From a virus (taxonomy: Duplodnaviria; Caudoviricetes): a DNA stretch of 64,000 nucleotides. Location of the stretch: IMG/VR virus record IMGVR_UViG_3300042280_000089, positions 3,188-67,187 of that record, one strand, 5' to 3'. Made by a program: the position numbers and the translations under genes. The notes under the pieces were generated by a model. It searched no databases and was not told the DNA's origin. It was given only the letters and a program-made list of their open reading frames with translations. Shown here piece by piece: positions 1 through 64,000 of this stretch. Position 1 is the first letter of the stretch. Every line of letters begins with the position of its first letter.

Positions 1-48
1 TTCTTCTTCGATTGCAACATCAGTTTTCAGAGTAGAGAGCACATTCAT
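1..48 (-). CDS. N-terminus of N4 gp45-like single-stranded DNA-binding protein (runs off the window edge)
   Basis: Manual translation MNVLSTLKTDVAIEEE after SD AGGTG; resembles N4-like SSB N-termini and lies just after the gp44-like gene, as in N4. Confidence 0.55.
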   Translation of the reverse strand, partial: MNVLSTLKTDVAIEEE

Positions 49-54
49 AGGGAG

Positions 55-276
55 TCACCTTTGCGCAAAGTGATTGATTGGAAAACGAATGGGTTGTGGA
101 TTAACTGAGGTTACATGCACCCATTTACAGAACTTTTCTGTCAGAAAATCCACATCCAGTAATACTCGGTCGTTGTCTTTATCAACGGCTCGAATAAAGC
201 CGGGAGGATATGACATGTACCGATAATTTACGAGTTGGTCGGGTTTAATGTTAGGCCATTTAACGCGCCGTGCCAT
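55..276 (-). CDS. hypothetical protein
   Basis: 73-aa ORF filling the gap between the AAA ATPase and SSB in the same operon. Confidence 0.5.
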   Translation of the reverse strand: MARRVKWPNIKPDQLVNYRYMSYPPGFIRAVDKDNDRVLLDVDFLTEKFCKWVHVTSVNPQPIRFPINHFAQR

Positions 277-298
277 ATTACTAATCCCTTAATGATTG

Positions 299-1985
299 TC
301 AGGCGTAGTACTCGCGGAGTCGTGTCATGACTTTATGGACATCGTTGTCGATGAACGTCTCTTCCGGTGTCCACAGTCCCATCGGGCCACGGATACGTTC
401 ATTTACAGTGTCACGGGTCAGCTGAGTCTGGAAAACATACTTGTACCCCAAGGCTTCTTCCTGTGGGGTAATGACTAGCAGGTCATTTTTGTACTGTTCC
501 AGATCCTTCAGCTTCATTTTCTTGGCAGCCAGTACGCAGCTGAAATAGGATTCGATACCGTTGTTCTTCAGAGAACCTTTTACCGGTACCTTGGTTTCCA
601 TCACCATTTCAGATTCGTTCAGAATGTCCATTGTGTGAGCGGTAAACACGACATTCTTGCTGGATCCAGCAACATGCTGTTGCATGATCCGTTTGAAGTA
701 CTGGGCAAAGTCAGACCATGCCTTCATAGTGTTTGAAGATGTCAGGACATACACCGATTCGTACATGTCCATCAGATAGGTCAGCGAGTCGATGACGATG
801 GTATGTACGTGCGGCTGCGTCTCGGCCCAGATAAAGGCTTCTTCGATCTGCAGTGGGTCAGTAACTGTTTTCTCGATGAACTTGGAACGGAAGGGCAATT
901 TCTTCGTTGATGTTCAGGAAGGGGCGTTAATCCTTCCCCGCAGCTTTACCTGCAGCTTACGGTTTCCCGTAAGACCAGACTATATCTTCACCCTGGTATC
1001 AGGGTGTCCACCACTTCGAGCCACTTGGCCCTACTCCCTTACGGGATAGTCGTTGAGGCTTACTCAATGTCCTTGTAGGACTCACCCTTAACAATCTTAC
1101 ACATTGCAGCCACACTCGTTCCAAATCGTTTTGCAAGTGCAGTAGCACTGAACTCTTTAGAACGAGGCACATGTACCCGTCTTACATATCGCACTTCATC
1201 AGGTGTCAGCTTGGACTTGTCCTTTAAATTACTGAGCGCCTTCTGTCTTGTTGCGTTACTTCGGTACTTTATTTTGTGGCCTCTGGCTTGCTTATGCAGA
1301 CCAGTATTTCGAGCATGTTGATTATTCTCCGCAGCAGTACACCACTCCAGATTATCAACGTGATTGTTTAGCTTATTCCCGTCTTTGTGATTTACAAAGG
1401 GTTTGCCTTCTGGGTTGGGTATAAAGGCTTGTGCTACAAGCCTATGCAGCATGTGTGTCTTCTTCCTAATCACCACGGATAAATAACCGCGGTTGTTTAG
1501 GGTGTAAGTCATCTCACGCTCTGGCTCCAGGGTGAGTTTAAACTCACCTGTGAACTCCATACCTTTCCCAACTAACGGGATTTTTCGCTTAGTTTGGGTG
1601 AATACTTTTCCTTCTCGTGTGATCCGATAAATACCGGAATCAGTGTCTTCAATATAGTCTGTCATACTTACCTCAGTGTATTAACTCTGAGTCAATATAA
1701 CATTCCTTTTGTAAAGACAGAAGGTGTTTAGTATTCGATTGAGTCTTGCCTGCTGATTACCCAATCCTGCAGCTTGTTCATCACCTTTCGGCTATATGCA
1801 GGCTCTAAGGGCTTCCCAGCATTTCAATGGATTATCCATCTACCATTACTGGTAGTGGGGGCTAATTGTTAACCCGCCTCGCAATTGAGGTAAAGTACCC
1901 CTTCAGGATTTTCCAGTTTCATCAGTGAAGCTGATTTACCGGCAGCAGACTTACCGCCGATCAGTACAAGATGATCGTTTTGCAT
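299..1985 (-). CDS. N4 gp44-like AAA/P-loop ATPase, intron-split: exon1 1985-1872, exon2 904-299 (239 aa spliced)
   Basis: Exon1 MQNDHLVLIGGKSAAGKSAS...LNCEAG (Walker A) joins in frame to KKLPFRSKF...IVIDSLTYLMD (Walker B); follows the primase as in N4. Confidence 0.88.
905..1871 (-). mobile_element. group I intron (967 nt) in the gp44-like ATPase gene
   Basis: Exon ends in U and pairs with IGS GCCC; P GAAATGCTGGGAAG, Q AATCAGCAGG, R CTCAACGACTA, S AAGATATAGTCT; terminal G at 905; removal restores the frame. Confidence 0.92.
1060..1665 (-). CDS. intron-encoded HNH homing endonuclease (I-HmuI/HNH_3-like)
   Basis: HRLVAQAFIPNP...VNHKDGNKLNNHVDNLEWCT motif; located between intron elements Q and R. 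Confidence 0.92.
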   Translation of the reverse strand: MTDYIEDTDSGIYRITREGKVFTQTKRKIPLVGKGMEFTGEFKLTLEPEREMTYTLNNRGYLSVVIRKKTHMLHRLVAQAFIPNPEGKPFVNHKDGNKLNNHVDNLEWCTAAENNQHARNTGLHKQARGHKIKYRSNATRQKALSNLKDKSKLTPDEVRYVRRVHVPRSKEFSATALAKRFGTSVAAMCKIVKGESYKDIE

Positions 1986-2058
1986 GATTCCACCTTAATG
2001 ATTTACGCGCAGCACCCCACGGATGTGGGGATATGCCTGTCAGCATTTGATAAGCAGG

Positions 2059-2088
2059 AAAAAGAAAACGGGGACTGGCGTCCCCGTT
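2059..2088 (-). terminator. intrinsic terminator after the primase
   Basis: AACGGGGAC/GTCCCCGTT stem followed by a U-rich tract on the minus strand. Confidence 0.75.
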
Positions 2089-2097
2089 GAGTGTGGA

Positions 2098-4275
2098 TCA
2101 GGCTGCTTGCGCATCCCGTTTGGCGATAGCTTTGCCCGCCGTGACCATGATGGTATTCATGATCTCATTTTCATCGAGCTTGTCTGCCAGCTTGTTGTTG
2201 AGATCCAGGACAGCGTTATGTACTTCGTCCCAGGACTTCCCGGAATCGACCAGTAAGAGGGCGTATTTGATCAGCTGGTTTGACCGATTACCGATACCGG
2301 TATGGTTGATAAACCAGCGCTCAAGATTGGTCAGCGATTGCTGGTCCAGCAGACGCTGTTTACGCTCCTCGTTCTTGCGGGTCTTCGGGATAAACTGCAG
2401 GGCATCCAACAACTCACCGTCGTTATACTCATAGTGTCCATTATGAGATAACCACTTGCGACACCGTTGGCCCGTAGAGTCGTCTACACTGAAGGGCAAC
2501 CATTCGAAGATGTTCTGCATGAACTCTTTGTATTCAGCTGAGTCCATCTTCAGGTTGTAGTTCAGTGGCAGCAGGATACGGAACCTATTCTCCTGTTCAG
2601 TGTGTCGTTTGGTTGTGTAATAGAGTGCCTTGTAGTCCTTTAGCAACAGCTTGGCCGTATCAAGGGATACGCCGCCGTCCACATCGATGACCACCATGTT
2701 GAAGCCCGGAATGGTCTTCTCCTCACAGCGGTGGCCATCGACAAAGTGATGTGAAGACCAGTGGAACCCGTCCGCTTGGGTCAGCACGTGCAGCTGATCA
2801 AACGGAACTTCTTCACATCGGTAGTTGAATGCGACGTGTTGGCCATAGGCGACGCGCATTTTACTCAGATCCGTTTCTTTAAGCGATTCCCCGGATAGGA
2901 ACTCGATCCCATCCATGTAGGATTTACGGATGATGATGTTGTTCTTGTAGCCGTAGGCAATCGCCAGATTCAACAGATCCTGTTTCTGGCTTTGAGAACC
3001 CTTATAGAAGGGCAGAACTTCTACCAGATCAGCCTGAGTGACTTCTGTACCAATGGCGGCCAGATATTTTGCCAATTTGACATAGTTACGATCCCGGTTG
3101 AGTAGTTGTTCAAAGGCTTTACCGGATTCCTCGGCCAGCTTGATGGCACTGAGTAGGTGCGCTTCAGTCACTTCATGCTCATCTTCAATGAAGGCATAGG
3201 TGCCCGCCAGCTTGAGCGATTTCCAGTACCGGTGTGACATCTCAGCACGGCGGATCTCTTCATGCTCTCCCATCTGGTTTGCACGCCGTTCGCAGTACAG
3301 CTTGTACTCCAGCATGGCGACCATGACTTCTTTGGTCATGGACAGCTCACGCCCGAAGTTGATCGGATCCGCCAGTATCGCCAATTGATCAGAAATCTGA
3401 TCCAGCTGGTGATCGGCTTGTTGATCGACCAGCAGGCGATACAGCTCTTCACCGGACATGTCGTAGCGTCGGGTGGCATGAGGGACATAGCCGAAAAAGC
3501 AGCGCCGTGCATACCCGTTCTCTAGCATGGTGTAGAACTCTTCTTCCACCTTGCCGCCGTTGAACAGTTTGGACGGGGTACCGAACATCAGCAGGTTAGT
3601 CGGAGTACGCCCATCGATCTCTTCTGCACGGGCAGAATCGGAAGTGTTCTTCACCAGCTTTTGACCGATCTTGCCATCATCGAACAGCTCCAGATAGGCG
3701 GTCAGTACATCGATGCTACTGGACAGATTCAGGCCGATCTCATCGATCTCTAGATTCACTGACCCGGCATCTGCCATCAGCAGCTTGTGTCGCATCTGCT
3801 TGATCGCTGGAACAGTGGCTTCAGAAAAACTGAATGCCAGCGGCCCCAGACCATCGAACTCCCGCCAGGTTTTTTCCAACTCTTTGTCGGGATCACTGTT
3901 CTTGCGTGCAGCGCGCTTAACAGACAGTTGTGGTACCGCCTGATCCGCAATCAACGGGAAGGTTTCTTCAAGGTACCGCTGCCTGAACTGATTGATAACG
4001 CGGTCTTCCAGAATGCCCTTACCGTGACCCTTACCGAAGCCAGAAGTTGCCAGGTTGACGGCAAACAAGTTGACTGGCACCGGATCCCGACGATCATGCG
4101 TACGGATCTTGCAACGCATCATAGAGGCCACTTTCGTCAGGTAGTAGGCCACCAGAATGCGGTAAAACAGCGGAGCCGTGTTCTGGGTTTTCTGACAGAT
4201 GATCTGTACCAGAGACTCCGCTACCGGGTTATGTGGGACAGTGCTCAGATCGAGCGTGTCAAATTGATTAGCCAT
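2098..4275 (-). CDS. N4 gp43-like DNA primase (with P-loop domain)
   Basis: About 725 aa; LATSGFGKG P-loop and C-terminal primase-like VIDVDGG and GNRSNQLIKYA motifs; lies between gp42-like and gp44-like genes; start moved to ATG 4275 (SD GGGGA). Confidence 0.85.
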   Translation of the reverse strand: MANQFDTLDLSTVPHNPVAESLVQIICQKTQNTAPLFYRILVAYYLTKVASMMRCKIRTHDRRDPVPVNLFAVNLATSGFGKGHGKGILEDRVINQFRQRYLEETFPLIADQAVPQLSVKRAARKNSDPDKELEKTWREFDGLGPLAFSFSEATVPAIKQMRHKLLMADAGSVNLEIDEIGLNLSSSIDVLTAYLELFDDGKIGQKLVKNTSDSARAEEIDGRTPTNLLMFGTPSKLFNGGKVEEEFYTMLENGYARRCFFGYVPHATRRYDMSGEELYRLLVDQQADHQLDQISDQLAILADPINFGRELSMTKEVMVAMLEYKLYCERRANQMGEHEEIRRAEMSHRYWKSLKLAGTYAFIEDEHEVTEAHLLSAIKLAEESGKAFEQLLNRDRNYVKLAKYLAAIGTEVTQADLVEVLPFYKGSQSQKQDLLNLAIAYGYKNNIIIRKSYMDGIEFLSGESLKETDLSKMRVAYGQHVAFNYRCEEVPFDQLHVLTQADGFHWSSHHFVDGHRCEEKTIPGFNMVVIDVDGGVSLDTAKLLLKDYKALYYTTKRHTEQENRFRILLPLNYNLKMDSAEYKEFMQNIFEWLPFSVDDSTGQRCRKWLSHNGHYEYNDGELLDALQFIPKTRKNEERKQRLLDQQSLTNLERWFINHTGIGNRSNQLIKYALLLVDSGKSWDEVHNAVLDLNNKLADKLDENEIMNTIMVTAGKAIAKRDAQAA

Positions 4276-4636
4276 GACAATCCCCGTATTCAAGAGTGAG
4301 CTGTGTTGCATCTGGGATGCGGTCATCAACACACTGTTCCCGTGTCAGTTCACCTGACCACACGCGCTGATACCAGCGAACCGATTTGTTCAGACCGATC
4401 TGCTGATTCAGACGATCAACCAGCTGAGGGACTGTCTCACGCTCATCACGCGGCAACAGGGCATTCTTCTCGGCCCAATCAGTCCGTGCCTGCAGAATGT
4501 AGGCGTATTGTGTGCGACTTACGCGACGACGATCCCGTGGTTTCTGCTTAGTAGGTTGCGTAACTGACGTTTCAACAACGTCAGCCTGCATCAAAAAGCG
4601 TCGGAAAAAAGCGAAAATACGAGTGAGTAATGACAT
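4268..4636 (-). CDS. hypothetical protein
   Basis: ORF overlapping both neighbours; start moved to ATG 4636. Confidence 0.6.
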   Translation of the reverse strand: MSLLTRIFAFFRRFLMQADVVETSVTQPTKQKPRDRRRVSRTQYAYILQARTDWAEKNALLPRDERETVPQLVDRLNQQIGLNKSVRWYQRVWSGELTREQCVDDRIPDATQLTLEYGDCHG

Positions 4637-4646
4637 GACTATCTCC

Positions 4647-5633
4647 TTAAATGACCAATGACCCATCTTTGATCAACTGCTTGGCTTGTGAGCAGATAGG
4701 CTGTACAGGACAGTATCTGCAGGCAGTGACTTCCCCAGGAACCGGGACAATTAATCCAGTGCCGCCATCCTGAGTCAGTCGAAGCTGGGCTTCTGCCAGC
4801 GTGTCAAAGTTCTTGGTAGCACGCGCTGTCTTTTTAGGATTGCGGTAATACTTGTACACCGGCGGCTTACGCCACAGCTCTTCATCAGTACAATACGGCA
4901 ACTCCGCCTCCGGCGTGTCGGCGTACTGTTTGATCTGAGCCAGTTTGCGGCGAACCCACAGTTCAGTTTCGGCGTAGCTCATCAGGGAATACCGCTTGAA
5001 CATGACGCGCTTAGACGGATATCCCTTGCTGGCTTCGCTCAATGCACGAACTTTGCTCCAATCGGTAAAGATGAATTGAATCTTCATCTCGTCCTTAGTA
5101 ATCAGCTGAGGGTCAAGCCAACGGTAGATACTGCCCTGCAGGCGGTACTTTTCATCATTACTGCCTGACATGTAGCTGAAGACACTGGTTGACTTAAAGT
5201 CTTCCAGTCCACCATCAGCAACAAAATCAAACTTGCCTGAAATACGGAAACCATCAATTTCCTTAGACAGACGCTGTTCCATGTAGACCGGAATATCACC
5301 AGGTTCCAGCTCACTGGGTAGCGGGTTGACCTTTACCCGTTGAATAACGTGCTCAGGATAGCCCAGTTGTCGCAGCGCATTTTCTTTGTTGCTCTTCCAT
5401 GCTTTTTCGATTGAGTCATGGATAGCAGTACCCATGCGGGAATTGACCAACGATTCCAGTTCGACTGGATTATCTTCAGGCGACAGGCGACGGGACAGAA
5501 TAATCTGCCGAAGCGGTCGCAGTAGTGTTGTTGCAGACAGGTGATTGGGATCGGGATCATAATCGTAATGATCTGTAGCCAACCAAACTGCAATGGATAG
5601 CGGGATATCCGAGTGGTTGATATAAGCAGGCAT
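4647..5633 (-). CDS. N4 gp42-like PD-(D/E)XK nuclease
   Basis: SGKFDFV..LEDFKSTS motif, N-terminal SATTLLRP and C-terminal CRYCPVQPIC; position before the primase; SD AAAGGTGG. Confidence 0.85.
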   Translation of the reverse strand: MPAYINHSDIPLSIAVWLATDHYDYDPDPNHLSATTLLRPLRQIILSRRLSPEDNPVELESLVNSRMGTAIHDSIEKAWKSNKENALRQLGYPEHVIQRVKVNPLPSELEPGDIPVYMEQRLSKEIDGFRISGKFDFVADGGLEDFKSTSVFSYMSGSNDEKYRLQGSIYRWLDPQLITKDEMKIQFIFTDWSKVRALSEASKGYPSKRVMFKRYSLMSYAETELWVRRKLAQIKQYADTPEAELPYCTDEELWRKPPVYKYYRNPKKTARATKNFDTLAEAQLRLTQDGGTGLIVPVPGEVTACRYCPVQPICSQAKQLIKDGSLVI

Positions 5634-5703
5634 GATTCCACCTTTTTGTAGCGAGTGTCGAAGTGCCACTGATGGGTAGCACGACGACGCCCGGATGGGC
5701 GTA

Positions 5704-6048
5704 TCATGCTTCCAGTGGGATATCTTCTGTTAAGGAAATAAACGGGGCACGTTCAGTAATGAAATACCCTGCGGCATTTACCCAAAACGCACCTTGAGCG
5801 ATATACCGTTCATTGGTTTCCGGGTTTTCGATCAGCGTCCATTGACGATCCGGTGTTACTGGATACTGCTGACAGTAGGTCTGCAAATCTACCAAATAAA
5901 AAAGAGTACTGCCGTATCCATAATCAAATCCAGTATGGAAAGAAAAAGGATTAGGAATAGGGTTGTACTGTTCGGCCCAAAACTGGAGCGTCGGAGAGTT
6001 TTCGATATCATGATTCATGGGAGCCTCCGTAAAAGATTCGATTTTCAA
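5704..6048 (-). CDS. hypothetical protein
   Basis: 114-aa ORF in the minus-strand operon. Confidence 0.6.
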   Translation of the reverse strand: MKIESFTEAPMNHDIENSPTLQFWAEQYNPIPNPFSFHTGFDYGYGSTLFYLVDLQTYCQQYPVTPDRQWTLIENPETNERYIAQGAFWVNAAGYFITERAPFISLTEDIPLEA

Positions 6049-6226
6049 TCTGGGCGTAATTACCCATCGTGGAAAACACTGTCAAGACATACATCAAGAA
6101 GGTGTACCAAAGATTCTGGGTAACTGTGTAAAACCAGATCAACTGAGTTAGCCAAGTAAGGCGACCCAGAAAAGAAAAAACCCGGTAAAAACCAGGTTTC
6201 ATTTTGCGAACAGGTCGATCAGACAT
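6008..6226 (-). CDS. small putative membrane protein
   Basis: 72 aa from ATG 6226 with hydrophobic, aromatic-rich stretches; overlaps neighbours. Confidence 0.45.
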   Translation of the reverse strand: MSDRPVRKMKPGFYRVFSFLGRLTWLTQLIWFYTVTQNLWYTFLMYVLTVFSTMGNYAQIENRIFYGGSHES

Positions 6227-6494
6227 GGTGTAGATAATTCCAAGGTTTAATACGCTCGAACCGGTCATGCGCTGCTGAGAACAGTGCTGCACCTTTACGG
6301 CCATTGAGGCGTTCATAGCTTTTTTGAGCGGTGCGATATGACTCGACATCCGGATTGAATGAGAAGCGGTGTTCGCGCACTTGCTTCTGTACCATTACCA
6401 GTAGCGTTTCAGGTTTATTGGCTCGACGAAAGATATGGGCGAAATGCGCATACCAGTCTATTGTTTGGCCGGTTTCTTGCTGATGGACTCCCAT
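6219..6494 (-). CDS. hypothetical protein
   Basis: 91-aa ORF preceded by SD GGAGG. Confidence 0.55.
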   Translation of the reverse strand: MGVHQQETGQTIDWYAHFAHIFRRANKPETLLVMVQKQVREHRFSFNPDVESYRTAQKSYERLNGRKGAALFSAAHDRFERIKPWNYLHHV

Positions 6495-6889
6495 CGCTGC
6501 TTTACCTCCTTGTACGTTTTGGAATAGAACAGGGCATCGGGATTGATCAGATAATGCTCTTTACGTAAGCGTTTGACCAATCCTTTTTTAGACAACGACT
6601 GGTACGCCTGACTAAGGCGATTGAGTTCTGTTTTGGTGAGTGATTTACTGGGAATGACGACTTCATTCGTACGGTAGTCCAGGTTGTCTCGAAGCAGGCG
6701 GAAAAACCACTTTTCAGCTGCGTTCATGTCCAGTAACACATCAATCAGGTCATATCCGTGTGACTCATCCATTCGCGCACTCCCTATAGTAATGAAAGGC
6801 GGCAGTTCGAGATGAGCCTTTCTGGATACCCTTCCAATAACTAACTCTTCGTCCGCCTCGACAACCAGTCGAACATCACGCGATGTCAT
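6458..6889 (-). CDS. RepL-like replication/maintenance protein (winged HTH)
   Basis: C-terminal LSRAYQSLSKKGLVKRLRKEHYLINPDALF resembles the RepL-family HTH and YxINP motif. Confidence 0.55.
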   Translation of the reverse strand: MTSRDVRLVVEADEELVIGRVSRKAHLELPPFITIGSARMDESHGYDLIDVLLDMNAAEKWFFRLLRDNLDYRTNEVVIPSKSLTKTELNRLSQAYQSLSKKGLVKRLRKEHYLINPDALFYSKTYKEVKQRWESISKKPAKQ

Positions 6890-7069
6890 ATCTACTCCAA
6901 CAGATAGCAAGAGGCGGAAGTATATCAGCGTCATTCCCGTGGTCTACGGGAAGATGTGACAGATTTTCCCGTACTGTTGAATATTTAATGGGCGTAACTA
7001 ATTGAATTTAAAGGGGAAATTTTCCTTAAAAATATTCTTATACAGGGGAGGCAGCGCCCGGATGGGCGC

Positions 7070-7333
7070 CTATGGCTGACAAGGAACCGCTCGATACTCT
7101 TTCTTGGCACTCGGGCCACGTTGACTGACGGCATAGTCATTCAGCTCACGCCAGAAGCGCAAGCGCTCCTCGACTTTCTCTTCAGCTACACCGAATTCAA
7201 GACACAACCAATCTGACCAGACCAGTTCAGTCTCCGCATGACAGCCGTTGTAGTAACGACGCAGAGGATCGGTGTTAACGAGGATCCGTGTGCGGCACTG
7301 GATGGTGTGGGTACGATGCGTCTGTTCTGCCAT
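7070..7333 (-). CDS. hypothetical phage protein
   Basis: 87 aa with SD TAAGGA. Confidence 0.65.
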   Translation of the reverse strand: MAEQTHRTHTIQCRTRILVNTDPLRRYYNGCHAETELVWSDWLCLEFGVAEEKVEERLRFWRELNDYAVSQRGPSAKKEYRAVPCQP

Positions 7334-7354
7334 AGACGTATTCCTTAGAAAGCA

Positions 7355-7429
7355 CCGAGGCGAGACGAAGCCCTGTCGAGCACACCGCGCAGCGGTGCGC
7401 GCAAGACAGTGGCGAAGTCGTAGCCGAGG
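7355..7429 (+). other. 75-nt strand-specific ssDNA hairpin with tandem G.A mismatches and a GCA triloop
   Basis: Pairing CC/GG, GA/GA, GGC/GCC, GAC/GTC, GAA/GAA, GCC/GGC, TGTC/GACA, CACCGC-GCA-GCGGTG. Confidence 0.7.
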
Positions 7430-7459
7430 CTATTAGAAAAAGGATGTGAAAAAAGGGGG

Positions 7460-7495
7460 TTGCATCCTACTGATCGCATCAGTATAGTGCGCGCC
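7460..7495 (+). promoter_or_regulatory. sigma70 promoter with GC-rich discriminator, facing the att core and integrase
   Basis: TTGCAT-17 nt-TATAGT followed by GCGCGCC, with an A-tract upstream. Confidence 0.75.
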
Positions 7496-7513
7496 ATCGA
7501 ACGGCGGGACGCC

Positions 7514-7781
7514 GGGATACATGGAAAAAATTTCTTGTATCCCTACCTGTATCCCTGATCGTTCAAGTGGTGTAAGTGATTGATTTGAATAGTGCTTTCG
7601 AGTCTCTCCTCCCGCACCATTCTCCCTGTGATACCTTCCTATAGCTTCAAAAAAATCTCTTCTGAATCAGCACGTTACACCAGATCGCTTGATATACCTG
7701 CGCATAGCTTAACATGACCTTCATTACCTTTTTTGTATCCCAGTGTGTATCCTAAATTTCGGGGTACAACTTAGGGATACA
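7514..7781 (+). promoter_or_regulatory. attP region with arm-type integrase sites and IHF sites
   Basis: TGTATCCC-like sites at 7536, 7548, 7734, 7746 and inverted at 7514, 7761, 7774; IHF-consensus matches at 7573-7585 (reverse) and 7665-7677; sites on both sides of the core. Confidence 0.85.
7597..7619 (+). repeat. att core: 3' end of a tRNA-Leu (probably TAG type); not a full tRNA
   Basis: TTCGAGTCTCTCCTCCCGCACCA = T-loop, 3' T-stem, acceptor strand and CCA; the 5' half of the tRNA is absent. Confidence 0.85.
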
Positions 7782-7785
7782 CGAC

Positions 7786-9021
7786 ATGAAACGCACTGAC
7801 ATCAAGCGCCGCCCAATGGCGGACAGTGTACTGAAGACATTGGAACCGGAGGCCAAAGAGTACCGGGAGAAGGACAGTCCGGGCCTGTACTTTCGTGTTA
7901 AGCCAGACGGGAGTAAGTCATGGCAGCTGCGCTACAAGAATATGGAAGGAAAGTGGGCTTGGTTGGGTCTGGGTGGCTTTCCAGCTGTATCCGGTAAAGC
8001 GGCACGTAAGCGTGCGACTGAGCTGAATGAACTGGCAGCCGATGGGGTTGATATCAAAGCCCACCTGATGGAACAGGACGAGAAAAACCCTCCTGAAAAG
8101 GAAGGTGTGCTCTTTCGAGATGTAGCGGAACAGTGGTATCAGCGCAAGATTGCATCAGGTCGTTCAGCGAACACACTGGAACAGATGCGACGGTATCTGG
8201 ATGGGGATGTCTACCCAGTTATCGGGGATAAGGAGCTGACTGCGGTTACGCGCTGGGACTGTACCGAGATCCAGCGACGACTGGAGCGGCGTAAAGCGCT
8301 CAACATTGCCAAAAAGGTGCGTTCCTGGATAAGTCAGATATTCTCTCAAGCCATTGCAGAGAACCTGTGCGATCTGAATCCAGCCAGTGAGTTGCGGCAT
8401 ATTGCTGAGAAAGCGCCGGAAACCAAGCACTATCCGTACTTACTCGAAGACGAGTTACCTGCGTTCTTCAAAGCACTTAATGCTTCGCCTTCTCGTCAGA
8501 TTACACTGACACTGGTTCGGTTGGTGATATTGACAGCCTGTCGTCCGGGTATGGCTCGACTGGCCACTTGGGATGAATTTGACCTGAAAAACGCCTTATG
8601 GGTAATTCCAGCCAAACGCATGAAAATGCGACGGGATCATATCATTCCGTTGTCTACGCAAGCGGTGGCGTTATTACGTGATCTGCATGAACTGACTGGT
8701 TTGTCTACGTATGTGTTTCCTGGGAATGGCTCAATTCACCCGACATTGAGCGAAAACACAATCAATCAGGCACTGCGCCGGATTGGCTACAAGGATAAAT
8801 TGACAGGGCATGGCTCTCGCCATACGGCAGCGACGCTGCTTCGTGAACATGGGTGGCCCAGAGACTATGTTGAAACACACCTGGCTCATATCGAAAAAGG
8901 GGTAGCAGGTGTGTACAACAAAGCCCAGTATCTGAAGCAACGCCGCGAAATGATGCAGTGGTATGCGGACTATCTTACTGCATTGGAACAGGGAACTCCG
9001 GTTCCACCGGATCCGGTTTAA
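7786..9021 (+). CDS. int: P4-like tyrosine integrase
   Basis: N-terminal arm-binding domain (DSPGLYFRVKPDGSKSWQLRY); catalytic residues R(P), K, HGSR, H and Y (YNKAQY). Confidence 0.95.
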   Translation: MKRTDIKRRPMADSVLKTLEPEAKEYREKDSPGLYFRVKPDGSKSWQLRYKNMEGKWAWLGLGGFPAVSGKAARKRATELNELAADGVDIKAHLMEQDEKNPPEKEGVLFRDVAEQWYQRKIASGRSANTLEQMRRYLDGDVYPVIGDKELTAVTRWDCTEIQRRLERRKALNIAKKVRSWISQIFSQAIAENLCDLNPASELRHIAEKAPETKHYPYLLEDELPAFFKALNASPSRQITLTLVRLVILTACRPGMARLATWDEFDLKNALWVIPAKRMKMRRDHIIPLSTQAVALLRDLHELTGLSTYVFPGNGSIHPTLSENTINQALRRIGYKDKLTGHGSRHTAATLLREHGWPRDYVETHLAHIEKGVAGVYNKAQYLKQRREMMQWYADYLTALEQGTPVPPDPV

Positions 9022-9242
9022 GCCGGAACAGCGCGAGACATAACCAGCTCGCTGTAGGCGTAGATGTCTGACAGTCGGAAACGCACCGGGGAGAACTGGG
9101 TCGGCTTTTCTTTAAAGCCTTTCGGGAAGTCTGGATCATTTTTCCGACGCAGATCCAGTTCTGAAATGCTAATGCCCAGGATGTTAGCAGCTTGGGCTTT
9201 ACCGATCTGAATGTACTGAGGGTCAATGCCGTTAAAGTTCAT
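9018..9242 (-). CDS. AlpA-family excisionase / recombination directionality factor
   Basis: 74-aa HTH with DPDFPK and VRFRLSDI motifs; convergent with int, stops overlapping by 4 nt. Confidence 0.8.
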   Translation of the reverse strand: MNFNGIDPQYIQIGKAQAANILGISISELDLRRKNDPDFPKGFKEKPTQFSPVRFRLSDIYAYSELVMSRAVPA

Positions 9243-9257
9243 TGTAATGCTCCTTCG

Positions 9258-9281
9258 AAAAAGCCCCTGTAAAAGGGGCTT
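9258..9281 (-). terminator. terminator-like hairpin upstream of the excisionase
   Basis: AAGCCCCT/AGGGGCTT stem with a short U tract on the minus strand. Confidence 0.55.
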
Positions 9282-9293
9282 ATCGTTGTATGT

Positions 9294-9572
9294 TTACGGG
9301 TAAGTCCAAAGGAGCTTACCTGACAGAGTGTTATTCCAGGTGTCGTAGTACGTGGGTGTTGCTTCTTTACTGCGTTCCCAATTCTTACGCCGTACTTTGA
9401 AGCCGACTGGCTTATCCAGACAGTACGTCTTCTTATCCGGGCCTGTCGTAAAGGGAATATACGCAGGCACCTGAATCAGCAGTGGACAATCAACTGGAGG
9501 CAGTTCTTTGTTCCAATGCGTGATCAGGTGGATGTCATGTACGACACTTTCTACTGATGGGTACACGATCAA
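9294..9572 (-). CDS. hypothetical protein
   Basis: 92-aa ORF coupled to thyX. Confidence 0.6.
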   Translation of the reverse strand: MIVYPSVESVVHDIHLITHWNKELPPVDCPLLIQVPAYIPFTTGPDKKTYCLDKPVGFKVRRKNWERSKEATPTYYDTWNNTLSGKLLWTYP

Positions 9573-10309
9573 TATTCTCCGCGTGTCAGGGCTGCCCAGC
9601 TAACCGGATAAAGCGGTGCGATGATCTCATCGACCTGTTTTGCCAGTTCCTGGATTTCCTTTTGAGCATGGCTGTCGCTGCGCTGATTGTAGAAATTAGC
9701 GTAAGCGTACAGTGAACCAGTCCAGACCCAATTCACTTCGGTGCCCTGAGGCAGGAAAAAACGGGCCTGTTCAGGGCAGATGCCAGCTTCAATAGCGCCC
9801 AGGTAATTATTCACAGCGGCTTCACAGGTGCTGCGGTAATTCTCCATCCAATACTCATTGTCTTCGTGTGGCTCGTCAGCAGAGCCTTGCTTCACGTTGG
9901 CTGCTGCTTTGCGGAAGTACTCCGGGAAGAAGAACTCTGGTTCGGTCTTGATGTAGCGGCGTGACTCTTCTGACTCCACAAGGCCAATTTTGTGTTTGAA
10001 AGCCTGTCGGGCAATCGGTACCGGCGCCTGCATTCGCAGTGTGATATGGGGGTGTCCAAACGGTACCCAATGCTCAGGAATATTTCTCAGGTAGACCGCG
10101 AGTTCACGCAGCTGATCGAAGTCCTTGGCCAGCCCCATTTTAGTAATAAGGGCTTCCCAGTCATCCGTTTTCATACCACGTGCCAGAAAACGCACCAGTT
10201 TATGGTTATCTTCATCAGAGAATTGAGACGCCAGTTTACCGAATGACTGGCGGGCAAAATTGGCGACGTCGTTATCAGTCAGGTAGTGAGAAATGTATTC
10301 TGCTTTCAT
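9569..10309 (-). CDS. thyX: FAD-dependent thymidylate synthase
   Basis: ARQAFKHK...ESEESRRY ThyX motif; PEQARFFLPQ; RSDSHAQKEI. Confidence 0.92.
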   Translation of the reverse strand: MKAEYISHYLTDNDVANFARQSFGKLASQFSDEDNHKLVRFLARGMKTDDWEALITKMGLAKDFDQLRELAVYLRNIPEHWVPFGHPHITLRMQAPVPIARQAFKHKIGLVESEESRRYIKTEPEFFFPEYFRKAAANVKQGSADEPHEDNEYWMENYRSTCEAAVNNYLGAIEAGICPEQARFFLPQGTEVNWVWTGSLYAYANFYNQRSDSHAQKEIQELAKQVDEIIAPLYPVSWAALTRGEY

Positions 10310-10536
10310 TGTACAGCCTCCCGCAGGTGTTCAGTGGTAATCAGTACACCGTAGAGTGTGATTGCATCACAGTGCGGTACGAGTGCCACCGGCAGATAGA
10401 AATTGAGTTCGTCAATCAGCTGCTGCATCTCATCACGGGTAACGTGGATATACTTGATAGAACGATTTTCTTGGCTGGCTTGTTTGATGACATCTTCAAC
10501 CTGTTCCAACATGCTACGAGTAAAAACTACTTCCAT
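10306..10536 (-). CDS. hypothetical protein
   Basis: SD GGAG before ATG 10536; coupled to thyX. Confidence 0.55.
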   Translation of the reverse strand: MEVVFTRSMLEQVEDVIKQASQENRSIKYIHVTRDEMQQLIDELNFYLPVALVPHCDAITLYGVLITTEHLREAVQ

Positions 10537-10726
10537 TTGATACTCCTGATAAAAGACTGGTTTCGTTACTGACGTCATCTTCGTAATCCCAATCATCTAC
10601 ACGATCAGGATGACTGTGGTGACGTATACTTTTTTTAAGTTGTTGGAGATACCGCTGTTTTTCTACAGCAGCCTCCTGTTTGAGAAGATGATATTCAGTA
10701 TCGTCCTCATAGATGTGCCTCATCAT
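10514..10726 (-). CDS. hypothetical protein
   Basis: 70-aa ORF with SD GGAGG. Confidence 0.5.
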   Translation of the reverse strand: MMRHIYEDDTEYHLLKQEAAVEKQRYLQQLKKSIRHHSHPDRVDDWDYEDDVSNETSLLSGVSNGSSFYS

Positions 10727-11177
10727 GTCCTCCTACCGGAATGACAATAAAACGCGGAACCCGTTGGACATTTATAAGCGTCGGGGTGGTTACGTCTGCC
10801 CAATCCTTATAGAGATCCGCCAAGCTCATCTCAGGTAGTGGTTCTTTCTCAATGTGTTGCTCAGCTAACCATTCGTTAATGTGTGAAGCAGCTGTGGTGT
10901 GAGAAATACCATATTTATGAGCCAGTGAACGTAGTGATATGCCGTCTTCCAGTAGCTGCAGGATGATGTCCCGATCCTCTACAAAAGACTTTACAGCTTC
11001 AATGCGAGGGTCTTTTCTTGGAGGCAATCCAAGGCGCCGCCGTACTCGGCACAGATTGCTTTTTATGTACTTCGGCGTGGTTTTGAAATGCTTGGCAATA
11101 TCATTCATTGAAGTGTGTGCGTAATACATGTCCAGCATGGTTTGCACACGCGGCGATACTGAATGCTTTTTAGGCAT
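10707..11177 (-). CDS. putative HTH DNA-binding protein
   Basis: Two HTH-like segments (MNDIAKHFKTTPKYIK; SLRSLAHKYGISHTTA). Confidence 0.55.
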   Translation of the reverse strand: MPKKHSVSPRVQTMLDMYYAHTSMNDIAKHFKTTPKYIKSNLCRVRRRLGLPPRKDPRIEAVKSFVEDRDIILQLLEDGISLRSLAHKYGISHTTAASHINEWLAEQHIEKEPLPEMSLADLYKDWADVTTPTLINVQRVPRFIVIPVGGHDEAHL

Positions 11178-11183
11178 GGTGAA

Positions 11184-11393
11184 CTACTTGACTCGACGTG
11201 AAGCTAAGCGCTTAAACGCTTCCAGGTCTGCTTCCAGTTCGTAGGGCTGGTCGTGCAACACAAAACGTTGTTGCCCCATCTGAGCAATGACGGAATCGGA
11301 TGTGATGGTGATCGATGTACCTGTCCCTAAATACTGACGGAGCCGACGAATCGATTCCGCAGCATGGGACAGGGGATTAATGAAATATGTCAT
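11184..11393 (-). CDS. hypothetical protein
   Basis: 69-aa ORF coupled to its neighbour. Confidence 0.5.
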   Translation of the reverse strand: MTYFINPLSHAAESIRRLRQYLGTGTSITITSDSVIAQMGQQRFVLHDQPYELEADLEAFKRLASRRVK

Positions 11394-11683
11394 CAGGATC
11401 CCCGTGCGTGTACAGCTGCCTGGGCCATGAGTCCAAAGTACGCTGCACCGTCTTCATAATTGTCTAGTTTGAAATCGCCTTGCTGGCTTCGTACAGCCTT
11501 CAGGAGCACCATAAACAACCACCCTTGTTCATCGGTCAGGGTGTGGCCTGTAATGGCATTGAAGGCAGCTACGGTTGCAGGAATGGAGTTCTCTCCATCA
11601 GGTGAATCGTAGGTAGCGGCACGATCTTTCATATGATCGATGCCTTTTTGCAGGACGGCGATTGGGATGTTCAGGTGTTCCAT
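11393..11683 (-). CDS. DUF6378-like phage protein
   Basis: DRAATYDSP...FMVLLKAVR...DNYEDGAAY pattern. Confidence 0.7.
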   Translation of the reverse strand: MEHLNIPIAVLQKGIDHMKDRAATYDSPDGENSIPATVAAFNAITGHTLTDEQGWLFMVLLKAVRSQQGDFKLDNYEDGAAYFGLMAQAAVHARGS

Positions 11684-11889
11684 TAAGCGCGTCCTCGCTT
11701 ACGGTCGCGTTCCCAATCCATTGCACAGTCCGGGTCGCAGAATAGCTGCTGAGAGTTATGCAGGGGTTCTGAGCACCAATGACAGCAGCCCACCGGCAGC
11801 AGCTCTCGCGGCTGATTGCGGATCGCATCGGTGCGCAGCTTCAACAGGGTTTCTTCGGTGTCAAAGGTATTTTCAATAAAGTCAGGCAT
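11683..11889 (-). CDS. small Zn-ribbon protein (DUF2116-like)
   Basis: CHWCSEP...FCDPDC; start moved to ATG 11889. Confidence 0.6.
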   Translation of the reverse strand: MPDFIENTFDTEETLLKLRTDAIRNQPRELLPVGCCHWCSEPLHNSQQLFCDPDCAMDWERDRKRGRA

Positions 11890-12334
11890 GAGATCCTTCC
11901 ATAAACAGCTTAGGAAAATCACGGAAAGGGAGTCGTAACGCTTTGGTACTGATCGAGCCCCACATCCCTGCATCTTGTTTGTCGATGAATGATTGACAGG
12001 ATGTCAGCAGGTCATTCTCAGTATGGCGGGAAATTGAGACGTTCAGCTTGAGTGTTTTGCACCGGTTATAGACCGAGTGTATTGGACGTCCTAATTTTTT
12101 TGAGATGACTTCAATTGGTTCGTTAGCTTGAACCAGACTCTTTAATCGCTTGTCCGCTTGACGTGTCCAACGCTTATGATCAGGGCGTGGAATAATACTA
12201 ATGCCTAAATAACAGGCACGTTGCCGGACAGCATTACCAGTACGTCCCAGAATTTCAGCAATAGCTACTGAGCCAATACCTTGTTTGGCTAATTCCATTA
12301 GTAGCTCATCGTCTTCTGGTTTCCAGACTTTCAT
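11882..12334 (-). CDS. Myb/HTH-repeat protein
   Basis: Two repeats of W(K/T)xxxD...LG RTxxAV. Confidence 0.55.
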   Translation of the reverse strand: MKVWKPEDDELLMELAKQGIGSVAIAEILGRTGNAVRQRACYLGISIIPRPDHKRWTRQADKRLKSLVQANEPIEVISKKLGRPIHSVYNRCKTLKLNVSISRHTENDLLTSCQSFIDKQDAGMWGSISTKALRLPFRDFPKLFMEGSHA

Positions 12335-12822
12335 GTAGCTCGCTCTCCCCGATAAACAGCACCAGTCTCTGGGTCTTTATACCGGTCAAATGCTCCAATG
12401 GAGTCAAATATCCGATATGCCTCTTCTTCTGAAAAATCGTAACCAAAAGGAGAAGCAACCCAAGCGGCGCCTATATACCATTTTGAATTCATTCGCTTAA
12501 TGACCTGCTGATGCTGGTCTTCTAAAAAGGGAATGAGATCGGTTTGGTAATAATAATCAGGGGATATAACGATGTCACCCATAACAAAGTTTTCGCCGTC
12601 TTTTTTACCCAGCGCAGCCAGATAAACAGACCATTTGTATGGGAGTGTGGTAATGAGCGAGTAGTTTATTGAATGAACAACTTCTCGTTTAAGGGTTTTT
12701 CGATTGAGTAATATGCAATTCGGTTCTCCTGTTGTATAGGCGATAACACTGTTTTTGAGTAAGTGCTGTGCAAGGAGTCGTTTTCGCTTATATGGACTAT
12801 GCCCTTTACGTTTGTTTGACAT
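12331..12822 (-). CDS. hypothetical phage protein
   Basis: 163-aa ORF directly after the DNA polymerase terminator. Confidence 0.65.
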   Translation of the reverse strand: MSNKRKGHSPYKRKRLLAQHLLKNSVIAYTTGEPNCILLNRKTLKREVVHSINYSLITTLPYKWSVYLAALGKKDGENFVMGDIVISPDYYYQTDLIPFLEDQHQQVIKRMNSKWYIGAAWVASPFGYDFSEEEAYRIFDSIGAFDRYKDPETGAVYRGERAT

Positions 12823-12849
12823 GATTCTCTACTACATGAATCAATTAAT

Positions 12850-12872
12850 AAAAAGCCCTGCATTGCAGGGCT
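12850..12872 (-). terminator. intrinsic terminator after DNA polymerase
   Basis: AGCCCTGCA/TGCAGGGCT stem with a U tract. Confidence 0.75.
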
Positions 12873-12908
12873 ATTGACGAGTATTGCGGCGCAACCGTCG
12901 GAGACGGG

Positions 12909-15530
12909 CTAAGCGGCTTTAGCTGATTCTGCGCCTTGACAGATATTGAGGATTTCATCCTCAGTGGCACCATTGGGTAGCGTGATTTCCTGTGCCCAAC
13001 TGGGGTAGAACACAGACAGCTCGCCGCCCAATTTCACCTCTGGATGCTTGATTTCCTCCAGCTCCTGCCACTGCATACATTCCACTAAGTTGTCGTTCAA
13101 CCATTTCATGACACTCAGATCATCTTTCACCATGAAATACTGGGCATCGTGAATGTGTGCAATGGGCCGAATCAGCAACCGGTGAGGGCTATTGAAAGTC
13201 CGTTCCTGCAGATCAATAGCCGCACGGTTATTCAGCAAGCCATAGGACTGACCCAGTGCGTTACCGGCTGTCCTGGCTTCAGCTGAGGCTTCGTAAGGAG
13301 TATTTGAATGCCCAAGAATGACTTGTTTCAGTAGCGGTGTACGTAAACGTAAACCAAAGGCTACTGTGACATAGCCGTCTTTAGATGCCTGCTGAAGTTT
13401 GCCTTGTACCCACTCATCCGATTCGGCGTACATTTCATGGTAAGCCGCTTCGATCCGCTTGGCTTTCTCTTCTGGCCAACCCAGGTTTTTCATCATGCCA
13501 TGATAGGTACCTCCGTATGTCAGCAGGAAGGTCGGTGCTTTGGAGTCTTGTCTAAGATCCGGGTATTTGTCTTTGATACTGTTAATGGACTCTGCTGTTT
13601 CTTTAATGTCCGGCATCTGATCCCCGAAGTAGTAGTAGGCACGTAAGCAGTGACCATCGTATCCTTCGGTATACACACGTAGCTTATTGGTGTCCTTAGT
13701 GGTCAGTGCGCTGATGCGATCTTCCAGTGACGCAAAGTCAGCGCCACAGAACAACCATCCTGGGGGTGCCTGAAAACAGGACTTGATCAGCTTGGCGTAG
13801 CGGGAACCGGTTGACGGCAGGTTCTGCAGATTCGGGCCGGATGAACTTAATCGACCGGAAACCGTACCGCCCAGATTGAAATTCCCGTGCAGGTAATGCC
13901 AGCCATCTTCTTTCTGAACAGCTTTCTCCATTGCAGTAATGAAGGTACCCAGGATCTTGTCAGCTTCAAAGAACCGCATGAGTGTCTGAAGCAGCTCAAT
14001 GTGCGCTTGGTTGTCGGTATGGTTTTGTAGCTTCTTGAGCGTCTTGGCACCTGTTGCCGGTTGCTTGGAATCGGTCAGATCCAGAACAGGTAACTGGAGT
14101 TGTTCGTACAACAGCACCTGAAGTTGCGGAACTGAGTTGGGATTAAATGCCACCTTGGGAAAGGTTGCACGATCCTTGGGCTGAATCTTGTCTGGATTAT
14201 TTGCCTTGGCTTTACGGCTTTCGTAGTCACTAACCCAGGCCCGTTCGGTCAAGGTGTACTCCAGTTGCTGGATCATCGGACTGCTTGTGAAGTACTGGTT
14301 ACATTTCGCAATCTCGTGTTCCAGTTCTTTACGCGCCTCTTTGACCTTCTCCATATTCAATGGCATTCCGGTCAGCTCCATCTGCAAGATGACAGCGACA
14401 GAGGGCAAGAAAATGTCCTGATACACCGATTCCTGCTGGTCAGCCAGCATCGTCGGATAGTGCTTGGTGAACACATACCAGGTGGACAGGCAGTCTACCA
14501 GGTTGTACTCCAGCAGATCCGAGAGAGGAATCTGCGTGATGTCATCGATACTGTCTTGAGCATAGTTGCCTGCAAACTCGTGGGCCTGTTCTTTCAGGCT
14601 CAGTTTGTTACCGGCAGTGGAATTGGTTGCCAGATACGTGATGAGCTTGGTGTCATGGAATCGCCGGGTCATGATCTCGATGCCCCGTTGCTTACCTTCT
14701 TCATCCAATAAGCTGCGCATCCATAGACTGTTGATGATCACCTTCATGTCGAAGTTGGCGTTATGCCAAATGAGGGTGCCTTGGTAGGTTTCAAAGAACT
14801 CCTGCAACAGGTGCTCAACAGCCAGATCACGGATCCAGCTGACACTTGAACTCAGGCGATTGGTGTTCACACCAAAGGCAATACCGTTGTGCTGATCCCA
14901 CGCAAAGGCGATAGTGGCAATACCTGATTCCCAGAAATTCAGGGAATAGGTTTCAATGTCACATGCCAGCATCGGGTGCTGATGCAGCCGCTGCAGCTGC
15001 TCTTTAATCTCTTCAATCGTTTTCGGATAGGCCGCACTGTGAATGATGTTCTGACCCAGCTCGGTGTAAGTGCCGGACATCAGGGATGCCAGTGCTTGAA
15101 CAGACAGGTCGATCTTGGTTTGTAGCTCAGGGTTATAGAACAGTCCCTGATAGTTAGCTGTCAGGACAACCTGAAGGTGTTCATAGCCTGATACTGCACA
15201 AGGCAAGGCATACCCGTAATGCGGTTCCGCCTTGCGTTGCTTTGTCAGCGTTTTGAAATAAGCGCTATCCGCAACAAACAACATCTGCACACCCAGACAA
15301 TCCAAGGATTTCAGCAGCGTACCTAGATAAGACTTCTGCAGTGAAGCAGGTGCCTTGTTGTTCTGATACGCCAGACTGAATGCGATGATTTGATCGGGGG
15401 AAACCCCTTGCTGTTGCAAGGGGCTGACGTAGTGCTCATGCAGCGCACGTTGGTTTAACGCAGACTCTTTAATCAACAGGGCCGTTTTATAGGTACCTGT
15501 CTGTGAAGGTTGGAAAATAACGTGGCGCAT
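12909..15530 (-). CDS. family A DNA polymerase (N4 gp39-like)
   Basis: Exonuclease motifs CDIETY, WHNANFD, YNLVDC; polymerase motifs GRLSSSGPNLQN, ADFASLEDR, RQDSKAPTFLLTYGG, HIHDA. Confidence 0.95.
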   Translation of the reverse strand: MRHVIFQPSQTGTYKTALLIKESALNQRALHEHYVSPLQQQGVSPDQIIAFSLAYQNNKAPASLQKSYLGTLLKSLDCLGVQMLFVADSAYFKTLTKQRKAEPHYGYALPCAVSGYEHLQVVLTANYQGLFYNPELQTKIDLSVQALASLMSGTYTELGQNIIHSAAYPKTIEEIKEQLQRLHQHPMLACDIETYSLNFWESGIATIAFAWDQHNGIAFGVNTNRLSSSVSWIRDLAVEHLLQEFFETYQGTLIWHNANFDMKVIINSLWMRSLLDEEGKQRGIEIMTRRFHDTKLITYLATNSTAGNKLSLKEQAHEFAGNYAQDSIDDITQIPLSDLLEYNLVDCLSTWYVFTKHYPTMLADQQESVYQDIFLPSVAVILQMELTGMPLNMEKVKEARKELEHEIAKCNQYFTSSPMIQQLEYTLTERAWVSDYESRKAKANNPDKIQPKDRATFPKVAFNPNSVPQLQVLLYEQLQLPVLDLTDSKQPATGAKTLKKLQNHTDNQAHIELLQTLMRFFEADKILGTFITAMEKAVQKEDGWHYLHGNFNLGGTVSGRLSSSGPNLQNLPSTGSRYAKLIKSCFQAPPGWLFCGADFASLEDRISALTTKDTNKLRVYTEGYDGHCLRAYYYFGDQMPDIKETAESINSIKDKYPDLRQDSKAPTFLLTYGGTYHGMMKNLGWPEEKAKRIEAAYHEMYAESDEWVQGKLQQASKDGYVTVAFGLRLRTPLLKQVILGHSNTPYEASAEARTAGNALGQSYGLLNNRAAIDLQERTFNSPHRLLIRPIAHIHDAQYFMVKDDLSVMKWLNDNLVECMQWQELEEIKHPEVKLGGELSVFYPSWAQEITLPNGATEDEILNICQGAESAKAA

Positions 15531-15539
15531 AGTGTTACC

Positions 15540-15875
15540 TTACTCAAGCGGTAAAATTATTTCAGTACTCGTGTGCATATCAAAATCACCGGGGCTACCC
15601 AGTTCTTCTATATCACCCTGTTCTTCACCTACCCGAATAAACCCAAACGGAGGATCTGGGTACTGCTCGTTCAGTTTATTTAAGTAATCAGTCACTTCAC
15701 ACACTTCAGGGAAGTCGTCATACCATTTGGTGTACGGAAGAAACCAGTATACAGCGTCATCCTTTACCAGATCAGGTTCCTTTTTAAGTAAGGTAGGCAG
15801 TTTGTTTTTCAGCAACTGATCTTCAAGGTATTGTTCTTTTGTCAGCGCAATAGCGACTGATGAATAGTAACCCAT
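15540..15875 (-). CDS. hypothetical protein
   Basis: 111-aa ORF, MGYYSSV...FIRVGEEQGDIE. Confidence 0.65.
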   Translation of the reverse strand: MGYYSSVAIALTKEQYLEDQLLKNKLPTLLKKEPDLVKDDAVYWFLPYTKWYDDFPEVCEVTDYLNKLNEQYPDPPFGFIRVGEEQGDIEELGSPGDFDMHTSTEIILPLE

Positions 15876-15877
15876 AG

Positions 15878-16411
15878 CTACCTCGTAATTAGGTTAATGA
15901 CCAGATTTTCTTTAATCAGCTGCTCATCGTTTTCATGCCGTTGCTTAAACGCCACCAGATCAGGTTCAGAAATAGTGCGAGGATAGTAATCGCACTGTTT
16001 TTTGATGGCTTGAGGCATTTGACTATGCAGTACGTCGGGTAATACCAGAAAGAGATCGGAAGGGGATTGGCACAGGTTCAATGCCTGTACCAAATAACCG
16101 TGTACAGGTTGCTGATGTTCAATCTCCCATTGATTCCGTTCGTTTTTCCACGCAGTCAGGTCATCCTGCAATGTAGGGTGAAGTCGATTAGGTGCGAAGT
16201 AGGTATACCCGTAGTTTCCATACATGGAATGGAAAAACATGTCATCCCGATAAAACAACTTGTACGTTGTCTTATTCTGGAGTTGATCGTTTGTTTCAAT
16301 GATCTTATCCATGCGTTGGGTAAACGTCTGAAGTGGAACGGAAAATATGTACTGAAGGAAATGGTCGATCATTTCCTTTTTGAAGTTAGGCGGAAATCGG
16401 TAGCGGGACAT
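15878..16411 (-). CDS. hypothetical protein
   Basis: Start moved to ATG 16411 (SD GGAGG); lies between helicase and DNA polymerase. Confidence 0.6.
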   Translation of the reverse strand: MSRYRFPPNFKKEMIDHFLQYIFSVPLQTFTQRMDKIIETNDQLQNKTTYKLFYRDDMFFHSMYGNYGYTYFAPNRLHPTLQDDLTAWKNERNQWEIEHQQPVHGYLVQALNLCQSPSDLFLVLPDVLHSQMPQAIKKQCDYYPRTISEPDLVAFKQRHENDEQLIKENLVINLITR

Positions 16412-17702
16412 GAATACCTCCGTATTTTTCAGGCAACTGCCCATACAGAATGACTCGTTCGGATGCTCGTGAAATAGCGACATACAGCATACGGGCTACT
16501 TCGGAGGGTACGTTGCATCGACCGATATCAGACAGGTCAATGAAGACTTGGCGATAGGTACTGCCTTGGGATTTATGAACGGTACTGGCGTGCAGGGGAC
16601 GCAGGTCTGCCCAGGTCTCCTTTGCAGAAAAGTACTGTAACCATGCGCGCATCTTGGCTGCGCGACGAAGAAAGGTTTTTACCTCATTCTGGCTGTAGGG
16701 CATCCATACTGAGATGCCCCCGTTCAGCTCCAGCGCAATACCGTTAATGCGATGATCCCAAATATCCGGGTAATATTGGGAATACTCACACTCAACGCCG
16801 GTAACGGTGCAGTGCGCATCCGTTGAGAGGACTGTTCCATCTTTCTGAATAATAATGGGCTTATTCGTGATAAGGCGTTCACCCAGATGGACGGGCGCGG
16901 TGTGACCCTGCAACTGGCGTACATAGTCGTTGTACTGGTTCACCCGATCATTCGTCCATGCCAGGATGCGACAGGCATTGTCATCATGTGAGGGTGACTG
17001 ATATGCCTCATCGATCAATGCCTGAAAATCCGGGCCATTCACATGCAGCAGCTGTTTACCGTCAATTGGCAGTTCTGTCGGAAAGGTTCCGGTGATAACT
17101 GCCTGTCGGTACAGATCAGCTGTTTCTTTAATCAGTCCCTGATTGCGATGTACTTGGGTCAGTTTGACTTCAGGGATACTGCCATCGAAAACCGGGGACT
17201 TTTGTCCGCCCAGCATACTCAGCTGGTACGGATCACCGATCATCAGAATTTTGCACTGGTAGGTTTTCTTGCGCAGGTAATCCAGGATCTGGTAATTCAT
17301 GAAGCTGGCTTCATCAACGATGATCAGTGCATGGCGATACATTGACGGGCCTGATCGTGTCGGCTTCAGTACCTGACCACCGGTTGTAAGATCATTTTCG
17401 ACTTTCAACCCTAGCAGCTGGTAGATTGTTTTAGGCTCAGTGCCTGCCAGCTCGGCAATTACTTTGGCCGCTTTATTGGTAGTCGCGGTGACGTGAATAG
17501 CCAGTGACTGATCTTTCGGCGTATTCAACAGCACTTTCAGTAACTGTTCCTGCTGCCGCGCCAATTGCAGCAGGTGAAGGGTCAGTGTTGATTTTCCTGT
17601 CCCGGCAAACCCACTGATGACCAGTTCGGACTTGCCAGGATCCAGCATGAAATCCATGAAAGCATCAGCAGCGGCTTGCTGATCACGAGACAGTTTAAGC
17701 AT
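16386..17702 (-). CDS. SF1 (Dda/RecD-like) DNA helicase
   Basis: GFAGTGKS, IIVDEASF, IGDPYQL, STVHKSQGSTY, YVAISRA motifs. Confidence 0.92.
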   Translation of the reverse strand: MLKLSRDQQAAADAFMDFMLDPGKSELVISGFAGTGKSTLTLHLLQLARQQEQLLKVLLNTPKDQSLAIHVTATTNKAAKVIAELAGTEPKTIYQLLGLKVENDLTTGGQVLKPTRSGPSMYRHALIIVDEASFMNYQILDYLRKKTYQCKILMIGDPYQLSMLGGQKSPVFDGSIPEVKLTQVHRNQGLIKETADLYRQAVITGTFPTELPIDGKQLLHVNGPDFQALIDEAYQSPSHDDNACRILAWTNDRVNQYNDYVRQLQGHTAPVHLGERLITNKPIIIQKDGTVLSTDAHCTVTGVECEYSQYYPDIWDHRINGIALELNGGISVWMPYSQNEVKTFLRRAAKMRAWLQYFSAKETWADLRPLHASTVHKSQGSTYRQVFIDLSDIGRCNVPSEVARMLYVAISRASERVILYGQLPEKYGGIHVPLPISA

Positions 17703-18001
17703 TAAGCAACCTCTTGGGTCAGGTCTTCCGGCAGGTCATCTATCGATACATTGAGCAGGTGAGCCAGCTTGTGGCGCTCATACTCATTGCGGGAGATGAT
17801 CTCAGTGCCGATATGGTGGGAGTAGGGACGAATTTTTCGGTCTACCAGCATCTCAGCTTTGCGCAGGCTTTTGAGGAAAACGAGACCGTCTTCAAAAGGC
17901 AAAACAAGATTTGTAGACCAATCCAGCCGAATAACCATGTAGTTATCCGGCGTGGGTTCAACTTTGCGTTTAGAGCGGGTATTCGATGACTTTGCCATAG
18001 C
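17702..18001 (-). CDS. hypothetical protein
   Basis: About 99-aa ORF coupled to the helicase. Confidence 0.55.
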   Translation of the reverse strand, partial: AMAKSSNTRSKRKVEPTPDNYMVIRLDWSTNLVLPFEDGLVFLKSLRKAEMLVDRKIRPYSHHIGTEIISRNEYERHKLAHLLNVSIDDLPEDLTQEVA

Positions 18002-19124
18002 CATAAGTGAATCCTTCGTTTGAGTGAATAATCCAGATGATCGGGATGCCAGGATCCAGGTCATACACATGGAAATGCCCGTCTGTGAAGATCAGCATGA
18101 CTTGCGGTTTATGCTGTGCTGCCCAGTCAATCACTTGACGGATATTGGTACCACCGCGTCCTGTAAATTTGATTTGAGACACGGACTGATCCTGAGTGAG
18201 TTCGTGTACATCACGGATGCGTATGTCGAAATCAATCACGGTCAGCTTTTTGGGACGCAGGGACTGGTGGATATCGTTGATCTCAGACAGGAATGCCTGA
18301 AATTGCTGATCGGTGACAGAGCCAGATGTATCCACTGCAACGGCAATGGAATCCAATCCTTCTCCGTACAGCGTGGGTAGATAGACATCCGGCAGAAATC
18401 GACGGTTGACCCTTTTGAAGCTGTAATCCTCAGGTGCCATTGCGTGTAGATAGTTCTGCAGAATAGTGCGCCACGGCAGCTTCGGATTCAGCAGTTTCTG
18501 TAAGGCAATTTCGACTTCACCCGGAATGGTACCGGGCTTGTCTCCCTGCAGTTTGGATTGGGTCGCAGCCTTGACCAGGATTTGGGTAATTTCCTGCTCG
18601 GCCTGCTTCATGCCGTCCGATGTGCCATCACCGGCAGGCTCCATATCCACCTGAAAATCATCCGGTAGACCGTTCCCACTATCGTCGCCACTGGATTGAT
18701 CTGACGCACCATCGGGGAATTCCTGCTCCAGAATGGTATACACCTGTTCTGAAGACATGCCTCTGAACCGCTTGTCCCACAGGCCATTGGGCGGTAGCTC
18801 AAAGCCACGATCCAGCAGCATCAGATTGATGACATGATCAGTGGCCATGTTCCAGATGCGGAAATCACGATTGCTGATCCGCAGCATGTGCTGGTAAGCC
18901 ACATGACACACCTCATGTACCAGCAGACCTACCCGTTGGGGTTCTGTCAGTTTTTTGAACCATTCCGGGTTCACCTTCAGGAATTTTCCGTTGGTACAGG
19001 CCGTTGGAATGGCCTCGTCCCAGGAAAATTTGAGTGAAAACAGAATGGTCGAAAAGAACACAGAATCCGGTTTAGACATGACACCAACCTTTGCGCGGTT
19101 GATGATGCGGTCGAGTTCTTTCAT
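17970..19124 (-). CDS. N4 gp25-like metallopeptidase-vWA protein (DUF2201-like)
   Basis: HEVCH zincin motif; vWA MIDAS motif VAVDTSGSV and GRGGT, FTDG. Confidence 0.88.
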   Translation of the reverse strand: MKELDRIINRAKVGVMSKPDSVFFSTILFSLKFSWDEAIPTACTNGKFLKVNPEWFKKLTEPQRVGLLVHEVCHVAYQHMLRISNRDFRIWNMATDHVINLMLLDRGFELPPNGLWDKRFRGMSSEQVYTILEQEFPDGASDQSSGDDSGNGLPDDFQVDMEPAGDGTSDGMKQAEQEITQILVKAATQSKLQGDKPGTIPGEVEIALQKLLNPKLPWRTILQNYLHAMAPEDYSFKRVNRRFLPDVYLPTLYGEGLDSIAVAVDTSGSVTDQQFQAFLSEINDIHQSLRPKKLTVIDFDIRIRDVHELTQDQSVSQIKFTGRGGTNIRQVIDWAAQHKPQVMLIFTDGHFHVYDLDPGIPIIWIIHSNEGFTYGYGKVIEYPL

Positions 19125-19612
19125 GCGATGTCCTTGCAGTTGAGTAGTTGCTTAGCGAGATACCGCTTTCCGTATTCCGCTTGGTTATCCCAATCGGGTA
19201 CTTCGCACAGATCCGCCATGTACTGGGTTTCTTTACGGATGGCTGCCGCTAACGCATCGTCATCCGTATGGTCGGCAACCAACGATTTGAGCGTGTCATA
19301 GTCCAGTTGCAGCTCGTCATCGTAATAGCTCCTTTCGATGGCAGAACCATCGGGCAGAAACCGTAGAGAGTACGTTCCAGATGAGATGACTTCTCCAGTT
19401 TCCCAGTAACTGTCGTAGGCAATGCCTGCCTGCCTCAGCTCATCGAGAAATAGGAGATAGCCATTACTGACTTCGTAGAACATGAACTCCGCGACCCCAT
19501 CATCACGTACCCTGACGTCACCGGGTCTGAAGTACAGTTTCCGAGCAATACGTTCTGCTTCATTAGCGACGTCTTTAGGGACACAAAGGTAGGTTGTTAC
19601 ACGGTCGCTCAT
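19121..19612 (-). CDS. hypothetical protein
   Basis: SD GAGG before ATG 19612; lies between the AAA and vWA genes. Confidence 0.6.
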   Translation of the reverse strand: MSDRVTTYLCVPKDVANEAERIARKLYFRPGDVRVRDDGVAEFMFYEVSNGYLLFLDELRQAGIAYDSYWETGEVISSGTYSLRFLPDGSAIERSYYDDELQLDYDTLKSLVADHTDDDALAAAIRKETQYMADLCEVPDWDNQAEYGKRYLAKQLLNCKDIA

Positions 19613-19622
19613 AGGTGCCTCC

Positions 19623-21514
19623 TCAGAACAATTCCTGTGCATTTTTAGCGATCCACTTGCGTACAGCCGGGTTCTGGCTCAGTGCAGGATCGCGACCAAT
19701 CGCCGTGCGCAGGGTGATGATTTGGAATTCAACCGGCATCCGCTCCACGAACTGCATCAGCGGCTCGATGTTGTCTGCATTACAGGACGAGCCAATGGCG
19801 CCTGTGATGGCAAACTGAATGGAGGGTTCTTCCGGTACTTCGATACCGGTCGGGTTGCTGACGATCTGTTCGATGCTCGGCAGATCCTGGAAAATCTGAC
19901 AGAACTCGAAGAACTCGTAAGCAGTCCCTTGTGAGATGGTGCCTGCCAGCAGCGGCAGTTTGCTGTGCGGGATAGCATCCCACTGCTTGATCAGACGTGA
20001 CGTGAATTCCCATGTGCGGGCACAGGGGAACGTCTTGTCATTATGATCCGGGTTGAACTGGTGCAGGTGTTCCGGTCGCCACTGAATGTACGAAATGACA
20101 CGATGATCAATGCCATTCTTGGCAGCCCATTTCAGCCAGGATTCGTGATCAGCTTCCAGCTGCAGGTGGACCAGTCGAGACTGCATCGCTGTGCTGATGC
20201 GGTTGACGATGGCGTTGTCGGTATCCAGGTTGCCAGCACAAACAATGGCTACTTTGTCATGCAGCTTGTGCTGACCAACCTGGCGATCCAGTACGAGCTT
20301 GTACCTTGGTGTTCAACGAGGGTCGTTAATCCTCGCCCGTGATGCTTGGATCAAAGCATCACTGCTGCATATTTCTATGCAGAGCAGACCATATCAACCT
20401 CTCCACCATAACGTGCTGAGAGGGTCACCGTTTCGACTCACTTGAGCCTACACCTTGCCAAAGGTTGGTCGTTGGGCATTTAAGGGAAGTTACGGATACG
20501 TTGAGTATCTCCTATTTCGTCAAGTAGATAATCTACATAACGCGCAGCTTCTTCTTCTGTATGGAAAGTTTTCCAACCATAACTGGATTTTCCGTTATGG
20601 CGAATAGATGCTGCCCATCGTTTGACGGCTTTAGGGTTTTTAACGTAGGTAACATTTCTGAATCTTGATTTGCCTTGTTTTGGAGCTAATCCAGTTGCTA
20701 CAGCATGAATCTGATTGTGCGATGGATTAGATACCTCAAGGTTACTGACAGCGTTATTTAGTTTGTTTCCGTCAATATGATTCAGTTCTGTACCTTTTAC
20801 GAAACCTGGAATAAAAGTCATTGCTACCAGTTGGTGTACTGTGTATGTCTTGGGGCTTTTAGTGCCTTGTGACAAAGCAATGATGGCGTATCCCTTATAA
20901 TTGAGCTGCTGTTTGAGCAGCTTGCCTTTCATCAATCGAGTACCGCCTTTGCATTTCACTCTTCGTGTAATGCTACGAACTCTTCCTAAAGAAGAAATTT
21001 CGTATTTTTCGGAGTACCCAGGGATCGCTTTCCAGATTTCGCCCATAACTTCACCTATTTAGCAACGGGTTGTCTTCTGGCTTGTATTGTATTACAAGCT
21101 GGTCAGAGTTTCCCGTTTTAGGTGACTTTAGACATGGGATTTCTCCCATGAATGCCTATGGTGTTAAGCGGCGGCTTGCACTGCCATCGGGGCTGAGTTG
21201 AATTCATCGAGGAACAGCAGCCATCCTTGCTTGCCTTGCGGCACTTCATCCGTTGACAGCGGGAAGGTGCTCATCGGAGCATAGCTGGCTTTATCTGATG
21301 AGTTGTCGATGCGGGGGAACCCTAAAAGGTCAGTCGGGTCACACTGGCTCAAGCGCATGTCAATGACTTCCAGCCCGTATTCATTGGCCAGCTGATGGAC
21401 GATGGATGACTTGCCGATGCCTGGTGAACCGGTCAGAAACGGAACCAGTTTGGCGCGCAGACAATCGGTGATCAGTTCGTAGGCAGCTTCGGAATTAACA
21501 GTGAGAGTGCTCAT
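19623..21514 (-). CDS. N4 gp24-like MoxR-type AAA ATPase, intron-split: exon1 21514-21167, exon2 20303-19623 (342 aa spliced)
   Basis: Walker A GSPGIGKS and Walker B LLFLDEF in exon1; splicing restores AVQAAA|YKLVLDR; exon2 has AGN..TDNA and SRLVH. Confidence 0.9.
20304..21166 (-). mobile_element. group I intron (863 nt) in the gp24-like AAA gene
   Basis: Exon ends GCU and pairs with GGC; P AAAACGGGAAAC, Q ACAACCCGTTGC, R CCCAACGACCA, S TTGATATGGTCTG; terminal G at 20304. Confidence 0.9.
20480..21046 (-). CDS. intron-encoded NUMOD4-HNH homing endonuclease with AP2-like C-terminus
   Basis: EIWKAIPGY..YEISSLGRVRS (NUMOD4); NHIDGNKLNNAVSNLE (HNH); KSRFRNV...W.ASI...F.TEEEAA (AP2-like). Confidence 0.9.
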   Translation of the reverse strand: MGEIWKAIPGYSEKYEISSLGRVRSITRRVKCKGGTRLMKGKLLKQQLNYKGYAIIALSQGTKSPKTYTVHQLVAMTFIPGFVKGTELNHIDGNKLNNAVSNLEVSNPSHNQIHAVATGLAPKQGKSRFRNVTYVKNPKAVKRWAASIRHNGKSSYGWKTFHTEEEAARYVDYLLDEIGDTQRIRNFP

Positions 21515-21569
21515 AAGGAATTCCTTTTATTAAACAGGAGGAGTGAATAGGGGATAGACTGAAAAAGGT

Positions 21570-21746
21570 TTACCAGTCGACAACGTAAAAAACGGCTCGA
21601 CCTTCTTCAATCAGATTCATTAAATTCGGGATGATGTGCTTTTTAAGCACACGCTCTTGTTTGATGTAACCAGTACTGCTAGGCCAGTTATCTGCCTTTT
21701 TCTCTTTGGTTCGCGTGTCAACGAACCAGCCTTGCACCAGTCCCAT
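21570..21746 (-). CDS. hypothetical protein (58 aa, not in the ORF track)
   Basis: Manual translation MGLVQGWFVDTRTKEKK...FYVVDW. Confidence 0.4.
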   Translation of the reverse strand: MGLVQGWFVDTRTKEKKADNWPSSTGYIKQERVLKKHIIPNLMNLIEEGRAVFYVVDW

Positions 21747-21765
21747 AACTAAATCTCTTTCTGGT

Positions 21766-22269
21766 TTAACCAGTTAGGATTTTGTTTAATGCCGATTGGT
21801 TTTGGAGGAGATCGTTTGTCGATAGTTGTTTAACAAGACTATCTACTGTTTTTTCAGTTATATCCTCTATGGCTGCATTAAGTTTTCTTCTAAGAGTGTT
21901 TTCGAACTGTTTTTCAATTCCCTGCATTAAAGATTGGGCGATAGCTTTTTTAGGCAGTCTTTTAATGCCGGTAATGATCAGATTGTCTGCCCATTCTTTA
22001 AATGCTTGCTCTACCTTACTATTAATGTACTGCTGGGCAGCAGATGCCTTTTGATTATTTTGAAGTTCCCAACGCCCCCACCGGTTATCAAAACCCAGCA
22101 GACTCAATGCTGCGCTTTTAAGATCTTCGTTCAGTATTTCATGCACTCTTTCTTTTATGTCTTCATCAGAATGCCGATCCATCCATTCAGCAACAGCTTC
22201 TTGCTGAATTGAGAGAATATATGCTTTGAGTTCGTCAAATGTTTTAGGTACGGGCTTTGTATTGCGCAT
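21766..22269 (-). CDS. hypothetical protein
   Basis: 167-aa ORF, AT-rich. Confidence 0.65.
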   Translation of the reverse strand: MRNTKPVPKTFDELKAYILSIQQEAVAEWMDRHSDEDIKERVHEILNEDLKSAALSLLGFDNRWGRWELQNNQKASAAQQYINSKVEQAFKEWADNLIITGIKRLPKKAIAQSLMQGIEKQFENTLRRKLNAAIEDITEKTVDSLVKQLSTNDLLQNQSALNKILTG

Positions 22270-22456
22270 ATTGAACCTTTTTAATCAACTCGTTAATCAG
22301 TGTGTTGTGGTAAATGGCCAGGGCACTATGGACTTGGTTACTCGGGACATCCAAAAGAATGTGCATATCAATATAGTGCTTGGCTTCCTCCAGACTATCT
22401 TTTGTCTGGAAGGTACTCAGTTTCTGTTCTTCCAGTGTTTCAATGAGTGATGTCAT
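22244..22456 (-). CDS. hypothetical protein
   Basis: 70-aa ORF; resembles small N4-like middle proteins (ALAIYHNTLI). Confidence 0.55.
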   Translation of the reverse strand: MTSLIETLEEQKLSTFQTKDSLEEAKHYIDMHILLDVPSNQVHSALAIYHNTLINELIKKVQYAQYKART

Positions 22457-22469
22457 GTACTGTCTTTAG

Positions 22470-22510
22470 AAAAAAAAAACCTCCTACCTGACAAGCAGAT
22501 AGGAGGGGTT
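22470..22510 (-). terminator. intrinsic terminator downstream of RNAP2
   Basis: CCTCCTA-type stem followed by a 9-U tract on the minus strand. Confidence 0.7.
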
Positions 22511-22652
22511 GAAGGGGGAACTTAGGATATCGGCTGTATATAGCCAAAAATGTGAGAAACAGGCTATTTAGAATACCGTTACTGTAAATCAGGTAATCTA
22601 TAGCCTGACACCCGGAGCGGGTGCCGGAGGCACCCTTTGTCCAAGGCGTTGC

Positions 22653-23873
22653 TTATGACAGGGCGTAATTGCTGTTGCGGATCTTGTGTGCGATGTCTCC
22701 GTATTTCTGCAGGCGGACAGGCTTATTGAACAGCTGAGTCAGAATGTAATCCAGCAGATCGCTTTCAGCCAGTTCTGCCAGCATCTCTTTGTACCAGTAC
22801 CGGACATGATTCATGTAGTTCGGATGGCACTTGAAGCAGTCATGTACGCAGATGATCGGGAAGGGCTTGTAATCGAGCATGGTCAGCAGAATCTCTTTCA
22901 GCTTCTTGAGATAGCTGGGAGCACACTGATCCAGTCGATCAAACCAGTCTTCTGCATAGCGGACAGTTACGAAGGTTGTGTTGGGCTTACCGTTGTCTTC
23001 CTTCTCATTCAGCAGCTCGTCGATGCGAGCAAGGGCTTTGTGAACCTGTTCGGGATCGTAGTTGCAACGGCGGTTCATCTCGCGTACCAACATACCATCG
23101 ATGCTGTGTACGACGTTCGCCGCATTCGAAAGACCATCACGCTGTTCTTCCCCTGTCTTGGCTTCATAGGCATTGGTGCTGATGTTCTCGTAGAAGCGGT
23201 GCGTAAAGCTGGCATGATCCAGTTCATCCACTTCAATGCGAATATCGACCGGATAGGTCACTTTGCACCGTGCATGGAAGCCATCAGGCATTGACCATTC
23301 ATGCTGCAGGGCATCCCGATTCCAGGTGCTGAGAAGGATTTCCATCAGCTCACTGGCCCCAGGTGCCAGTTCCCACAGCATGGTATAGAACGCCTGAAGT
23401 TCATCAGTACCTTCACCGAACAGTTCAATGGGTTTTGCCTTTGACCCATAAAAATGGGTCATCATGGCAGCCTTGGTGTCTTTGCGTGAGACATCGACAC
23501 TGTTGCCCAGCAGCTTTGCCATGTACTGGGTACCGTCAGTATACGCATCCGCACGCCGATCAGGATCGATCAGGCCGGTCAGATCGCAAGTCTTCTCGCA
23601 GTTCATCAGGGCACCCATGATCTGCATACCGGAGCTGCACGCATCGAATGCCACCATGTACCCACTGGCCTCGCCTCGATGCGCTGCGCGAATGGTGTTG
23701 ACGGCTTTGATATACAGGATTGGCTCATCAGCCTCATCCATCAGGTCTTCCAGATGATCGAAGTGGTCTTTGACCCACTGGATACGGTCACTGAACAATT
23801 CCTTGTCCAGTCCGTAGTGGTTTGCGCAGTCGATCAGCAGGTATTCGTAACCAGTGAAGAGTTGCATGGTCAT
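22653..23873 (-). CDS. RNA polymerase II subunit 2 (N4 gp16-like)
   Basis: T7-like motif A FDACSSGMQ, motif B RKDTKAAMMTHFYGS, motif C VHDCF. Confidence 0.93.
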   Translation of the reverse strand: MTMQLFTGYEYLLIDCANHYGLDKELFSDRIQWVKDHFDHLEDLMDEADEPILYIKAVNTIRAAHRGEASGYMVAFDACSSGMQIMGALMNCEKTCDLTGLIDPDRRADAYTDGTQYMAKLLGNSVDVSRKDTKAAMMTHFYGSKAKPIELFGEGTDELQAFYTMLWELAPGASELMEILLSTWNRDALQHEWSMPDGFHARCKVTYPVDIRIEVDELDHASFTHRFYENISTNAYEAKTGEEQRDGLSNAANVVHSIDGMLVREMNRRCNYDPEQVHKALARIDELLNEKEDNGKPNTTFVTVRYAEDWFDRLDQCAPSYLKKLKEILLTMLDYKPFPIICVHDCFKCHPNYMNHVRYWYKEMLAELAESDLLDYILTQLFNKPVRLQKYGDIAHKIRNSNYALS

Positions 23874-24100
23874 GCGTCCTTATCCTGTTGAATGAGTTTA
23901 AGTAACTGAGCCTCTTTGAGATGGGCTTCCAGTTGATTCAGATGTTCTTGAATGGCAGGTCGGCTAATCGGTGAAGTGGTTTTGTACAGGTATGTGAAGA
24001 AGTTAATTTCTTGCTGGATTGCCTCTATTTGATCCTCTAAAGGGACATCATCACCGATTAGCGAACAAAGATTCTTTGGGTGGTGTGTACCGCTAGACAT
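23870..24100 (-). CDS. hypothetical protein
   Basis: 76-aa ORF coupled to RNAP2. Confidence 0.55.
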   Translation of the reverse strand: MSSGTHHPKNLCSLIGDDVPLEDQIEAIQQEINFFTYLYKTTSPISRPAIQEHLNQLEAHLKEAQLLKLIQQDKDA

Positions 24101-24464
24101 GTCGTTTCTCTCTTGGTTTCATGGGTGGAAGGCCCAATACCAGACGTTGCATCGCACGCTGTTGCATTCGCTCTTCTAAAGAACAGAATTGGTGTGTCAC
24201 GGGATCCCGTTCCATTTCATCTTGTCGAGCCAGTAATTCGTTATTGAATTCTTCTACCCAGAAGTCTTGGAAATGCGTCCATCACGTATGTGCACCAAAG
24301 CACCCATTTTTATACTGGTTCAGTATGTTCTGGATGTGGCGTGTTTCCATTGAATACAACGGATGCTCTGTCCTGTCTGCACTAATCCAATAGGGTTCAT
24401 ATGGGCTGGTAGTTGGATCATATGCGCGCATAGCTGCTCCTATGGCGTACCTGATCCAATCCAT
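24093..24464 (-). pseudogene. hypothetical gene with an in-frame TGA at 24282-24284
   Basis: A 60-codon ORF continues in frame for 62 more sense codons to TAG 24093, which overlaps the next start. Confidence 0.5.
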
Positions 24465-25474
24465 TAATCAGGCACACCTTGAATCACTTCCTTCTCATAC
24501 AGATCCACAATGGCTTTGCGGAAACTGTTGCCTTGAGTATTGACGTGATATCCGCGTGCGTAGGTACGGCCACGCTTGTCTACGCCGTGCGTCAACCAGA
24601 ACTGGTTGCCTTGCTTGACCAGATCGACGTAGACCTTGTAGGAATCACGAACCATCGTTTCCCACTTTTCCTGTCGATCCTTCAGCTCAACTTCCCAGCT
24701 CATACCGGGATTCCTGGCTTGCCACTTGGCACGCTTCTCCGGGGAGTCGAAGTCAACAGGCGGTTCGCTGTAACGCTTCAGCAGTTCAACATCCAGTGTC
24801 AGCGGCACCTGGTTAAACTTGTTCAGGCTATCGAGGCAGATGTCACCTTCATGGAAGTTGTCACTGCCCAGAATCAGTGATTCCTTCTTGGCCAGATAGC
24901 CTGAGTCGTAGTTGGAGCGGACTTGACGTGGCCGACAGATCATCGGCGGCAGGAATTTGACCTGCTCGATGAGACGTACCAAGTGCTCGGGCAGCTCGTA
25001 GTTACAGACGATCTGCAGCGAGTCGTACTTTTCCTGTTTGTAGATGGTGTACGCATCCAGTTCCTGCAGAACAGCCAGTATCTCCGCAGCTGTCTTGATG
25101 CCATCGGCCTTGTTACTGAAGCCGAGGCTAACTGCCACTTGCCCAACGACATTGGTAAACAACATCGGAGTCTGCACAGGCAGAACAGTGATCAGGATGT
25201 CTTTGACCAGTTCTGTAAAGCTCAGATCAGCCAACAGCTGAACACGTCGCTGCTTGGATGCGTAATACTTCGGCGCCTTATCCACGTATGCCTGCAGCAG
25301 ATCAGTGCCCTGCTGGATCAGCTCATCCATACCCGGCGTCTCATCGATCTCTTTGCGGATCGCTTTACGCACGTTGGTTTTAGAGTAGACGCGTTCAACC
25401 GCTAACTGTGCGTCCACAGCGTTGATCATAGGTGCTTGCATGAGACAGTTCCTATAGCTTTGTGAGAGAGGCAT
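24464..25474 (-). CDS. RNA polymerase II subunit 1 (N4 gp15-like)
   Basis: LPPMICRP and DKRGRTYARGYHVNTQG (DxRGR) motifs. Confidence 0.92.
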   Translation of the reverse strand: MPLSQSYRNCLMQAPMINAVDAQLAVERVYSKTNVRKAIRKEIDETPGMDELIQQGTDLLQAYVDKAPKYYASKQRRVQLLADLSFTELVKDILITVLPVQTPMLFTNVVGQVAVSLGFSNKADGIKTAAEILAVLQELDAYTIYKQEKYDSLQIVCNYELPEHLVRLIEQVKFLPPMICRPRQVRSNYDSGYLAKKESLILGSDNFHEGDICLDSLNKFNQVPLTLDVELLKRYSEPPVDFDSPEKRAKWQARNPGMSWEVELKDRQEKWETMVRDSYKVYVDLVKQGNQFWLTHGVDKRGRTYARGYHVNTQGNSFRKAIVDLYEKEVIQGVPD

Positions 25475-25696
25475 TCTGGTGCGAGGAAGGGAAATGGAAG
25501 GGGTAAATCTAAAATCGCTTAGACAGCGATCTGAAGCCCTGAATCAATATCTCGATAATCATCCCATTCTGTCTTTTCGTACTCGATTTCGTCGAGTTCT
25601 ATCGGTGCCCAGTAAAGATCATCGATCTGATCAAACAGGATCTGGTCGATTTCAAAAATCTCATCGTCGAATTCACAAAAAGGCATGACGTAATCC

Positions 25697-25930
25697 TCAC
25701 TCTTTCACAAGATTCTGTAACTTGATAATGGAAAGCACGTCATTCAGTTCTTCTAAAAATTTCTTGTAATTGTCTTCGGAATGTACAGGGCATTCATGAC
25801 ACGGAACTCTAATACAATTAGATTCGTCACATAACGGTGAAAGGGAATTATCCGACGCGTTATAGAAGGCGCCTCTTAACAGATTTGGATCAGTCTGATT
25901 GAGTATTTCGATGAATCTTTCAAGGTGCAT
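25697..25930 (-). CDS. hypothetical protein
   Basis: 77-aa ORF with a CxxxxCxxC cluster. Confidence 0.5.
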   Translation of the reverse strand: MHLERFIEILNQTDPNLLRGAFYNASDNSLSPLCDESNCIRVPCHECPVHSEDNYKKFLEELNDVLSIIKLQNLVKE

Positions 25931-25936
25931 AAATAA

Positions 25937-26110
25937 TTACTCCACGTATTGATTACAGACACCTTGTTTAACAAGTCCTGCATAATCAGGATGTATTCGG
26001 TCGAAGTAATTTTGACAGTAAACAGCTTCTGCCATGACTTCATCGGTATAAGTAATGGATGACACGAGGACATACAGTCCTACTGCAATCAGAAGAAGGA
26101 GTATGCGCAT
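25937..26110 (-). CDS. small membrane or secreted protein
   Basis: Hydrophobic N-terminus MRILLLLIAVGLYVLVSS. Confidence 0.55.
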   Translation of the reverse strand: MRILLLLIAVGLYVLVSSITYTDEVMAEAVYCQNYFDRIHPDYAGLVKQGVCNQYVE

Positions 26111-26246
26111 AGGAATACCTTTTGTAATGGGAGAAGACCGCACGGAGGTGCGGCTATGAACAAGAAGAGGTTATTTAGAATCAAGGCACAGAATGAATGA
26201 CTATTCCTATGCCCTGATTCTGTGAAAGTGGAAGATATATAATCAC

Positions 26247-26666
26247 TTAGAAGGTATTTCCGTAGTTAATCACTACGCCTTCTAATCCCTTCGCATCTGC
26301 TAGATCGATCATGTGCTTGGTGCCTTTACTGATTCCATCCCAGAACACCATCGCATGGGTTGCCTTGCTGGCCATTAGCTCATTGCGCTTATAGCCTGCA
26401 CTTTTCCCGAAGCGATCCCAGTCAGCCGGATACCTTTCCAGCTTCAATCCGTATTCCTGTGCGAAGCGTTCACCTAACCGATCCGCTCCACGGGCTGTAC
26501 CACTGATGATGGTGATGTTCTCAGTGCTGTCCGTAACCGATTCCAGATAAGCCTTCAGCTCTCTCTCCAGTAATGCATAATCACTGAAGTCTCTGGATCC
26601 GGCTACGATAATGCGGATCTCTTTTGCCTGGTTCATTGTCTCTGGCTCCTTTGGTATAGCTTCCAC
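26247..26666 (-). CDS. SLOG/YspA-family (DUF2493) protein
   Basis: IIVAGSRDF, IISGTARGAD, YPADW...AGYKRN, FWDGISKGTKHMI. Confidence 0.88.
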   Translation of the reverse strand: MEAIPKEPETMNQAKEIRIIVAGSRDFSDYALLERELKAYLESVTDSTENITIISGTARGADRLGERFAQEYGLKLERYPADWDRFGKSAGYKRNELMASKATHAMVFWDGISKGTKHMIDLADAKGLEGVVINYGNTF

Positions 26667-26746
26667 CTTGGTTTTAACTACGACAAACGAAATACGGAAT
26701 TACGGTAGCCGCAGAAAGGGAACAAACACATCCAACCACAACACCA

Positions 26747-26766
26747 CCCACACACGACCGAAGGTC
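26747..26766 (-). promoter_or_regulatory. candidate vRNAP hairpin promoter 4
   Basis: Plus (template) strand CCCAC-ACAC-GACC-GAA-GGTC. Confidence 0.7.
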
Positions 26767-26814
26767 ATTCAACAACGAGACTATCTGTCCGATAAAAATA
26801 ACTATCATTGGATT

Positions 26815-26856
26815 AAAAAAAAGAAATCCCCCAGTACCCGAAGGCACTGAGGGATT
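26815..26856 (-). terminator. terminator with cUUCGg loop after the gp2-like gene
   Basis: CCCUCAGUGCC-UUCG-GGUACUGGGG stem-loop plus U tract. Confidence 0.8.
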
Positions 26857-26861
26857 GATAC

Positions 26862-27128
26862 TCAAGAACGAGTAGCGAAGGTGATCGGACCTTCCCGTTC
26901 CTGAACGATGTGCAGGTCGCACTCAAGGATCAGGTTATCGAGTGAACCGTGCTCGATAAGTGCCTGATGCACTTCCTTGCTCTTCAGGAGCGGAATACCA
27001 CCCAGCTGGACAGACCGACCATTGTCCAGCTGGATTGATACATTCAGGAATGCTGCTGCTTTTTCGAAGCCACGAACGTTGTTGTTAGCAAATTCCTGAG
27101 TCAGATTTTCGTTACGCTTAGCCAGCAT
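26862..27128 (-). CDS. N4 gp2-like ssDNA-binding transcription activator (short form)
   Basis: KAAAFLNV...LGGIPL resembles the gp2 KAxFWLNI...GIPL pattern; located in the early region. Confidence 0.5.
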   Translation of the reverse strand: MLAKRNENLTQEFANNNVRGFEKAAAFLNVSIQLDNGRSVQLGGIPLLKSKEVHQALIEHGSLDNLILECDLHIVQEREGPITFATRS

Positions 27129-27170
27129 GATGCACCTCACTAGTTGAAAAAAACGAGAATGGGAATTATT

Positions 27171-27191
27171 CCCACCCCTCCGCGAAGCGGA
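27171..27191 (-). promoter_or_regulatory. candidate vRNAP hairpin promoter 3
   Basis: Template CCCAC-CCC-TCCGC-GAA-GCGGA. Confidence 0.8.
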
Positions 27192-27301
27192 AAATGTTTA
27201 GGAATTTTTCCTAGATACGCAGATTGAATCCGATGGTAGGCTGACGCCCGTGTGGTGTCGGGTCGTGCCGTGTGGTGTGATGTTGGCACTGACCTATCCA
27301 G

Positions 27302-27331
27302 AAAAAACAAAGGCTACCCGAAGGTAGCCTT
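27302..27331 (-). terminator. terminator with cUUCGg loop
   Basis: AAGGCUACC-UUCG-GGUAGCCUU plus U tract. Confidence 0.85.
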
Positions 27332-27338
27332 ACGTTAT

Positions 27339-27485
27339 TCAATCGTACTGAATGTTGTATTCAATACGTTCTTCATCCAGTCGCTCAGTCAGTCGAGTCA
27401 GGCGCTGAAATGTACCTTCAGCATCAGCTCGACCACGTGCGACTTCTACCCAAGTACCACGAATAAATGCGTACAGATGGAACAT
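27339..27485 (-). CDS. 48-aa early protein (not in the ORF track)
   Basis: MFHLYAFIRGTWVEVARG...IQYD with SD GAGGAGG, between a hairpin promoter and a terminator. Confidence 0.75.
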   Translation of the reverse strand: MFHLYAFIRGTWVEVARGRADAEGTFQRLTRLTERLDEERIEYNIQYD

Positions 27486-27512
27486 GTCGAATCCTCCTCA
27501 CGAATTAAATAT

Positions 27513-27532
27513 TCCACCCATACGCGAAGCGT
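27513..27532 (-). promoter_or_regulatory. candidate vRNAP hairpin promoter 2
   Basis: Template TCCAC-CCAT-ACGC-GAA-GCGT. Confidence 0.8.
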
Positions 27533-27750
27533 CATATCTGATTTCGTTAATGAGATAGTATATCGGGTGAGTATCGTCATCGTTTACCTAATGTCTTTAC
27601 TCACTCACTTTCTGATTGATTAAGGTATTCAATACAGGTAAGTCATCGATCTGAACACAAGAAGATTCACTTACTGAGTCTCTACTCTTCTTCTCTTCCT
27701 AGGCTTAATAATCCGTACTATCTCGGCTGTGTTGTGTTGTGTTTGTGTAG

Positions 27751-27780
27751 AAAAAACTAAGGGAGCCTTTCGGCCCCCTA
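27751..27780 (-). terminator. terminator with GAAA loop after the gp1-like gene
   Basis: UAGGGGGCC-GAAA-GGCUCCCUUAG plus U6. Confidence 0.8.
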
Positions 27781-27784
27781 TTGG

Positions 27785-28000
27785 TTACTCTGTTTTGTTC
27801 TCCAGTTTCTGAAGGACTTGACTATATTTTGCCTCCATCTCTGCTCGCATGATCTTTGCCTCAGCGACATGCTCTGACTCGAGCACTGCTGCCCTCGCAT
27901 CCACGACATGACCGACTCGCTCATAGGCTGATGCGAAGTAAGTGCTGCCACGCAGGAATGCAGTCATAAATGCCCACAGTTGTTCGAGAACTTGAATCAT
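27785..28000 (-). CDS. first early gene, N4/LIT1 gp1-like (71 aa)
   Basis: SD GAGGTG before ATG 28000; amphipathic N-terminus MIQVLEQLWAFMTAFL; follows promoter 1. Confidence 0.6.
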   Translation of the reverse strand: MIQVLEQLWAFMTAFLRGSTYFASAYERVGHVVDARAAVLESEHVAEAKIMRAEMEAKYSQVLQKLENKTE

Positions 28001-28045
28001 GGTGATCACCTCATAAGGTTGGTTGATTAGATGAAGCTCGTCAGC

Positions 28046-28065
28046 TCCACTGCCCCGCGAAGCGG
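28046..28065 (-). promoter_or_regulatory. candidate vRNAP hairpin promoter 1
   Basis: Template TCCAC-TGCC-CCGC-GAA-GCGG. Confidence 0.8.
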
Positions 28066-28322
28066 TATGGGGTAGGGTCAAGAGATGAAGTGATCGGTTA
28101 GCACACCGGGGGGGGGTATATCCGCGTTTTTGCTTCGCAGGGTAGTAGTAATGCACTCGTACCCAATTATTAATTTTCCCTAAACCCGACCTGAAAAATT
28201 ATGCGAGATATTTTCCGTCAACCCTGAGCCTCCCATATTCGCCTACAACGCCCGTACTATCACTGTCCAATACCTTTCTTTGGTCAATACCCATCGTCGC
28301 TTACAGGCGATTTTAGAGGCTC

Positions 28323-28369
28323 TACGGACAGGGGAGGGTGTAGCGTCAGCGAAACCCGACCTGTCCGTA
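28323..28369 (+). other. ssDNA hairpin with G.A internal loops, in the putative genome-end region
   Basis: TACGGACAGG/CCTGTCCGTA stem, GGGT/ACCC, GTA/GAA loop, apical GTCA; contains TAGCGT. Confidence 0.65.
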
Positions 28370-28451
28370 CCAGATAAATAATTCATGTTTGGTTTCGGAT
28401 TAATACTATATGACCCCTATAACCTAATGCAGTTAATGGGGTGTTGTATCT

Positions 28452-29150
28452 ATGGCCGATTTAACGGTTGATGTATTTAAGACAGTATTGCCCGCTAATC
28501 TACGGCGCAATGTTGATCAGGATATGGTGGATCGGATTAACAAAACCATTACCGATCCTGAAGTACGAGAAGCCTTTCGTGAAAACCTGTTGAGCTACAC
28601 GTCGGTTTTATCTCAGGGAAAGTTTAAGCTCCAAAACTATATCGATGCTGTGAAGTACGTGTCCTACAAATTAATGGGTGACAGTAATATCACGGCCTAT
28701 TCAAAAGCCTTCCCTGACAAAATCCAGCGATTTACCCAGCAGGGTGTCAGTTCAAAAGATATTGCCAGCTATGTCACGGCATATAACAAATCCAAGCTGG
28801 TGAATCTCATCATGGAACAGACACTGGTTCCTACGTGGGTACTCAACCAGGACTTATATCAGAAAGCCCTAAATGTGCAGGCAGAACTGATGATGAGTGC
28901 CAATAGCGAGAAGGTGCGTTGTGATGCAGCCAACAGCCTGATCAACGCTCTGAAGCGCCCGGAGACACACAAGGTCGAGCTGGATTTAGGGGTGAAGGAA
29001 GACAGCGTTATTGAGTCTCTGCGGGCCTCTACGATGGCATTGGTGAACCAGCAAAAAGAGATGCTGAAAGCTGGGTTCATGAACGCCCAGGAAGTGGCAC
29101 ACAGTCGGATCATTGAAGGGGAGGCGACGCATGTCTCAGACCCTGAATGA
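28452..29150 (+). CDS. N4 gp69-like protein (putative terminase small subunit)
   Basis: FRENLLSY..GKFKL.NY..AVKYVSY and VRCDAANSL motifs; immediately before TerL. Confidence 0.85.
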   Translation: MADLTVDVFKTVLPANLRRNVDQDMVDRINKTITDPEVREAFRENLLSYTSVLSQGKFKLQNYIDAVKYVSYKLMGDSNITAYSKAFPDKIQRFTQQGVSSKDIASYVTAYNKSKLVNLIMEQTLVPTWVLNQDLYQKALNVQAELMMSANSEKVRCDAANSLINALKRPETHKVELDLGVKEDSVIESLRASTMALVNQQKEMLKAGFMNAQEVAHSRIIEGEATHVSDPE

Positions 29151-31770
29151 AGCCTTACGTGAAGCCAATCAAGTCTGGGGTGTTGATGATTATCTGAATG
29201 CGACGGATTACAGCATCCACCCGGAGTATGTCCCCAGTGACTTTGCACTGGAGTTTGTGAACTTCATTAAGCTGGTGAATGGTGAAGACGGGGAAGAGAA
29301 CAAGACGCCCCTCGTTCACTACTACATGCTGGATACGCTCACGAATAATGGGCGACGGATCCTGAACATGTGCCATCGCGGTATAGCCAAGACGACCGTG
29401 ATGGGGGAATACCTGTTTTTGTACATTGCTACCTACGGAACACTGCCGGGTTTCGGTAAGGTCACATTGGCTCTGTATGTCTCTGACTCCATCGAGAACG
29501 GTGTCAAGAACATGCGCAAGAACCTGGAGCACCGATGGGAGAATTCTGATTTCCTCAAACGATTTGTGCCGACGATCCGTTTTACGGATATCCGCTGGGA
29601 GTTCGTCAATGCGGATGGACACAAGTTTATCGTCAAGGGGTATGGCGCCAAGGCACTATCCCTGGACAGCGAGCTTCATACACTGGAAGGGCGCATTACG
29701 ATTGGTGAATGCAAGGTGGGTGATCGCATTTTTGGTGCAGATGGTAAGCTGACAGTGATTACGGCGAAAAGTGAAGTTTTTCACAAACCCATGTATGAGC
29801 TGGAGCTTGAAGATGGTCGCACCCTGAAAGTGTCCGAAGATCATTACAATCCTGTTGTGGTTAATACATCTCCCAATGGTATTGCTCGTTGGGAAGAAAA
29901 AGTATTAACCACCGCTGAATTGCTAGAACAGCCACTGACTCACACCAAGAAAGGAAACAAGAATCACCGAGGCACCGGTACCAAGCATCTGGTTCAGGTC
30001 AAGAACATTGAACCACTGGAATACCCGCACAAGGAATTTCCTGTAGATCCATACACGCTTGGTGTTGTGCTGGGTGACGGATGCATACGGAAAGAGTGTG
30101 GATCAGTGGAGCTGACTGTTCATGCAGATGAGTTATCCCATTACCACCAGAACATTCCTTATGAATTTGGTGCACTCTATTGCGATAAGCGATCCAGTGC
30201 AGTCACTCAGTCAATTCGTGGATTGGGCCGTGCATTGAAGAAAATGGGGCTTAATGTGCGGGGAGAAATGAAATTTATTCCTGCTGAGTACTTCTACGGC
30301 TCCATACAGCAACGACTCGACATGTTGCAGGGATTGCTGGATACAGACGGAACTATTAGTAAAACAGGGCGTATCAGCTTCACCAGTTCCTCGTACCAGC
30401 TTTGTGAAGATGTAGCCTGTTTGGTGCGTTCTCTTGGTGCTAGTGCCAGTAAGATACGTAAGCAAAAATCTTCCGAAGCCTACCGTGTCGAGATATGGAT
30501 GAAACTCAACCCATTCCGGCTGTCCCGTAAGGCTGAACGCTTTGTGCCCAAAGAAAAACGAATGAATGTGGTTGCTGTGCGGCGTATTCCAGATGAGCCA
30601 AGCCAGTGTATTGCGGTAGACAACGAGGAGCGGCAATTCGTTGCAAATTGTTATTTCCGTACTCACAACACGGGTGTGCGTGGTGCCAAGGAGATGGGGC
30701 AGCGTCCTCAGCTGGCGGTACTTGATGACTTGATTTCAGACGAAGACGCTCGCTCAGCCACGGTGATTTCTGCAGTAGAGGACACGGTGTACAAGGCTGT
30801 GACCTACGCATTGCACCCTGCCAAGAATCTCATCATCTGGTCAGGGACACCGTTCAATGCGAAGGATCCGCTGTACAAAGCTGTTGAATCCGGTGCATGG
30901 GCCGTCAACGTGTTCCCGGTGTGTGAGAAGTTTCCGTGTAGTCGAGAGGAGTTCCGGGGTTCATGGCCGGATCGCTTTACCTATGACTATGTGAAGGAGC
31001 AGTACGAGTCGGCATTAAAGCTGGGCAAGGTCGATACCTTCAACCAGGAATTGATGCTGCGCATCATGTCGGAAGAAGATCGTTTGATCGAGGACGGGGA
31101 CATAGGTTGGTACAAGCGTGCGCTGGTACTGAGTAACCGTCACCGGTTCAACTTCTACATCACGACCGACTTTGCAACATCTCAGAAAACCAGCGCGGAC
31201 TTCTCGGTGATTTCAGTCTGGGCCTACAACAACAACGGCGACTGGTTGTGGGTAGACGGCGTATGCCGTCGGCAGCTCATGGATAAGAACATCGATGATC
31301 TGTTCCGGCTGGCTCAGGAGTATCGACCGCAACAGGTGGGTATCGAAGTCACCGGACAGCAGGGCGGCTTTGTTCAGTGGATTCAGGAACAGATGCTGGT
31401 ACGCAACATCTTCTTCCCGCTGGCTTCAGAAGGGAATACCGGTAAACCAGGTATCCGACCGAACACCAACAAGTTAGTGCGCTTTAACACGATGGTGCCT
31501 CTGTTCAAAGCCCATAAGATATTCTTCCCGATTGAGAAGCGAGACTCACCTGAAATTCAGGAAGCGCTGGAAGAGTTAACGCTGGCATCGAAAAGTGGAT
31601 TCAAGAGTAAGCACGATGACTTCATTGATACCATTTCAATGCTGAGCAGTTTAACCCCGTGGAAGCCAACCGAAACGGGTGATTTAGTGGCGGCTAAAGG
31701 ACAGGATTATTGGGAGCTGGACATAGAACCGGAGGATAATAGCACAGCCCTCGATTCCTATATTGTTTGA
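29131..31770 (+). CDS. terL: terminase large subunit (N4 gp68-like) with intein
   Basis: HRGIAKTT Walker A, AVLDDL Walker B, FYITTDFAT and SKHDDFID nuclease motifs; splicing restores KGYGAK|TGVRG. Confidence 0.95.
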   Translation: MSQTLNEALREANQVWGVDDYLNATDYSIHPEYVPSDFALEFVNFIKLVNGEDGEENKTPLVHYYMLDTLTNNGRRILNMCHRGIAKTTVMGEYLFLYIATYGTLPGFGKVTLALYVSDSIENGVKNMRKNLEHRWENSDFLKRFVPTIRFTDIRWEFVNADGHKFIVKGYGAKALSLDSELHTLEGRITIGECKVGDRIFGADGKLTVITAKSEVFHKPMYELELEDGRTLKVSEDHYNPVVVNTSPNGIARWEEKVLTTAELLEQPLTHTKKGNKNHRGTGTKHLVQVKNIEPLEYPHKEFPVDPYTLGVVLGDGCIRKECGSVELTVHADELSHYHQNIPYEFGALYCDKRSSAVTQSIRGLGRALKKMGLNVRGEMKFIPAEYFYGSIQQRLDMLQGLLDTDGTISKTGRISFTSSSYQLCEDVACLVRSLGASASKIRKQKSSEAYRVEIWMKLNPFRLSRKAERFVPKEKRMNVVAVRRIPDEPSQCIAVDNEERQFVANCYFRTHNTGVRGAKEMGQRPQLAVLDDLISDEDARSATVISAVEDTVYKAVTYALHPAKNLIIWSGTPFNAKDPLYKAVESGAWAVNVFPVCEKFPCSREEFRGSWPDRFTYDYVKEQYESALKLGKVDTFNQELMLRIMSEEDRLIEDGDIGWYKRALVLSNRHRFNFYITTDFATSQKTSADFSVISVWAYNNNGDWLWVDGVCRRQLMDKNIDDLFRLAQEYRPQQVGIEVTGQQGGFVQWIQEQMLVRNIFFPLASEGNTGKPGIRPNTNKLVRFNTMVPLFKAHKIFFPIEKRDSPEIQEALEELTLASKSGFKSKHDDFIDTISMLSSLTPWKPTETGDLVAAKGQDYWELDIEPEDNSTALDSYIV
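29653..30669 (+). mobile_element. 339-aa Ala1 (class 3-type) intein with LAGLIDADG endonuclease
   Basis: Starts ALSLDSELHT and ends SQCIAVD...FRTHN, followed by Thr; LAGLIDADG blocks LGVVLGDG and LQGLLDTDG. Confidence 0.93.
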
Positions 31771-31822
31771 TACCCTGTAGCTATTATGGCCCCAGTTATA
31801 ACTCGACATTACTGGGGCTATA

Positions 31823-32533
31823 ATGCTTCTATCTAATTTCTTCGAGCAATTAACCTACGGTGAATTAGCACAACTGGCATTAGGTGGGCGGGATATTACA
31901 GCAATTGCTGCAGAAGACTACCCTGCCATTGTGTCGCATATTAATCTGGGATTAACAGACCTGTATAAGCGGTTTCCACTGAAAACCAACGAAGTCATTA
32001 TACAGCTGTACGATCACATCCAGACGTATTACCTGATGTCAAAATATGCGGCGACTAATGCCGATTCATCAGAACCCATTAAATACATCATGGACTCAGT
32101 GTATCAGCCGTTTACGGATAATGTGCTGCGCATTGAGCAGGTATTTAATGAGATGGGAGAGGAGCGGACACTGAATGACGAAAACGATCCTCTTACTGTA
32201 CTGACCCCTCAGTTTAATGCTGTCACGATCCCCTATAACGAATCTTCCAACGCAATTGCTGTGGTGTATCGCGCTGCACATGACCGCATCGTCGTAACCG
32301 ATACCTTTGACCCTGCAACCGTTGAACTCACTTTACCGCATTATTTGGTTGAAGCCTTGATGCTGTACGTGACAGCGCGGGTGCTGTCTTCTACAGGTGG
32401 CGGACAAAACCTGAACGAAGCGAGCGCATTCATGGCGCGGTATGAGCTGGCTTGTCGTCAGGTATCAGACCTGAACCTGCTGAATACCGAGAACACAAGC
32501 AATCACCGATTGGAGCATAACGGATGGGTATGA
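31823..32533 (+). CDS. N4 gp67-like virion (head-tail adaptor) protein
   Basis: LTYGELAQL...INLGLTDLYKRF; follows TerL as in N4. Confidence 0.8.
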   Translation: MLLSNFFEQLTYGELAQLALGGRDITAIAAEDYPAIVSHINLGLTDLYKRFPLKTNEVIIQLYDHIQTYYLMSKYAATNADSSEPIKYIMDSVYQPFTDNVLRIEQVFNEMGEERTLNDENDPLTVLTPQFNAVTIPYNESSNAIAVVYRAAHDRIVVTDTFDPATVELTLPHYLVEALMLYVTARVLSSTGGGQNLNEASAFMARYELACRQVSDLNLLNTENTSNHRLEHNGWV

Positions 32534-34500
32534 TCACTTCACATCGGGCAACCACGGGCCTGGTGGAGCGGTATATCGGAACCGCCTATGACAACGTGGA
32601 GAAAGTGGCGCGCGAGATTGAAAGCGTCAAGGAAGTCGCAGACCTGATCGCTGGTGATGTTGACTTCCATTTGCTGGCTCAGGTGCTTCAGAACCTGGGC
32701 GACTCTGTAGCCGATCTGGCTGCCTTGGCTCAAGCCGACCTGATTCAGATTTCAAACGATCTGGCTAAAGGCAACTACCTGGGCAATCGTAAGATCGACA
32801 TTGATCTGGCGTTGAACAACGCATCCGATGCAACGGAAGTGACCTATCAAGGCGCGACCATTACGACCAATGAAGGTGTAGTGGTTCAGATCGATTTCAC
32901 TACCACCGATTCTGCTGGCAACACGGTTGTTCAGGAGCTGGCATCTTACACTGCGATCTACAACGCCATCGTTGATGGGATCGAGAAGTACAACGCCAAC
33001 GAGCCGAATCCACAGCTGCACATCGTTGATACCGAGATCGATATCATTAACAGTACGCTGCCGGATCTGCCGACCATGATCCGGATCCGTGATACGGACG
33101 GCGGCGCCTCTTCGATTGACCGTATCCAGTTGCAGGTGTACTCCGGTAATGCCATTGAGCAAAACCCGGCGTACTACTGGGCACGTACTACATCCGCGCT
33201 GCAGACACTGGCAAACCGCATCGGGGACGTCATTGCACTGGGTAATGACATCGATGCCATCATTGCCATTGCGACTCAGCGAGATGAAGTAGAGTACTTG
33301 TATAACAAGCGCTTTGAGCTGTTCGAGAATGCCAACAGTCTGTCAAACCAGATCAGTAAACTGATTACTCTTCACGATAACATCGCGACGCTGCTGGCCG
33401 TCGAAAACAAGCTGGCGAGTGTGGATCTGGTGGCATCCAACATGGACGCCATCGACGCTGTGGTTGCCAATATGGCGGAGATTCAGGCGGCTGACGACAA
33501 CGCAGCAACCGCGACCTATAACGCTAACCAAGCGTTGAATTTCCGCAATGAAGCAGAAACCTTCAGTCAGGCAGCGGATCAGGCAAGCCAGACAGCGGCA
33601 GGTCACAGTACTGCTGCTGCTGCATCGGCACAAACCGCTGCAGACAAGCTGAACCAGATCCGTTCAATCACAGTTGGTTCCACCATTACTGGCGCACCCG
33701 GCAGTAATGCCAGCGTCATCTATAACTCACAGGACAACAAATTCACGTTTGTTGTGCCGCAAGGGGTTAAAGGTGATAAGGGTGATGCGTTCACCGTCAA
33801 CGCTGCCGGCACACTGGCTGAGCGGGCACTGTACGACGATCAGGTAAAGGGTTTCAGCTTCCTGGATCTGACGAACAGCCTCATCTACTTCAAGCAGTCA
33901 GCCACATCCGGTGATTGGTCTACCGGTGCATCGTTCGGTAAGGGTGACAAAGGGGATCAGGGTGAAAAAGGGGTCGGTATTGCATCGACGACGTTTACCA
34001 GTACGACAGATGCCAGTGGTCAGCCTGCGCAACCTGGTGCAACGGACACTTACACCATTACCTATTCAGATGGTTCAACCGATACCTTTACGGTTCGAAA
34101 CGGTAATGAGATCCAGATCAGCGATTTGGTAAACGATAGTGATATTACCGTTGATAAGACCTGGAGCAGTAATAAAATCAACACGGCGATTAACTCGGTG
34201 GCCACAAATGCGGCATCCAGTTATGCCAGGTTGTTGAATAAGACGGTTGCCAGTGCATCCAAAACATTGGCACCGCAGGAAGCCTGTTTTTTCACAGGTG
34301 GTACAACAGCAACACTTCCAGCAAATCCAGCGGTGAATACGGAAGTCGAGATTACAGTCGGCAACCTTTCAACGCTGGTTGTTGCTCGTAACGGTCAACT
34401 GATTATGGGGCTTGCTGAAGATATGACGCTGGATATCCCGTACTTCTCACTGCGTTTACGGTATGTCAATGCGTCACTGGGTTGGAGAATTGTATCATGA
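32524..34500 (+). CDS. tail fibre/appendage protein with short collagen-like segments
   Basis: N-terminal LVERYIGTAYDNV typical of N4-like fibres; Ala-rich coiled coil; GxKGDKG repeats. Confidence 0.75.
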   Translation: MGMITSHRATTGLVERYIGTAYDNVEKVAREIESVKEVADLIAGDVDFHLLAQVLQNLGDSVADLAALAQADLIQISNDLAKGNYLGNRKIDIDLALNNASDATEVTYQGATITTNEGVVVQIDFTTTDSAGNTVVQELASYTAIYNAIVDGIEKYNANEPNPQLHIVDTEIDIINSTLPDLPTMIRIRDTDGGASSIDRIQLQVYSGNAIEQNPAYYWARTTSALQTLANRIGDVIALGNDIDAIIAIATQRDEVEYLYNKRFELFENANSLSNQISKLITLHDNIATLLAVENKLASVDLVASNMDAIDAVVANMAEIQAADDNAATATYNANQALNFRNEAETFSQAADQASQTAAGHSTAAAASAQTAADKLNQIRSITVGSTITGAPGSNASVIYNSQDNKFTFVVPQGVKGDKGDAFTVNAAGTLAERALYDDQVKGFSFLDLTNSLIYFKQSATSGDWSTGASFGKGDKGDQGEKGVGIASTTFTSTTDASGQPAQPGATDTYTITYSDGSTDTFTVRNGNEIQISDLVNDSDITVDKTWSSNKINTAINSVATNAASSYARLLNKTVASASKTLAPQEACFFTGGTTATLPANPAVNTEVEITVGNLSTLVVARNGQLIMGLAEDMTLDIPYFSLRLRYVNASLGWRIVS

Positions 34501-35240
34501 GTAACTTAACTGACTTTCTGCCGATCAAGGAAGATACGGCAGCAGATGTCTTAACCAAACTAAAAACCGTTGACGGTAGTGGTTCTGGTTTAGATGCCGA
34601 TACGTTGGACGGTCAACACGCCAGCGCATTTGCCTTAGCCAGTGCATCCAATATCAGTGATTCCACGTTACTGAGTAAGATTAAAAACGTGGATGGTAGT
34701 GGTAGTGGATTGGATGCGGATACCCTGGATGGTAAGCAGCTGAGCACTATTGAAGCGGAATATCAAACGGCAATTGATAATGCTGTGTCTGCGTTAGTGA
34801 GTGCTGCTCCGGGTGCATTGGATACGCTGAATGAGCTGGCAGCTGCGTTAGGGGATGATCCCAACTTTGCTACGACTGTAACCAATTCATTAGCGACCAA
34901 GCTGAACGCCTCTGCTTATACTGCTGCGGATGTTAAAGCCAAGCTACTGACAGTGGATGGATCAGGTAGTGGGATCGATGCGGATATGCTGGATGGCCTG
35001 CACCAAAGCTCCTTTGCTCGGGCTTCACACACTCACTCTACCAGTGACATCAGTGGGTACTCTCCAGGTGTCTCTTTGAGCAGCCTTAAGACTGTGAGCT
35101 ACAAGGCTAAGGAATATGACTGGGTTCTACTTAGTACTGCTCTCACGAGGGTTCCCAACAACGGACTCGTCTGCAGAGCGTACTTTTCAGGAGCTTCCCT
35201 CAGCAGAACATGCACCATCTACTACAGGACTTATAGCTAA
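34497..35240 (+). CDS. tail fibre protein
   Basis: Three VDGSGSG(L/I)DADxLDG repeats and a LDTLNELAAALGDDPNFA motif. Confidence 0.8.
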   Translation: MSNLTDFLPIKEDTAADVLTKLKTVDGSGSGLDADTLDGQHASAFALASASNISDSTLLSKIKNVDGSGSGLDADTLDGKQLSTIEAEYQTAIDNAVSALVSAAPGALDTLNELAAALGDDPNFATTVTNSLATKLNASAYTAADVKAKLLTVDGSGSGIDADMLDGLHQSSFARASHTHSTSDISGYSPGVSLSSLKTVSYKAKEYDWVLLSTALTRVPNNGLVCRAYFSGASLSRTCTIYYRTYS

Positions 35241-35656
35241 TGCACGTAATGCTTAACCCTGATGACAACTCTATCTGCCTTGCCTCAGATACAGAGATTG
35301 AAGGGGTCGATAAAGAAGAAGGCAAGCCCATCGTTGAAATCGAAGGAAGCGTCTCTGAGGTATTCCCCAATGGTGCTTACGATTGGGCCATCTACTGCGT
35401 GGACCCTGAAGACAACTCCCTGATTACCAGTGATGTGTACCGGGAGAAATACCCTCCGGTCCCCACTGATGCCTCTGTCCGCACTGAACGCGACCGCCTG
35501 ATTGCTCAAGCCGACATCCTCGTGTTCAAGGCCGAGGACCGGGGAGTCGATACGGCTATCTACCGGGCTTACCGCGAAGCACTGCGCAGTATCACTGAGC
35601 AGGAAGGCTTCCCGCATAACGTCGTTTGGCCGGAGCAACCGCCTGAACCAGTTTAA
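35240..35656 (+). CDS. tail fibre assembly chaperone
   Basis: VRTERDRLI...YREALRSITEQEGFPHNVVWPEQP. Confidence 0.85.
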   Translation: MHVMLNPDDNSICLASDTEIEGVDKEEGKPIVEIEGSVSEVFPNGAYDWAIYCVDPEDNSLITSDVYREKYPPVPTDASVRTERDRLIAQADILVFKAEDRGVDTAIYRAYREALRSITEQEGFPHNVVWPEQPPEPV

Positions 35657-35677
35657 ATCGAGAAGCCAATCCATCTT

Positions 35678-35703
35678 AAAACGGGACGTATGTCCCGTTT
35701 TTT
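35678..35703 (+). terminator. intrinsic terminator (possibly bidirectional)
   Basis: AAAACGGGAC/GTCCCGTTTT plus T tract. Confidence 0.75.
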
Positions 35704-35761
35704 CTATCTACAAAAAGAGTATGAGATACTTTGAAAAAGTATCCGTTAATAAGGTGCACGA

Positions 35762-36118
35762 ATGGAAGAGTTCGATTTATCAATTGTGAAAGGTGCGAGT
35801 TTCAGTAAAACCTTTCAGTACGCAACTAAAGTAGAAGGCATAGTTACTCCAATCGATCTGTCCAACTACTCTGTCGGAATGCAGATCCGACACACTCCTG
35901 CGAATCCCACTGTTTTGTTTGATGCTGTTGCAAGTAATTGCGTCTTCATCAGTGAGCCTTCTCAGGGGAAAGTTCGATTAGACATTCCCAGTGAATTGAC
36001 TGAACAGATGAATTTTAAAAAAGGCGTATACGACATCGTGTTGATTTCCCCTGAAGGGGATAAATCCATTTTAGCCAAAGGCGATGTGTTCGTGTCCTAT
36101 CTGGTTTCACGGGGGTGA
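35762..36118 (+). CDS. virion/tail-associated protein
   Basis: IVKGASF...PIDLSNY...KGVYDIVL motif of a family commonly found before collagen fibres. Confidence 0.7.
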   Translation: MEEFDLSIVKGASFSKTFQYATKVEGIVTPIDLSNYSVGMQIRHTPANPTVLFDAVASNCVFISEPSQGKVRLDIPSELTEQMNFKKGVYDIVLISPEGDKSILAKGDVFVSYLVSRG

Positions 36119-36121
36119 TGA

Positions 36122-38578
36122 ATGGATGAACCGACAATTGTCATCGTTGAGGAAGATAACCCGCAGCTGTCTGTGACAGCGGATTGCTCTCCTGAGATTG
36201 TAGAAGTTGCTCAGGGTGTGGCCGGTAAATCTGCATACGCACTGGCCGTAGCTGAAGGCTATACCGGCACTTTGGAGGAATGGCTGCAAGACCTGAAAGG
36301 AGAAAAGGGCGATAAGGGTGATACCGGTGCCCGTGGTGTAGGGCTTGAGTACCTGTGGAGTGGTACCCGTCTAGGCGTTAAACGTGAAGACTGGGACACC
36401 TATTCCTTTGTTGACCTGAAAGGCGCCAAAGGTGATAAGGGCGATACCGGAGATCAGGGTATTCAGGGTGAACAAGGTGTTCCTGGATTCTCTGTTGAAT
36501 ATGTCTGGGACGGCACACGCTTAGGTATCAAGCGAGAAGACGAGCCTACTTTCACCTATTCCGATTTGAAGGGTGAGAAGGGTGACACAGGCGCTACCGG
36601 TGCCACTGGCCCACAAGGCGAACGGGGTGCTTCATTTCAGTACATGTGGGCAGGGACACTGCTGGGTATCAAACACAGCGACGAACCCACCTACACCTAT
36701 GTGGACTTGAAAGGGGAAAAGGGTGATCAAGGTATCCAAGGTGTCAAGGGAGACACGGGTGATACAGGCCCGCAAGGGGAACGTGGAGCTTCATTCGAGT
36801 ACACCTGGTCAGGTACTCAACTGGGTGTTAAGCATAGCGATGAGGCCACCTTTACCTACGTAGACCTTAAAGGAGAGAAAGGCGACCAAGGTATTCAGGG
36901 TATCAAAGGCGACAAGGGGGATACCGGCGATGTTGGCCCACAAGGGGAGCGAGGCGCGTCTTTTGAATACGTCTGGAATGGTACCCAACTGGGGGTAAAA
37001 CACAGCGACGAAGCTACCTATACATATGTTGACCTGAAGGGTGACAAAGGTGATCAGGGGATTCAGGGCGAGAAAGGAGATACCGGTGCTGGTTTGGAAT
37101 TTCAATGGTCAGGTACCCAACTGGGTATCCGGGTACAGGGTGATATCGAGTACAGCTATCAGGATCTTCAAGGCAGCACTGACTACAACCAGCTGATCAA
37201 CGTCCCAACGGAATTCACACCCAGCGCCCATGCACATACCTTAGCTGACATTTCGAATGCAGGTACCGCCGCTGCTGCGAATGTTGAAGACTTCGCAACA
37301 GCTGCCCAGGGCACAAAAGCTGATACTGCCGTGCAGCCTGATGATGCACGTCTGACTGATTCTCGTGAATGGACAGCAGCAACAGTTACACAGGCTGAAG
37401 CGGAAGCAGGTACTGCAACGACTCGACGTGCCTGGACAGCTCAAAGAGTCCGTCAGGCAATCGATGCAGTCATTGGCGCAATTGGTAATGCTACCCAGAC
37501 TGTAGCAGGTTGGATGAGTCCTGCAGATAAAACCAAGCTGGATGGTATCCAGACAGGCGCCACCGCAAACGCAACCGACGCTGAGCTGCGGGATCGTAGT
37601 ACGCACACCGGTACACAGGCGATTGCTACCGTGTCTGGATTACAGGCTGCGCTGGACAGTAAGTCGGATACTGCGCATACCCACGATGATCGGTACTTCA
37701 CTGAAGCTGAAGCTGATGCGCGATTCTTAGGGATCAGTGCAAAAGCAGTAGATTCTGACAAGCTGGATGGGTACGACGCATCAGACTTCCAAATTATTGA
37801 ACGTACAACGCAACAGGTAAATTTACCTGTAGGGTGGTACACCATTGCAGTGAATGTAGGTAATCGTGCTATTGCTCGGTTTGGTCTGAAGGATATTAAT
37901 AGTAGCGATCACCAAAGCTGTGTATTTTACGCATCCCACCATTTCGGCACGTACAGTGAGCTAACAGTACTTCATAGTGGTCGATATTATGGATCGCCGT
38001 TTAAGTACATTCGAATTAAAGAAGGTGGTACATACGACGGTGCGCTATTACAAGTGTACCTGGATGACTCTACTAACCTAGTACAGGCGTTCATCTTAGG
38101 GGATAATTTCCAAGACTCTGGTTGGATTGTTAAAGACTTTGTTCCGGACGGAACTAATCCCGGCAGTGTGAGTAATTTCGCTGCATTAACAAACGAGGCA
38201 GCGAAGATAGACTTAGACAGCATCTTGGACGGTGGTATAGCAACCACTGGAGAACTGTACGCCGGGGGAAATACATCACAGTATAAAGTCTGGCACGCCG
38301 GTAACTTCACCCCGTTCACTAAAACCACTTCAGCTGGATCAAAAACACTTTCAGCATTTGAAAGCTGTTACTTCTCTTCTACAGGTACAGCCACTTTACC
38401 GGCTTCAGTATCGGTAGGTGATGAAGTTGAAATTACTGTTGGTAATTTCTCTAGTCTGGTGGTTGCAAGGAACGGTAATAACATTATGGGTCTGGCAGAA
38501 AACATGACCATTGACGCACCCTATTCATCTGTAAAACTTCGCTATGTTGGTGCAACAAATGGATGGGTAATTACCTGA
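36122..38578 (+). CDS. collagen-repeat tail fibre
   Basis: Gly-X-Y runs alternating with repeated WxGTxLG(I/V)K modules, followed by fibre-like domains. Confidence 0.8.
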   Translation: MDEPTIVIVEEDNPQLSVTADCSPEIVEVAQGVAGKSAYALAVAEGYTGTLEEWLQDLKGEKGDKGDTGARGVGLEYLWSGTRLGVKREDWDTYSFVDLKGAKGDKGDTGDQGIQGEQGVPGFSVEYVWDGTRLGIKREDEPTFTYSDLKGEKGDTGATGATGPQGERGASFQYMWAGTLLGIKHSDEPTYTYVDLKGEKGDQGIQGVKGDTGDTGPQGERGASFEYTWSGTQLGVKHSDEATFTYVDLKGEKGDQGIQGIKGDKGDTGDVGPQGERGASFEYVWNGTQLGVKHSDEATYTYVDLKGDKGDQGIQGEKGDTGAGLEFQWSGTQLGIRVQGDIEYSYQDLQGSTDYNQLINVPTEFTPSAHAHTLADISNAGTAAAANVEDFATAAQGTKADTAVQPDDARLTDSREWTAATVTQAEAEAGTATTRRAWTAQRVRQAIDAVIGAIGNATQTVAGWMSPADKTKLDGIQTGATANATDAELRDRSTHTGTQAIATVSGLQAALDSKSDTAHTHDDRYFTEAEADARFLGISAKAVDSDKLDGYDASDFQIIERTTQQVNLPVGWYTIAVNVGNRAIARFGLKDINSSDHQSCVFYASHHFGTYSELTVLHSGRYYGSPFKYIRIKEGGTYDGALLQVYLDDSTNLVQAFILGDNFQDSGWIVKDFVPDGTNPGSVSNFAALTNEAAKIDLDSILDGGIATTGELYAGGNTSQYKVWHAGNFTPFTKTTSAGSKTLSAFESCYFSSTGTATLPASVSVGDEVEITVGNFSSLVVARNGNNIMGLAENMTIDAPYSSVKLRYVGATNGWVIT
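36340..37175 (+). repeat. six tandem collagen plus ~27-aa module repeats (approximate bounds)
   Basis: EY(L/V/T)W(S/D/N)GT(R/Q)LG(V/I)K...Y(V/S)DLKG occurs six times in the translation. Confidence 0.85.
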
Positions 38579-38647
38579 TTAAGTAGGTAATTGTGTGGAG
38601 ATTGTTTTTTCTATACTGCCTCGAAACAGCAGATTTTGGAGCGGTAT

Positions 38648-38944
38648 GTGCTGGACAATTTCAAAGATATTCCACCTTCAATAGCTGGAATGGTTATGGC
38701 AGTATTCATTGCAGCAATTCGAGTTATTTATGATCAAGAAGAGACTTCATTGACACGTATTATTCTGGAGTCTCTTCTTTGTGGCGCACTGGCTTTAACA
38801 GCTGGTTCAGCCATTGACGCACTCGGGTACGATAAAAACTGGACACTGTTTGCTGGTGGCGTCATTGGTTTTATGGGCTCACAAAGTATTCGTGCGTTTG
38901 CAAAAGTCTATCTAACAAAGAGGATTAATAATGGCGGAAAGTAA
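38648..38944 (+). CDS. lambda-S-like holin
   Basis: GTG start with SD GGAG; three hydrophobic segments, ILESLLCGAL...GGVIGFMG; immediately before the endolysin. Confidence 0.8.
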   Translation: MLDNFKDIPPSIAGMVMAVFIAAIRVIYDQEETSLTRIILESLLCGALALTAGSAIDALGYDKNWTLFAGGVIGFMGSQSIRAFAKVYLTKRINNGGK

Positions 38945-39338
38945 TATCGTAACGGATTGGGTAGTATTCGAACCTTACTTTTCTAAAGAAGAGTTCGACT
39001 GCTCATTCACAGGCGAAAACCAAATGCTAGAAGAGTTCATGACTCGCCTGTTTGAACTGCGTGTCAGCTTAGGTTTTCCCTTTGTTATTACGTCAGGATA
39101 TCGATCTCCTACCCATCCTGTCGAAGCACGTAAAGCCTCACCGGGAACACACGCGCAGGGCATTGCCTGCGACATCCAGATTACCAATGGATACGATGCA
39201 GGACGCCTCATCCAGGAAGCGCTGAAAATGGGCTTCAAAGGCATTGGGGTAGCACAGGATGCTGATCGTCCTCGGGATGCTCGATTCATCCATCTGGATT
39301 TACGTGACAGTCCTTTTCCCATTGTCTGGAGTTACTGA
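38931..39338 (+). CDS. peptidase M15 endolysin
   Basis: FSKEEFDC, SGYRS, H..GIACDI, FIHLD. Confidence 0.9.
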   Translation: MAESNIVTDWVVFEPYFSKEEFDCSFTGENQMLEEFMTRLFELRVSLGFPFVITSGYRSPTHPVEARKASPGTHAQGIACDIQITNGYDAGRLIQEALKMGFKGIGVAQDADRPRDARFIHLDLRDSPFPIVWSY

Positions 39339-39347
39339 GGAGCGCCT

Positions 39348-39797
39348 ATGGATCTGAATCCACTTTCCGCTATTTTGAGTATCGGTGAGGCCGCTATTCA
39401 GCGTATCTGGCCTGATCCCGTTAAGCAGGCAGAAGAACAGCGCAAGCTGGCTCAGCTCGCTCAGGAGGGCGATCTGGCTCGATTACAAGCGCATGTGCAG
39501 TTGTTGGTAGGGCAGCTGGAAATCAACAAACAAGAGGCACAACACAAGAGCCTGTTTGTGGCTGGTTGGCGTCCCTGGATTGGGTGGGTCGGCGGTATCG
39601 CATTAGCCTACCAGTTCGTCCTGTATCCGCTGTTGTTGTGGGTCTGGGCAATTCTGGCACCGGTAGGTATGGAAGCACCGGCTGCATTGGATACCAGCGC
39701 CCTGTGGCCCTTGCTGACGGGTATGCTGGGTATCGGGGGACTGCGGTCGTTCGATAAAATGAAGGGTACCCAAACGGATCGATTAAAGCCCTCGTGA
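39348..39797 (+). CDS. 3TM holin-like protein (GTA-type)
   Basis: EAQHKSLFVAGWRPWIGWV...GMLGIGGLRSFDK. Confidence 0.85.
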   Translation: MDLNPLSAILSIGEAAIQRIWPDPVKQAEEQRKLAQLAQEGDLARLQAHVQLLVGQLEINKQEAQHKSLFVAGWRPWIGWVGGIALAYQFVLYPLLLWVWAILAPVGMEAPAALDTSALWPLLTGMLGIGGLRSFDKMKGTQTDRLKPS

Positions 39798-39804
39798 GAG
39801 GGCT

Positions 39805-40005
39805 TTATGCACTTTTCCTGATCCACATCTGTAACGCATCTTCCGATACCAGTCCTGCCCGAACCAGCTCATTGACACTGTTACAGGTGTCATCCAGTTC
39901 CCAGTGATCCTTGTTCCATAACGCCAACTGGGTTTCCCCGTTGATATGTACTACAACGTAGCACTGCTGATCGGTCGGAAAGTGGAAGATGTTGCCTTTG
40001 TCCAT
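39805..40005 (-). CDS. hypothetical protein
   Basis: 66-aa ORF, last gene of a small minus-strand cluster. Confidence 0.45.
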   Translation of the reverse strand: MDKGNIFHFPTDQQCYVVVHINGETQLALWNKDHWELDDTCNSVNELVRAGLVSEDALQMWIRKSA

Positions 40006-40107
40006 AGCCAGATTCCTTGCTGTTTAAAAGTGGATACGACAGATATAGACAAAGGCAGATCGGGAATCAAAGAAAAAATCAAAAATTATTGAAATTTGAC
40101 GGATTTG

Positions 40108-40581
40108 TTAATCCAGATTTGGTTCGCGGAAATTGACCGATTTAAGGAGCTTACCTTTCGGGTAGTGCTTACCGTCCTTACCGTACTGATCCTGTGCAGA
40201 TACCACAGCAATAAGTCCTTCCGGTAAATGGCGATACGAACAGAGTACGCCCAGTTCTTCATACTTCGCACCGGTTTGTAATGCCTCTTCCATTGAATGG
40301 CAGAACTTGCTCAAATTCGATTGCTGGATCTCTTCCATATCTGCATCGACGTCGATACCGGCGCGATACCCCATACCATACGCTGTAACCAGAAGATCGC
40401 CAGTTGCATCTCGAAGCAGTCGAATATCCCGTTTCTGTACAGCTTCTTCCAGCTCTTCAAATTCCTGACGAATGATGCCCAGCTGAGCTGCCAGATCATC
40501 CCAGTTGGGTTCATTCAGTGGATGACGGACATTACCAATCAGGCGGTTCAACTTACTGACTTTTTCAAAGTTGGTTTCCAT
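40108..40581 (-). CDS. MazG-like NTP pyrophosphohydrolase
   Basis: QEFEELEEA...RDATGDLLVTAYG, EIQQSNLSKFC, GKLLKS. Confidence 0.85.
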   Translation of the reverse strand: METNFEKVSKLNRLIGNVRHPLNEPNWDDLAAQLGIIRQEFEELEEAVQKRDIRLLRDATGDLLVTAYGMGYRAGIDVDADMEEIQQSNLSKFCHSMEEALQTGAKYEELGVLCSYRHLPEGLIAVVSAQDQYGKDGKHYPKGKLLKSVNFREPNLD

Positions 40582-40598
40582 TCGTACTCCTTAATACA

Positions 40599-40820
40599 TC
40601 AAGCCAGGTGTTGCTGCAGTTCAGTCATGCCACCAATGTGTTCTTCATCGACCCAAATCTGAGGAACGGTGCTTAGTCCTTTTTCTCGCATCTGTTCAAC
40701 AAACGCTGCGTTCGTTTCTTCCCGTGCATCCAGGTATACGAAAGACTTGCCTTTAGTGGCTAAAAGCAGAATCGCTTGTTTGCAGTACGAACACTGACTA
40801 TGACCAATTACACGATACAT
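40599..40820 (-). CDS. glutaredoxin
   Basis: CSYC active site; TVPQIW...HIGG. Confidence 0.9.
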   Translation of the reverse strand: MYRVIGHSQCSYCKQAILLLATKGKSFVYLDAREETNAAFVEQMREKGLSTVPQIWVDEEHIGGMTELQQHLA

Positions 40821-41000
40821 TGACTTACCTCTGTGTGGATTAATAAGGCGATCAGTTTACACAAAATTCATTTTTAGACTGAGTTTTGAAAGAAAAACTG
40901 GTTTTAAGTTGTTTAATTTGTTGTTTGGAAATCTTTGTTTATACACTCCGCTCATCTTTGAATACTCAGCTTCGTTATGAAGCAGTAAAGAGCGGGAGTA

Positions 41001-43151
41001 TTGTGCTTGAATACTGAGTCAGAAAATCCAATTACTGAGTTTGCTGAGTTATCAGCGCGTCCTCTTGTAGATTGGAATAACGCTCCGTCTATTCGGGATC
41101 TTAAACTGGATTTCGAAGGGGCTAAGATCGAGCATGATAAACATGTACTGGCAGTTAATCAGTGGCTGGATAATCTCCATGTCCGTGGATCTGCTCGCGT
41201 AAATGTCGGCAAAGGCCGTTCCCGCATTGTTCCTCGACTGATCCGTAAACAAGCAGAATGGCGTTACGCTTCTTTATCTGAGCCGTTCTTGAGTACACGG
41301 GATCTGTTTAATGTGTACCCGGTGACGTTTGAGGATAAAGCCCGTGCTTATCAGAACCAGCTGGTTTTGAATAATCAGTTCAATACCAAACTGAATAAGG
41401 TCAAATTCATCAATGACTATATTCAGACAGCGGTTAATGAAGGCACGGTGATCGTGCGTGTGGGCTGGGACTATGAAGAGGAAACGGTAGAAGTTGAACG
41501 TCCTGTTGTTTCCTTTGTCCCGGCTCGCACGCAGGACGATCTGGCTATGCTGCAGCGTGCTATCAATCAGGAACCGGATCTGGAACCGGAATGGTATGAA
41601 GCAGCTGAACTGAGTCAGCAACACGCAAAGCCACTGGTTCCAGAAATTATCGGTACTGAAACCATTGAGGAAGTGCGTGTCATCCGCAATCAGCCGACGG
41701 CTGAAGTGTGCGACTACCGCAACGTCATCATCGATCCAACCTGCAATGGGGATATCGACAAAGCACGCTTTGTCATCTTCAGCTTTGAGACGTCCTTAGC
41801 GGATCTGGAGAAAGCCGGTAAGTACCAGAACCTGCACCTGATCAATGCGGAGAACGTCAATCCGCTGAACGATCCGGATCATGCTGCTGCGTCTGAAGAC
41901 AATCAAGGATTCACCTTCAACGACAAGGCACGCAGGAAACTGGTGGCCTATGAGTATTGGGGCTACTGGGACATCGAGGGTAATGGAACCCTACAGCCGA
42001 TTGTGGCCACCTGGGTCGGTGATGTCCTGATCCACATGGATCATAACCCGTTCCCCGGTCAGTTCCTGCCGTTTGTGGTGGTGCCCTATCTGCCGGTCAG
42101 CCGCTCGATCTACGGTGAGCCTGATGGCGCACTGTTGGAGGATAACCAGCGCATCATCGGTGCGGTGACACGCGGCATGATCGACATCATGGGTCGTTCT
42201 GCTAACGGCCAGACCGGTATCCGTAAAGATGCACTGGATCTGACCAACAAGCGGAAATTCCTTCGAGGCGAAGACTACGAGTTCAACGCCAATATTCCGG
42301 ATCCGCGTAATGCAATCTATATGCACACCTACCCGGAAATTCCGGCATCTGCACAGATCATGCTGCAGCTTCAGAATGCTGAAGCGGAATCCCTGACCGG
42401 GGTTAAAGCATTCCATTCTGGTATATCCGGGCAGGCATTAGGCGATACCGCAACCGGTATCCGTGGTGCGTTAGACGCTGCATCCAAGCGTGAGCTGCAT
42501 ATTCTGCGTCGTCTGGCGGACGGCATTATTCAGATCGGTCGCAAGTTTATTGCGATGAATGCTGAGTTTCTGTCTGAAGAGGAAGTCGTCCGAATTACCA
42601 ACGAAGAGTTTGTCACCGTTAATCGTGATGACTTAGCCGGTAATTTTGATCTGGAACTGACGATTTCCACTGCAGAAGAGGATAACCAGAAAGCCCAGGA
42701 ACTGGCCTTTATGCTGCAAACGATGGGCAACAATATGGATCCGTCCATGAGTCGGATGATTCTGGCGGATATTGCCCGTCTTCGCAAAATGCCTGAACTG
42801 GCTAAGCGCATTGAGTCGTTTGAACCGCAGCCAGATCCGATGCTGGAAATGCAGCGTCAGTTGGAAATTCAAAAACTGCAGACTGAAATTGCCGAGATTC
42901 AGGCACGAATTCGGAACCTGGGTACTGATTCCATGCTGGATCAAGCCAAGGTGGAAACTGAACGGGCCAAGGCAGAAAACCTGCAGAGCGACACTGATCT
43001 CAAGAATTTGGATTTTGTGGAACAGGAGTCCGGCGTTAAGCAGGAACGTGATCTGCAAAAACTGAATGAGCAAAGCCGTGCTCAGGCAAAAACCAAACTG
43101 ATTGAGTATGGCTTACGCGCTCAAGAGCAATCATCCAATAAACCGTCCTGA
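41001..43151 (+). CDS. portal protein (N4 gp59-like)
   Basis: IRKQAEWRYASLSEPFL, NGQTGIRKDALD, KRELHILRRLA; 716 aa. Confidence 0.92.
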   Translation: MCLNTESENPITEFAELSARPLVDWNNAPSIRDLKLDFEGAKIEHDKHVLAVNQWLDNLHVRGSARVNVGKGRSRIVPRLIRKQAEWRYASLSEPFLSTRDLFNVYPVTFEDKARAYQNQLVLNNQFNTKLNKVKFINDYIQTAVNEGTVIVRVGWDYEEETVEVERPVVSFVPARTQDDLAMLQRAINQEPDLEPEWYEAAELSQQHAKPLVPEIIGTETIEEVRVIRNQPTAEVCDYRNVIIDPTCNGDIDKARFVIFSFETSLADLEKAGKYQNLHLINAENVNPLNDPDHAAASEDNQGFTFNDKARRKLVAYEYWGYWDIEGNGTLQPIVATWVGDVLIHMDHNPFPGQFLPFVVVPYLPVSRSIYGEPDGALLEDNQRIIGAVTRGMIDIMGRSANGQTGIRKDALDLTNKRKFLRGEDYEFNANIPDPRNAIYMHTYPEIPASAQIMLQLQNAEAESLTGVKAFHSGISGQALGDTATGIRGALDAASKRELHILRRLADGIIQIGRKFIAMNAEFLSEEEVVRITNEEFVTVNRDDLAGNFDLELTISTAEEDNQKAQELAFMLQTMGNNMDPSMSRMILADIARLRKMPELAKRIESFEPQPDPMLEMQRQLEIQKLQTEIAEIQARIRNLGTDSMLDQAKVETERAKAENLQSDTDLKNLDFVEQESGVKQERDLQKLNEQSRAQAKTKLIEYGLRAQEQSSNKPS

Positions 43152-43204
43152 TGGACATTAACTTATCTCGCCCCGAAAGGGGGAGGACAATTAAGGAAAT
43201 AGCT

Positions 43205-43552
43205 ATGGAAAACCACGATCTGGAAACCATCGAACTGAGCATTGAACACGCTAAGAAAGCTATTGCACTGAAAACATCAGTTGAGCGCCTGACCCGCAAC
43301 CGTGACTTCAAAGCAGTATTCACTGAAGGTTACTTCGAAAAAGAAGCTCAGCGACTGGTTTTCCTGAAAGCAGACCCGTCCATGCAGGATGAAGCTGACC
43401 AGAAAGAAATCATCAAGCAGATCGACGCAATCGGCGTGCTGCGTCAGTACCTGAGCACACAGATGCACCTGGGTCGTATGGCAGAAAAAGCGCTGGAAGA
43501 AGATGAGCGCACTCGTGAAGAGCTGCTGGCCGAAGAAGGAGCTGCTGAATGA
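43205..43552 (+). CDS. N4 gp58-like protein
   Basis: RLTRNRDFKAVFTEGYF; lies between portal and scaffold. Confidence 0.75.
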   Translation: MENHDLETIELSIEHAKKAIALKTSVERLTRNRDFKAVFTEGYFEKEAQRLVFLKADPSMQDEADQKEIIKQIDAIGVLRQYLSTQMHLGRMAEKALEEDERTREELLAEEGAAE

Positions 43553-44700
43553 GTCGGAGCGACCTGAACAATGTTCTGGAGCTGTCCGACGAAGAAGTGA
43601 TGCAAATGGAGCTTCCGTTTGCATCCGAAGAGCCGGACGTTGAAGGCTCCGCAGTATCTGCCGAGAACGACCCGGATACCCTCGATGACGAAGAGAACGA
43701 TCCGTCAGAAGAGGAGGATGTCGCTGATGATGACACTGTTCTGGATGATGCAGGTGGTGACAGTGATACGGATGACGATAATGGAGAGTCCGCAGATTCA
43801 GCTGATGAAGCTGAGACTACTGACGCAGATGTAACCGACGAGGAGGAGGAAGAGGACGCTACAGAAACTGAAGCGACTTCTGCCGTCGATTACAAAGCTG
43901 AGTACGAACGCATCCTGGCTCCGTTCAAAGCCAACGGTAAAGAGATCAAAGTCGATTCTGTCGATGAAGCCATCCAGCTGATGCAAATGGGCGCGAACTA
44001 CAACAAGAAAATGGCCGCGCTTAAACCAAGCCTGAAAATCCTTAAAGCGCTGGAAAGTAACGATCTGCTGGACGAAGACAAGATTAATTTCCTGATTGAT
44101 CTGGGAAAGAAAAACCCGGACGCAATCAGCAAACTGATTCGTGACAGCGGTATTGATCCGCTGGACGTAGATGTAGATGGCGAAGCTGACTATAAGCCCA
44201 ACACTTACACTGCGAATGATAAAGAGATTGAACTGGATGCGGTGCTCGAAGAAATTCAGGACACTCCCGCATACAGCCAAACCATCGACATCATTAGCAA
44301 TAAGTGGGATGACGCCAGCCGTCAGGTATTGGTAAATAACCCGCATATCATCCGTTTGATCAATGCACAGGTCGAATCTGGACTGTTCGAGCAAATCAAT
44401 CAGGTAATGGAAAAGCGGCGTGTACTCGGTCAGCTCGGAAATATGTCCGACATCGAGGCATACAAAATGATTGGTGATGAACTGTTCCTGGCTCAGGCAA
44501 ATAATCCTGCACAGGCACCGGTTGAAAAGCCAATTATTAAAAAGCCCGCCGAGAAGAAACCGGATCCTGAAGTCGCCAAACGCAAAAAAGCAGCTGCTGC
44601 TACCAAAGGTAAACCGGCAGCTAAGCCCAGTGCCGATTTTAACCCTCTCTCCATGTCCGATGAGGAGTTCGAAAAGGTACTGAGTAAGCAGTATTTTTGA
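43549..44700 (+). CDS. N4 gp57-like acidic protein (probable scaffold)
   Basis: Very acidic N-terminal half; PFKANGKE, LMQMGANY, PLSMSDEEF; immediately before the capsid gene. Confidence 0.8.
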   Translation: MSRSDLNNVLELSDEEVMQMELPFASEEPDVEGSAVSAENDPDTLDDEENDPSEEEDVADDDTVLDDAGGDSDTDDDNGESADSADEAETTDADVTDEEEEEDATETEATSAVDYKAEYERILAPFKANGKEIKVDSVDEAIQLMQMGANYNKKMAALKPSLKILKALESNDLLDEDKINFLIDLGKKNPDAISKLIRDSGIDPLDVDVDGEADYKPNTYTANDKEIELDAVLEEIQDTPAYSQTIDIISNKWDDASRQVLVNNPHIIRLINAQVESGLFEQINQVMEKRRVLGQLGNMSDIEAYKMIGDELFLAQANNPAQAPVEKPIIKKPAEKKPDPEVAKRKKAAAATKGKPAAKPSADFNPLSMSDEEFEKVLSKQYF

Positions 44701-44718
44701 TAACAGGCGGAGTGTCCT

Positions 44719-45888
44719 ATGAGCCGAACTTACAATGATCCGATTGGCGGTACCCCTTCTTCTGTGGGCCCGCAGCTGAACGACTTTTACTTCCAGAAGA
44801 AAGCGCTGATTGAAGCGCGTAAAGAGCAGTACTTCATGCCGCTGGCAGATGTAACTGCCATGCCGAAAAACTTCGGTAAAACCATCAAGCGGTACCACTA
44901 CCTGCCGCTGCTGGATGACCGCAATATCAACGACCAGGGTATCGATGCGTCTGGTGCTGTGATTGCGGACGGTAACCTGTACGGATCCAGCAAGGATATC
45001 GGTACCATTACCGGTAAGCTGCCGGTGCTGTCCGAAAACGGTGGTCGTGTAAACCGCGTTGGTTTCAAGCGCATCGAGATCGAAGGCACCATCGAGAAAT
45101 TCGGTTTCTTCGATGAGTACACTCAGGAATCCGTTGATTTCGATTCTGACGCAGAACTGCTGATGCACGTTAACCGCGAGATGGTCAACGCTGCACACGA
45201 GATCACTGAAGACGCCCTGCAGATCGATCTGATCAACGGTGCCGGTGTGATTCGTTATGCAGGATCAGCGACTCAGAATTCTGAGATCGACAACACCTGT
45301 GAAGTCACCTACGGCGACCTGATGCGTCTGGCCATTGACCTGGATAACAACCGCTGTCCGAAGCATACCCGTGTTATCACCGGTACTCGCATGGTGGACA
45401 CCAAGGTCATCAGTGCCGCTCGCATCATGTATGTGGGTTCTGAACTGATTCCGCTGCTGAAGGGTATGACTGACCTGCACGGCAATCCGGCCTTCATCAA
45501 CGCGAAGCATTATGCCGCTGCCGGTACTGTACTGAACGGTGAGATCGGTTCTATCGATGTCTTCCGTATCGTGGTGGTGCCGGAAATGCTCAAGTGGGAA
45601 GGTGCAGGTGCCGATGCGTCTACTACATCCACTCACTATGAGACCGGTAACAAGTACGACGTCTTCCCGATGCTGGTTGTTGGTGATGGTTCCTTCACCA
45701 CCATTGGCTTCCAGACTGACGGCAAGACCGTTAAGTTCAAGATCACCCACAAGAAGCCGGGTGAAGCCACTGCGGATCGTAACGACCCGTATGGTGAGAC
45801 TGGCTTCATGTCCATCAAGTGGTACTACGGCACCATGATTCTCCGCCCGGAGCGTCTGGCCCTGATCAAGACTGCAGCCCCGATGTAA
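44719..45888 (+). CDS. major capsid protein (N4 gp56-like)
   Basis: YNDP...[42 protein letters not shown]. Confidence 0.95.
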
Positions 45889-45908
45889 TCCCTAAGTAAG
45901 TCCCAATA

Positions 45909-45935
45909 GGCTCCCTGGTTCGCCGGGGAGCTTAT
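45909..45935 (+). terminator. terminator-like hairpin after the capsid gene
   Basis: GCTCCCTGG-TTCG-CCGGGGAGC; weak U tract. Confidence 0.65.
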
Positions 45936-45993
45936 CAGGGGTGTTACGTTATACCGTCGCAGGTTTTCACCCTGGTTAAAAAGAGACACTGAT

Positions 45994-46548
45994 ATGAGCG
46001 AAGAAAATCTGGAAACCAATGAACTTGAGCTGCTGAAACAGCGAGCTGAGAAACTGGGTATCAAGTTCCACCCGAATATTGGCCTGGAAGCGCTGCGTGA
46101 GCGCGTCAACGAGCGACTGGCTGCTTCTACTGAAGCCAGCAAAGAGGAAGCTGCCTCCGCAGAAAAAGGCGAAGAGACAGAAGCACAGCGCCGTCAGCGA
46201 CTGAAGAAAGAAGCATCACGTCTGGTACGCATTCGGGTGTCTTGCATGAACCCGAACAAAAAAGCCTGGGAAGGCGAAGTATTCACTGTATCCAACTCCG
46301 TTGTGGGTACCTTCAAGAAGTACGTTCCGTTCAATGCGGATGAAGGTTGGCACGTTCCCGAGATCATCTATAAGCAGATCCGCGACCGTAAATGTCAGGT
46401 ATTCCAGTGGGTCAAAGGCCCGCGTGGTGAAAAAATCCGCAAAGGTAAGTTGATCAACGAGTTCAACGTAGAAGTACTGCCGCCGCTGACCAAAGAAGAA
46501 CTGGAAGAACTGGCCCGTCAGCAGGCACTGGCTCGTGCAATCGACTGA
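45994..46548 (+). CDS. N4 gp55-like virion protein
   Basis: LGIKFHPNIGLEALRE, RLVRIRVSCMNPNK, EVLPPLTKEEL. Confidence 0.85.
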   Translation: MSEENLETNELELLKQRAEKLGIKFHPNIGLEALRERVNERLAASTEASKEEAASAEKGEETEAQRRQRLKKEASRLVRIRVSCMNPNKKAWEGEVFTVSNSVVGTFKKYVPFNADEGWHVPEIIYKQIRDRKCQVFQWVKGPRGEKIRKGKLINEFNVEVLPPLTKEELEELARQQALARAID

Positions 46549-46558
46549 GGATTGGTAG

Positions 46559-47197
46559 ATGCCTGCAATCAATGAATTGACCACTGTATCCGCAACCGGT
46601 ACCGGTGTTTTTGATCAGCTGATGCAGGCTACCAAGCTGCATCTTGAACAGGAATATCGGGCAGGTCGGATCAAAGGGTCTGAGTACGCTCAGGTATACC
46701 TGGGAGCCTTGACAGCTGTCATGCAGCAGGCCGTCAGCTTCTTGCAGGTTCAGCAACAGGATGATCTGTTACAAGCTCAGCTGGAAAAACTGGCAGCAGA
46801 AAAAGCGCTGGTAGAAGCTCAACAAGCGAAATTAGCAGCTGATACAGCTTTGGTAGAAGCTCAGATCGCTAAGGTAGAGGCTGAGATGCCCAAGCTCGAT
46901 GCCGAGATTGCGGTATTGCAACAGCGTGCCCTGAACGAGGAAGCCCAGCGCAAAGACATCGTAGACGGTCTGCCTGTCGCAGGTGTCATCGGCAAACAGA
47001 AAGAACTCCACCAGGCTCAGATCGATGGCTTTACCCGTGATGCAGAACAAAAGCTGGCGAAGCTCATGGTAGACGTGTGGAGCGTTCAACGTACTACGGA
47101 TGAAGGTATCTCACCTGCAGGTGCAGGTATTGCGGATGCTGAAATCAAAAAGGTCGTGGACAAAGCCAAGCAGGGTATCGGTGTCACGCCGAGCTAA
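46559..47197 (+). CDS. N4 gp54-like virion protein
   Basis: GTGVFDQLM, RIKGSEYAQVY, GVIGKQKELH...FTRDAEQK. Confidence 0.85.
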   Translation: MPAINELTTVSATGTGVFDQLMQATKLHLEQEYRAGRIKGSEYAQVYLGALTAVMQQAVSFLQVQQQDDLLQAQLEKLAAEKALVEAQQAKLAADTALVEAQIAKVEAEMPKLDAEIAVLQQRALNEEAQRKDIVDGLPVAGVIGKQKELHQAQIDGFTRDAEQKLAKLMVDVWSVQRTTDEGISPAGAGIADAEIKKVVDKAKQGIGVTPS

Positions 47198-47211
47198 CAC
47201 AGATAAGGAGG

Positions 47212-47235
47212 AGGGGGCGTAAGCCCCCTTTTTTT
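47212..47235 (+). terminator. intrinsic terminator
   Basis: AGGGGGC/GCCCCCT plus T tract. Confidence 0.8.
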
Positions 47236-47240
47236 AATCT

Positions 47241-49793
47241 ATGGGATTATTCAGTAGTAAAAAGGTTGTCAGTGTTGCTGCCAACACTGCACGCCTGATC
47301 CAGGATATTCCGAACACGGTCAAGAACAGTACTGTGGAGGCTATCCTGAATGAGCAGGGTATCGTCAATACCATCCAGGTAAACCTGACCAGCGGCATCT
47401 CCAATAGGATGCGTGAGATCCAGCGCTATGGACGTGACTACTACACCTATGGTTTGCCGACTGGCAAATTGGAGATGTTCGGCATTCAACAGGACGCCGT
47501 TGAAAGCTATCTGGCATCGGCTGAAGGGGAATCTGTCACACTACTGGATGTAGATGTCGATACTGATATTGGTCAGTTGATGGTAGAGCAGTGGCTGGTT
47601 CAGACCTACAACTTCAACCCAATGACAGGATTACTGGAACAGTACCCCAGTGCAGTCGTGTCGGATATCAGCGCATGGAATGCTGCAGGGGAAGCTGCCA
47701 ATACAGATCAGGTCACTGTAAAAACAGATGAGCTGCTGACTGACTGGAACACCACTACGGTAACTGAAACGGTGGAAGGGGATGTCACCATTCGCACAAC
47801 CGTAACCCTGACAGCAACAGTTGACGTTACGACCGTATCGGATATCCAGAATCAGGTATTTCTGGGCGATCAAACACGTACCAGCGATCCAATTTACAGC
47901 ATCATTCGTCGGATTAGTTTTCGTTTAATCGACAACTACAAAGAAATCGATTACGAACTGGATCTGCATTGTTTCAACGAACAGACTTACACCAACACGT
48001 TCTCCGTCAATGTGCACCAACATGAGCTGGTGGAATCCATCACAGACAACGGAGACGGTTCATTTACTACGGTAACTGTATCGGACACTGAAACGGATTT
48101 TGTTCATCAGGAACAAACAACTCACACTGTCAGCAACAGCAAAACATACGCAATAAGTAAAACAGTCCAGTACACACCCGTATATCGCATAATTTATTAT
48201 GAGTACTCATTGCCATCATTTCGGGAAGCGTATGAAGTACACCCGCTTAAAATAGCACTGCTTTTTAAGAGAGCGGATGAATCATTTGGTTATCGGATCG
48301 TTGAATTTGATGATCACAGAAATGATTTTTTGCGTGAGATTAATGAAAACCTGAGTGGGTATTTTTATCCCATCGTGCCTGTTCGACGTAATAATACAGA
48401 CCTAACGGCAGATGATCAGGTGAATACTGAACGCTATCAAACCAGTCGCAAACTCTTAAAAAAGCTGACGTTGGACATTGATGAAATAGCCGATGCGATT
48501 AATCAGAACCCGAATGTAAAAGATATTGACCATGCGTATATCTATTTTGGTGTTCCTATCAATACGAACGATAAGGTGGTCAATAAGTACCTGTACCATT
48601 TTTTCAGTATCTTAGAGCATAAAGCAATTAACGCTGAAACTGAATTAACGTCAGGTGGCGCTATTGGATCCGCATTTAACAGCCATACAATCGATATAAG
48701 CGATGTAGGACTCAATCTGGAAGTTCGGTTTAATTCGATCAGTCGTGAAGTGGTATATGGCACGATTGGTAAAAAGGGAACTGTTCTCTACTCAGGCGTC
48801 GCACAGAAAAAACGTATCACGTACAAACCCATTTTAAGCAATAACGATTACACGCGGACACGCTATGTCGATGACTCTTACATCTCGCTGCAGTACCAAA
48901 TTACTGAGCACAGTTATGAAGTGCTGACCGTACACGGCTTGAAATTTGTTAACTGGGTATACGGCAATCATGCAGTAGAAGTGGAGTTATATGATGTCCT
49001 GACTGAAGCCACAGGACATGAGAACTTTCTGTTGCCGTTATATGAGCCTGCAGTTAAAGCACTGTCTTTAAAAGACAGGGATACGCTGCTGTACTACGCA
49101 CCCCATTTGATTTTGAACAGTTATGAAATCACCAAGGTCAAGTGGTATCAAAAAGGTTTCTTTGGGTTCTTGCTCAAAATAGCAGGCTTGATCATTGCCA
49201 TCTACGGGATCATAACTGCCAACCCACAGTTGGCCACAGGTGGTTTATCAGTGGCAACGATGGTGTGGATTATCCTGAAAAAGCTATTCATCAGTTTGAT
49301 TATTAACTTCACGATGAAGCTAGTGGTCAAAATCTTTGGTGAAGAAATTGCTTTGCTTCTAGCAATTGCTGCAGCTGCCTACGGGTTAAAAATTCAAAAC
49401 ACAGGATCAACTTGGTTTGATGTACCTAGTTCGGATTATTTTTTAGCAGCGAGCAGTGGGTTAGTTAATAAGGTCAATGACAGTATTCAATCCCAGATAG
49501 AAGACTTGGTAGACAGCGCAAATGCTTTCCAAAAACAAGCCAAAGAAAAAATGGATGCCTTGGCAGATGCCAATAAGCTACTGGATACCAATGGCGTTAT
49601 TGATCCTTTGATGTTTACCAGTCTGGATATTTACTATGACCCTACCGAAACCCCGCAAGAATATTACGAGCGCACTGTACACACAGGTAATCCGGGCGCA
49701 GTCGCCTACGATGTGCTGCACCGCTACGTAGACATGATGCTGGATCTCGATTTTGTTGAAAAACGATTAACCAACGGAGACATGTACGCATGA
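47241..49793 (+). CDS. N4 gp53-like tail protein
   Basis: MGLFSSKKVVSV N-terminus; YEITKVKWYQKGFF followed by a hydrophobic C-terminal region; gene order. Confidence 0.8.
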   Translation: MGLFSSKKVVSVAANTARLIQDIPNTVKNSTVEAILNEQGIVNTIQVNLTSGISNRMREIQRYGRDYYTYGLPTGKLEMFGIQQDAVESYLASAEGESVTLLDVDVDTDIGQLMVEQWLVQTYNFNPMTGLLEQYPSAVVSDISAWNAAGEAANTDQVTVKTDELLTDWNTTTVTETVEGDVTIRTTVTLTATVDVTTVSDIQNQVFLGDQTRTSDPIYSIIRRISFRLIDNYKEIDYELDLHCFNEQTYTNTFSVNVHQHELVESITDNGDGSFTTVTVSDTETDFVHQEQTTHTVSNSKTYAISKTVQYTPVYRIIYYEYSLPSFREAYEVHPLKIALLFKRADESFGYRIVEFDDHRNDFLREINENLSGYFYPIVPVRRNNTDLTADDQVNTERYQTSRKLLKKLTLDIDEIADAINQNPNVKDIDHAYIYFGVPINTNDKVVNKYLYHFFSILEHKAINAETELTSGGAIGSAFNSHTIDISDVGLNLEVRFNSISREVVYGTIGKKGTVLYSGVAQKKRITYKPILSNNDYTRTRYVDDSYISLQYQITEHSYEVLTVHGLKFVNWVYGNHAVEVELYDVLTEATGHENFLLPLYEPAVKALSLKDRDTLLYYAPHLILNSYEITKVKWYQKGFFGFLLKIAGLIIAIYGIITANPQLATGGLSVATMVWIILKKLFISLIINFTMKLVVKIFGEEIALLLAIAAAAYGLKIQNTGSTWFDVPSSDYFLAASSGLVNKVNDSIQSQIEDLVDSANAFQKQAKEKMDALADANKLLDTNGVIDPLMFTSLDIYYDPTETPQEYYERTVHTGNPGAVAYDVLHRYVDMMLDLDFVEKRLTNGDMYA

Positions 49794-50308
49794 GTAATTA
49801 TCTCTCCAACCCTGTTAATGCAGCAGTCGCCAATGACTACTACAGCTCATTGAGTCAGTGGGGGCAGCCGACGCCTGCAGTGAATACTCCGGTAGTACCC
49901 ATTGTTGTTCCTAACACTACCACCGTACCGGTGGATGCCGGGTTATGGTCAGGATTCTCTAACGCTTTATCTGGTGTAGGAGGCACTGTCAAAAATGTAC
50001 TGGGCATGGGATCGGATGAAGACTTCGCAAAGCTGTGGGGCGGTAAAGTAGGTGACAACACCTACAACGGGATTCTGAGTACCGGATTGCAGCTGGGCAC
50101 TGGTTTATGGAATGCCTGGAATGGTATGCAGCAACTGGATCTGGCACGGGATCAGTTTGCCTTCCAGAAAGATGCGTTCAACAAGCAGTACGAAAACCAG
50201 CGCACACTGACCAATGCCCGGTTACGGGATCGTCAGAATGCGCGTCTGGGTGCAAACCCGAATGGGTACCAGAGCACTGCTGACTACATGAAGCAGAATG
50301 GAGTGTAA
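49790..50308 (+). CDS. N4 gp52-like ejection protein
   Basis: Cys-free; LARDQFAFQK...RLRDRQNAR. Confidence 0.8.
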   Translation: MSNYLSNPVNAAVANDYYSSLSQWGQPTPAVNTPVVPIVVPNTTTVPVDAGLWSGFSNALSGVGGTVKNVLGMGSDEDFAKLWGGKVGDNTYNGILSTGLQLGTGLWNAWNGMQQLDLARDQFAFQKDAFNKQYENQRTLTNARLRDRQNARLGANPNGYQSTADYMKQNGV

Positions 50309-50310
50309 CA

Positions 50311-51768
50311 ATGGCTACACCTATTACCTGGCAGAACATTAATGCCCCGTCCTTCTCCGGTGTCGGGGCAACGGCTGCGTCCGGCGCCGATATGCTGAAC
50401 CGAGGTTTGCGGCAGCTGAACCAGCTGGCTCAACAGCAGAAGCAAACCAGCATTGCGAACTGGGATGCAGGCAAGCAATCTAATACGGACGACCTGTTGC
50501 TGAAGATTGCACAGACCCATAACATGGATCAATACAACGCTTTACAATCACAGGTACCGGATCTGCTGAAGCAGTACGGTTCTCAGGTGGATCGTAAAGC
50601 TGTAATGGATGCCCTGATGAATCGGGACAACCAGATCCGTGATGACTTTACCAGTACGGTCAACTATCAGAATCTGAAGACCACTGAAGCGGAAAAACCG
50701 TTTGCCGGAGAAGTGATGGGCCTTGCCATGACAGACCCTACTGCGGCTGGTAAACTACTCGCCCGTTTTGAACAAGAAGGTAACATTGGCGCTGACGGAG
50801 CTGCCAAGCTCCGGCAAGCCATTCGGGACTCTCAGTTCAAACTGACTGATCAGCGTATGCAGGAAGGTCGCTATGCGATGGATCAGGATACATTCCAGCG
50901 GAACAAGACGGATTACCTGGAACGTAAGGCAGTGGAAGAACAGCAACGAACCCTGAACGATCTGATCTCTCAACGGATCAATACAGGTGATTCACTGTCA
51001 GATTCCCTCTTTGGTTTACAGGATGCGGTTGCCGAGTACAACCGGAACAATCCGAATGCGCCGCTGCGTGCCGATCTGGTTGAAAAAGCCTATGCTGATT
51101 TACGTGCGCAACACGGTAAGCGATTCGGACTGACCCCGGAACAGCAGGCCAACATGGAACGAGATTTGGGTGATATTCAATCCTGGGGCGAATCGCAGAT
51201 TGCTGCGGTGGACAAAGAAATCGCTAAACTGGATGAGTGGCGTAACAGTAAGGTACCGGAAGTAGCTCGATTGTATAACCCGGCAGTAAGTGAAGGCGAA
51301 GTCATGATGCAGATCATGGAGGATATCAACACACGCCTTGACCCGGATAAGGAAGTGGGTAGTGATGAAGTCGCCATTGCTGTAAAGAATATTAAAAAGG
51401 CTTTTAAGGATGTCCTTGAAGAGAGTGGTCACAAACTGCCTGAAGGAGAGCAGGGGATTCCTACTTGGTTAATTCGAGAAATCATCCGCCGAAATGGGGT
51501 AGATACTGAATTCTTTAAGTTTGATGAAAATGATCTTGATATTAATAAGTCTGCCGCTAGGAAAATCCTCACTGAATCCGGTTTGATGGATGACTTCCTG
51601 AAATGGCGCGAAGTTGAACGGGATTACCGTACTGCTTTATTTGAGCAAGAAGCCAAGAAACTAGAAATTGCAGCACAAACAAAACAAGCCGCCAGAGAAG
51701 CGGAAAAAGCCTGGTTGGCCGCTAACCGACTGCGGCAAGCTGCAAGGAGTTCACAACAGAATCCATAA
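50311..51768 (+). CDS. N4 gp51-like ejection protein
   Basis: MATPITWQNINAP N-terminus; Cys-free; lies before vRNAP. Confidence 0.75.
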   Translation: MATPITWQNINAPSFSGVGATAASGADMLNRGLRQLNQLAQQQKQTSIANWDAGKQSNTDDLLLKIAQTHNMDQYNALQSQVPDLLKQYGSQVDRKAVMDALMNRDNQIRDDFTSTVNYQNLKTTEAEKPFAGEVMGLAMTDPTAAGKLLARFEQEGNIGADGAAKLRQAIRDSQFKLTDQRMQEGRYAMDQDTFQRNKTDYLERKAVEEQQRTLNDLISQRINTGDSLSDSLFGLQDAVAEYNRNNPNAPLRADLVEKAYADLRAQHGKRFGLTPEQQANMERDLGDIQSWGESQIAAVDKEIAKLDEWRNSKVPEVARLYNPAVSEGEVMMQIMEDINTRLDPDKEVGSDEVAIAVKNIKKAFKDVLEESGHKLPEGEQGIPTWLIREIIRRNGVDTEFFKFDENDLDINKSAARKILTESGLMDDFLKWREVERDYRTALFEQEAKKLEIAAQTKQAAREAEKAWLAANRLRQAARSSQQNP

Positions 51769-51772
51769 GGAA

Positions 51773-51795
51773 AGGGGGCTTAGCCCCCTGTTTTT
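51773..51795 (+). terminator. intrinsic terminator
   Basis: AGGGGGCT/AGCCCCCT plus T tract. Confidence 0.75.
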
Positions 51796-51806
51796 ATAAG
51801 GAGTGC

Positions 51807-52064
51807 ATGATGCAACGAAAGACACAATTACTGGTAAAAGGATTTATCGCGGTCTACGTGATATCCATTGTTGGATTTATAGCCTTCGATACCATCAGAG
51901 GTTATCACCCAGGCTGGATTAGTTTATGGGAAAGTTTTATAAGTACACTTAACGAAGAAACTTTACTGGGAATAATTGTCTTAGAACCACTGGCGTTTAT
52001 CTGTTTACTGTTGGGTATGGTGTACGTCCCTCGCTTTATCCGCTGGGTCGATAAGCGGATATAA
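51807..52064 (+). CDS. small membrane protein inserted before vRNAP
   Basis: 85 aa with two hydrophobic segments; SD AGGAG; AT-rich. Confidence 0.65.
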   Translation: MMQRKTQLLVKGFIAVYVISIVGFIAFDTIRGYHPGWISLWESFISTLNEETLLGIIVLEPLAFICLLLGMVYVPRFIRWVDKRI

Positions 52065-52146
52065 ACCAAGCACGCATCCTGTTGCTGTTTGATAATACGG
52101 GCGGTGATACACTGCTCCGATTATTGAGTAGCAACAGGACTCGCGT

Positions 52147-55100
52147 ATGTGGCCATTTGAAGAAACCCCTTACTCTATTCAAAACATTCGTGATAAACAC
52201 GAAAAACTCCGGCAAGCCTCCGAAGCCAAGCGCAAATTACTAAGCTCACTGACCCCTTTGTCGGATACTCAAAAAGCCGAGATTTTCACTGCACCTGAAG
52301 ATCCCGCATCGGTATATCTACCGGAAGATCGTGCAAGCGCACAATTGGATGCAGCGCTACGGGCAGGTCTGGACAAGATTCAGCAGCAGAACCAGGAAAA
52401 CTGGCGTCAGTGGCATGAACAAGGTTCTCTTACTGGATATGTCAAAAACACTGCCGCGCAGGTCGCTGACAAAGTATCTAATATAGCTATTGCACCTGTG
52501 ACGGTTCCGACAGCAATAGCGGGCATGGGCATGATCGGTCAGGTTGATCAGGCTGCACGCGATGCCTACTTTGGTTTGAAGCAGGTCGCTGAAGGTAAGC
52601 ATGCCAGTGCACGTTCACGCGCGGAACTGGATGCAGCACTGCTGAAAGGGGTGATTACCCCGGAAGAACACCAGCAAGCCCTGGCTGCAGTGAATGCCTA
52701 TGAAGGCAACCTGAAGGTACCTGAAGACCTGTCTGCACTGCAGAAGCCGACGCCTCTTCTTCCGTTTGGTTCTCGCCTGAGTGATATGCTGGATCTGGGT
52801 ATCAAGGTCGATGGCTTCAATCGCCCGACGCAGGGTAAAACCTTGCAGCGGGGCGAGAAGCTGATAGACATCTCTAGCACGGTATACAAGGCACAGGAAG
52901 ACACCATCGGCAAGGTAGTTGACGATACCCGTGTCAACAAGCTGGCAGGCGATGTATACGACGCGTTCAAAGGTACATCTGATAAGTCTGTTCTGGAAGC
53001 CATTGCAGATAACAAGACCGGTGCGGCTGACATCGTGACAGAAGCTGCTGCCGAGATCGCCATGTTCCTGTCGTCAGGTGGCCTGAGTGCATTAGGTAAA
53101 GTAGGACGAGTAGTAGGCACACTGGCCCAAGCCAGTGTGGTAGGGGAATCTGCTACTGAAGCCTCTGCCCAGGTACTGGAAGGGATGCAGGAAATCCTGC
53201 AACGCGATGGCACCATTACCGCCGATCAGATTGCGGGCTTAATTGCAGGTGGTGCAGCGTATGCCGGTCTGGATTACGCCGAAGTTGGTGTGTTGGCCAA
53301 TGCCCTGAAAAAGAACACGCCGCTGCTGAAAGCCCTTCAGAAACAAGACGGTGACGGTCGGCTGGTACGAATCGCCAAAGACACGTTGAACCGCACCGGT
53401 GCAGTAACGGCTGTCGGTGCTAAGGAAGGACTCGTCGGTGGTGCACAGGGTGGTCTGGAAGAAACTGTACTGAAGGATAACTACGACCTGGATCAGGTGG
53501 ACATGGCCAAGGTGGCCACAGATGCTGTACTGGAAACCATCGGCGCCACCGGTGTCAGCGGTACCAAAGAAGGTCTTGGTTTAACGCGGGATACAGCAAA
53601 AAATCTGTTGATGCGGAGCCAGGACAGCCAACAATCTGGGGCAGATAATACAAATACCCTGGAATCTTCTATGGAGATTGACAAAGAACATCCGCTGTCT
53701 AAAATCCGCGACGCTGTTTTGCAGCCGGAGCTGAGTAGTACCGATAAAGAGAAGTTCCAGAAAGATGCTTTTAAGACACTTAGTGAAATGTTCGACCAGC
53801 AGGATGCGCTTGTTAAGCGGTATGAAAGCCTGCAGGGAAGCACTGAACCGTCGGCTCAGCAGGAAGCTGTCAACATTGATCAGCAGATCAAAGCCATCAA
53901 TGAGCAAATTCGAGCAGCACAAAAGCTGCTTGACGAAATTGTCGTTGCCACAGCAGACACTGAAGTAGAGAAAGCTGCAGAGAAACTGGCAACGCAAGAT
54001 ACTGACGCGGAAACAGCACAGGTTGAAGCGATGCGGTTGATTACCGCCGCAAGCCGTGATCCGAACAGTATCAGCACAGATGCACTCAATAAGATCCTCT
54101 CCAGCGCAGCGCTGACACCGGCACAGCGTACATACTTTGAAGCCTTTGCCGCTGCCCGTGAGTCCGTACAAGACGTTGAAGAACTGAATGGGGTAGGCCG
54201 TACCACTAACGATGTAATCTACGGCAACCCGGAGTTGGGCTGGAAAGGTATCAAGCAGTATCGTCGTGAGCTGGCGAGCCATTTGGCTGCCGGTAACGAA
54301 GTAGGTACCAAACGTACCTTACAGCAGCTGTCTCGCTTTGCTGAACACCAGTCTCAGAAGGCACAGGATTTCCGAACAGCGTTTGAAGCCATCAAAGAAA
54401 TGAAGCTCAAACGCGGTGAGTTATCACCTGAGCGCCGTGAACAGCTGCGTGCTGCTGTTAAGCAGGTCAGCGAGAACTACACCCAGCAGGACGGTAAGCC
54501 GTATCGCTTTACAGCACGCACCCCGGAATCGTTGGTAACAGCCGTTGAAGCTGAGGCGCAGGCACTGAACAACCTGTTGGTTGAATCTCAGGCACAACAG
54601 CAGCTGATGAAGAGTATGGCGTCAGCGTCTGAACAAGCCAAGGCTGTTCGTGAGGAGGTTTCTCCCATTGAACCTGAGCAAACAACTGAAAGGGTAGATG
54701 TCACACAGACAGCAGCGAACGCACGTCCGGCCCCGGTGAATACTGCTACGGCTAAAAAGGCACCTGTATCCGCACGACAGACCGATTCCGTTACACCTGC
54801 TACTGAGGCAAGCGTAATGGAAGGGACAGCTGCGCCTGCAGAAAATGCACAGACTGCTGTTTCGAACGAACCGGCACCGATTACACAACAGACCGAACAG
54901 GTACAGCAGACTACACAGACTCAGGAGCAACAGGCAGATTCACCCGTTGATTCTGATGAGGTAGATCAGGCAACAGATACTGATATAGCACCGGATACGC
55001 AGGAAGAAGGCGATGAACCCAAAAAGAAAGCATGGACAGATAGTCTGTTCACGGGTTTCTCAGAACGTATTCGTGGCTTTTTCTCTTCCAAACAAGAGAC

Positions 55101-58100
55101 GCAGAACCTGTTAGCTGCCGATCCAGACTTCATGCGTAAGCTCCGGGAAGACGACTGGTCGTCCATTGAAGAGCGGTTAGGAGAACCGCTGTCTGCGCGA
55201 CAGAAAGAAGCCCTGAAGGGTTTTGTCGAGTTCCACGACCGTGTGGTGGACTTCCTGACCCAGCACCTGAAGGAGGCGCCTGAGAAGCAATCTGACAGCA
55301 TTAAGCAGTCATTCTCTACCCGGTTACTGCGCAACCCGAACAACCCGGCAGAACTGAATGATGCGGCAGTGGCAGCACTGTCTTTGAGCATGTTCACCTG
55401 GTTGGGTACCCAAGCCAGTGGCACGATCTATAACAATGACCGCACGATCAACCACCTGATCGGGCGCCGGGGCAGTGCGCCTGTTCCGAATACCTTGCGT
55501 GAGCTAATGATTGATGCCGGTACAGGGGCTAACACACTGGCTGAAAATCTGGGGCGACAGGCACGACAGCTGCTGGGCATTCAGGCCACAACCCATGCAC
55601 CGGAAAACGCCATGAAATGGCTGGAAGCGGATCTGGGTAACGTCGCCATTCTGGTACTGCGCGACCCATCATTCGGTGCACTGACATACAGTCAGATCGC
55701 TCCGCGCACCATACTGGATACCCTGCCGGAAAATCAGCAGCGACAGATGAAACTGAAAGCCAACATGGCTCCGCTGAGTTTCTATCGTGCGGCTACCGTA
55801 CGTGAACATGTAGAAGGTACTGATGTACTGGCTGAGCGTCCGGCACCGATTATCCGATCAGCCAGTGAACTGCTGAGCGGTACCGATAATCTGATGTCAC
55901 GGGTTTTCGGGGAAGACCTGAACGCCAAAGAACCCAGCTTCCACGATCAGGTACCCATTACCCGCACCATGCGGGGGACACGCCAGAAGCTGAGTGAAGC
56001 CGTTCGTAAGAAACTGGGTCGTGCACAGCGTGTGAAGTGGGAAATCAAAGATCAGGTTGTGACCGATCTGGATCGCCTGTCAACCGATACCCAGCTGGCC
56101 CTGTTTGGATATAAGCCGGGTGCAGAAAACCACGTCATGCGTGACCGTCAGAAGAGTGTGAAGGCTCAAAACGAGGCAGCGGTACGCAGCTATGAGCATT
56201 TCAAGCGCTTGAAAGAACAGGTGCAGGAGCGACTGGAAGCGGGTAAAGCAGCCACATTCCATTTCAGCTACTTTGTGGCGCGCCAGATGCGTACCCACAT
56301 GGACAGCAACACCGTCAACCCGCAAGCCGACAAGAATCACCGTTTCCTGGTACGGCAGCAGAAGTGGGTGACTGAGATCGATCCGAACAACAGCGAGCAG
56401 GTTGATCGCTTCATGCTGGCATTAGCAGAAGGATTAGATCTGGATCGTGACAAGCACATGGAAGAGCGAACGCTGAAAGCGGTTGCTCAGCGCTTGTCAG
56501 AAGCCGATGCCAAGAAAGCGATTAAAGCCCTGCAGCAGTTACGTCAAAAAGCGGATCTGCCCGCCGAGATGCGACAGGCGTATGAGTTAGCGATTCAGCA
56601 GTTCGTGCTCAACGCAGGTACCGGTATGCACGCATTCGATGTCTTGGTTCAGCATGTGAATTATCTGGAAGCCAAGGATAGCGGACAGACTTTCACAGCG
56701 GATGTCATGCCGGAAGTAGACGGTGTAACCAATGGCCCGATCATTGGCCTGATCCAGTTTGCAGGTGCAGCGACGGCTGAAAGACTCAAGCAGATGCTGG
56801 GTAAAGGTGGTATCTACTTCGATGGTCGTCAGAATCTGGCTGAGTGGAAACTGGATCCGAATAACTTGGATGCGTATCAGGAAACCAGTAACGGGCTGAT
56901 GCACGCATTGCAGGCATCACTGGGTTCCCTGAAGGCCGAAGACCCCGGAGAGTACACACGCCTGAAGCAGGCACTGAAATACTTTGGCTCCAACATCGTG
57001 CTGAAAGACGACGGTACGATTGAAGTCGCCCGTAAGATGGGTAAGCAGCCCACCATGATTACGGTATACGGTGCCGGAGACGGTGCTACTAAGTCCGATA
57101 CAGTCGAAGCCTTCTTGGAAGGTGTTCGTGATGCACTGGAAGGTGCGTACAAAGCAGGTGATGTCCGCCAAGCCAACAGCATCATCCACGACTTCAACAT
57201 GATTGCAGGTGCTCGTGTACTCAAGCCAGTCAAGGCAGTCGAGCAGATTCTTGATCAGTCTGTACGCAGTACCGGTGCGATCGATCAGTTGGTCGGTGAG
57301 TACGTAGGTGGTGCGATGCTGAAAGCGGTAGGCCAGAACTACGGTATGTTCCGAACGCACCGTGCTCACTTCAACGCGCTGTTGCAGGTGGTGAATACGG
57401 TTTATGTACATGAGTACCAGAAGGCGTATCGAGTACGCCAGGAAGAGCTGATCGAAGAAGGCACCTTGCAGCCGGGTGAATTGCTGCCACGCACTGAAGC
57501 ACGCGCCATCGAAAAGCAGCTGCAGAATCTGATGCCGCTGGTTCATACCCTGTACTCGAAAGAAACAGACTCGCTGGATGAAGCCCTGTTTGTCGGACGC
57601 TACACCACCGAACGGATGTACGGTGAAGGATCCGTCGGCACTGGCTTAAAGACCAAGCAAGCGGTACCGGTACACAAGGGTATTGTGAAAACCCGTAAAG
57701 ACCCGAAGACCGGACAGCAGCGGATCAGGATTATTCCTGCTTCTGAGGCGTCTGTATACGAGCTGAACACCAACACCACCACGATTGCACGCGAAATCCC
57801 TGATCCTGAACTGGGTGTCGGTGCAGCCATTCTGGGCATCCATAGCCTCGATGCGTATGTGGCAATGGAAATGCTGGGTAACGCCAACGTGCTGAGTGTG
57901 TTCGACGGCTTTGGCTTTGCGATGGGTCAAGAAGTTGATGGTGCCAAGCAGCTGAACCGTCATTTCCATCATGCCATGCAGACATACAGCCTGATGGACG
58001 AGGCAAATGCCACATTCCAGCGTGTACTGGAACACCTGAAAGACAATGTGGCCGCTGACTCCAAGGAACTCAGGGAGCTGCAGAAGAAAATTGCCAGCGC

Positions 58101-61100
58101 ATTACCGAAAGATATCGGAAATCTGAACGAGCTGATTCAACGCAATCACACTATTCAGAGTCAGGTGAAGGCAATCAAGGATGAAGTGACGCAAGCTCCG
58201 GGGTACTGGAACCAGTATTACATGGAGAATGCAGCGCACGGTACCGAAGGTGCCGACAAGCTCACAAAACCGGAATTGCCGACAAGCGAAGAGGCTGCCA
58301 TTGAGCAAGACCTGAAGGTACTAGAAACCGAGGAAACCGTCGCTCAACCGAAAGTCGTTGCCAACCAGTCTGTATGGGGTGCACTGGCGTCCGAACGGGA
58401 TGTCAAACACCCGATTGGGCCGGTTACACCGGCTGCCCTGCGTGCATTTGGTACAGGGACAACGGTATCAGGGCAGACACTGGTCGATACCCTGTACGCC
58501 TCGCTGCACAAATCCCAGAACAAACTGAGTGTACGGGGCCGCGTAGTTAAAGCACTGCTGGGAAGCATGAGCACCATGCGCGCCCTGAAACAGGTGGAAG
58601 TACGGCTGGTTACGCCAGATATGGATCCGTCTGATCTGGATTACTTTGGTAATGCCGATACTGTCGAAATGTTACAAAGTAACACTTTTGCAGCGACACT
58701 GACGGATCAGAACGGCAATGCGGTCATCTACGTCAAGAGTGCCGATTTTGCGTATCATGGCTTGGCAATGGAAACGCTGGCCCATGAGCTGATTCATGCA
58801 GTGACAGCGGGTACGCTGCGGCGGTTGCCGAACACCCATCCGGTTGTTAAGCAACTGAATGCGGTACTGAAAGCCGTTAAAGCCGAGATGTCACTGGATC
58901 CTGCGTTACAGAACAGTGAAGAACTGCAGCACGCCACAGTGAATATCCGCGAACTGGTGGCCTGGGGACTGTCCAACTCGACTGTTCAGCAACTGCTGAA
59001 AGAGATCGATGTTCAGAAATACCAGAAATCTTTGAACGGGCGCTTCAAAAACGCATTCAGTGCGATGGCAGCAACCATCCGGCATATCTTCTTCAAGGGT
59101 AACTCGCCCAGCGTCACCAATGCGTTTGATCTGCTGCTGGAAGCCACGTCAAAAGCGCTGGATCTGACTGAGCAGAACGCCAATCCGTCCGCTGCTTCAG
59201 TGGATGCACAGCGTTCACCGCAGGACAAGATGGAAGATCAGGTAGCGCGGATGACACCGGTCGAACTGTTCGATGCACTGGAAGGTTCACCGACAGCTGA
59301 TGCAACCCGTCTGCGCAGTATTGTAGAAACGTTGACTCAGCACCTGTCAATGGAGGAGCTGGAAGCGCGCAACCGTAAACGGGGCGTATACAGCAACACG
59401 GATCTGTACATGGATGCGTTGGTGAACGACCGCATTCCGTTCATTTCATCGGTACGTTCAGCGGGTTTTGATCTGAGCCAGCAGGAACTGTTTGTCCTGG
59501 AGCAGATTGAAGCGGCTACCGCAGCAGGGGTGGAACTGAATGCAAAAGCCCGTCAGGAACTGGATACTTTGTGGGAGATTGCTCGAGATCGGATTCCGCT
59601 GAATGTGTTTGCCTCTCGCCCGGATCTGGATCTGGATGATCCGCGCAATCGAGCTGAACACGAAGCAGCTGAGCGCCGTCGAGATTGGGTATTCCAACCG
59701 GAGATCCAGCATACCCGTCAAGCCGATGCTGCCAGCGCAACAGGGTACAGCGACCGGTTTGAATCCGATTATCTAGGTCGCTTCATGGGTCTGGCGATGG
59801 TTCATACACCGTTCCGGGCAGCGCTGGAAAACCTGGATGTATCCAAGGCAGGTAAAGGTACCGGTACCTTCTCAGAACGTCTGCAGCGGATCCTGAACGC
59901 GATTCTGGATGTCTTTAGTTCCTTTATGGGTCGAAGCACACCCAGTGCACGCGCAAGTGAGCGCATCGAGCAACTGATGCAGTCCTTGGCGGATGTGCAG
60001 GTACGCCATCAGTCAGTGCTGGTTCAACAGATGCTGCGCCGTCTGGAGCAGACATCTGAGAAAGCCAATGCCGGTATGCGTGTGGCGATGCAGAAAGTAG
60101 ATGCGTTTGCCCGATCCGACAAGATGCTCAAGAGCGGAAACCGCATCAAGAGCACAGCGGGCGCTGCTATCTCAATGGTGGCCGGGGATCGAGTGGATGA
60201 GTACATGCACTGGCTTAAAGAGGCATTCAAGCCGTACCGCCAAGGTACCGAAGGCATCGTAGGTTCGCTGATTACCGAGATGGCAGGTCAGAACAAAGGC
60301 AATGCACGTTTCCACAATCTACTGCGGTACGTGAAGAAGCGTGTTGACCAGGCTCGTCGTCATGCCAACCAGCAAACCCGTGACATGATCCGTGACAGCT
60401 TCAGCCGTAAGTTGACTGACACCGAACGGGAAGCACTGACGGCAGCGGTACTGGAAACTGATCTGTCCAGCATTCTGAATCGGTACGGGATGTCGAAACT
60501 GAGCGCCATGATCCTGAGTGATGTACCGCTGGTACAGGCAATTCAGGATGAGCTGAGTAAAGCCAAAGAGCAGCTGCCGAAAGAGGTGCTGGCCGAGATC
60601 CAGAGTCAGGCCAAGTATCTGGCTTGGTTCATGGCAACAGGCGAAAACAAAAGTGATGCACCGCTGTCATTGAATGCTGAACTGATGGTACTGAATGGGC
60701 CGAACAGCCAACAGCTGAGCGGTAATGCGCGTAAAGCGGCTGTACAGCTGGGGGATACCTTGGCATCCCTGTATGCCCTGCACTATGTACCGCTGGATGT
60801 GCGTAATGAACTGCGTTTGCTGTTACGGGATGAAGCACGTCGAGACGATAAAGGACATGGAGTGGAAACCATGCTGCGGTTACATACCGCGCTGAAGCAG
60901 GAAGCCTTAGCGAAGAACTTCGACGGTAACCCAGTACAGATGATGAAAGGGTACTTGCCGGAGGTTGTCGATCCGCATGTACAGTTCAAACTCATGCCGA
61001 TGAAACTGACGGTAGAGGAACAGAAAGACCTTGAGCGTCGCGGATATACACCGTCGCATGTTGTCATGCCGGATCCGAATGATCCGATTCAGGAGCCTCA

Positions 61101-62724
61101 CCGTGTCTGGGTCAGTGAAACAGATGGCCTTGAGCCGTACATGGCAGCGATTGTGTCTATGACCAATGAAAAGAGTAAGGGTTCCGATGTGGAGTACCGT
61201 ACTCGCAAAGAGCTGGCCATGATGGTACGTCAGAAGCAGCAAGCAGCTCAGCAGCTGAGTACTCAGGCCAACATCGATCCTGGTTCAGTCAAGGGTAGCC
61301 GCATGGTACCGGTCTACGATGGGAACGGTCAGATTGTACGTTTCCGTTACATGATGACAAAAGCCAACCGCAAGAGCCTGCTCAAGCGCAGTACGCTGGC
61401 AGATGATCTGCTGGGTCATTTGGCTGGTAGCATCGTGGATAAGGCTGAATCCAAGGAGCTGAACGCACAAACTGTCAAAGCACTGAAGCTGCAGTATCAG
61501 GACGACCTTAAAGAGGGTCGTGATGAGTTTGTCCTGGTCGGGCCGAACAGCACAGATCCTTCACTACAGGAAGTGTACGCCCTGTTACCCACTGCCATGA
61601 AGGAAGAGATCCAGAAGGTATGGGGCAGTCAGGGAATGTTGGTGCGCCGTGACCTGGTGGATCTGGTGTTTGGGTACCATAAGTTCAGCTTAACCAGCTG
61701 GTGGAACATCCCGCCGGAGCAACGCAAGCTGCATCAGGAGCTGTTTATTCAGGTTGCAGAGATGCTGTTACCTAAAGGGACAGTCAGCAAGCTGAATCTG
61801 GCTGGAAACCTGTGGCAGGAGATTATCCGGGAAGTCAAAGACATCTGGGTTATCAAGAACCTGTTTACGTTGATGAGTAACGCGGTATCTAACACCACGG
61901 TACTCTGGGCCAGCGGTGTACCGGTGAACCGTATCATCAAGTGGCAGCAGGAAGGGTACAACCTGATCTCGGCATACCAGAAAGATCAAAAAGCATTGGG
62001 ATTTGCGGAGCAGGCGTTGGCAGTGGAAAAAACCAAGGTCACGCCGGATGCGGCAACCGTTCGACGGTTGGAAGGGGACATCGCTCGACTGAAAAATCGC
62101 ATGAGCCAAAGCAAGATGCACGAATTGATCGAGGCAGGGGTATTCCAGACCATCATTGAAGACCTGGATGTGGATGAGGAGGAGTTTTCATATAAACAGC
62201 GTCTGACGGATAAGGTGGATCAACTGACTGCCGGTATTCCAGAAAGTGTGAAAACCGTTGCGAGCGAGTTAATGCTTACACGTCGAAGCAAGGCGTATCA
62301 GACACTGAGCCATCTGACTCAAGTCAGTGACTTGGTGGCTCGTTATGCCCTGTATCGGCATTTGACTGAACGGAAAAAGAATCCGCTCAGCAAAGCTGAA
62401 GCCATCGAGAAAGTGGTTAAGCGTTTTGTGAACTACGATGTCCCGACTCATCGACTGATCCAGTGGGGCAACGATATGGGTCTGATCTGGTTCAGTAAGT
62501 ACTACCTGCGTATTCAGGCAGCGCTGTGGGAGATGATGAAAGAGGAACCTGCGCGTATGTTGTCACTGGCAACCACACAAGGGATCGTGGACTTCTGGAA
62601 CATCTACGATTCACTGGCCACACCGGGTACGCTGATGAACCGCTTCCATAACCCGATTGGTGCAGTCATCACGTCACCGGATGACATCATCACAGTACAG
62701 GCATCAGGTGCCTTGATCGACTGA
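52147..62724 (+). CDS. virion-encapsidated RNA polymerase (N4 gp50-like)
   Basis: 3525 aa; no Cys found on reading; motif A EVDGVTNG, motif B RKMGKQPTMITVYG, motif C SVFDG. Confidence 0.95.
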   Translation: MWPFEETPYSIQNIRDKHEKLRQASEAKRKLLSSLTPLSDTQKAEIFTAPEDPASVYLPEDRASAQLDAALRAGLDKIQQQNQENWRQWHEQGSLTGYVKNTAAQVADKVSNIAIAPVTVPTAIAGMGMIGQVDQAARDAYFGLKQVAEGKHASARSRAELDAALLKGVITPEEHQQALAAVNAYEGNLKVPEDLSALQKPTPLLPFGSRLSDMLDLGIKVDGFNRPTQGKTLQRGEKLIDISSTVYKAQEDTIGKVVDDTRVNKLAGDVYDAFKGTSDKSVLEAIADNKTGAADIVTEAAAEIAMFLSSGGLSALGKVGRVVGTLAQASVVGESATEASAQVLEGMQEILQRDGTITADQIAGLIAGGAAYAGLDYAEVGVLANALKKNTPLLKALQKQDGDGRLVRIAKDTLNRTGAVTAVGAKEGLVGGAQGGLEETVLKDNYDLDQVDMAKVATDAVLETIGATGVSGTKEGLGLTRDTAKNLLMRSQDSQQSGADNTNTLESSMEIDKEHPLSKIRDAVLQPELSSTDKEKFQKDAFKTLSEMFDQQDALVKRYESLQGSTEPSAQQEAVNIDQQIKAINEQIRAAQKLLDEIVVATADTEVEKAAEKLATQDTDAETAQVEAMRLITAASRDPNSISTDALNKILSSAALTPAQRTYFEAFAAARESVQDVEELNGVGRTTNDVIYGNPELGWKGIKQYRRELASHLAAGNEVGTKRTLQQLSRFAEHQSQKAQDFRTAFEAIKEMKLKRGELSPERREQLRAAVKQVSENYTQQDGKPYRFTARTPESLVTAVEAEAQALNNLLVESQAQQQLMKSMASASEQAKAVREEVSPIEPEQTTERVDVTQTAANARPAPVNTATAKKAPVSARQTDSVTPATEASVMEGTAAPAENAQTAVSNEPAPITQQTEQVQQTTQTQEQQADSPVDSDEVDQATDTDIAPDTQEEGDEPKKKAWTDSLFTGFSERIRGFFSSKQETQNLLAADPDFMRKLREDDWSSIEERLGEPLSARQKEALKGFVEFHDRVVDFLTQHLKEAPEKQSDSIKQSFSTRLLRNPNNPAELNDAAVAALSLSMFTWLGTQASGTIYNNDRTINHLIGRRGSAPVPNTLRELMIDAGTGANTLAENLGRQARQLLGIQATTHAPENAMKWLEADLGNVAILVLRDPSFGALTYSQIAPRTILDTLPENQQRQMKLKANMAPLSFYRAATVREHVEGTDVLAERPAPIIRSASELLSGTDNLMSRVFGEDLNAKEPSFHDQVPITRTMRGTRQKLSEAVRKKLGRAQRVKWEIKDQVVTDLDRLSTDTQLALFGYKPGAENHVMRDRQKSVKAQNEAAVRSYEHFKRLKEQVQERLEAGKAATFHFSYFVARQMRTHMDSNTVNPQADKNHRFLVRQQKWVTEIDPNNSEQVDRFMLALAEGLDLDRDKHMEERTLKAVAQRLSEADAKKAIKALQQLRQKADLPAEMRQAYELAIQQFVLNAGTGMHAFDVLVQHVNYLEAKDSGQTFTADVMPEVDGVTNGPIIGLIQFAGAATAERLKQMLGKGGIYFDGRQNLAEWKLDPNNLDAYQETSNGLMHALQASLGSLKAEDPGEYTRLKQALKYFGSNIVLKDDGTIEVARKMGKQPTMITVYGAGDGATKSDTVEAFLEGVRDALEGAYKAGDVRQANSIIHDFNMIAGARVLKPVKAVEQILDQSVRSTGAIDQLVGEYVGGAMLKAVGQNYGMFRTHRAHFNALLQVVNTVYVHEYQKAYRVRQEELIEEGTLQPGELLPRTEARAIEKQLQNLMPLVHTLYSKETDSLDEALFVGRYTTERMYGEGSVGTGLKTKQAVPVHKGIVKTRKDPKTGQQRIRIIPASEASVYELNTNTTTIAREIPDPELGVGAAILGIHSLDAYVAMEMLGNANVLSVFDGFGFAMGQEVDGAKQLNRHFHHAMQTYSLMDEANATFQRVLEHLKDNVAADSKELRELQKKIASALPKDIGNLNELIQRNHTIQSQVKAIKDEVTQAPGYWNQYYMENAAHGTEGADKLTKPELPTSEEAAIEQDLKVLETEETVAQPKVVANQSVWGALASERDVKHPIGPVTPAALRAFGTGTTVSGQTLVDTLYASLHKSQNKLSVRGRVVKALLGSMSTMRALKQVEVRLVTPDMDPSDLDYFGNADTVEMLQSNTFAATLTDQNGNAVIYVKSADFAYHGLAMETLAHELIHAVTAGTLRRLPNTHPVVKQLNAVLKAVKAEMSLDPALQNSEELQHATVNIRELVAWGLSNSTVQQLLKEIDVQKYQKSLNGRFKNAFSAMAATIRHIFFKGNSPSVTNAFDLLLEATSKALDLTEQNANPSAASVDAQRSPQDKMEDQVARMTPVELFDALEGSPTADATRLRSIVETLTQHLSMEELEARNRKRGVYSNTDLYMDALVNDRIPFISSVRSAGFDLSQQELFVLEQIEAATAAGVELNAKARQELDTLWEIARDRIPLNVFASRPDLDLDDPRNRAEHEAAERRRDWVFQPEIQHTRQADAASATGYSDRFESDYLGRFMGLAMVHTPFRAALENLDVSKAGKGTGTFSERLQRILNAILDVFSSFMGRSTPSARASERIEQLMQSLADVQVRHQSVLVQQMLRRLEQTSEKANAGMRVAMQKVDAFARSDKMLKSGNRIKSTAGAAISMVAGDRVDEYMHWLKEAFKPYRQGTEGIVGSLITEMAGQNKGNARFHNLLRYVKKRVDQARRHANQQTRDMIRDSFSRKLTDTEREALTAAVLETDLSSILNRYGMSKLSAMILSDVPLVQAIQDELSKAKEQLPKEVLAEIQSQAKYLAWFMATGENKSDAPLSLNAELMVLNGPNSQQLSGNARKAAVQLGDTLASLYALHYVPLDVRNELRLLLRDEARRDDKGHGVETMLRLHTALKQEALAKNFDGNPVQMMKGYLPEVVDPHVQFKLMPMKLTVEEQKDLERRGYTPSHVVMPDPNDPIQEPHRVWVSETDGLEPYMAAIVSMTNEKSKGSDVEYRTRKELAMMVRQKQQAAQQLSTQANIDPGSVKGSRMVPVYDGNGQIVRFRYMMTKANRKSLLKRSTLADDLLGHLAGSIVDKAESKELNAQTVKALKLQYQDDLKEGRDEFVLVGPNSTDPSLQEVYALLPTAMKEEIQKVWGSQGMLVRRDLVDLVFGYHKFSLTSWWNIPPEQRKLHQELFIQVAEMLLPKGTVSKLNLAGNLWQEIIREVKDIWVIKNLFTLMSNAVSNTTVLWASGVPVNRIIKWQQEGYNLISAYQKDQKALGFAEQALAVEKTKVTPDAATVRRLEGDIARLKNRMSQSKMHELIEAGVFQTIIEDLDVDEEEFSYKQRLTDKVDQLTAGIPESVKTVASELMLTRRSKAYQTLSHLTQVSDLVARYALYRHLTERKKNPLSKAEAIEKVVKRFVNYDVPTHRLIQWGNDMGLIWFSKYYLRIQAALWEMMKEEPARMLSLATTQGIVDFWNIYDSLATPGTLMNRFHNPIGAVITSPDDIITVQASGALID

Positions 62725-62738
62725 TCGCACCTGTACTC

Positions 62739-62773
62739 AAAAAGCCGCTGCATGAAATGTGTAGCGGCTTTTT
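62739..62773. terminator. bidirectional terminator between vRNAP and converging minus-strand genes
   Basis: AAAAAGCCGCT...AGCGGCTTTTT. Confidence 0.85.
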
Positions 62774-63002
62774 CTTAGAAAGAGAACACCTTGCTTTCCG
62801 CCATGCGTGCAAGGGTAAAACGCATTCCGGTTACTGGAACGTATCGAGAAGGGGAGAACGATAGGGCGGGACGAATTTAAGGTATCAGAGTATTCGTCGA
62901 AAACTCTCTACACAGCCTACTATTCAGATATAGGAATAACTTACTCAAACCCACACACCCAGCGGCAGGAGTGGCTTTGTTCCGCTACCGTTGGCTCGCT
63001 CG

Positions 63003-63358
63003 GCTTGATCACGACTGCACCTCCTTCGCTTTCTGCGCATCCCAGTAATACCAACGACACTCCGGCAATTCACCCAAATGTCCTTGTGAGTATCGTGCAC
63101 GGCCCTTTTCTGTCGGATCGCCTGCCGGAGTGATAAAGCCAGCCTCAGCGCAACGCTCTAGGTAGAACTGATGCCCTCCGAGGCTGCCAAAGAAATATCC
63201 TGAATCCCCCTGCTCAATGATGCCTTTCAATATTGCGTCGAAGATCCGAATATCGATATCAGCAACTGACAGCGGGTAATCACCGCTCAGATTCTCGATG
63301 GCCTCGTCAACCTCTTCGGCCCATATCCCTGCATGCTTGATCACGACTGCACCTCCTT
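63003..63358 (-). repeat. 24-bp direct repeat (63003-63026 and 63335-63358) spanning stop, SD and start
   Basis: GCTTGATCACGACTGCACCTCCTT occurs twice; both ORFs end AKEVQS. Confidence 0.9.
63009..63344 (-). CDS. hypothetical protein
   Basis: GTG start overlapping the upstream TGA; SD AAGGAGG. Confidence 0.6.
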   Translation of the reverse strand: MIKHAGIWAEEVDEAIENLSGDYPLSVADIDIRIFDAILKGIIEQGDSGYFFGSLGGHQFYLERCAEAGFITPAGDPTEKGRARYSQGHLGELPECRWYYWDAQKAKEVQS

Positions 63359-63820
63359 GGCTTGCTGGCGGAGTTGGTTGGCGTATTCTCGCATCCACTT
63401 AACCATCTCGCGGTGATTTGCAGTGTTCTGCGCCACTGCGTTGATGTGTAGTGCCGCGCTCTTCAGGGAGTCAAACGCCGCGCCTCCGTTGCGCTCAACC
63501 ATCTGTGCTACCGCCCCGAGGGATTTCCATTGCCCGTCCGTGAACTTCTCGTCACCGTCGTCGCGCAACCTGACAAACACGGTTCGCTCCGGGCGCTTAT
63601 TACTGTCGTCGATCACTTCCGCAACCGAATAAACCCCGGTCATCTTCGGTGTAATGACGTACAAACACACGTCGCATTCTTCCCGCTGCCGAAGTTCTTC
63701 GGCCATGCAGTCAGGCGTCCAGTCATCAACCACCGGGTTGAAAAAGTCAACTTCGAGCATCGGAATAATCCGGTTGCGCCAATCCGATTCGTTACACGTA
63801 CCACCCAAAAATACTTTCAT
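63341..63820 (-). CDS. nucleoside 2-deoxyribosyltransferase-like protein
   Basis: KVFLGGTC..SDWR, FNPVVDDWT, YVITPKMTGVYSVAE. Confidence 0.85.
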   Translation of the reverse strand: MKVFLGGTCNESDWRNRIIPMLEVDFFNPVVDDWTPDCMAEELRQREECDVCLYVITPKMTGVYSVAEVIDDSNKRPERTVFVRLRDDGDEKFTDGQWKSLGAVAQMVERNGGAAFDSLKSAALHINAVAQNTANHREMVKWMREYANQLRQQAKEVQS

Positions 63821-63876
63821 TTTCCTACTTCCTTTCTTAGGTTAGCCGTCACAGCGGCGTGTATCCGCTCTCGAAG

Positions 63877-64000
63877 TGCATATTCCGGCCCATCGTGACC
63901 GCCCATTCCGTTTGAACGTGACCGCCTGTTCCGGTTGATCGTGACCGCTCATTCCGTTTTATCGTGACCGATTTCGGGCGTTTTTCCGGAATCACCGGTC
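63877..64000 (+). mobile_element. terminal region of an IS21-family insertion sequence
   Basis: Starts TGCATATTCC; CGTGACCG at 63894, 63917, 63940 and 63963 (23-bp period), like IS21 multi-site ends. Confidence 0.8.

Follow-up and report, generated by a model that had tools for sequence, protein, structure and literature searches.

N4-like phages are textbook lytic viruses, and their lytic habit is the ground on which they have been widely proposed for therapy. The locus considered here raises the question of whether this habit extends to an N4-like genome that carries an integrase gene next to what looks like a phage attachment site and, if the apparatus is genuine, in what state the genome was captured and into which host chromosome it would integrate. 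The window, that is, the whole stretch of DNA that was analysed, comprises 64,000 bp and corresponds to bases 3188-67187 of a 67,187-bp IMG/VR record, which is classed there as linear and has a completeness of 91% as estimated by CheckV. Taken together, the structural, comparative and contextual evidence makes it highly probable that the window represents the unintegrated genome of a temperate N4-like (Schitoviridae) phage equipped with a lambda/P4-style integration cassette.

With respect to the backbone, the N4-like hallmark, a virion RNA polymerase of 3525 aa, is encoded on the plus strand at 52147-62724 and shares 25-26% identity (E ~1e-59) with the annotated virion RNA polymerases of N4-like Vibrio phages, and the N4 gp56-type major capsid protein (44719-45888, plus strand) is 65-69% identical to its counterparts in 480 N4-like phage records. 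Pfam profiles further detect the SU10/N4-type portal (PF23899), a family A DNA polymerase (PF00476) and, in a 406-aa ORF, a fragment of the T7-like RNA polymerase, RNAPII (PF00940). The initial, sequence-only reading of this DNA had called an N4-like genome, and with the virion RNA polymerase, RNAPII, capsid, portal and DNA polymerase A all identified, this call is secure. Moreover, the early and replication genes on the minus strand (299-28156) and the late genes on the plus strand (28452-62724) are divergently arranged, and both the size of the genome and its divergent early and late blocks agree with the description of the Schitoviridae (~60-80 kb).

The integration cassette has the DNA-polymerase/thyX genes on one side and the gp42/gp43-like genes on the other. 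Its main gene (7786-9021, plus strand) encodes a tyrosine integrase of 411 aa with arm-binding, core-binding and catalytic domains, each of which is detected above the respective Pfam cut-off (Arm-DNA-bind_3, PF13356; Phage_int_M, PF22022; Phage_integrase, PF00589). When this integrase is aligned with six relatives (seven sequences in all), no variation is seen in the catalytic Arg, His-x-x-Arg, His and Tyr or in the RPG, HGxRH, LxH and YN motifs. Judging by its domains and motifs, the protein can be classified as a heterobivalent tyrosine integrase of the lambda/P4 type, and recombination activity is predicted for it. The closest integrases in the phage collection searched are those of the Pseudomonas phages vB_PaeP_FBPa42 and FBPa19, with 54.8% identity over 98% of the length.

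Directly 5' of the integrase gene, on the same strand, lies the attP region (7440-7785), which consists of a P arm, a core and a P' arm. The 23-bp core (7597-7619, plus strand), 167 bp upstream of the integrase gene, is exactly identical to the 3' end of tRNA-Leu(UAG), from the T-loop to the CCA; no second copy occurs in the 67,187-bp record even when up to two mismatches are allowed, and ARAGORN finds no tRNA gene in the window. A motif search located three arm-type sites, TGTATCCC, in the P arm (7514-7521 on the minus strand, 7536-7543 and 7548-7555 on the plus strand) and three in the P' arm (7734-7741 and 7746-7753 on the plus strand, 7774-7781 on the minus strand), a near-symmetric arrangement with three sites on each side of the core. 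The clustering is striking, since six of the eight matches to TGTATCCY in the entire 64 kb fall inside 7514-7781, where ~0.015 would be expected. Furthermore, a perfect match to the IHF consensus (WATCAANNNNTTR, 7573-7585, minus strand), one of only three in the 64 kb, lies 12 bp to the left of the core, which is suggestive, although not proof, of a genuine IHF site. IHF sites had been proposed on both sides of the core; the left one is thus a candidate, whereas the right-hand one (7665-7677) carries one mismatch and, against a background of 0.89 one-mismatch matches per kb, is no better than chance.

The module is flanked on the left by a primase-like gene (2098-4332) and a PD-(D/E)XK nuclease gene (4647-5669), and on the right by thyX (9569-10309) and the DNA polymerase gene; given that phage genes are present on both flanks, the site is attP and not attL or attR. 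The attP junction lies within a 13,236-bp stretch that recurs at 100% identity in an independent Logan contig, the exact integrase is present on five contigs with the same neighbour genes, all in the attP arrangement, and the junction shows no discontinuity in G+C content. Thus, the integrase, the tRNA-Leu 3'-end core, the arm-type sites on both of its sides and the choice of attP over attL or attR, all of which had been read from the sequence alone, are upheld. A megablast search with positions 7000-9700 against the phage collection gave no match, and three pattern searches for attL or attR (core plus P' arm, P arm plus core), two of metagenome contigs and one of viral contigs, returned none; as attP itself was likewise missed, this negative result carries no information.

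Turning to potential hosts, the 23-bp core is found exactly in 25 species-representative loci. ARAGORN was applied to 20 of these and placed a tRNA-Leu gene at the core in every case, with the anticodon UAG in 19 of the 20, so that matching host tRNA genes, the existence of which the integration proposal presupposed, are indeed available. Most of these organisms belong to the Gammaproteobacteria (Marinobacterium, Oceanospirillum, Pokkaliibacter, Thiomicrospira, Sulfurivirga), and the identity between attP and the tRNA gene always begins at the T-loop and stops 0-4 nt past the CCA. In a Marinobacterium MAG (G007), the identity extends to 26 bp (to position 7622), and this attB is unoccupied and embedded in a tRNA cluster of the order Arg-His-Leu-His.

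The same MAG is linked to the phage through a mobile element. The sequence-only reading had noticed the end of an IS21 element, and this is borne out: the left end of an IS21-family element occupies 63877-64000 (plus strand), and the record breaks inside it. Over 125 bp, two contig ends of the Marinobacterium MAG match this end at 100% identity, and a Marinobacter plasmid matches it at 94% in a position ~110 bp upstream of annotated istA/istB; the IS21 assignment rests on the terminal sequence, the transposase genes falling beyond the end of the record. Sibling contigs free of the IS exist, and the insertion fits time spent inside cells, which is no proof of lysogeny. Given the exact attB and the shared IS, our best guess is that the host is most likely a Marinobacterium-type gammaproteobacterium. 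The MAG itself carries no copy of the phage, and in all five genomes whose attB core is exact, an N4-like capsid gene and a close integrase are likewise absent. A tRNA-Leu(UAA) encoded by the phage itself was considered as a separate pointer to the host and rejected as too divergent from the host copies.

As for the state in which the genome was captured, the intergenic region between the divergent early and late genes (28157-28451), which we take to correspond to the place where N4 has its virion ends, is internal in the window, and this had been read as fitting a circle. The internal position is confirmed, but it is no proof of a circle, since virion DNA whose terminal repeats had collapsed would yield the same assembly. 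An end-overlap test found no overlap between the ends of the record, which on its own is therefore not circular; nevertheless, a 2,590-bp contig from a sister sample connects window position 63833, via 682 bp, with the record's first 127 bases. The map thus closes at ~67.7 kb without the IS, the assembly having simply broken in the IS. The data show that the genome is not integrated, and a circle inside a cell and virion DNA are indistinguishable in them.

The second gene of the cassette is a 74-aa, xis-like, putative winged-helix ORF on the minus strand (9018-9242) that is convergent with int, the stop codons of the two genes overlapping. It is annotated as a gene in an independent assembly, and homologues with 53-55% identity occupy the same spot beside int in two N4-like relatives, G001 and G002 (L003, L004). 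An AF2 model of the protein (pLDDT 79) has the order strand-helix-helix-strand-strand-helix; Foldseek ranks MerR-type wHTH proteins at the top (E 0.025) and the RdfS excisionase tenth (E 0.09), with no match at E <= 0.001. Searches of Pfam, PHROG and NCBIfam, including the Xis/AlpA profiles, yielded no significant match, the best sub-threshold profile being HTH_8 (E 0.054). Given its position, its conservation beside int and the weak fold match, the protein is probably an excision directionality factor. The xis gene proposed from the sequence alone is therefore sustained as a candidate, a small conserved ORF convergent with int. An intrinsic-terminator-like hairpin (9264-9277, minus strand) separates it from a 92-aa ORF (9294-9572). 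For this ORF and the neighbouring 87-aa and 158-aa ORFs, PHROGs, Pfam and NCBIfam gave nothing except a sub-threshold match of the 158-aa ORF (6458-6934) to RepL (E 0.0093; 15.9 bits against a cut-off of 20.3). No CI/S24-type repressor was detected among the ~35 ORFs scanned, which lie near the module or in the early region, and the DNA-binding-type proteins seen in that scan are an HTH protein (10707-11177) and a Myb-like protein (11882-12334).

Comparative genomic analysis places this cassette in a lineage of tRNA-associated integrases. In G064, a genome from the family of the Marinobacterium MAG, an integrase 63% identical to that of the phage is encoded directly after an Arg-His-Leu(UAG) cluster, and in two IMG/VR proviruses (L005 and L007) integrases with 54-56% identity lie just downstream of tRNA-Leu genes. 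The layout in these proviruses, namely tRNA-Leu, ~100-170 nt, TGTATCC repeats and an inverted copy immediately 5' of the int ATG, recurs in the attP described here, and this integrase lineage does use tRNA-Leu as its target. Among uncultured N4-like phages, G001 and G002 encode integrases with 65% and 60% identity, respectively, alongside the 74-aa ORF, each with a tRNA-like core and arm repeats of its own. An integrase is also present in 8 of 20 further N4-like relatives, and one of these, G012, begins within the 3' half of a tRNA-Cys.

Furthermore, a capsid search across 190 genomes of the family revealed three N4-like elements (in G140, G087 and G050). Contig C19 of G140 (197.7 kb) contains an N4-like prophage of ~69.5 kb that is syntenic with the record from end to end, with identities of 82% for the major capsid protein, 62% for the DNA polymerase, 58% for the portal and 32% for the integrase. 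Host genes flank it, namely uvrC, pgsA, tRNA-Gly and tRNA-Cys at one end and, at the other, tRNA-Leu(UAA) with a chemotaxis receptor gene. Both of its boundaries are marked by a 16-bp sequence repeated from the 3' end of tRNA-Cys, and each junction also has arm-type repeats. The integrase of this prophage occupies the same slot as in the phage, between homologues of window positions 5704-6048 and 11184-11393. In contig C16 of G087, tRNA-Leu(UAA) is followed by a 327-aa integrase and then by a syntenic N4-like prophage that reaches the contig end. The 74.9-kb contig of G050 presents the empty slot, in which the gp42 homologue adjoins the DNA polymerase without a cassette. A lysogen of this particular phage was not found in these searches, and its syntenic relatives are integrated in G140 and G087. 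These genomic junctions show that N4-like phages of this clade integrate, and lysogeny is probable for the phage in the window.

Thus, the following mechanism can be proposed. The N-terminal domain of the integrase would bind the TGTATCCY arm sites and the central and catalytic domains would bind the core, with a bending protein at the IHF-like site assisting recombination. The 23-26-bp core would then recombine with the identical 3' end of the host tRNA-Leu(UAG) gene, an event that would rebuild the tRNA gene at attL and leave the prophage flanked by direct repeats of the core. In the reverse direction, the small winged-helix protein probably acts as the excision directionality factor.

Conceivably, the cassette could instead be an inherited or captured relic in a phage that is functionally lytic and makes no use of int and attP for lysogeny. 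The finding of the contigs in the attP state only, the lack of a classical repressor among the scanned ORFs and the lytic nature of cultured N4-like phages (Zheng et al., 2023, PMC10654107) are all compatible with such a relic. We nonetheless regard it as improbable, because the integrase is free of defects, and six arm sites are retained along with a core exactly matching a host tRNA; moreover, the pair of int and the 74-aa ORF is conserved in relatives with co-varying arm sites, and syntenic relatives are found integrated.

Far less probable is a plasmid-like episome whose recombinase would resolve multimers instead of integrating. To the extent that the 158-aa ORF resembles RepL and the map is circular, such a lifestyle could be envisaged; the tRNA 3'-end core, the arm-binding domain and the arm repeats, on the other hand, make up an integrative signature that is not of the Xer/Cre type, and homologous integrases are found at occupied tRNA-Leu sites. 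We attach an even lower probability to the possibility that a separate integrative island or satellite has inserted in the phage and that the module belongs to this hitch-hiker. This scenario would require two copies of the core together with a phage tRNA-Leu(UAG) gene, and insertion of an island into a phage tRNA gene was rejected given the single core and the absence of a tRNA from the window. Although the nearest integrases outside the N4-like phages come from unrelated proviruses and islands, and the module, which is missing in G050, lies in a variable region, arm sites on both sides of a single core constitute an attP arrangement, and in G140 an equivalent cassette integrates the whole phage. 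Finally, a chimeric assembly, which might be suspected of a metagenome-derived record that ends in a repeat (the IS), is the least credible of the alternatives, as the recurrence of the junction at 100% identity in an independent assembly, along with the five contigs sharing the same neighbours and the even G+C content, excludes misassembly for practical purposes.

The reading as a temperate phage with its own integration cassette leaves room for a further role of the P arm. A promoter-like element (TTGCAT, 17 nt, TATAGT, then a G+C-rich block; 7460-7498, plus strand) is directed towards the core, and the 17-nt block spanning 7482-7498 matches the attR arm of the G140 prophage in 16 of 17 positions. 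The element is not listed by a consensus promoter scan, and its promoter function is putative. Since the 17-nt block is common to G140 only and absent from ten other N4-like relatives, it is not a general feature. A joint interpretation, which we put forward tentatively and consider somewhat doubtful, would posit a temperate, Marinobacterium-type Schitoviridae lineage that exchanges tRNA-directed cassettes at one slot and carries an outward tRNA promoter in the P arm. Under this tentative scheme, Leu-UAG, Leu-UAA and Cys versions of int/attP might be swapped at a fixed slot of the replication module. The P-arm element, possibly a promoter of the stable-RNA type, might after integration face outward and re-drive tRNAs severed from their operon promoter; the tRNAs in question could be tRNA-His in the Marinobacterium attB and tRNA-Leu(UAA) in G140.

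The temperate character of this phage, if correctly inferred, has implications beyond the individual genome. Every well-documented temperate member weakens the assumption that N4-like phages are safe by default. The case is unusually complete, in that a defined attP, a plausible empty attB, an IS link to the host and integrated relatives with mapped junctions come together, and the phage is thereby open to direct study by PCR, induction and integration assays. A further question that such members pose is how a prophage that relies on a virion-delivered RNA polymerase for its early genes is silenced and restarted.

With respect to known systems, the principle of temperate N4-like phages was published in 2023, and the present case refines and extends it and is no discovery of its own. 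Mining IMG/VR v3 and GenBank, Zheng et al. (2023, mSystems 8:e00197-23, PMC10654107) reported 54 N4-like genomes with lysogeny genes as well as 40 integrated proviruses, and concluded that some N4-like viruses are lysogenic; the remark in the sequence-only reading that such proviruses were known from genome mining is accurate, as both integrase-bearing and integrated ones are described. Oceanospirillales are among the hosts predicted in that study, in which the proviruses are mostly from Moraxella (PMC10654107). The phage described here resembles those viruses in its N4-like backbone, in its lysogeny hallmark gene and in having been mined from IMG/VR. Their published text contains no att-site analysis (attP is mentioned 0 times and tRNA once; PMC10654107), and what is added here is the anatomy of the att site, the host as indicated by attB and the shared IS, and integrated relatives with defined junctions.

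The prophage on C19 of G140 is similar in its synteny over the whole genome, in the slot of the cassette and in the 17-nt promoter-like block in its attR arm, but it differs in being integrated and in targeting tRNA-Cys instead of tRNA-Leu(UAG). With the Pseudomonas temperate podophages vB_PaeP_FBPa42 and FBPa19, which have genomes of 41-44 kb and are not N4-like, the integrase alone is held in common. A further parallel is offered by the Int-Xis-attP systems of lambda and P4, which share the combination of arm-binding and catalytic domains, the arm repeats flanking a short core, the IHF-like site beside the core and the small partner gene, here putatively of the wHTH type; the choice of a tRNA gene 3' end as the target is likewise that of the P4-type integrases. 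In contrast to lambda and P4, the carrier is an N4-like podovirus, in which early transcription requires a virion RNA polymerase; moreover, no integrase in the phage collection searched exceeds 55% identity to this one, and the Xis/AlpA profiles do not recognise the xis-like ORF.

A 17-nt block, GTATAGT(G/A)CGCGCCATC, is shared at 16 of 17 positions by the P arm of the phage attP (window 7482-7498) and the attR arm of the syntenic N4-like prophage integrated at tRNA-Cys in genome G140 (G140:C19:116339-116355; 16339-16355 of L228, the stretch extracted from that contig). The block looks like a -10 hexamer followed by a G+C-rich discriminator, and in both arms this promoter-like element is directed towards the core. 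It occurs only once in the 3.4-Mb G140 genome, where it is oriented towards the host tRNA-Leu(UAA) gene, which the prophage separates from the rest of the Gly-Cys-Leu operon; ten other N4-like relatives lack the block. The phage itself encodes a tRNA-Leu(UAA) (bases 733-818 of the full record L002, outside the window), which is unrelated to the attP core and divergent from the host copies: global alignments with these span 87-90 columns, of which 58-65 match.

Two small DNA-binding proteins encoded between thyX and the DNA polymerase gene, one with several weak HTH matches (window 10707-11177) and the other Myb-like (window 11882-12334), are the sole candidate regulators observed close to the integration cassette; CI-like character is absent from both. 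In the uncultured N4-like relative G001, approximately 7 kb of plus-strand genes, antisense to the backbone, lie between thyX and attP (L003 2319-9656). This block, whose genes encode proteins of 583, 435, 117, 1082 and 135 aa, is putative cargo adjoining the integration cassette.

The closest full-length relative by capsid protein (82% identity) is G012 (L205, 71,677 bp), which starts inside the 3' half of a tRNA-Cys gene, with an integrase gene following (L205 1-1357). G012 probably represents a provirus that was trimmed at attL and shares its target with the G140 prophage.

The window ends within an IS21-family left end (region 63834-64000, the element starting at 63877). The 43 bp immediately upstream (63834-63876) are unlike the corresponding sequence of L242 and L243, two sibling contigs that lack the IS. 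Both of these carry a 113-aa gene at that place, so that the IS-bearing strain appears to possess a different upstream gene, apparently interrupted about 26 bp before a stop codon. L243 (JGI 3300042285, 2590 bp) also links both ends of the record via 682 bp, which closes the map of the genome at about 67.7 kb when the IS is left out. Given this closure, the CheckV completeness estimate of 91% is too low.

The phage TerL ORF (885 aa; window 29113-31770) contains a LAGLIDADG domain (PF14528, residues 401-460) that is consistent with an intein, because the TerL homologues of G140 and of G087, a genome of the same bacterial family that also carries an N4-like prophage, align without this domain. 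The thyX homologues of G001 (L003 1106-2281) and of a second uncultured relative, G002 (L004 1879-3441), each match in two pieces several hundred bases apart, and this separation suggests an intron or intein. With respect to the capsid proteins, the genes of the N4-like elements in G087 (G087:C16:86561-87967) and G050 (G050:C35:16549-17964) likewise match in two pieces, here within one open frame of 473-484 aa, which points to an inserted domain of approximately 70-90 aa that the phage's own capsid protein of 389 aa lacks. The same two-piece capsid match is found in several Vibrio N4-like phages.

Follow-up and report, generated by a model that had tools for sequence, protein, structure and literature searches.

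The DNA analyzed here, referred to as the window, is a 64-kb stretch corresponding to bases 3188-67187 of a 67,187-bp IMG/VR virus record with a CheckV completeness of 91%. On the basis of its 3525-aa virion RNA polymerase, its N4-type portal and major head protein, and its DNA polymerase, primase, exonuclease, and ThyX genes, the window was assigned to an N4-like phage; N4-like genomes with an integrase have been reported earlier (PMC10654107). The gene for a P4-type tyrosine integrase (int) is flanked by blocks of minus-strand replication genes. An identical integrase is present on three further contigs, and Marinobacterium stanieri has an integrase that is 74% identical. No near-identical DNA was found among GenBank phages or E. 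coli genomes, neither a lysogen nor the exact attR junction of this phage was found in viral contigs or species-representative genomes, order-level samples of 401 genomes yielded no primase or exonuclease homologs, and no known RNA family was detected within positions 7000-7900. Across the whole window, sigma-70-like sites are depleted (6 found versus ∼19 expected from first-order Markov shuffles), which fits a phage that transcribes most of its genes with its own polymerases.

The region upstream of int has the organization of a phage attachment site (Table 1). A core sequence that matches host tRNA genes occurs once in the window, and ARAGORN found no tRNA gene there; because only the 3' end of tRNA-Leu(UAG), as the core, is present and the gene itself is absent, the site is attP. 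Three TGTATCC(C/T) sites are located on either side of the core and the integrase possesses an Arm-DNA-bind_3 domain, as in the attP of a heterobivalent tyrosine integrase. The order in this intact attP is promoter-bearing arm, core, and int. The promoter-like site, positioned 101 nt upstream of the core and 290 nt upstream of int, thus lies in the arm opposite int, points at the core, and belongs to an element whose tyrosine integrase has a tRNA 3' end as its target, whereas the phage genes adjoining this arm run in the opposite direction. A scan of the plus strand found no terminator between the promoter-like site and int; 7612-7700 is unstructured, and the fold of 7496-7800 contains no stem followed by a U-run. 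No other sigma-70-like promoter was found ahead of int. The geometry is that claimed in the preliminary description, in which the promoter was said to read in attP through the core into int.

The same description had recognized TTGCAT-17-TATAGT-GCGCGCC with an upstream A-tract in this arm, and the motif was confirmed on the plus strand at 7437-7495. Hexamers at 17-nt spacing, a GC-rich discriminator, and an A/T-rich upstream tract, the features of stable-RNA promoters, are all present. The A6 tract with the GGG that follows it agrees with the consensus of the proximal UP-element subsite (AAAAAARNR), and its distance from the -35 hexamer is the usual one. A consensus scanner does not list the site, which falls below its threshold because the -35 hexamer matches at only three positions. 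When the requirements were set as TTG at -35, a spacer of 16-18 nt, at least five of six matches at -10, at least six of seven G/C in the discriminator, and an upstream A-tract, all of them fixed only after the site had been seen, it was the sole qualifying site on both strands of the 64 kb, and first-order Markov shuffles gave a mean of 0.02. The transcript predicted to start at 7496 would have a leader that includes all arm-type sites of the P arm (7514-7556). The sequence TGCATCCTA at 7461-7469, which overlaps the -35 hexamer, has a single mismatch to the arm-type site TGTATCCTA; speculatively, the integrase might bind over its own promoter here and regulate itself. Two other readings of the region were rejected: a minus-strand promoter for the open reading frame at 7070-7333, for which no acceptable -35 hexamer was seen on reading the sequence, and a LexA-type or other repressor operator in the spacer palindrome, which has only one good copy and is not conserved in the homologous arms described below. 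A long stable hairpin at 7355-7430 (z-score -4.6 for the plus strand and -3.4 for the minus strand; GCA triloop at its apex, 7380-7400) sits between the start of the open reading frame at 7070-7333 and the promoter-like site.

Table 1. Features of the attP region and of int in the window
Feature	Position	Strand	Remarks
Two phased A-tracts, UP-element-like	A5, 7437-7441; A6, 7449-7454	+	sequence reading
-35 hexamer TTGCAT	7460-7465	+	3/6 versus TTGACA (the TTG)
Spacer, 17 nt	7466-7482	+	sequence reading
Palindrome TACTGAT-CGC-ATCAGTA in spacer	7468-7484	+	perfect 7+3+7; single good copy in window
-10 hexamer TATAGT	7483-7488	+	5/6 versus TATAAT
GC-rich discriminator GCGCGCC	7489-7495	+	7/7 G/C; sequence reading
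Predicted start, A	7496	+	directly after discriminator
Arm-type site, P arm, GGGATACA (inverted)	7514-7521	+	in predicted leader
Arm-type sites, P arm, TGTATCCCT	7536-7544; 7548-7556	+	in predicted leader
GATTGATT box	7578-7585	+	11 nt before core; same distance in G039 unit 1, L156, and L157
attP core TTCGAGTCTCTCCTCCCGCACCA, 23 nt	7597-7619	+	last 23 nt of tRNA-Leu(UAG)
Arm-type site, P' arm, TGTATCCC	7734-7741	+	between core and int
Arm-type site, P' arm, TGTATCCT	7746-7753	+	between core and int
Arm-type site, P' arm, AGGGATACA	7773-7781	+	between core and int
int, P4-type tyrosine integrase, 411 aa	7786-9021	+	Pfam Arm-DNA-bind_3, Phage_int_M, Phage_integrase; PHROG 1

The host of the phage is likely a member of the Marinobacterium family, judging from sequence matches. 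A Marinobacterium metagenome-assembled genome (MAG; locus L100) contains an exact match to the core plus 3 nt, or 26 nt, within an operon that consists of a promoter (TTGACG-17-TAGGAT-ACGCACC), tRNA-Arg, tRNA-His, tRNA-Leu(UAG), a 14-nt gap, a second tRNA-His, and tig. The preliminary description had suggested checking whether a polycistronic tRNA operon surrounds attB, and for the predicted attB the answer is positive. The 14-nt gap leaves no room for a promoter. Since the genomes of this group hold only two tRNA-His genes, integration at tRNA-Leu(UAG) would leave half of the tRNA-His dosage without a promoter; because the distal tRNA-His duplicates another gene, its loss need not be lethal. 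Many genomes with the exact core have a tRNA-Leu(UAG) gene that is solitary or last in its operon, with no tRNA downstream. In two Armatimonadota MAGs (L114 and L120), a second tRNA-Leu(UAG) 3' end without a tRNA body is present ∼180 nt after the gene and may represent either a scar or an integrated element of very small size. The combination of a -10 hexamer with RCGCRCC also marks tRNA-operon promoters of candidate hosts, which read TATAAT-ACGCACC or TATAAT-ACGCGCC in the loci that were fetched. Capture of a host promoter by the phage was considered and rejected: the native promoter of the Arg-His-Leu operon is TTGACG/TTGACC-17-TAGGAT, and the pattern TTGCAT-N17-TATAGTGC was found in only 4 of 190 genomes of the family, with arms only in G039; the matches in the other three were ahead of protein genes or random.

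Homologous arms were found at the same tRNA gene in other elements. G039, a genome of the same family as the Marinobacterium MAG, encodes a 63%-identical integrase that adjoins the tRNA-Leu(UAG) of an Arg-His-Leu operon, corresponding to attL. On a separate contig of this genome, the right end of a BREX and HipBA island (unit 1) contains an A8 tract, TTGCAT, 17 nt, TATAGT, and GCCGCTCC, followed by arm sites TGTACAA, GATTGATT, and the tRNA-Leu core. Another arm related to it (unit 2) is located 2.9 kb further, directly before tRNA-His and tig with no terminator between. The island itself (L149; G039:C17:30000-49900) is a large one with PglZ and BrxL genes, and the promoter-bearing arm forms its end; the 2.7 kb behind it are what remains of a second element with EB_dh and DUF2231 genes and an arm of its own, which indicates two elements in tandem at tRNA-Leu(UAG). 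A search pattern blind to the promoter (GATTGATT, 9-13 nt, core) yielded two more arms from metagenomes, L156 and L157. L157 is a clean attR in which the promoter-like site, arm sites, and core are followed, after 21 nt, by the host tRNA-His, and L156 has a variant -10 hexamer, AATAAT, that retains A2 and T6. The TTGCAT hexamer is identical in G039 units 1 and 2, L156, and L157.

Comparison of the window with the G039-type arms gave identities of ∼35% for the leader and 41% for the spacer, whereas both hexamers are identical at six of six positions, the spacing is 17 nt, and the sequence that follows is GC-rich. The A-tract abuts the -35 hexamer in the homologous arms as well (A8 in the G039 type), and the spacer palindrome is not conserved. 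The recurrence of the hexamers, spacing, and GC-rich discriminator in arms that are otherwise ∼35% identical argues that the motif in the window is not a product of chance, and we consider this conservation to be stronger evidence for the site than the in-window statistics. Because the arm-type sites differ (TGTATCCC versus TGTACAA) while TTGCAT is kept, the hexamer is not simply an integrase site. At the other end of the G039-type elements, in attL, the core is separated from int by a hairpin and a canonical terminator, and a separate promoter-like site adjoins int. Immediately beyond tRNA-Leu, the int-side arm has a 9-bp hairpin (L146, 2830-2870, minus strand; L156, 3410-3440) that exhibits compensatory changes between relatives, GTAATTATG/CGTAATTAC versus GTAATCACG/CGTGGTTAC. 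No comparable motif was found in the closest integrase relatives with other tRNA targets (L002, L003, L014, L016, and Pseudomonas phage FBPa42), an absence across these five that may fit a role in operon repair but can also be set against the promoter interpretation given below. The phage among them, vB_PaeP_FBPa42 (L163), has a 55%-identical integrase and an internal attP, and no stable-RNA-type promoter was seen in its arm; integrases of this kind occur in isolated Pseudomonas podophages. The attR of the Pseudomonas-like tRNA-Leu(CAA) islands was not located by a 17-nt core search.

A related N4-like prophage was identified by searching the same bacterial family with the major head protein of the window phage. 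This prophage, in genome G115, spans ∼69.5 kb and is flanked by host DNA at either end; its major capsid protein, primase, and integrase are 82%, 56%, and only 33% identical, respectively, to those of the window. The backbone homology ends at the exonuclease gene and the next open reading frame, and the att/int module is located at a distance from the primase gene similar to that in the window. The prophage occupies the 3' end of tRNA-Cys within a Gly-Cys-Leu operon, the promoter-proximal part of which consists of TTGACA-17-TATAAT-ACGCACC, tRNA-Gly(GCC), and tRNA-Cys. At attR, the arm reads TAGACA-16-TATAGT-ACGCGCCATC (discriminator ACGCGCC), arm sites TGGGGG, tRNA-Cys core, 8 nt, and tRNA-Leu(UAA). 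Its predicted start, the A that follows ACGCGCC, is near G115:C19:116,342 (minus strand). The arm site, which the scanner scored at 10/12, is the sole promoter-like site that a 1.2-kb scan of this strand listed and lies ∼150 nt upstream of tRNA-Leu(UAA) with no terminator between them, and all phage open reading frames of at least 80 aa in the 3.8 kb beside attR are directed away from it. No tRNA-Leu(UAA) gene other than this one was found in the assembly; by standard decoding rules, this tRNA is required for reading UUA codons. The sole DNA similarity between the window arm and the G115 arm is a block of 17 nt that covers the -10 hexamer, discriminator, and start (7482-7498), of which 16 are identical. 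On this evidence we regard G115 as an independent case of what appears to be the same design at another tRNA operon. The gene downstream of the arm site is thus int in the window, tRNA-His in L157 and G039, and tRNA-Leu(UAA) in G115. The outward placement of the arm before host genes in attR, proposed in the preliminary description for the integrated state, is borne out by these relatives.

The reading that we consider probable, drawn from sequence comparison, is that the integrase-distal (P) arm carries a working sigma-70 promoter of the stable-RNA type that drives int in attP and rescues a tRNA in attR. In free phage DNA, transcription from the arm promoter would pass the arm-type sites and then the core, with its tRNA-Leu(UAG) 3' end, before reaching int. 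Integration is predicted to occur at the tRNA-Leu(UAG) of a host operon with the order Arg-His-Leu-His, which would place int behind the host operon promoter at attL and the arm promoter, facing outward, at attR. There it would transcribe the distal tRNA-His, cut from its own promoter by a prophage of ∼67 kb, so that one operon would become two working ones; in the G039 type, the terminator after tRNA-Leu in attL would make these two complete transcription units. The sequences show directly the promoter elements, their conservation, the attR geometry of the relatives, and the operon context, whereas promoter activity, the start site, growth-rate (stringent) control, and selection for tRNA rescue are inferred. 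The proposal in the preliminary description that the promoter gates integrase expression fared less well. The arm site does read into int in attP, but gating is the weaker half of the idea because int in attL would follow the host tRNA-operon promoter, and no intervening terminator was found.

Part of this evidence could also be accommodated if the promoter were real and had been selected only for int expression from unintegrated DNA, transcription of tRNA genes from attR being an unselected by-product. We consider this unlikely, although it agrees with the lack of another sigma-70-like promoter or of a terminator found between the site and int in the window, and although experiments have established such a role in int expression for the promoters of ICEclc, ICEKp1, and ICEEc1, elements with tRNA-Gly or tRNA-Asn as their target. 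Because such integrative and conjugative elements (ICEs) carry outward promoters at single tRNA genes, tRNA rescue is not needed to explain a promoter of this kind. Selection for int expression alone does not readily explain why the G039-type elements keep the arm promoter despite having a terminator before int and an int-proximal promoter-like site, nor why the only promoter-like site found facing the otherwise promoterless, single-copy tRNA-Leu(UAA) of G115 is that of the arm. The likeness of the GC-rich discriminator and A-tracts to host tRNA promoters likewise points away from it.

It is less probable still that there is no promoter and that the hexamers represent sites for recombination proteins (an extra arm-type integrase site, Xis, IHF, or a repressor operator) or have arisen by chance. 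The one-mismatch resemblance of TGCATCCTA to an arm-type site, the perfect 7+3+7 palindrome of the spacer, and the poor match of the -35 hexamer would suit a reading of this sort, but TTGCAT and TATAGT are kept in arms where the arm-type sites have become TGTACAA and the palindrome is lost, and in G115 the -10/discriminator block is the same even though the integrase and its arm sites (TGGGGG) differ; chance is further disfavored by the expectation of 0.02 per window under the post hoc criteria. The spacer palindrome could also form a hairpin with a 7-bp stem and 3-nt loop and, in single-stranded DNA, serve as a signal of the N4 type, whether as a promoter for the virion RNA polymerase or as an origin-like structure. 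Virion RNA polymerase promoters of N4 are hairpins with stems of 5-7 bp and loops of 3 nt, sizes that fit, and the phage encodes the corresponding 3525-aa polymerase; the hairpin is missing, however, from the homologous arms, including those of non-phage islands, and the region sits among middle-type replication genes, which makes this explanation highly improbable.

A stable-RNA-type promoter that drives int before integration and a distal tRNA afterward, the reading preferred here, has a partial precedent in conjugative elements. The outward, integrase-distal promoters Pcirc of ICEclc and P3'end of ICEKp1 and ICEEc1 were demonstrated experimentally to drive int after excision, and in the integrated state of these elements the host tRNA promoter drives int (PMC5812530, PMC13023037). 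The site in the window is like Pcirc and P3'end, which are constitutive sigma-70 promoters, in being integrase-distal, outward facing when integrated, and joined to int across attP, and the elements share a P4-type integrase, a tRNA 3'-end target, and the placement of int behind the host tRNA promoter upon integration. The integrase half of the idea is therefore already known from conjugative elements. In contrast to Pcirc and P3'end, the carrier here is an N4-like phage, along with related non-conjugative islands, and the phage attP is internal to the genome, so coupling of the promoter to int needs no circularization; moreover, the comparison being one of design, the target tRNA here lies within a polycistronic operon, with the stable-RNA features aimed at the severed distal tRNA. 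The new aspects are thus the phage carrier, the stable-RNA architecture, and the internal tRNA-operon target with the promoter aimed at the distal tRNA. A full-text literature search found no paper on a tRNA-operon repair role or on the phage setting, which is not proof that they are undescribed. Compared with host rrn P1 and tRNA-operon promoters, the window site has the same A/T-rich upstream tract, near-consensus -10 hexamer, RCGCRCC, and purine start 7-8 nt after the -10 hexamer; it differs in residing on a mobile element, in its weaker -35 hexamer, and in having a leader of ∼100 nt full of integrase arm sites before the first tRNA sequence.

Two further systems resemble the proposed rescue in part. 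Mycobacteriophages exhibit tRNA-dependent lysogeny in which the phage supplies a whole tRNA gene (PMC10865867). The likeness lies in a temperate phage that offsets the damage of its own integration to the host tRNA supply, and the difference is that the N4-like phage would contribute a promoter alone, the orphaned host tRNA gene itself being intact. SXT, which integrates at prfC, brings a new promoter and 5' end for its target gene. There too the mobile element's own promoter restores expression of an interrupted gene, but the target is the 5' end of a protein-coding gene, whereas here a P4-type integrase and a tRNA operon are involved.

We tentatively suggest, as a plausible extension, that some temperate N4-like phages and islands may carry a dedicated attP promoter for operon repair that makes the internal genes of polycistronic tRNA operons available for integration, is regulated together with host stable RNA synthesis, and is needed for lysogen viability or fitness if the distal tRNA is single copy, as with tRNA-Leu(UAA) in G115. 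If this is true, mobile elements can use sites inside tRNA operons without starving the host of a tRNA, and a host tRNA gene comes to depend on a prophage-borne and probably growth-rate-controlled promoter. The promoter-switch logic of conjugative elements would thereby be extended to a phage group long thought to be strictly lytic, and G115, a real lysogen, offers a testable prediction.

Other N4-like material was recovered from the same family. The G025 contig looks like a free phage without an att module of this kind, and the G062 sequences are cut by contig ends. In both G062:C16 (L165 and L167) and G025:C35 (L166 and L168), the match to the major head protein gene of the window is split in two, with both parts in a single open frame of 473-484 aa, versus 389 aa in the window, an arrangement that points to an insertion in the capsid gene, for instance an intein or additional domain.
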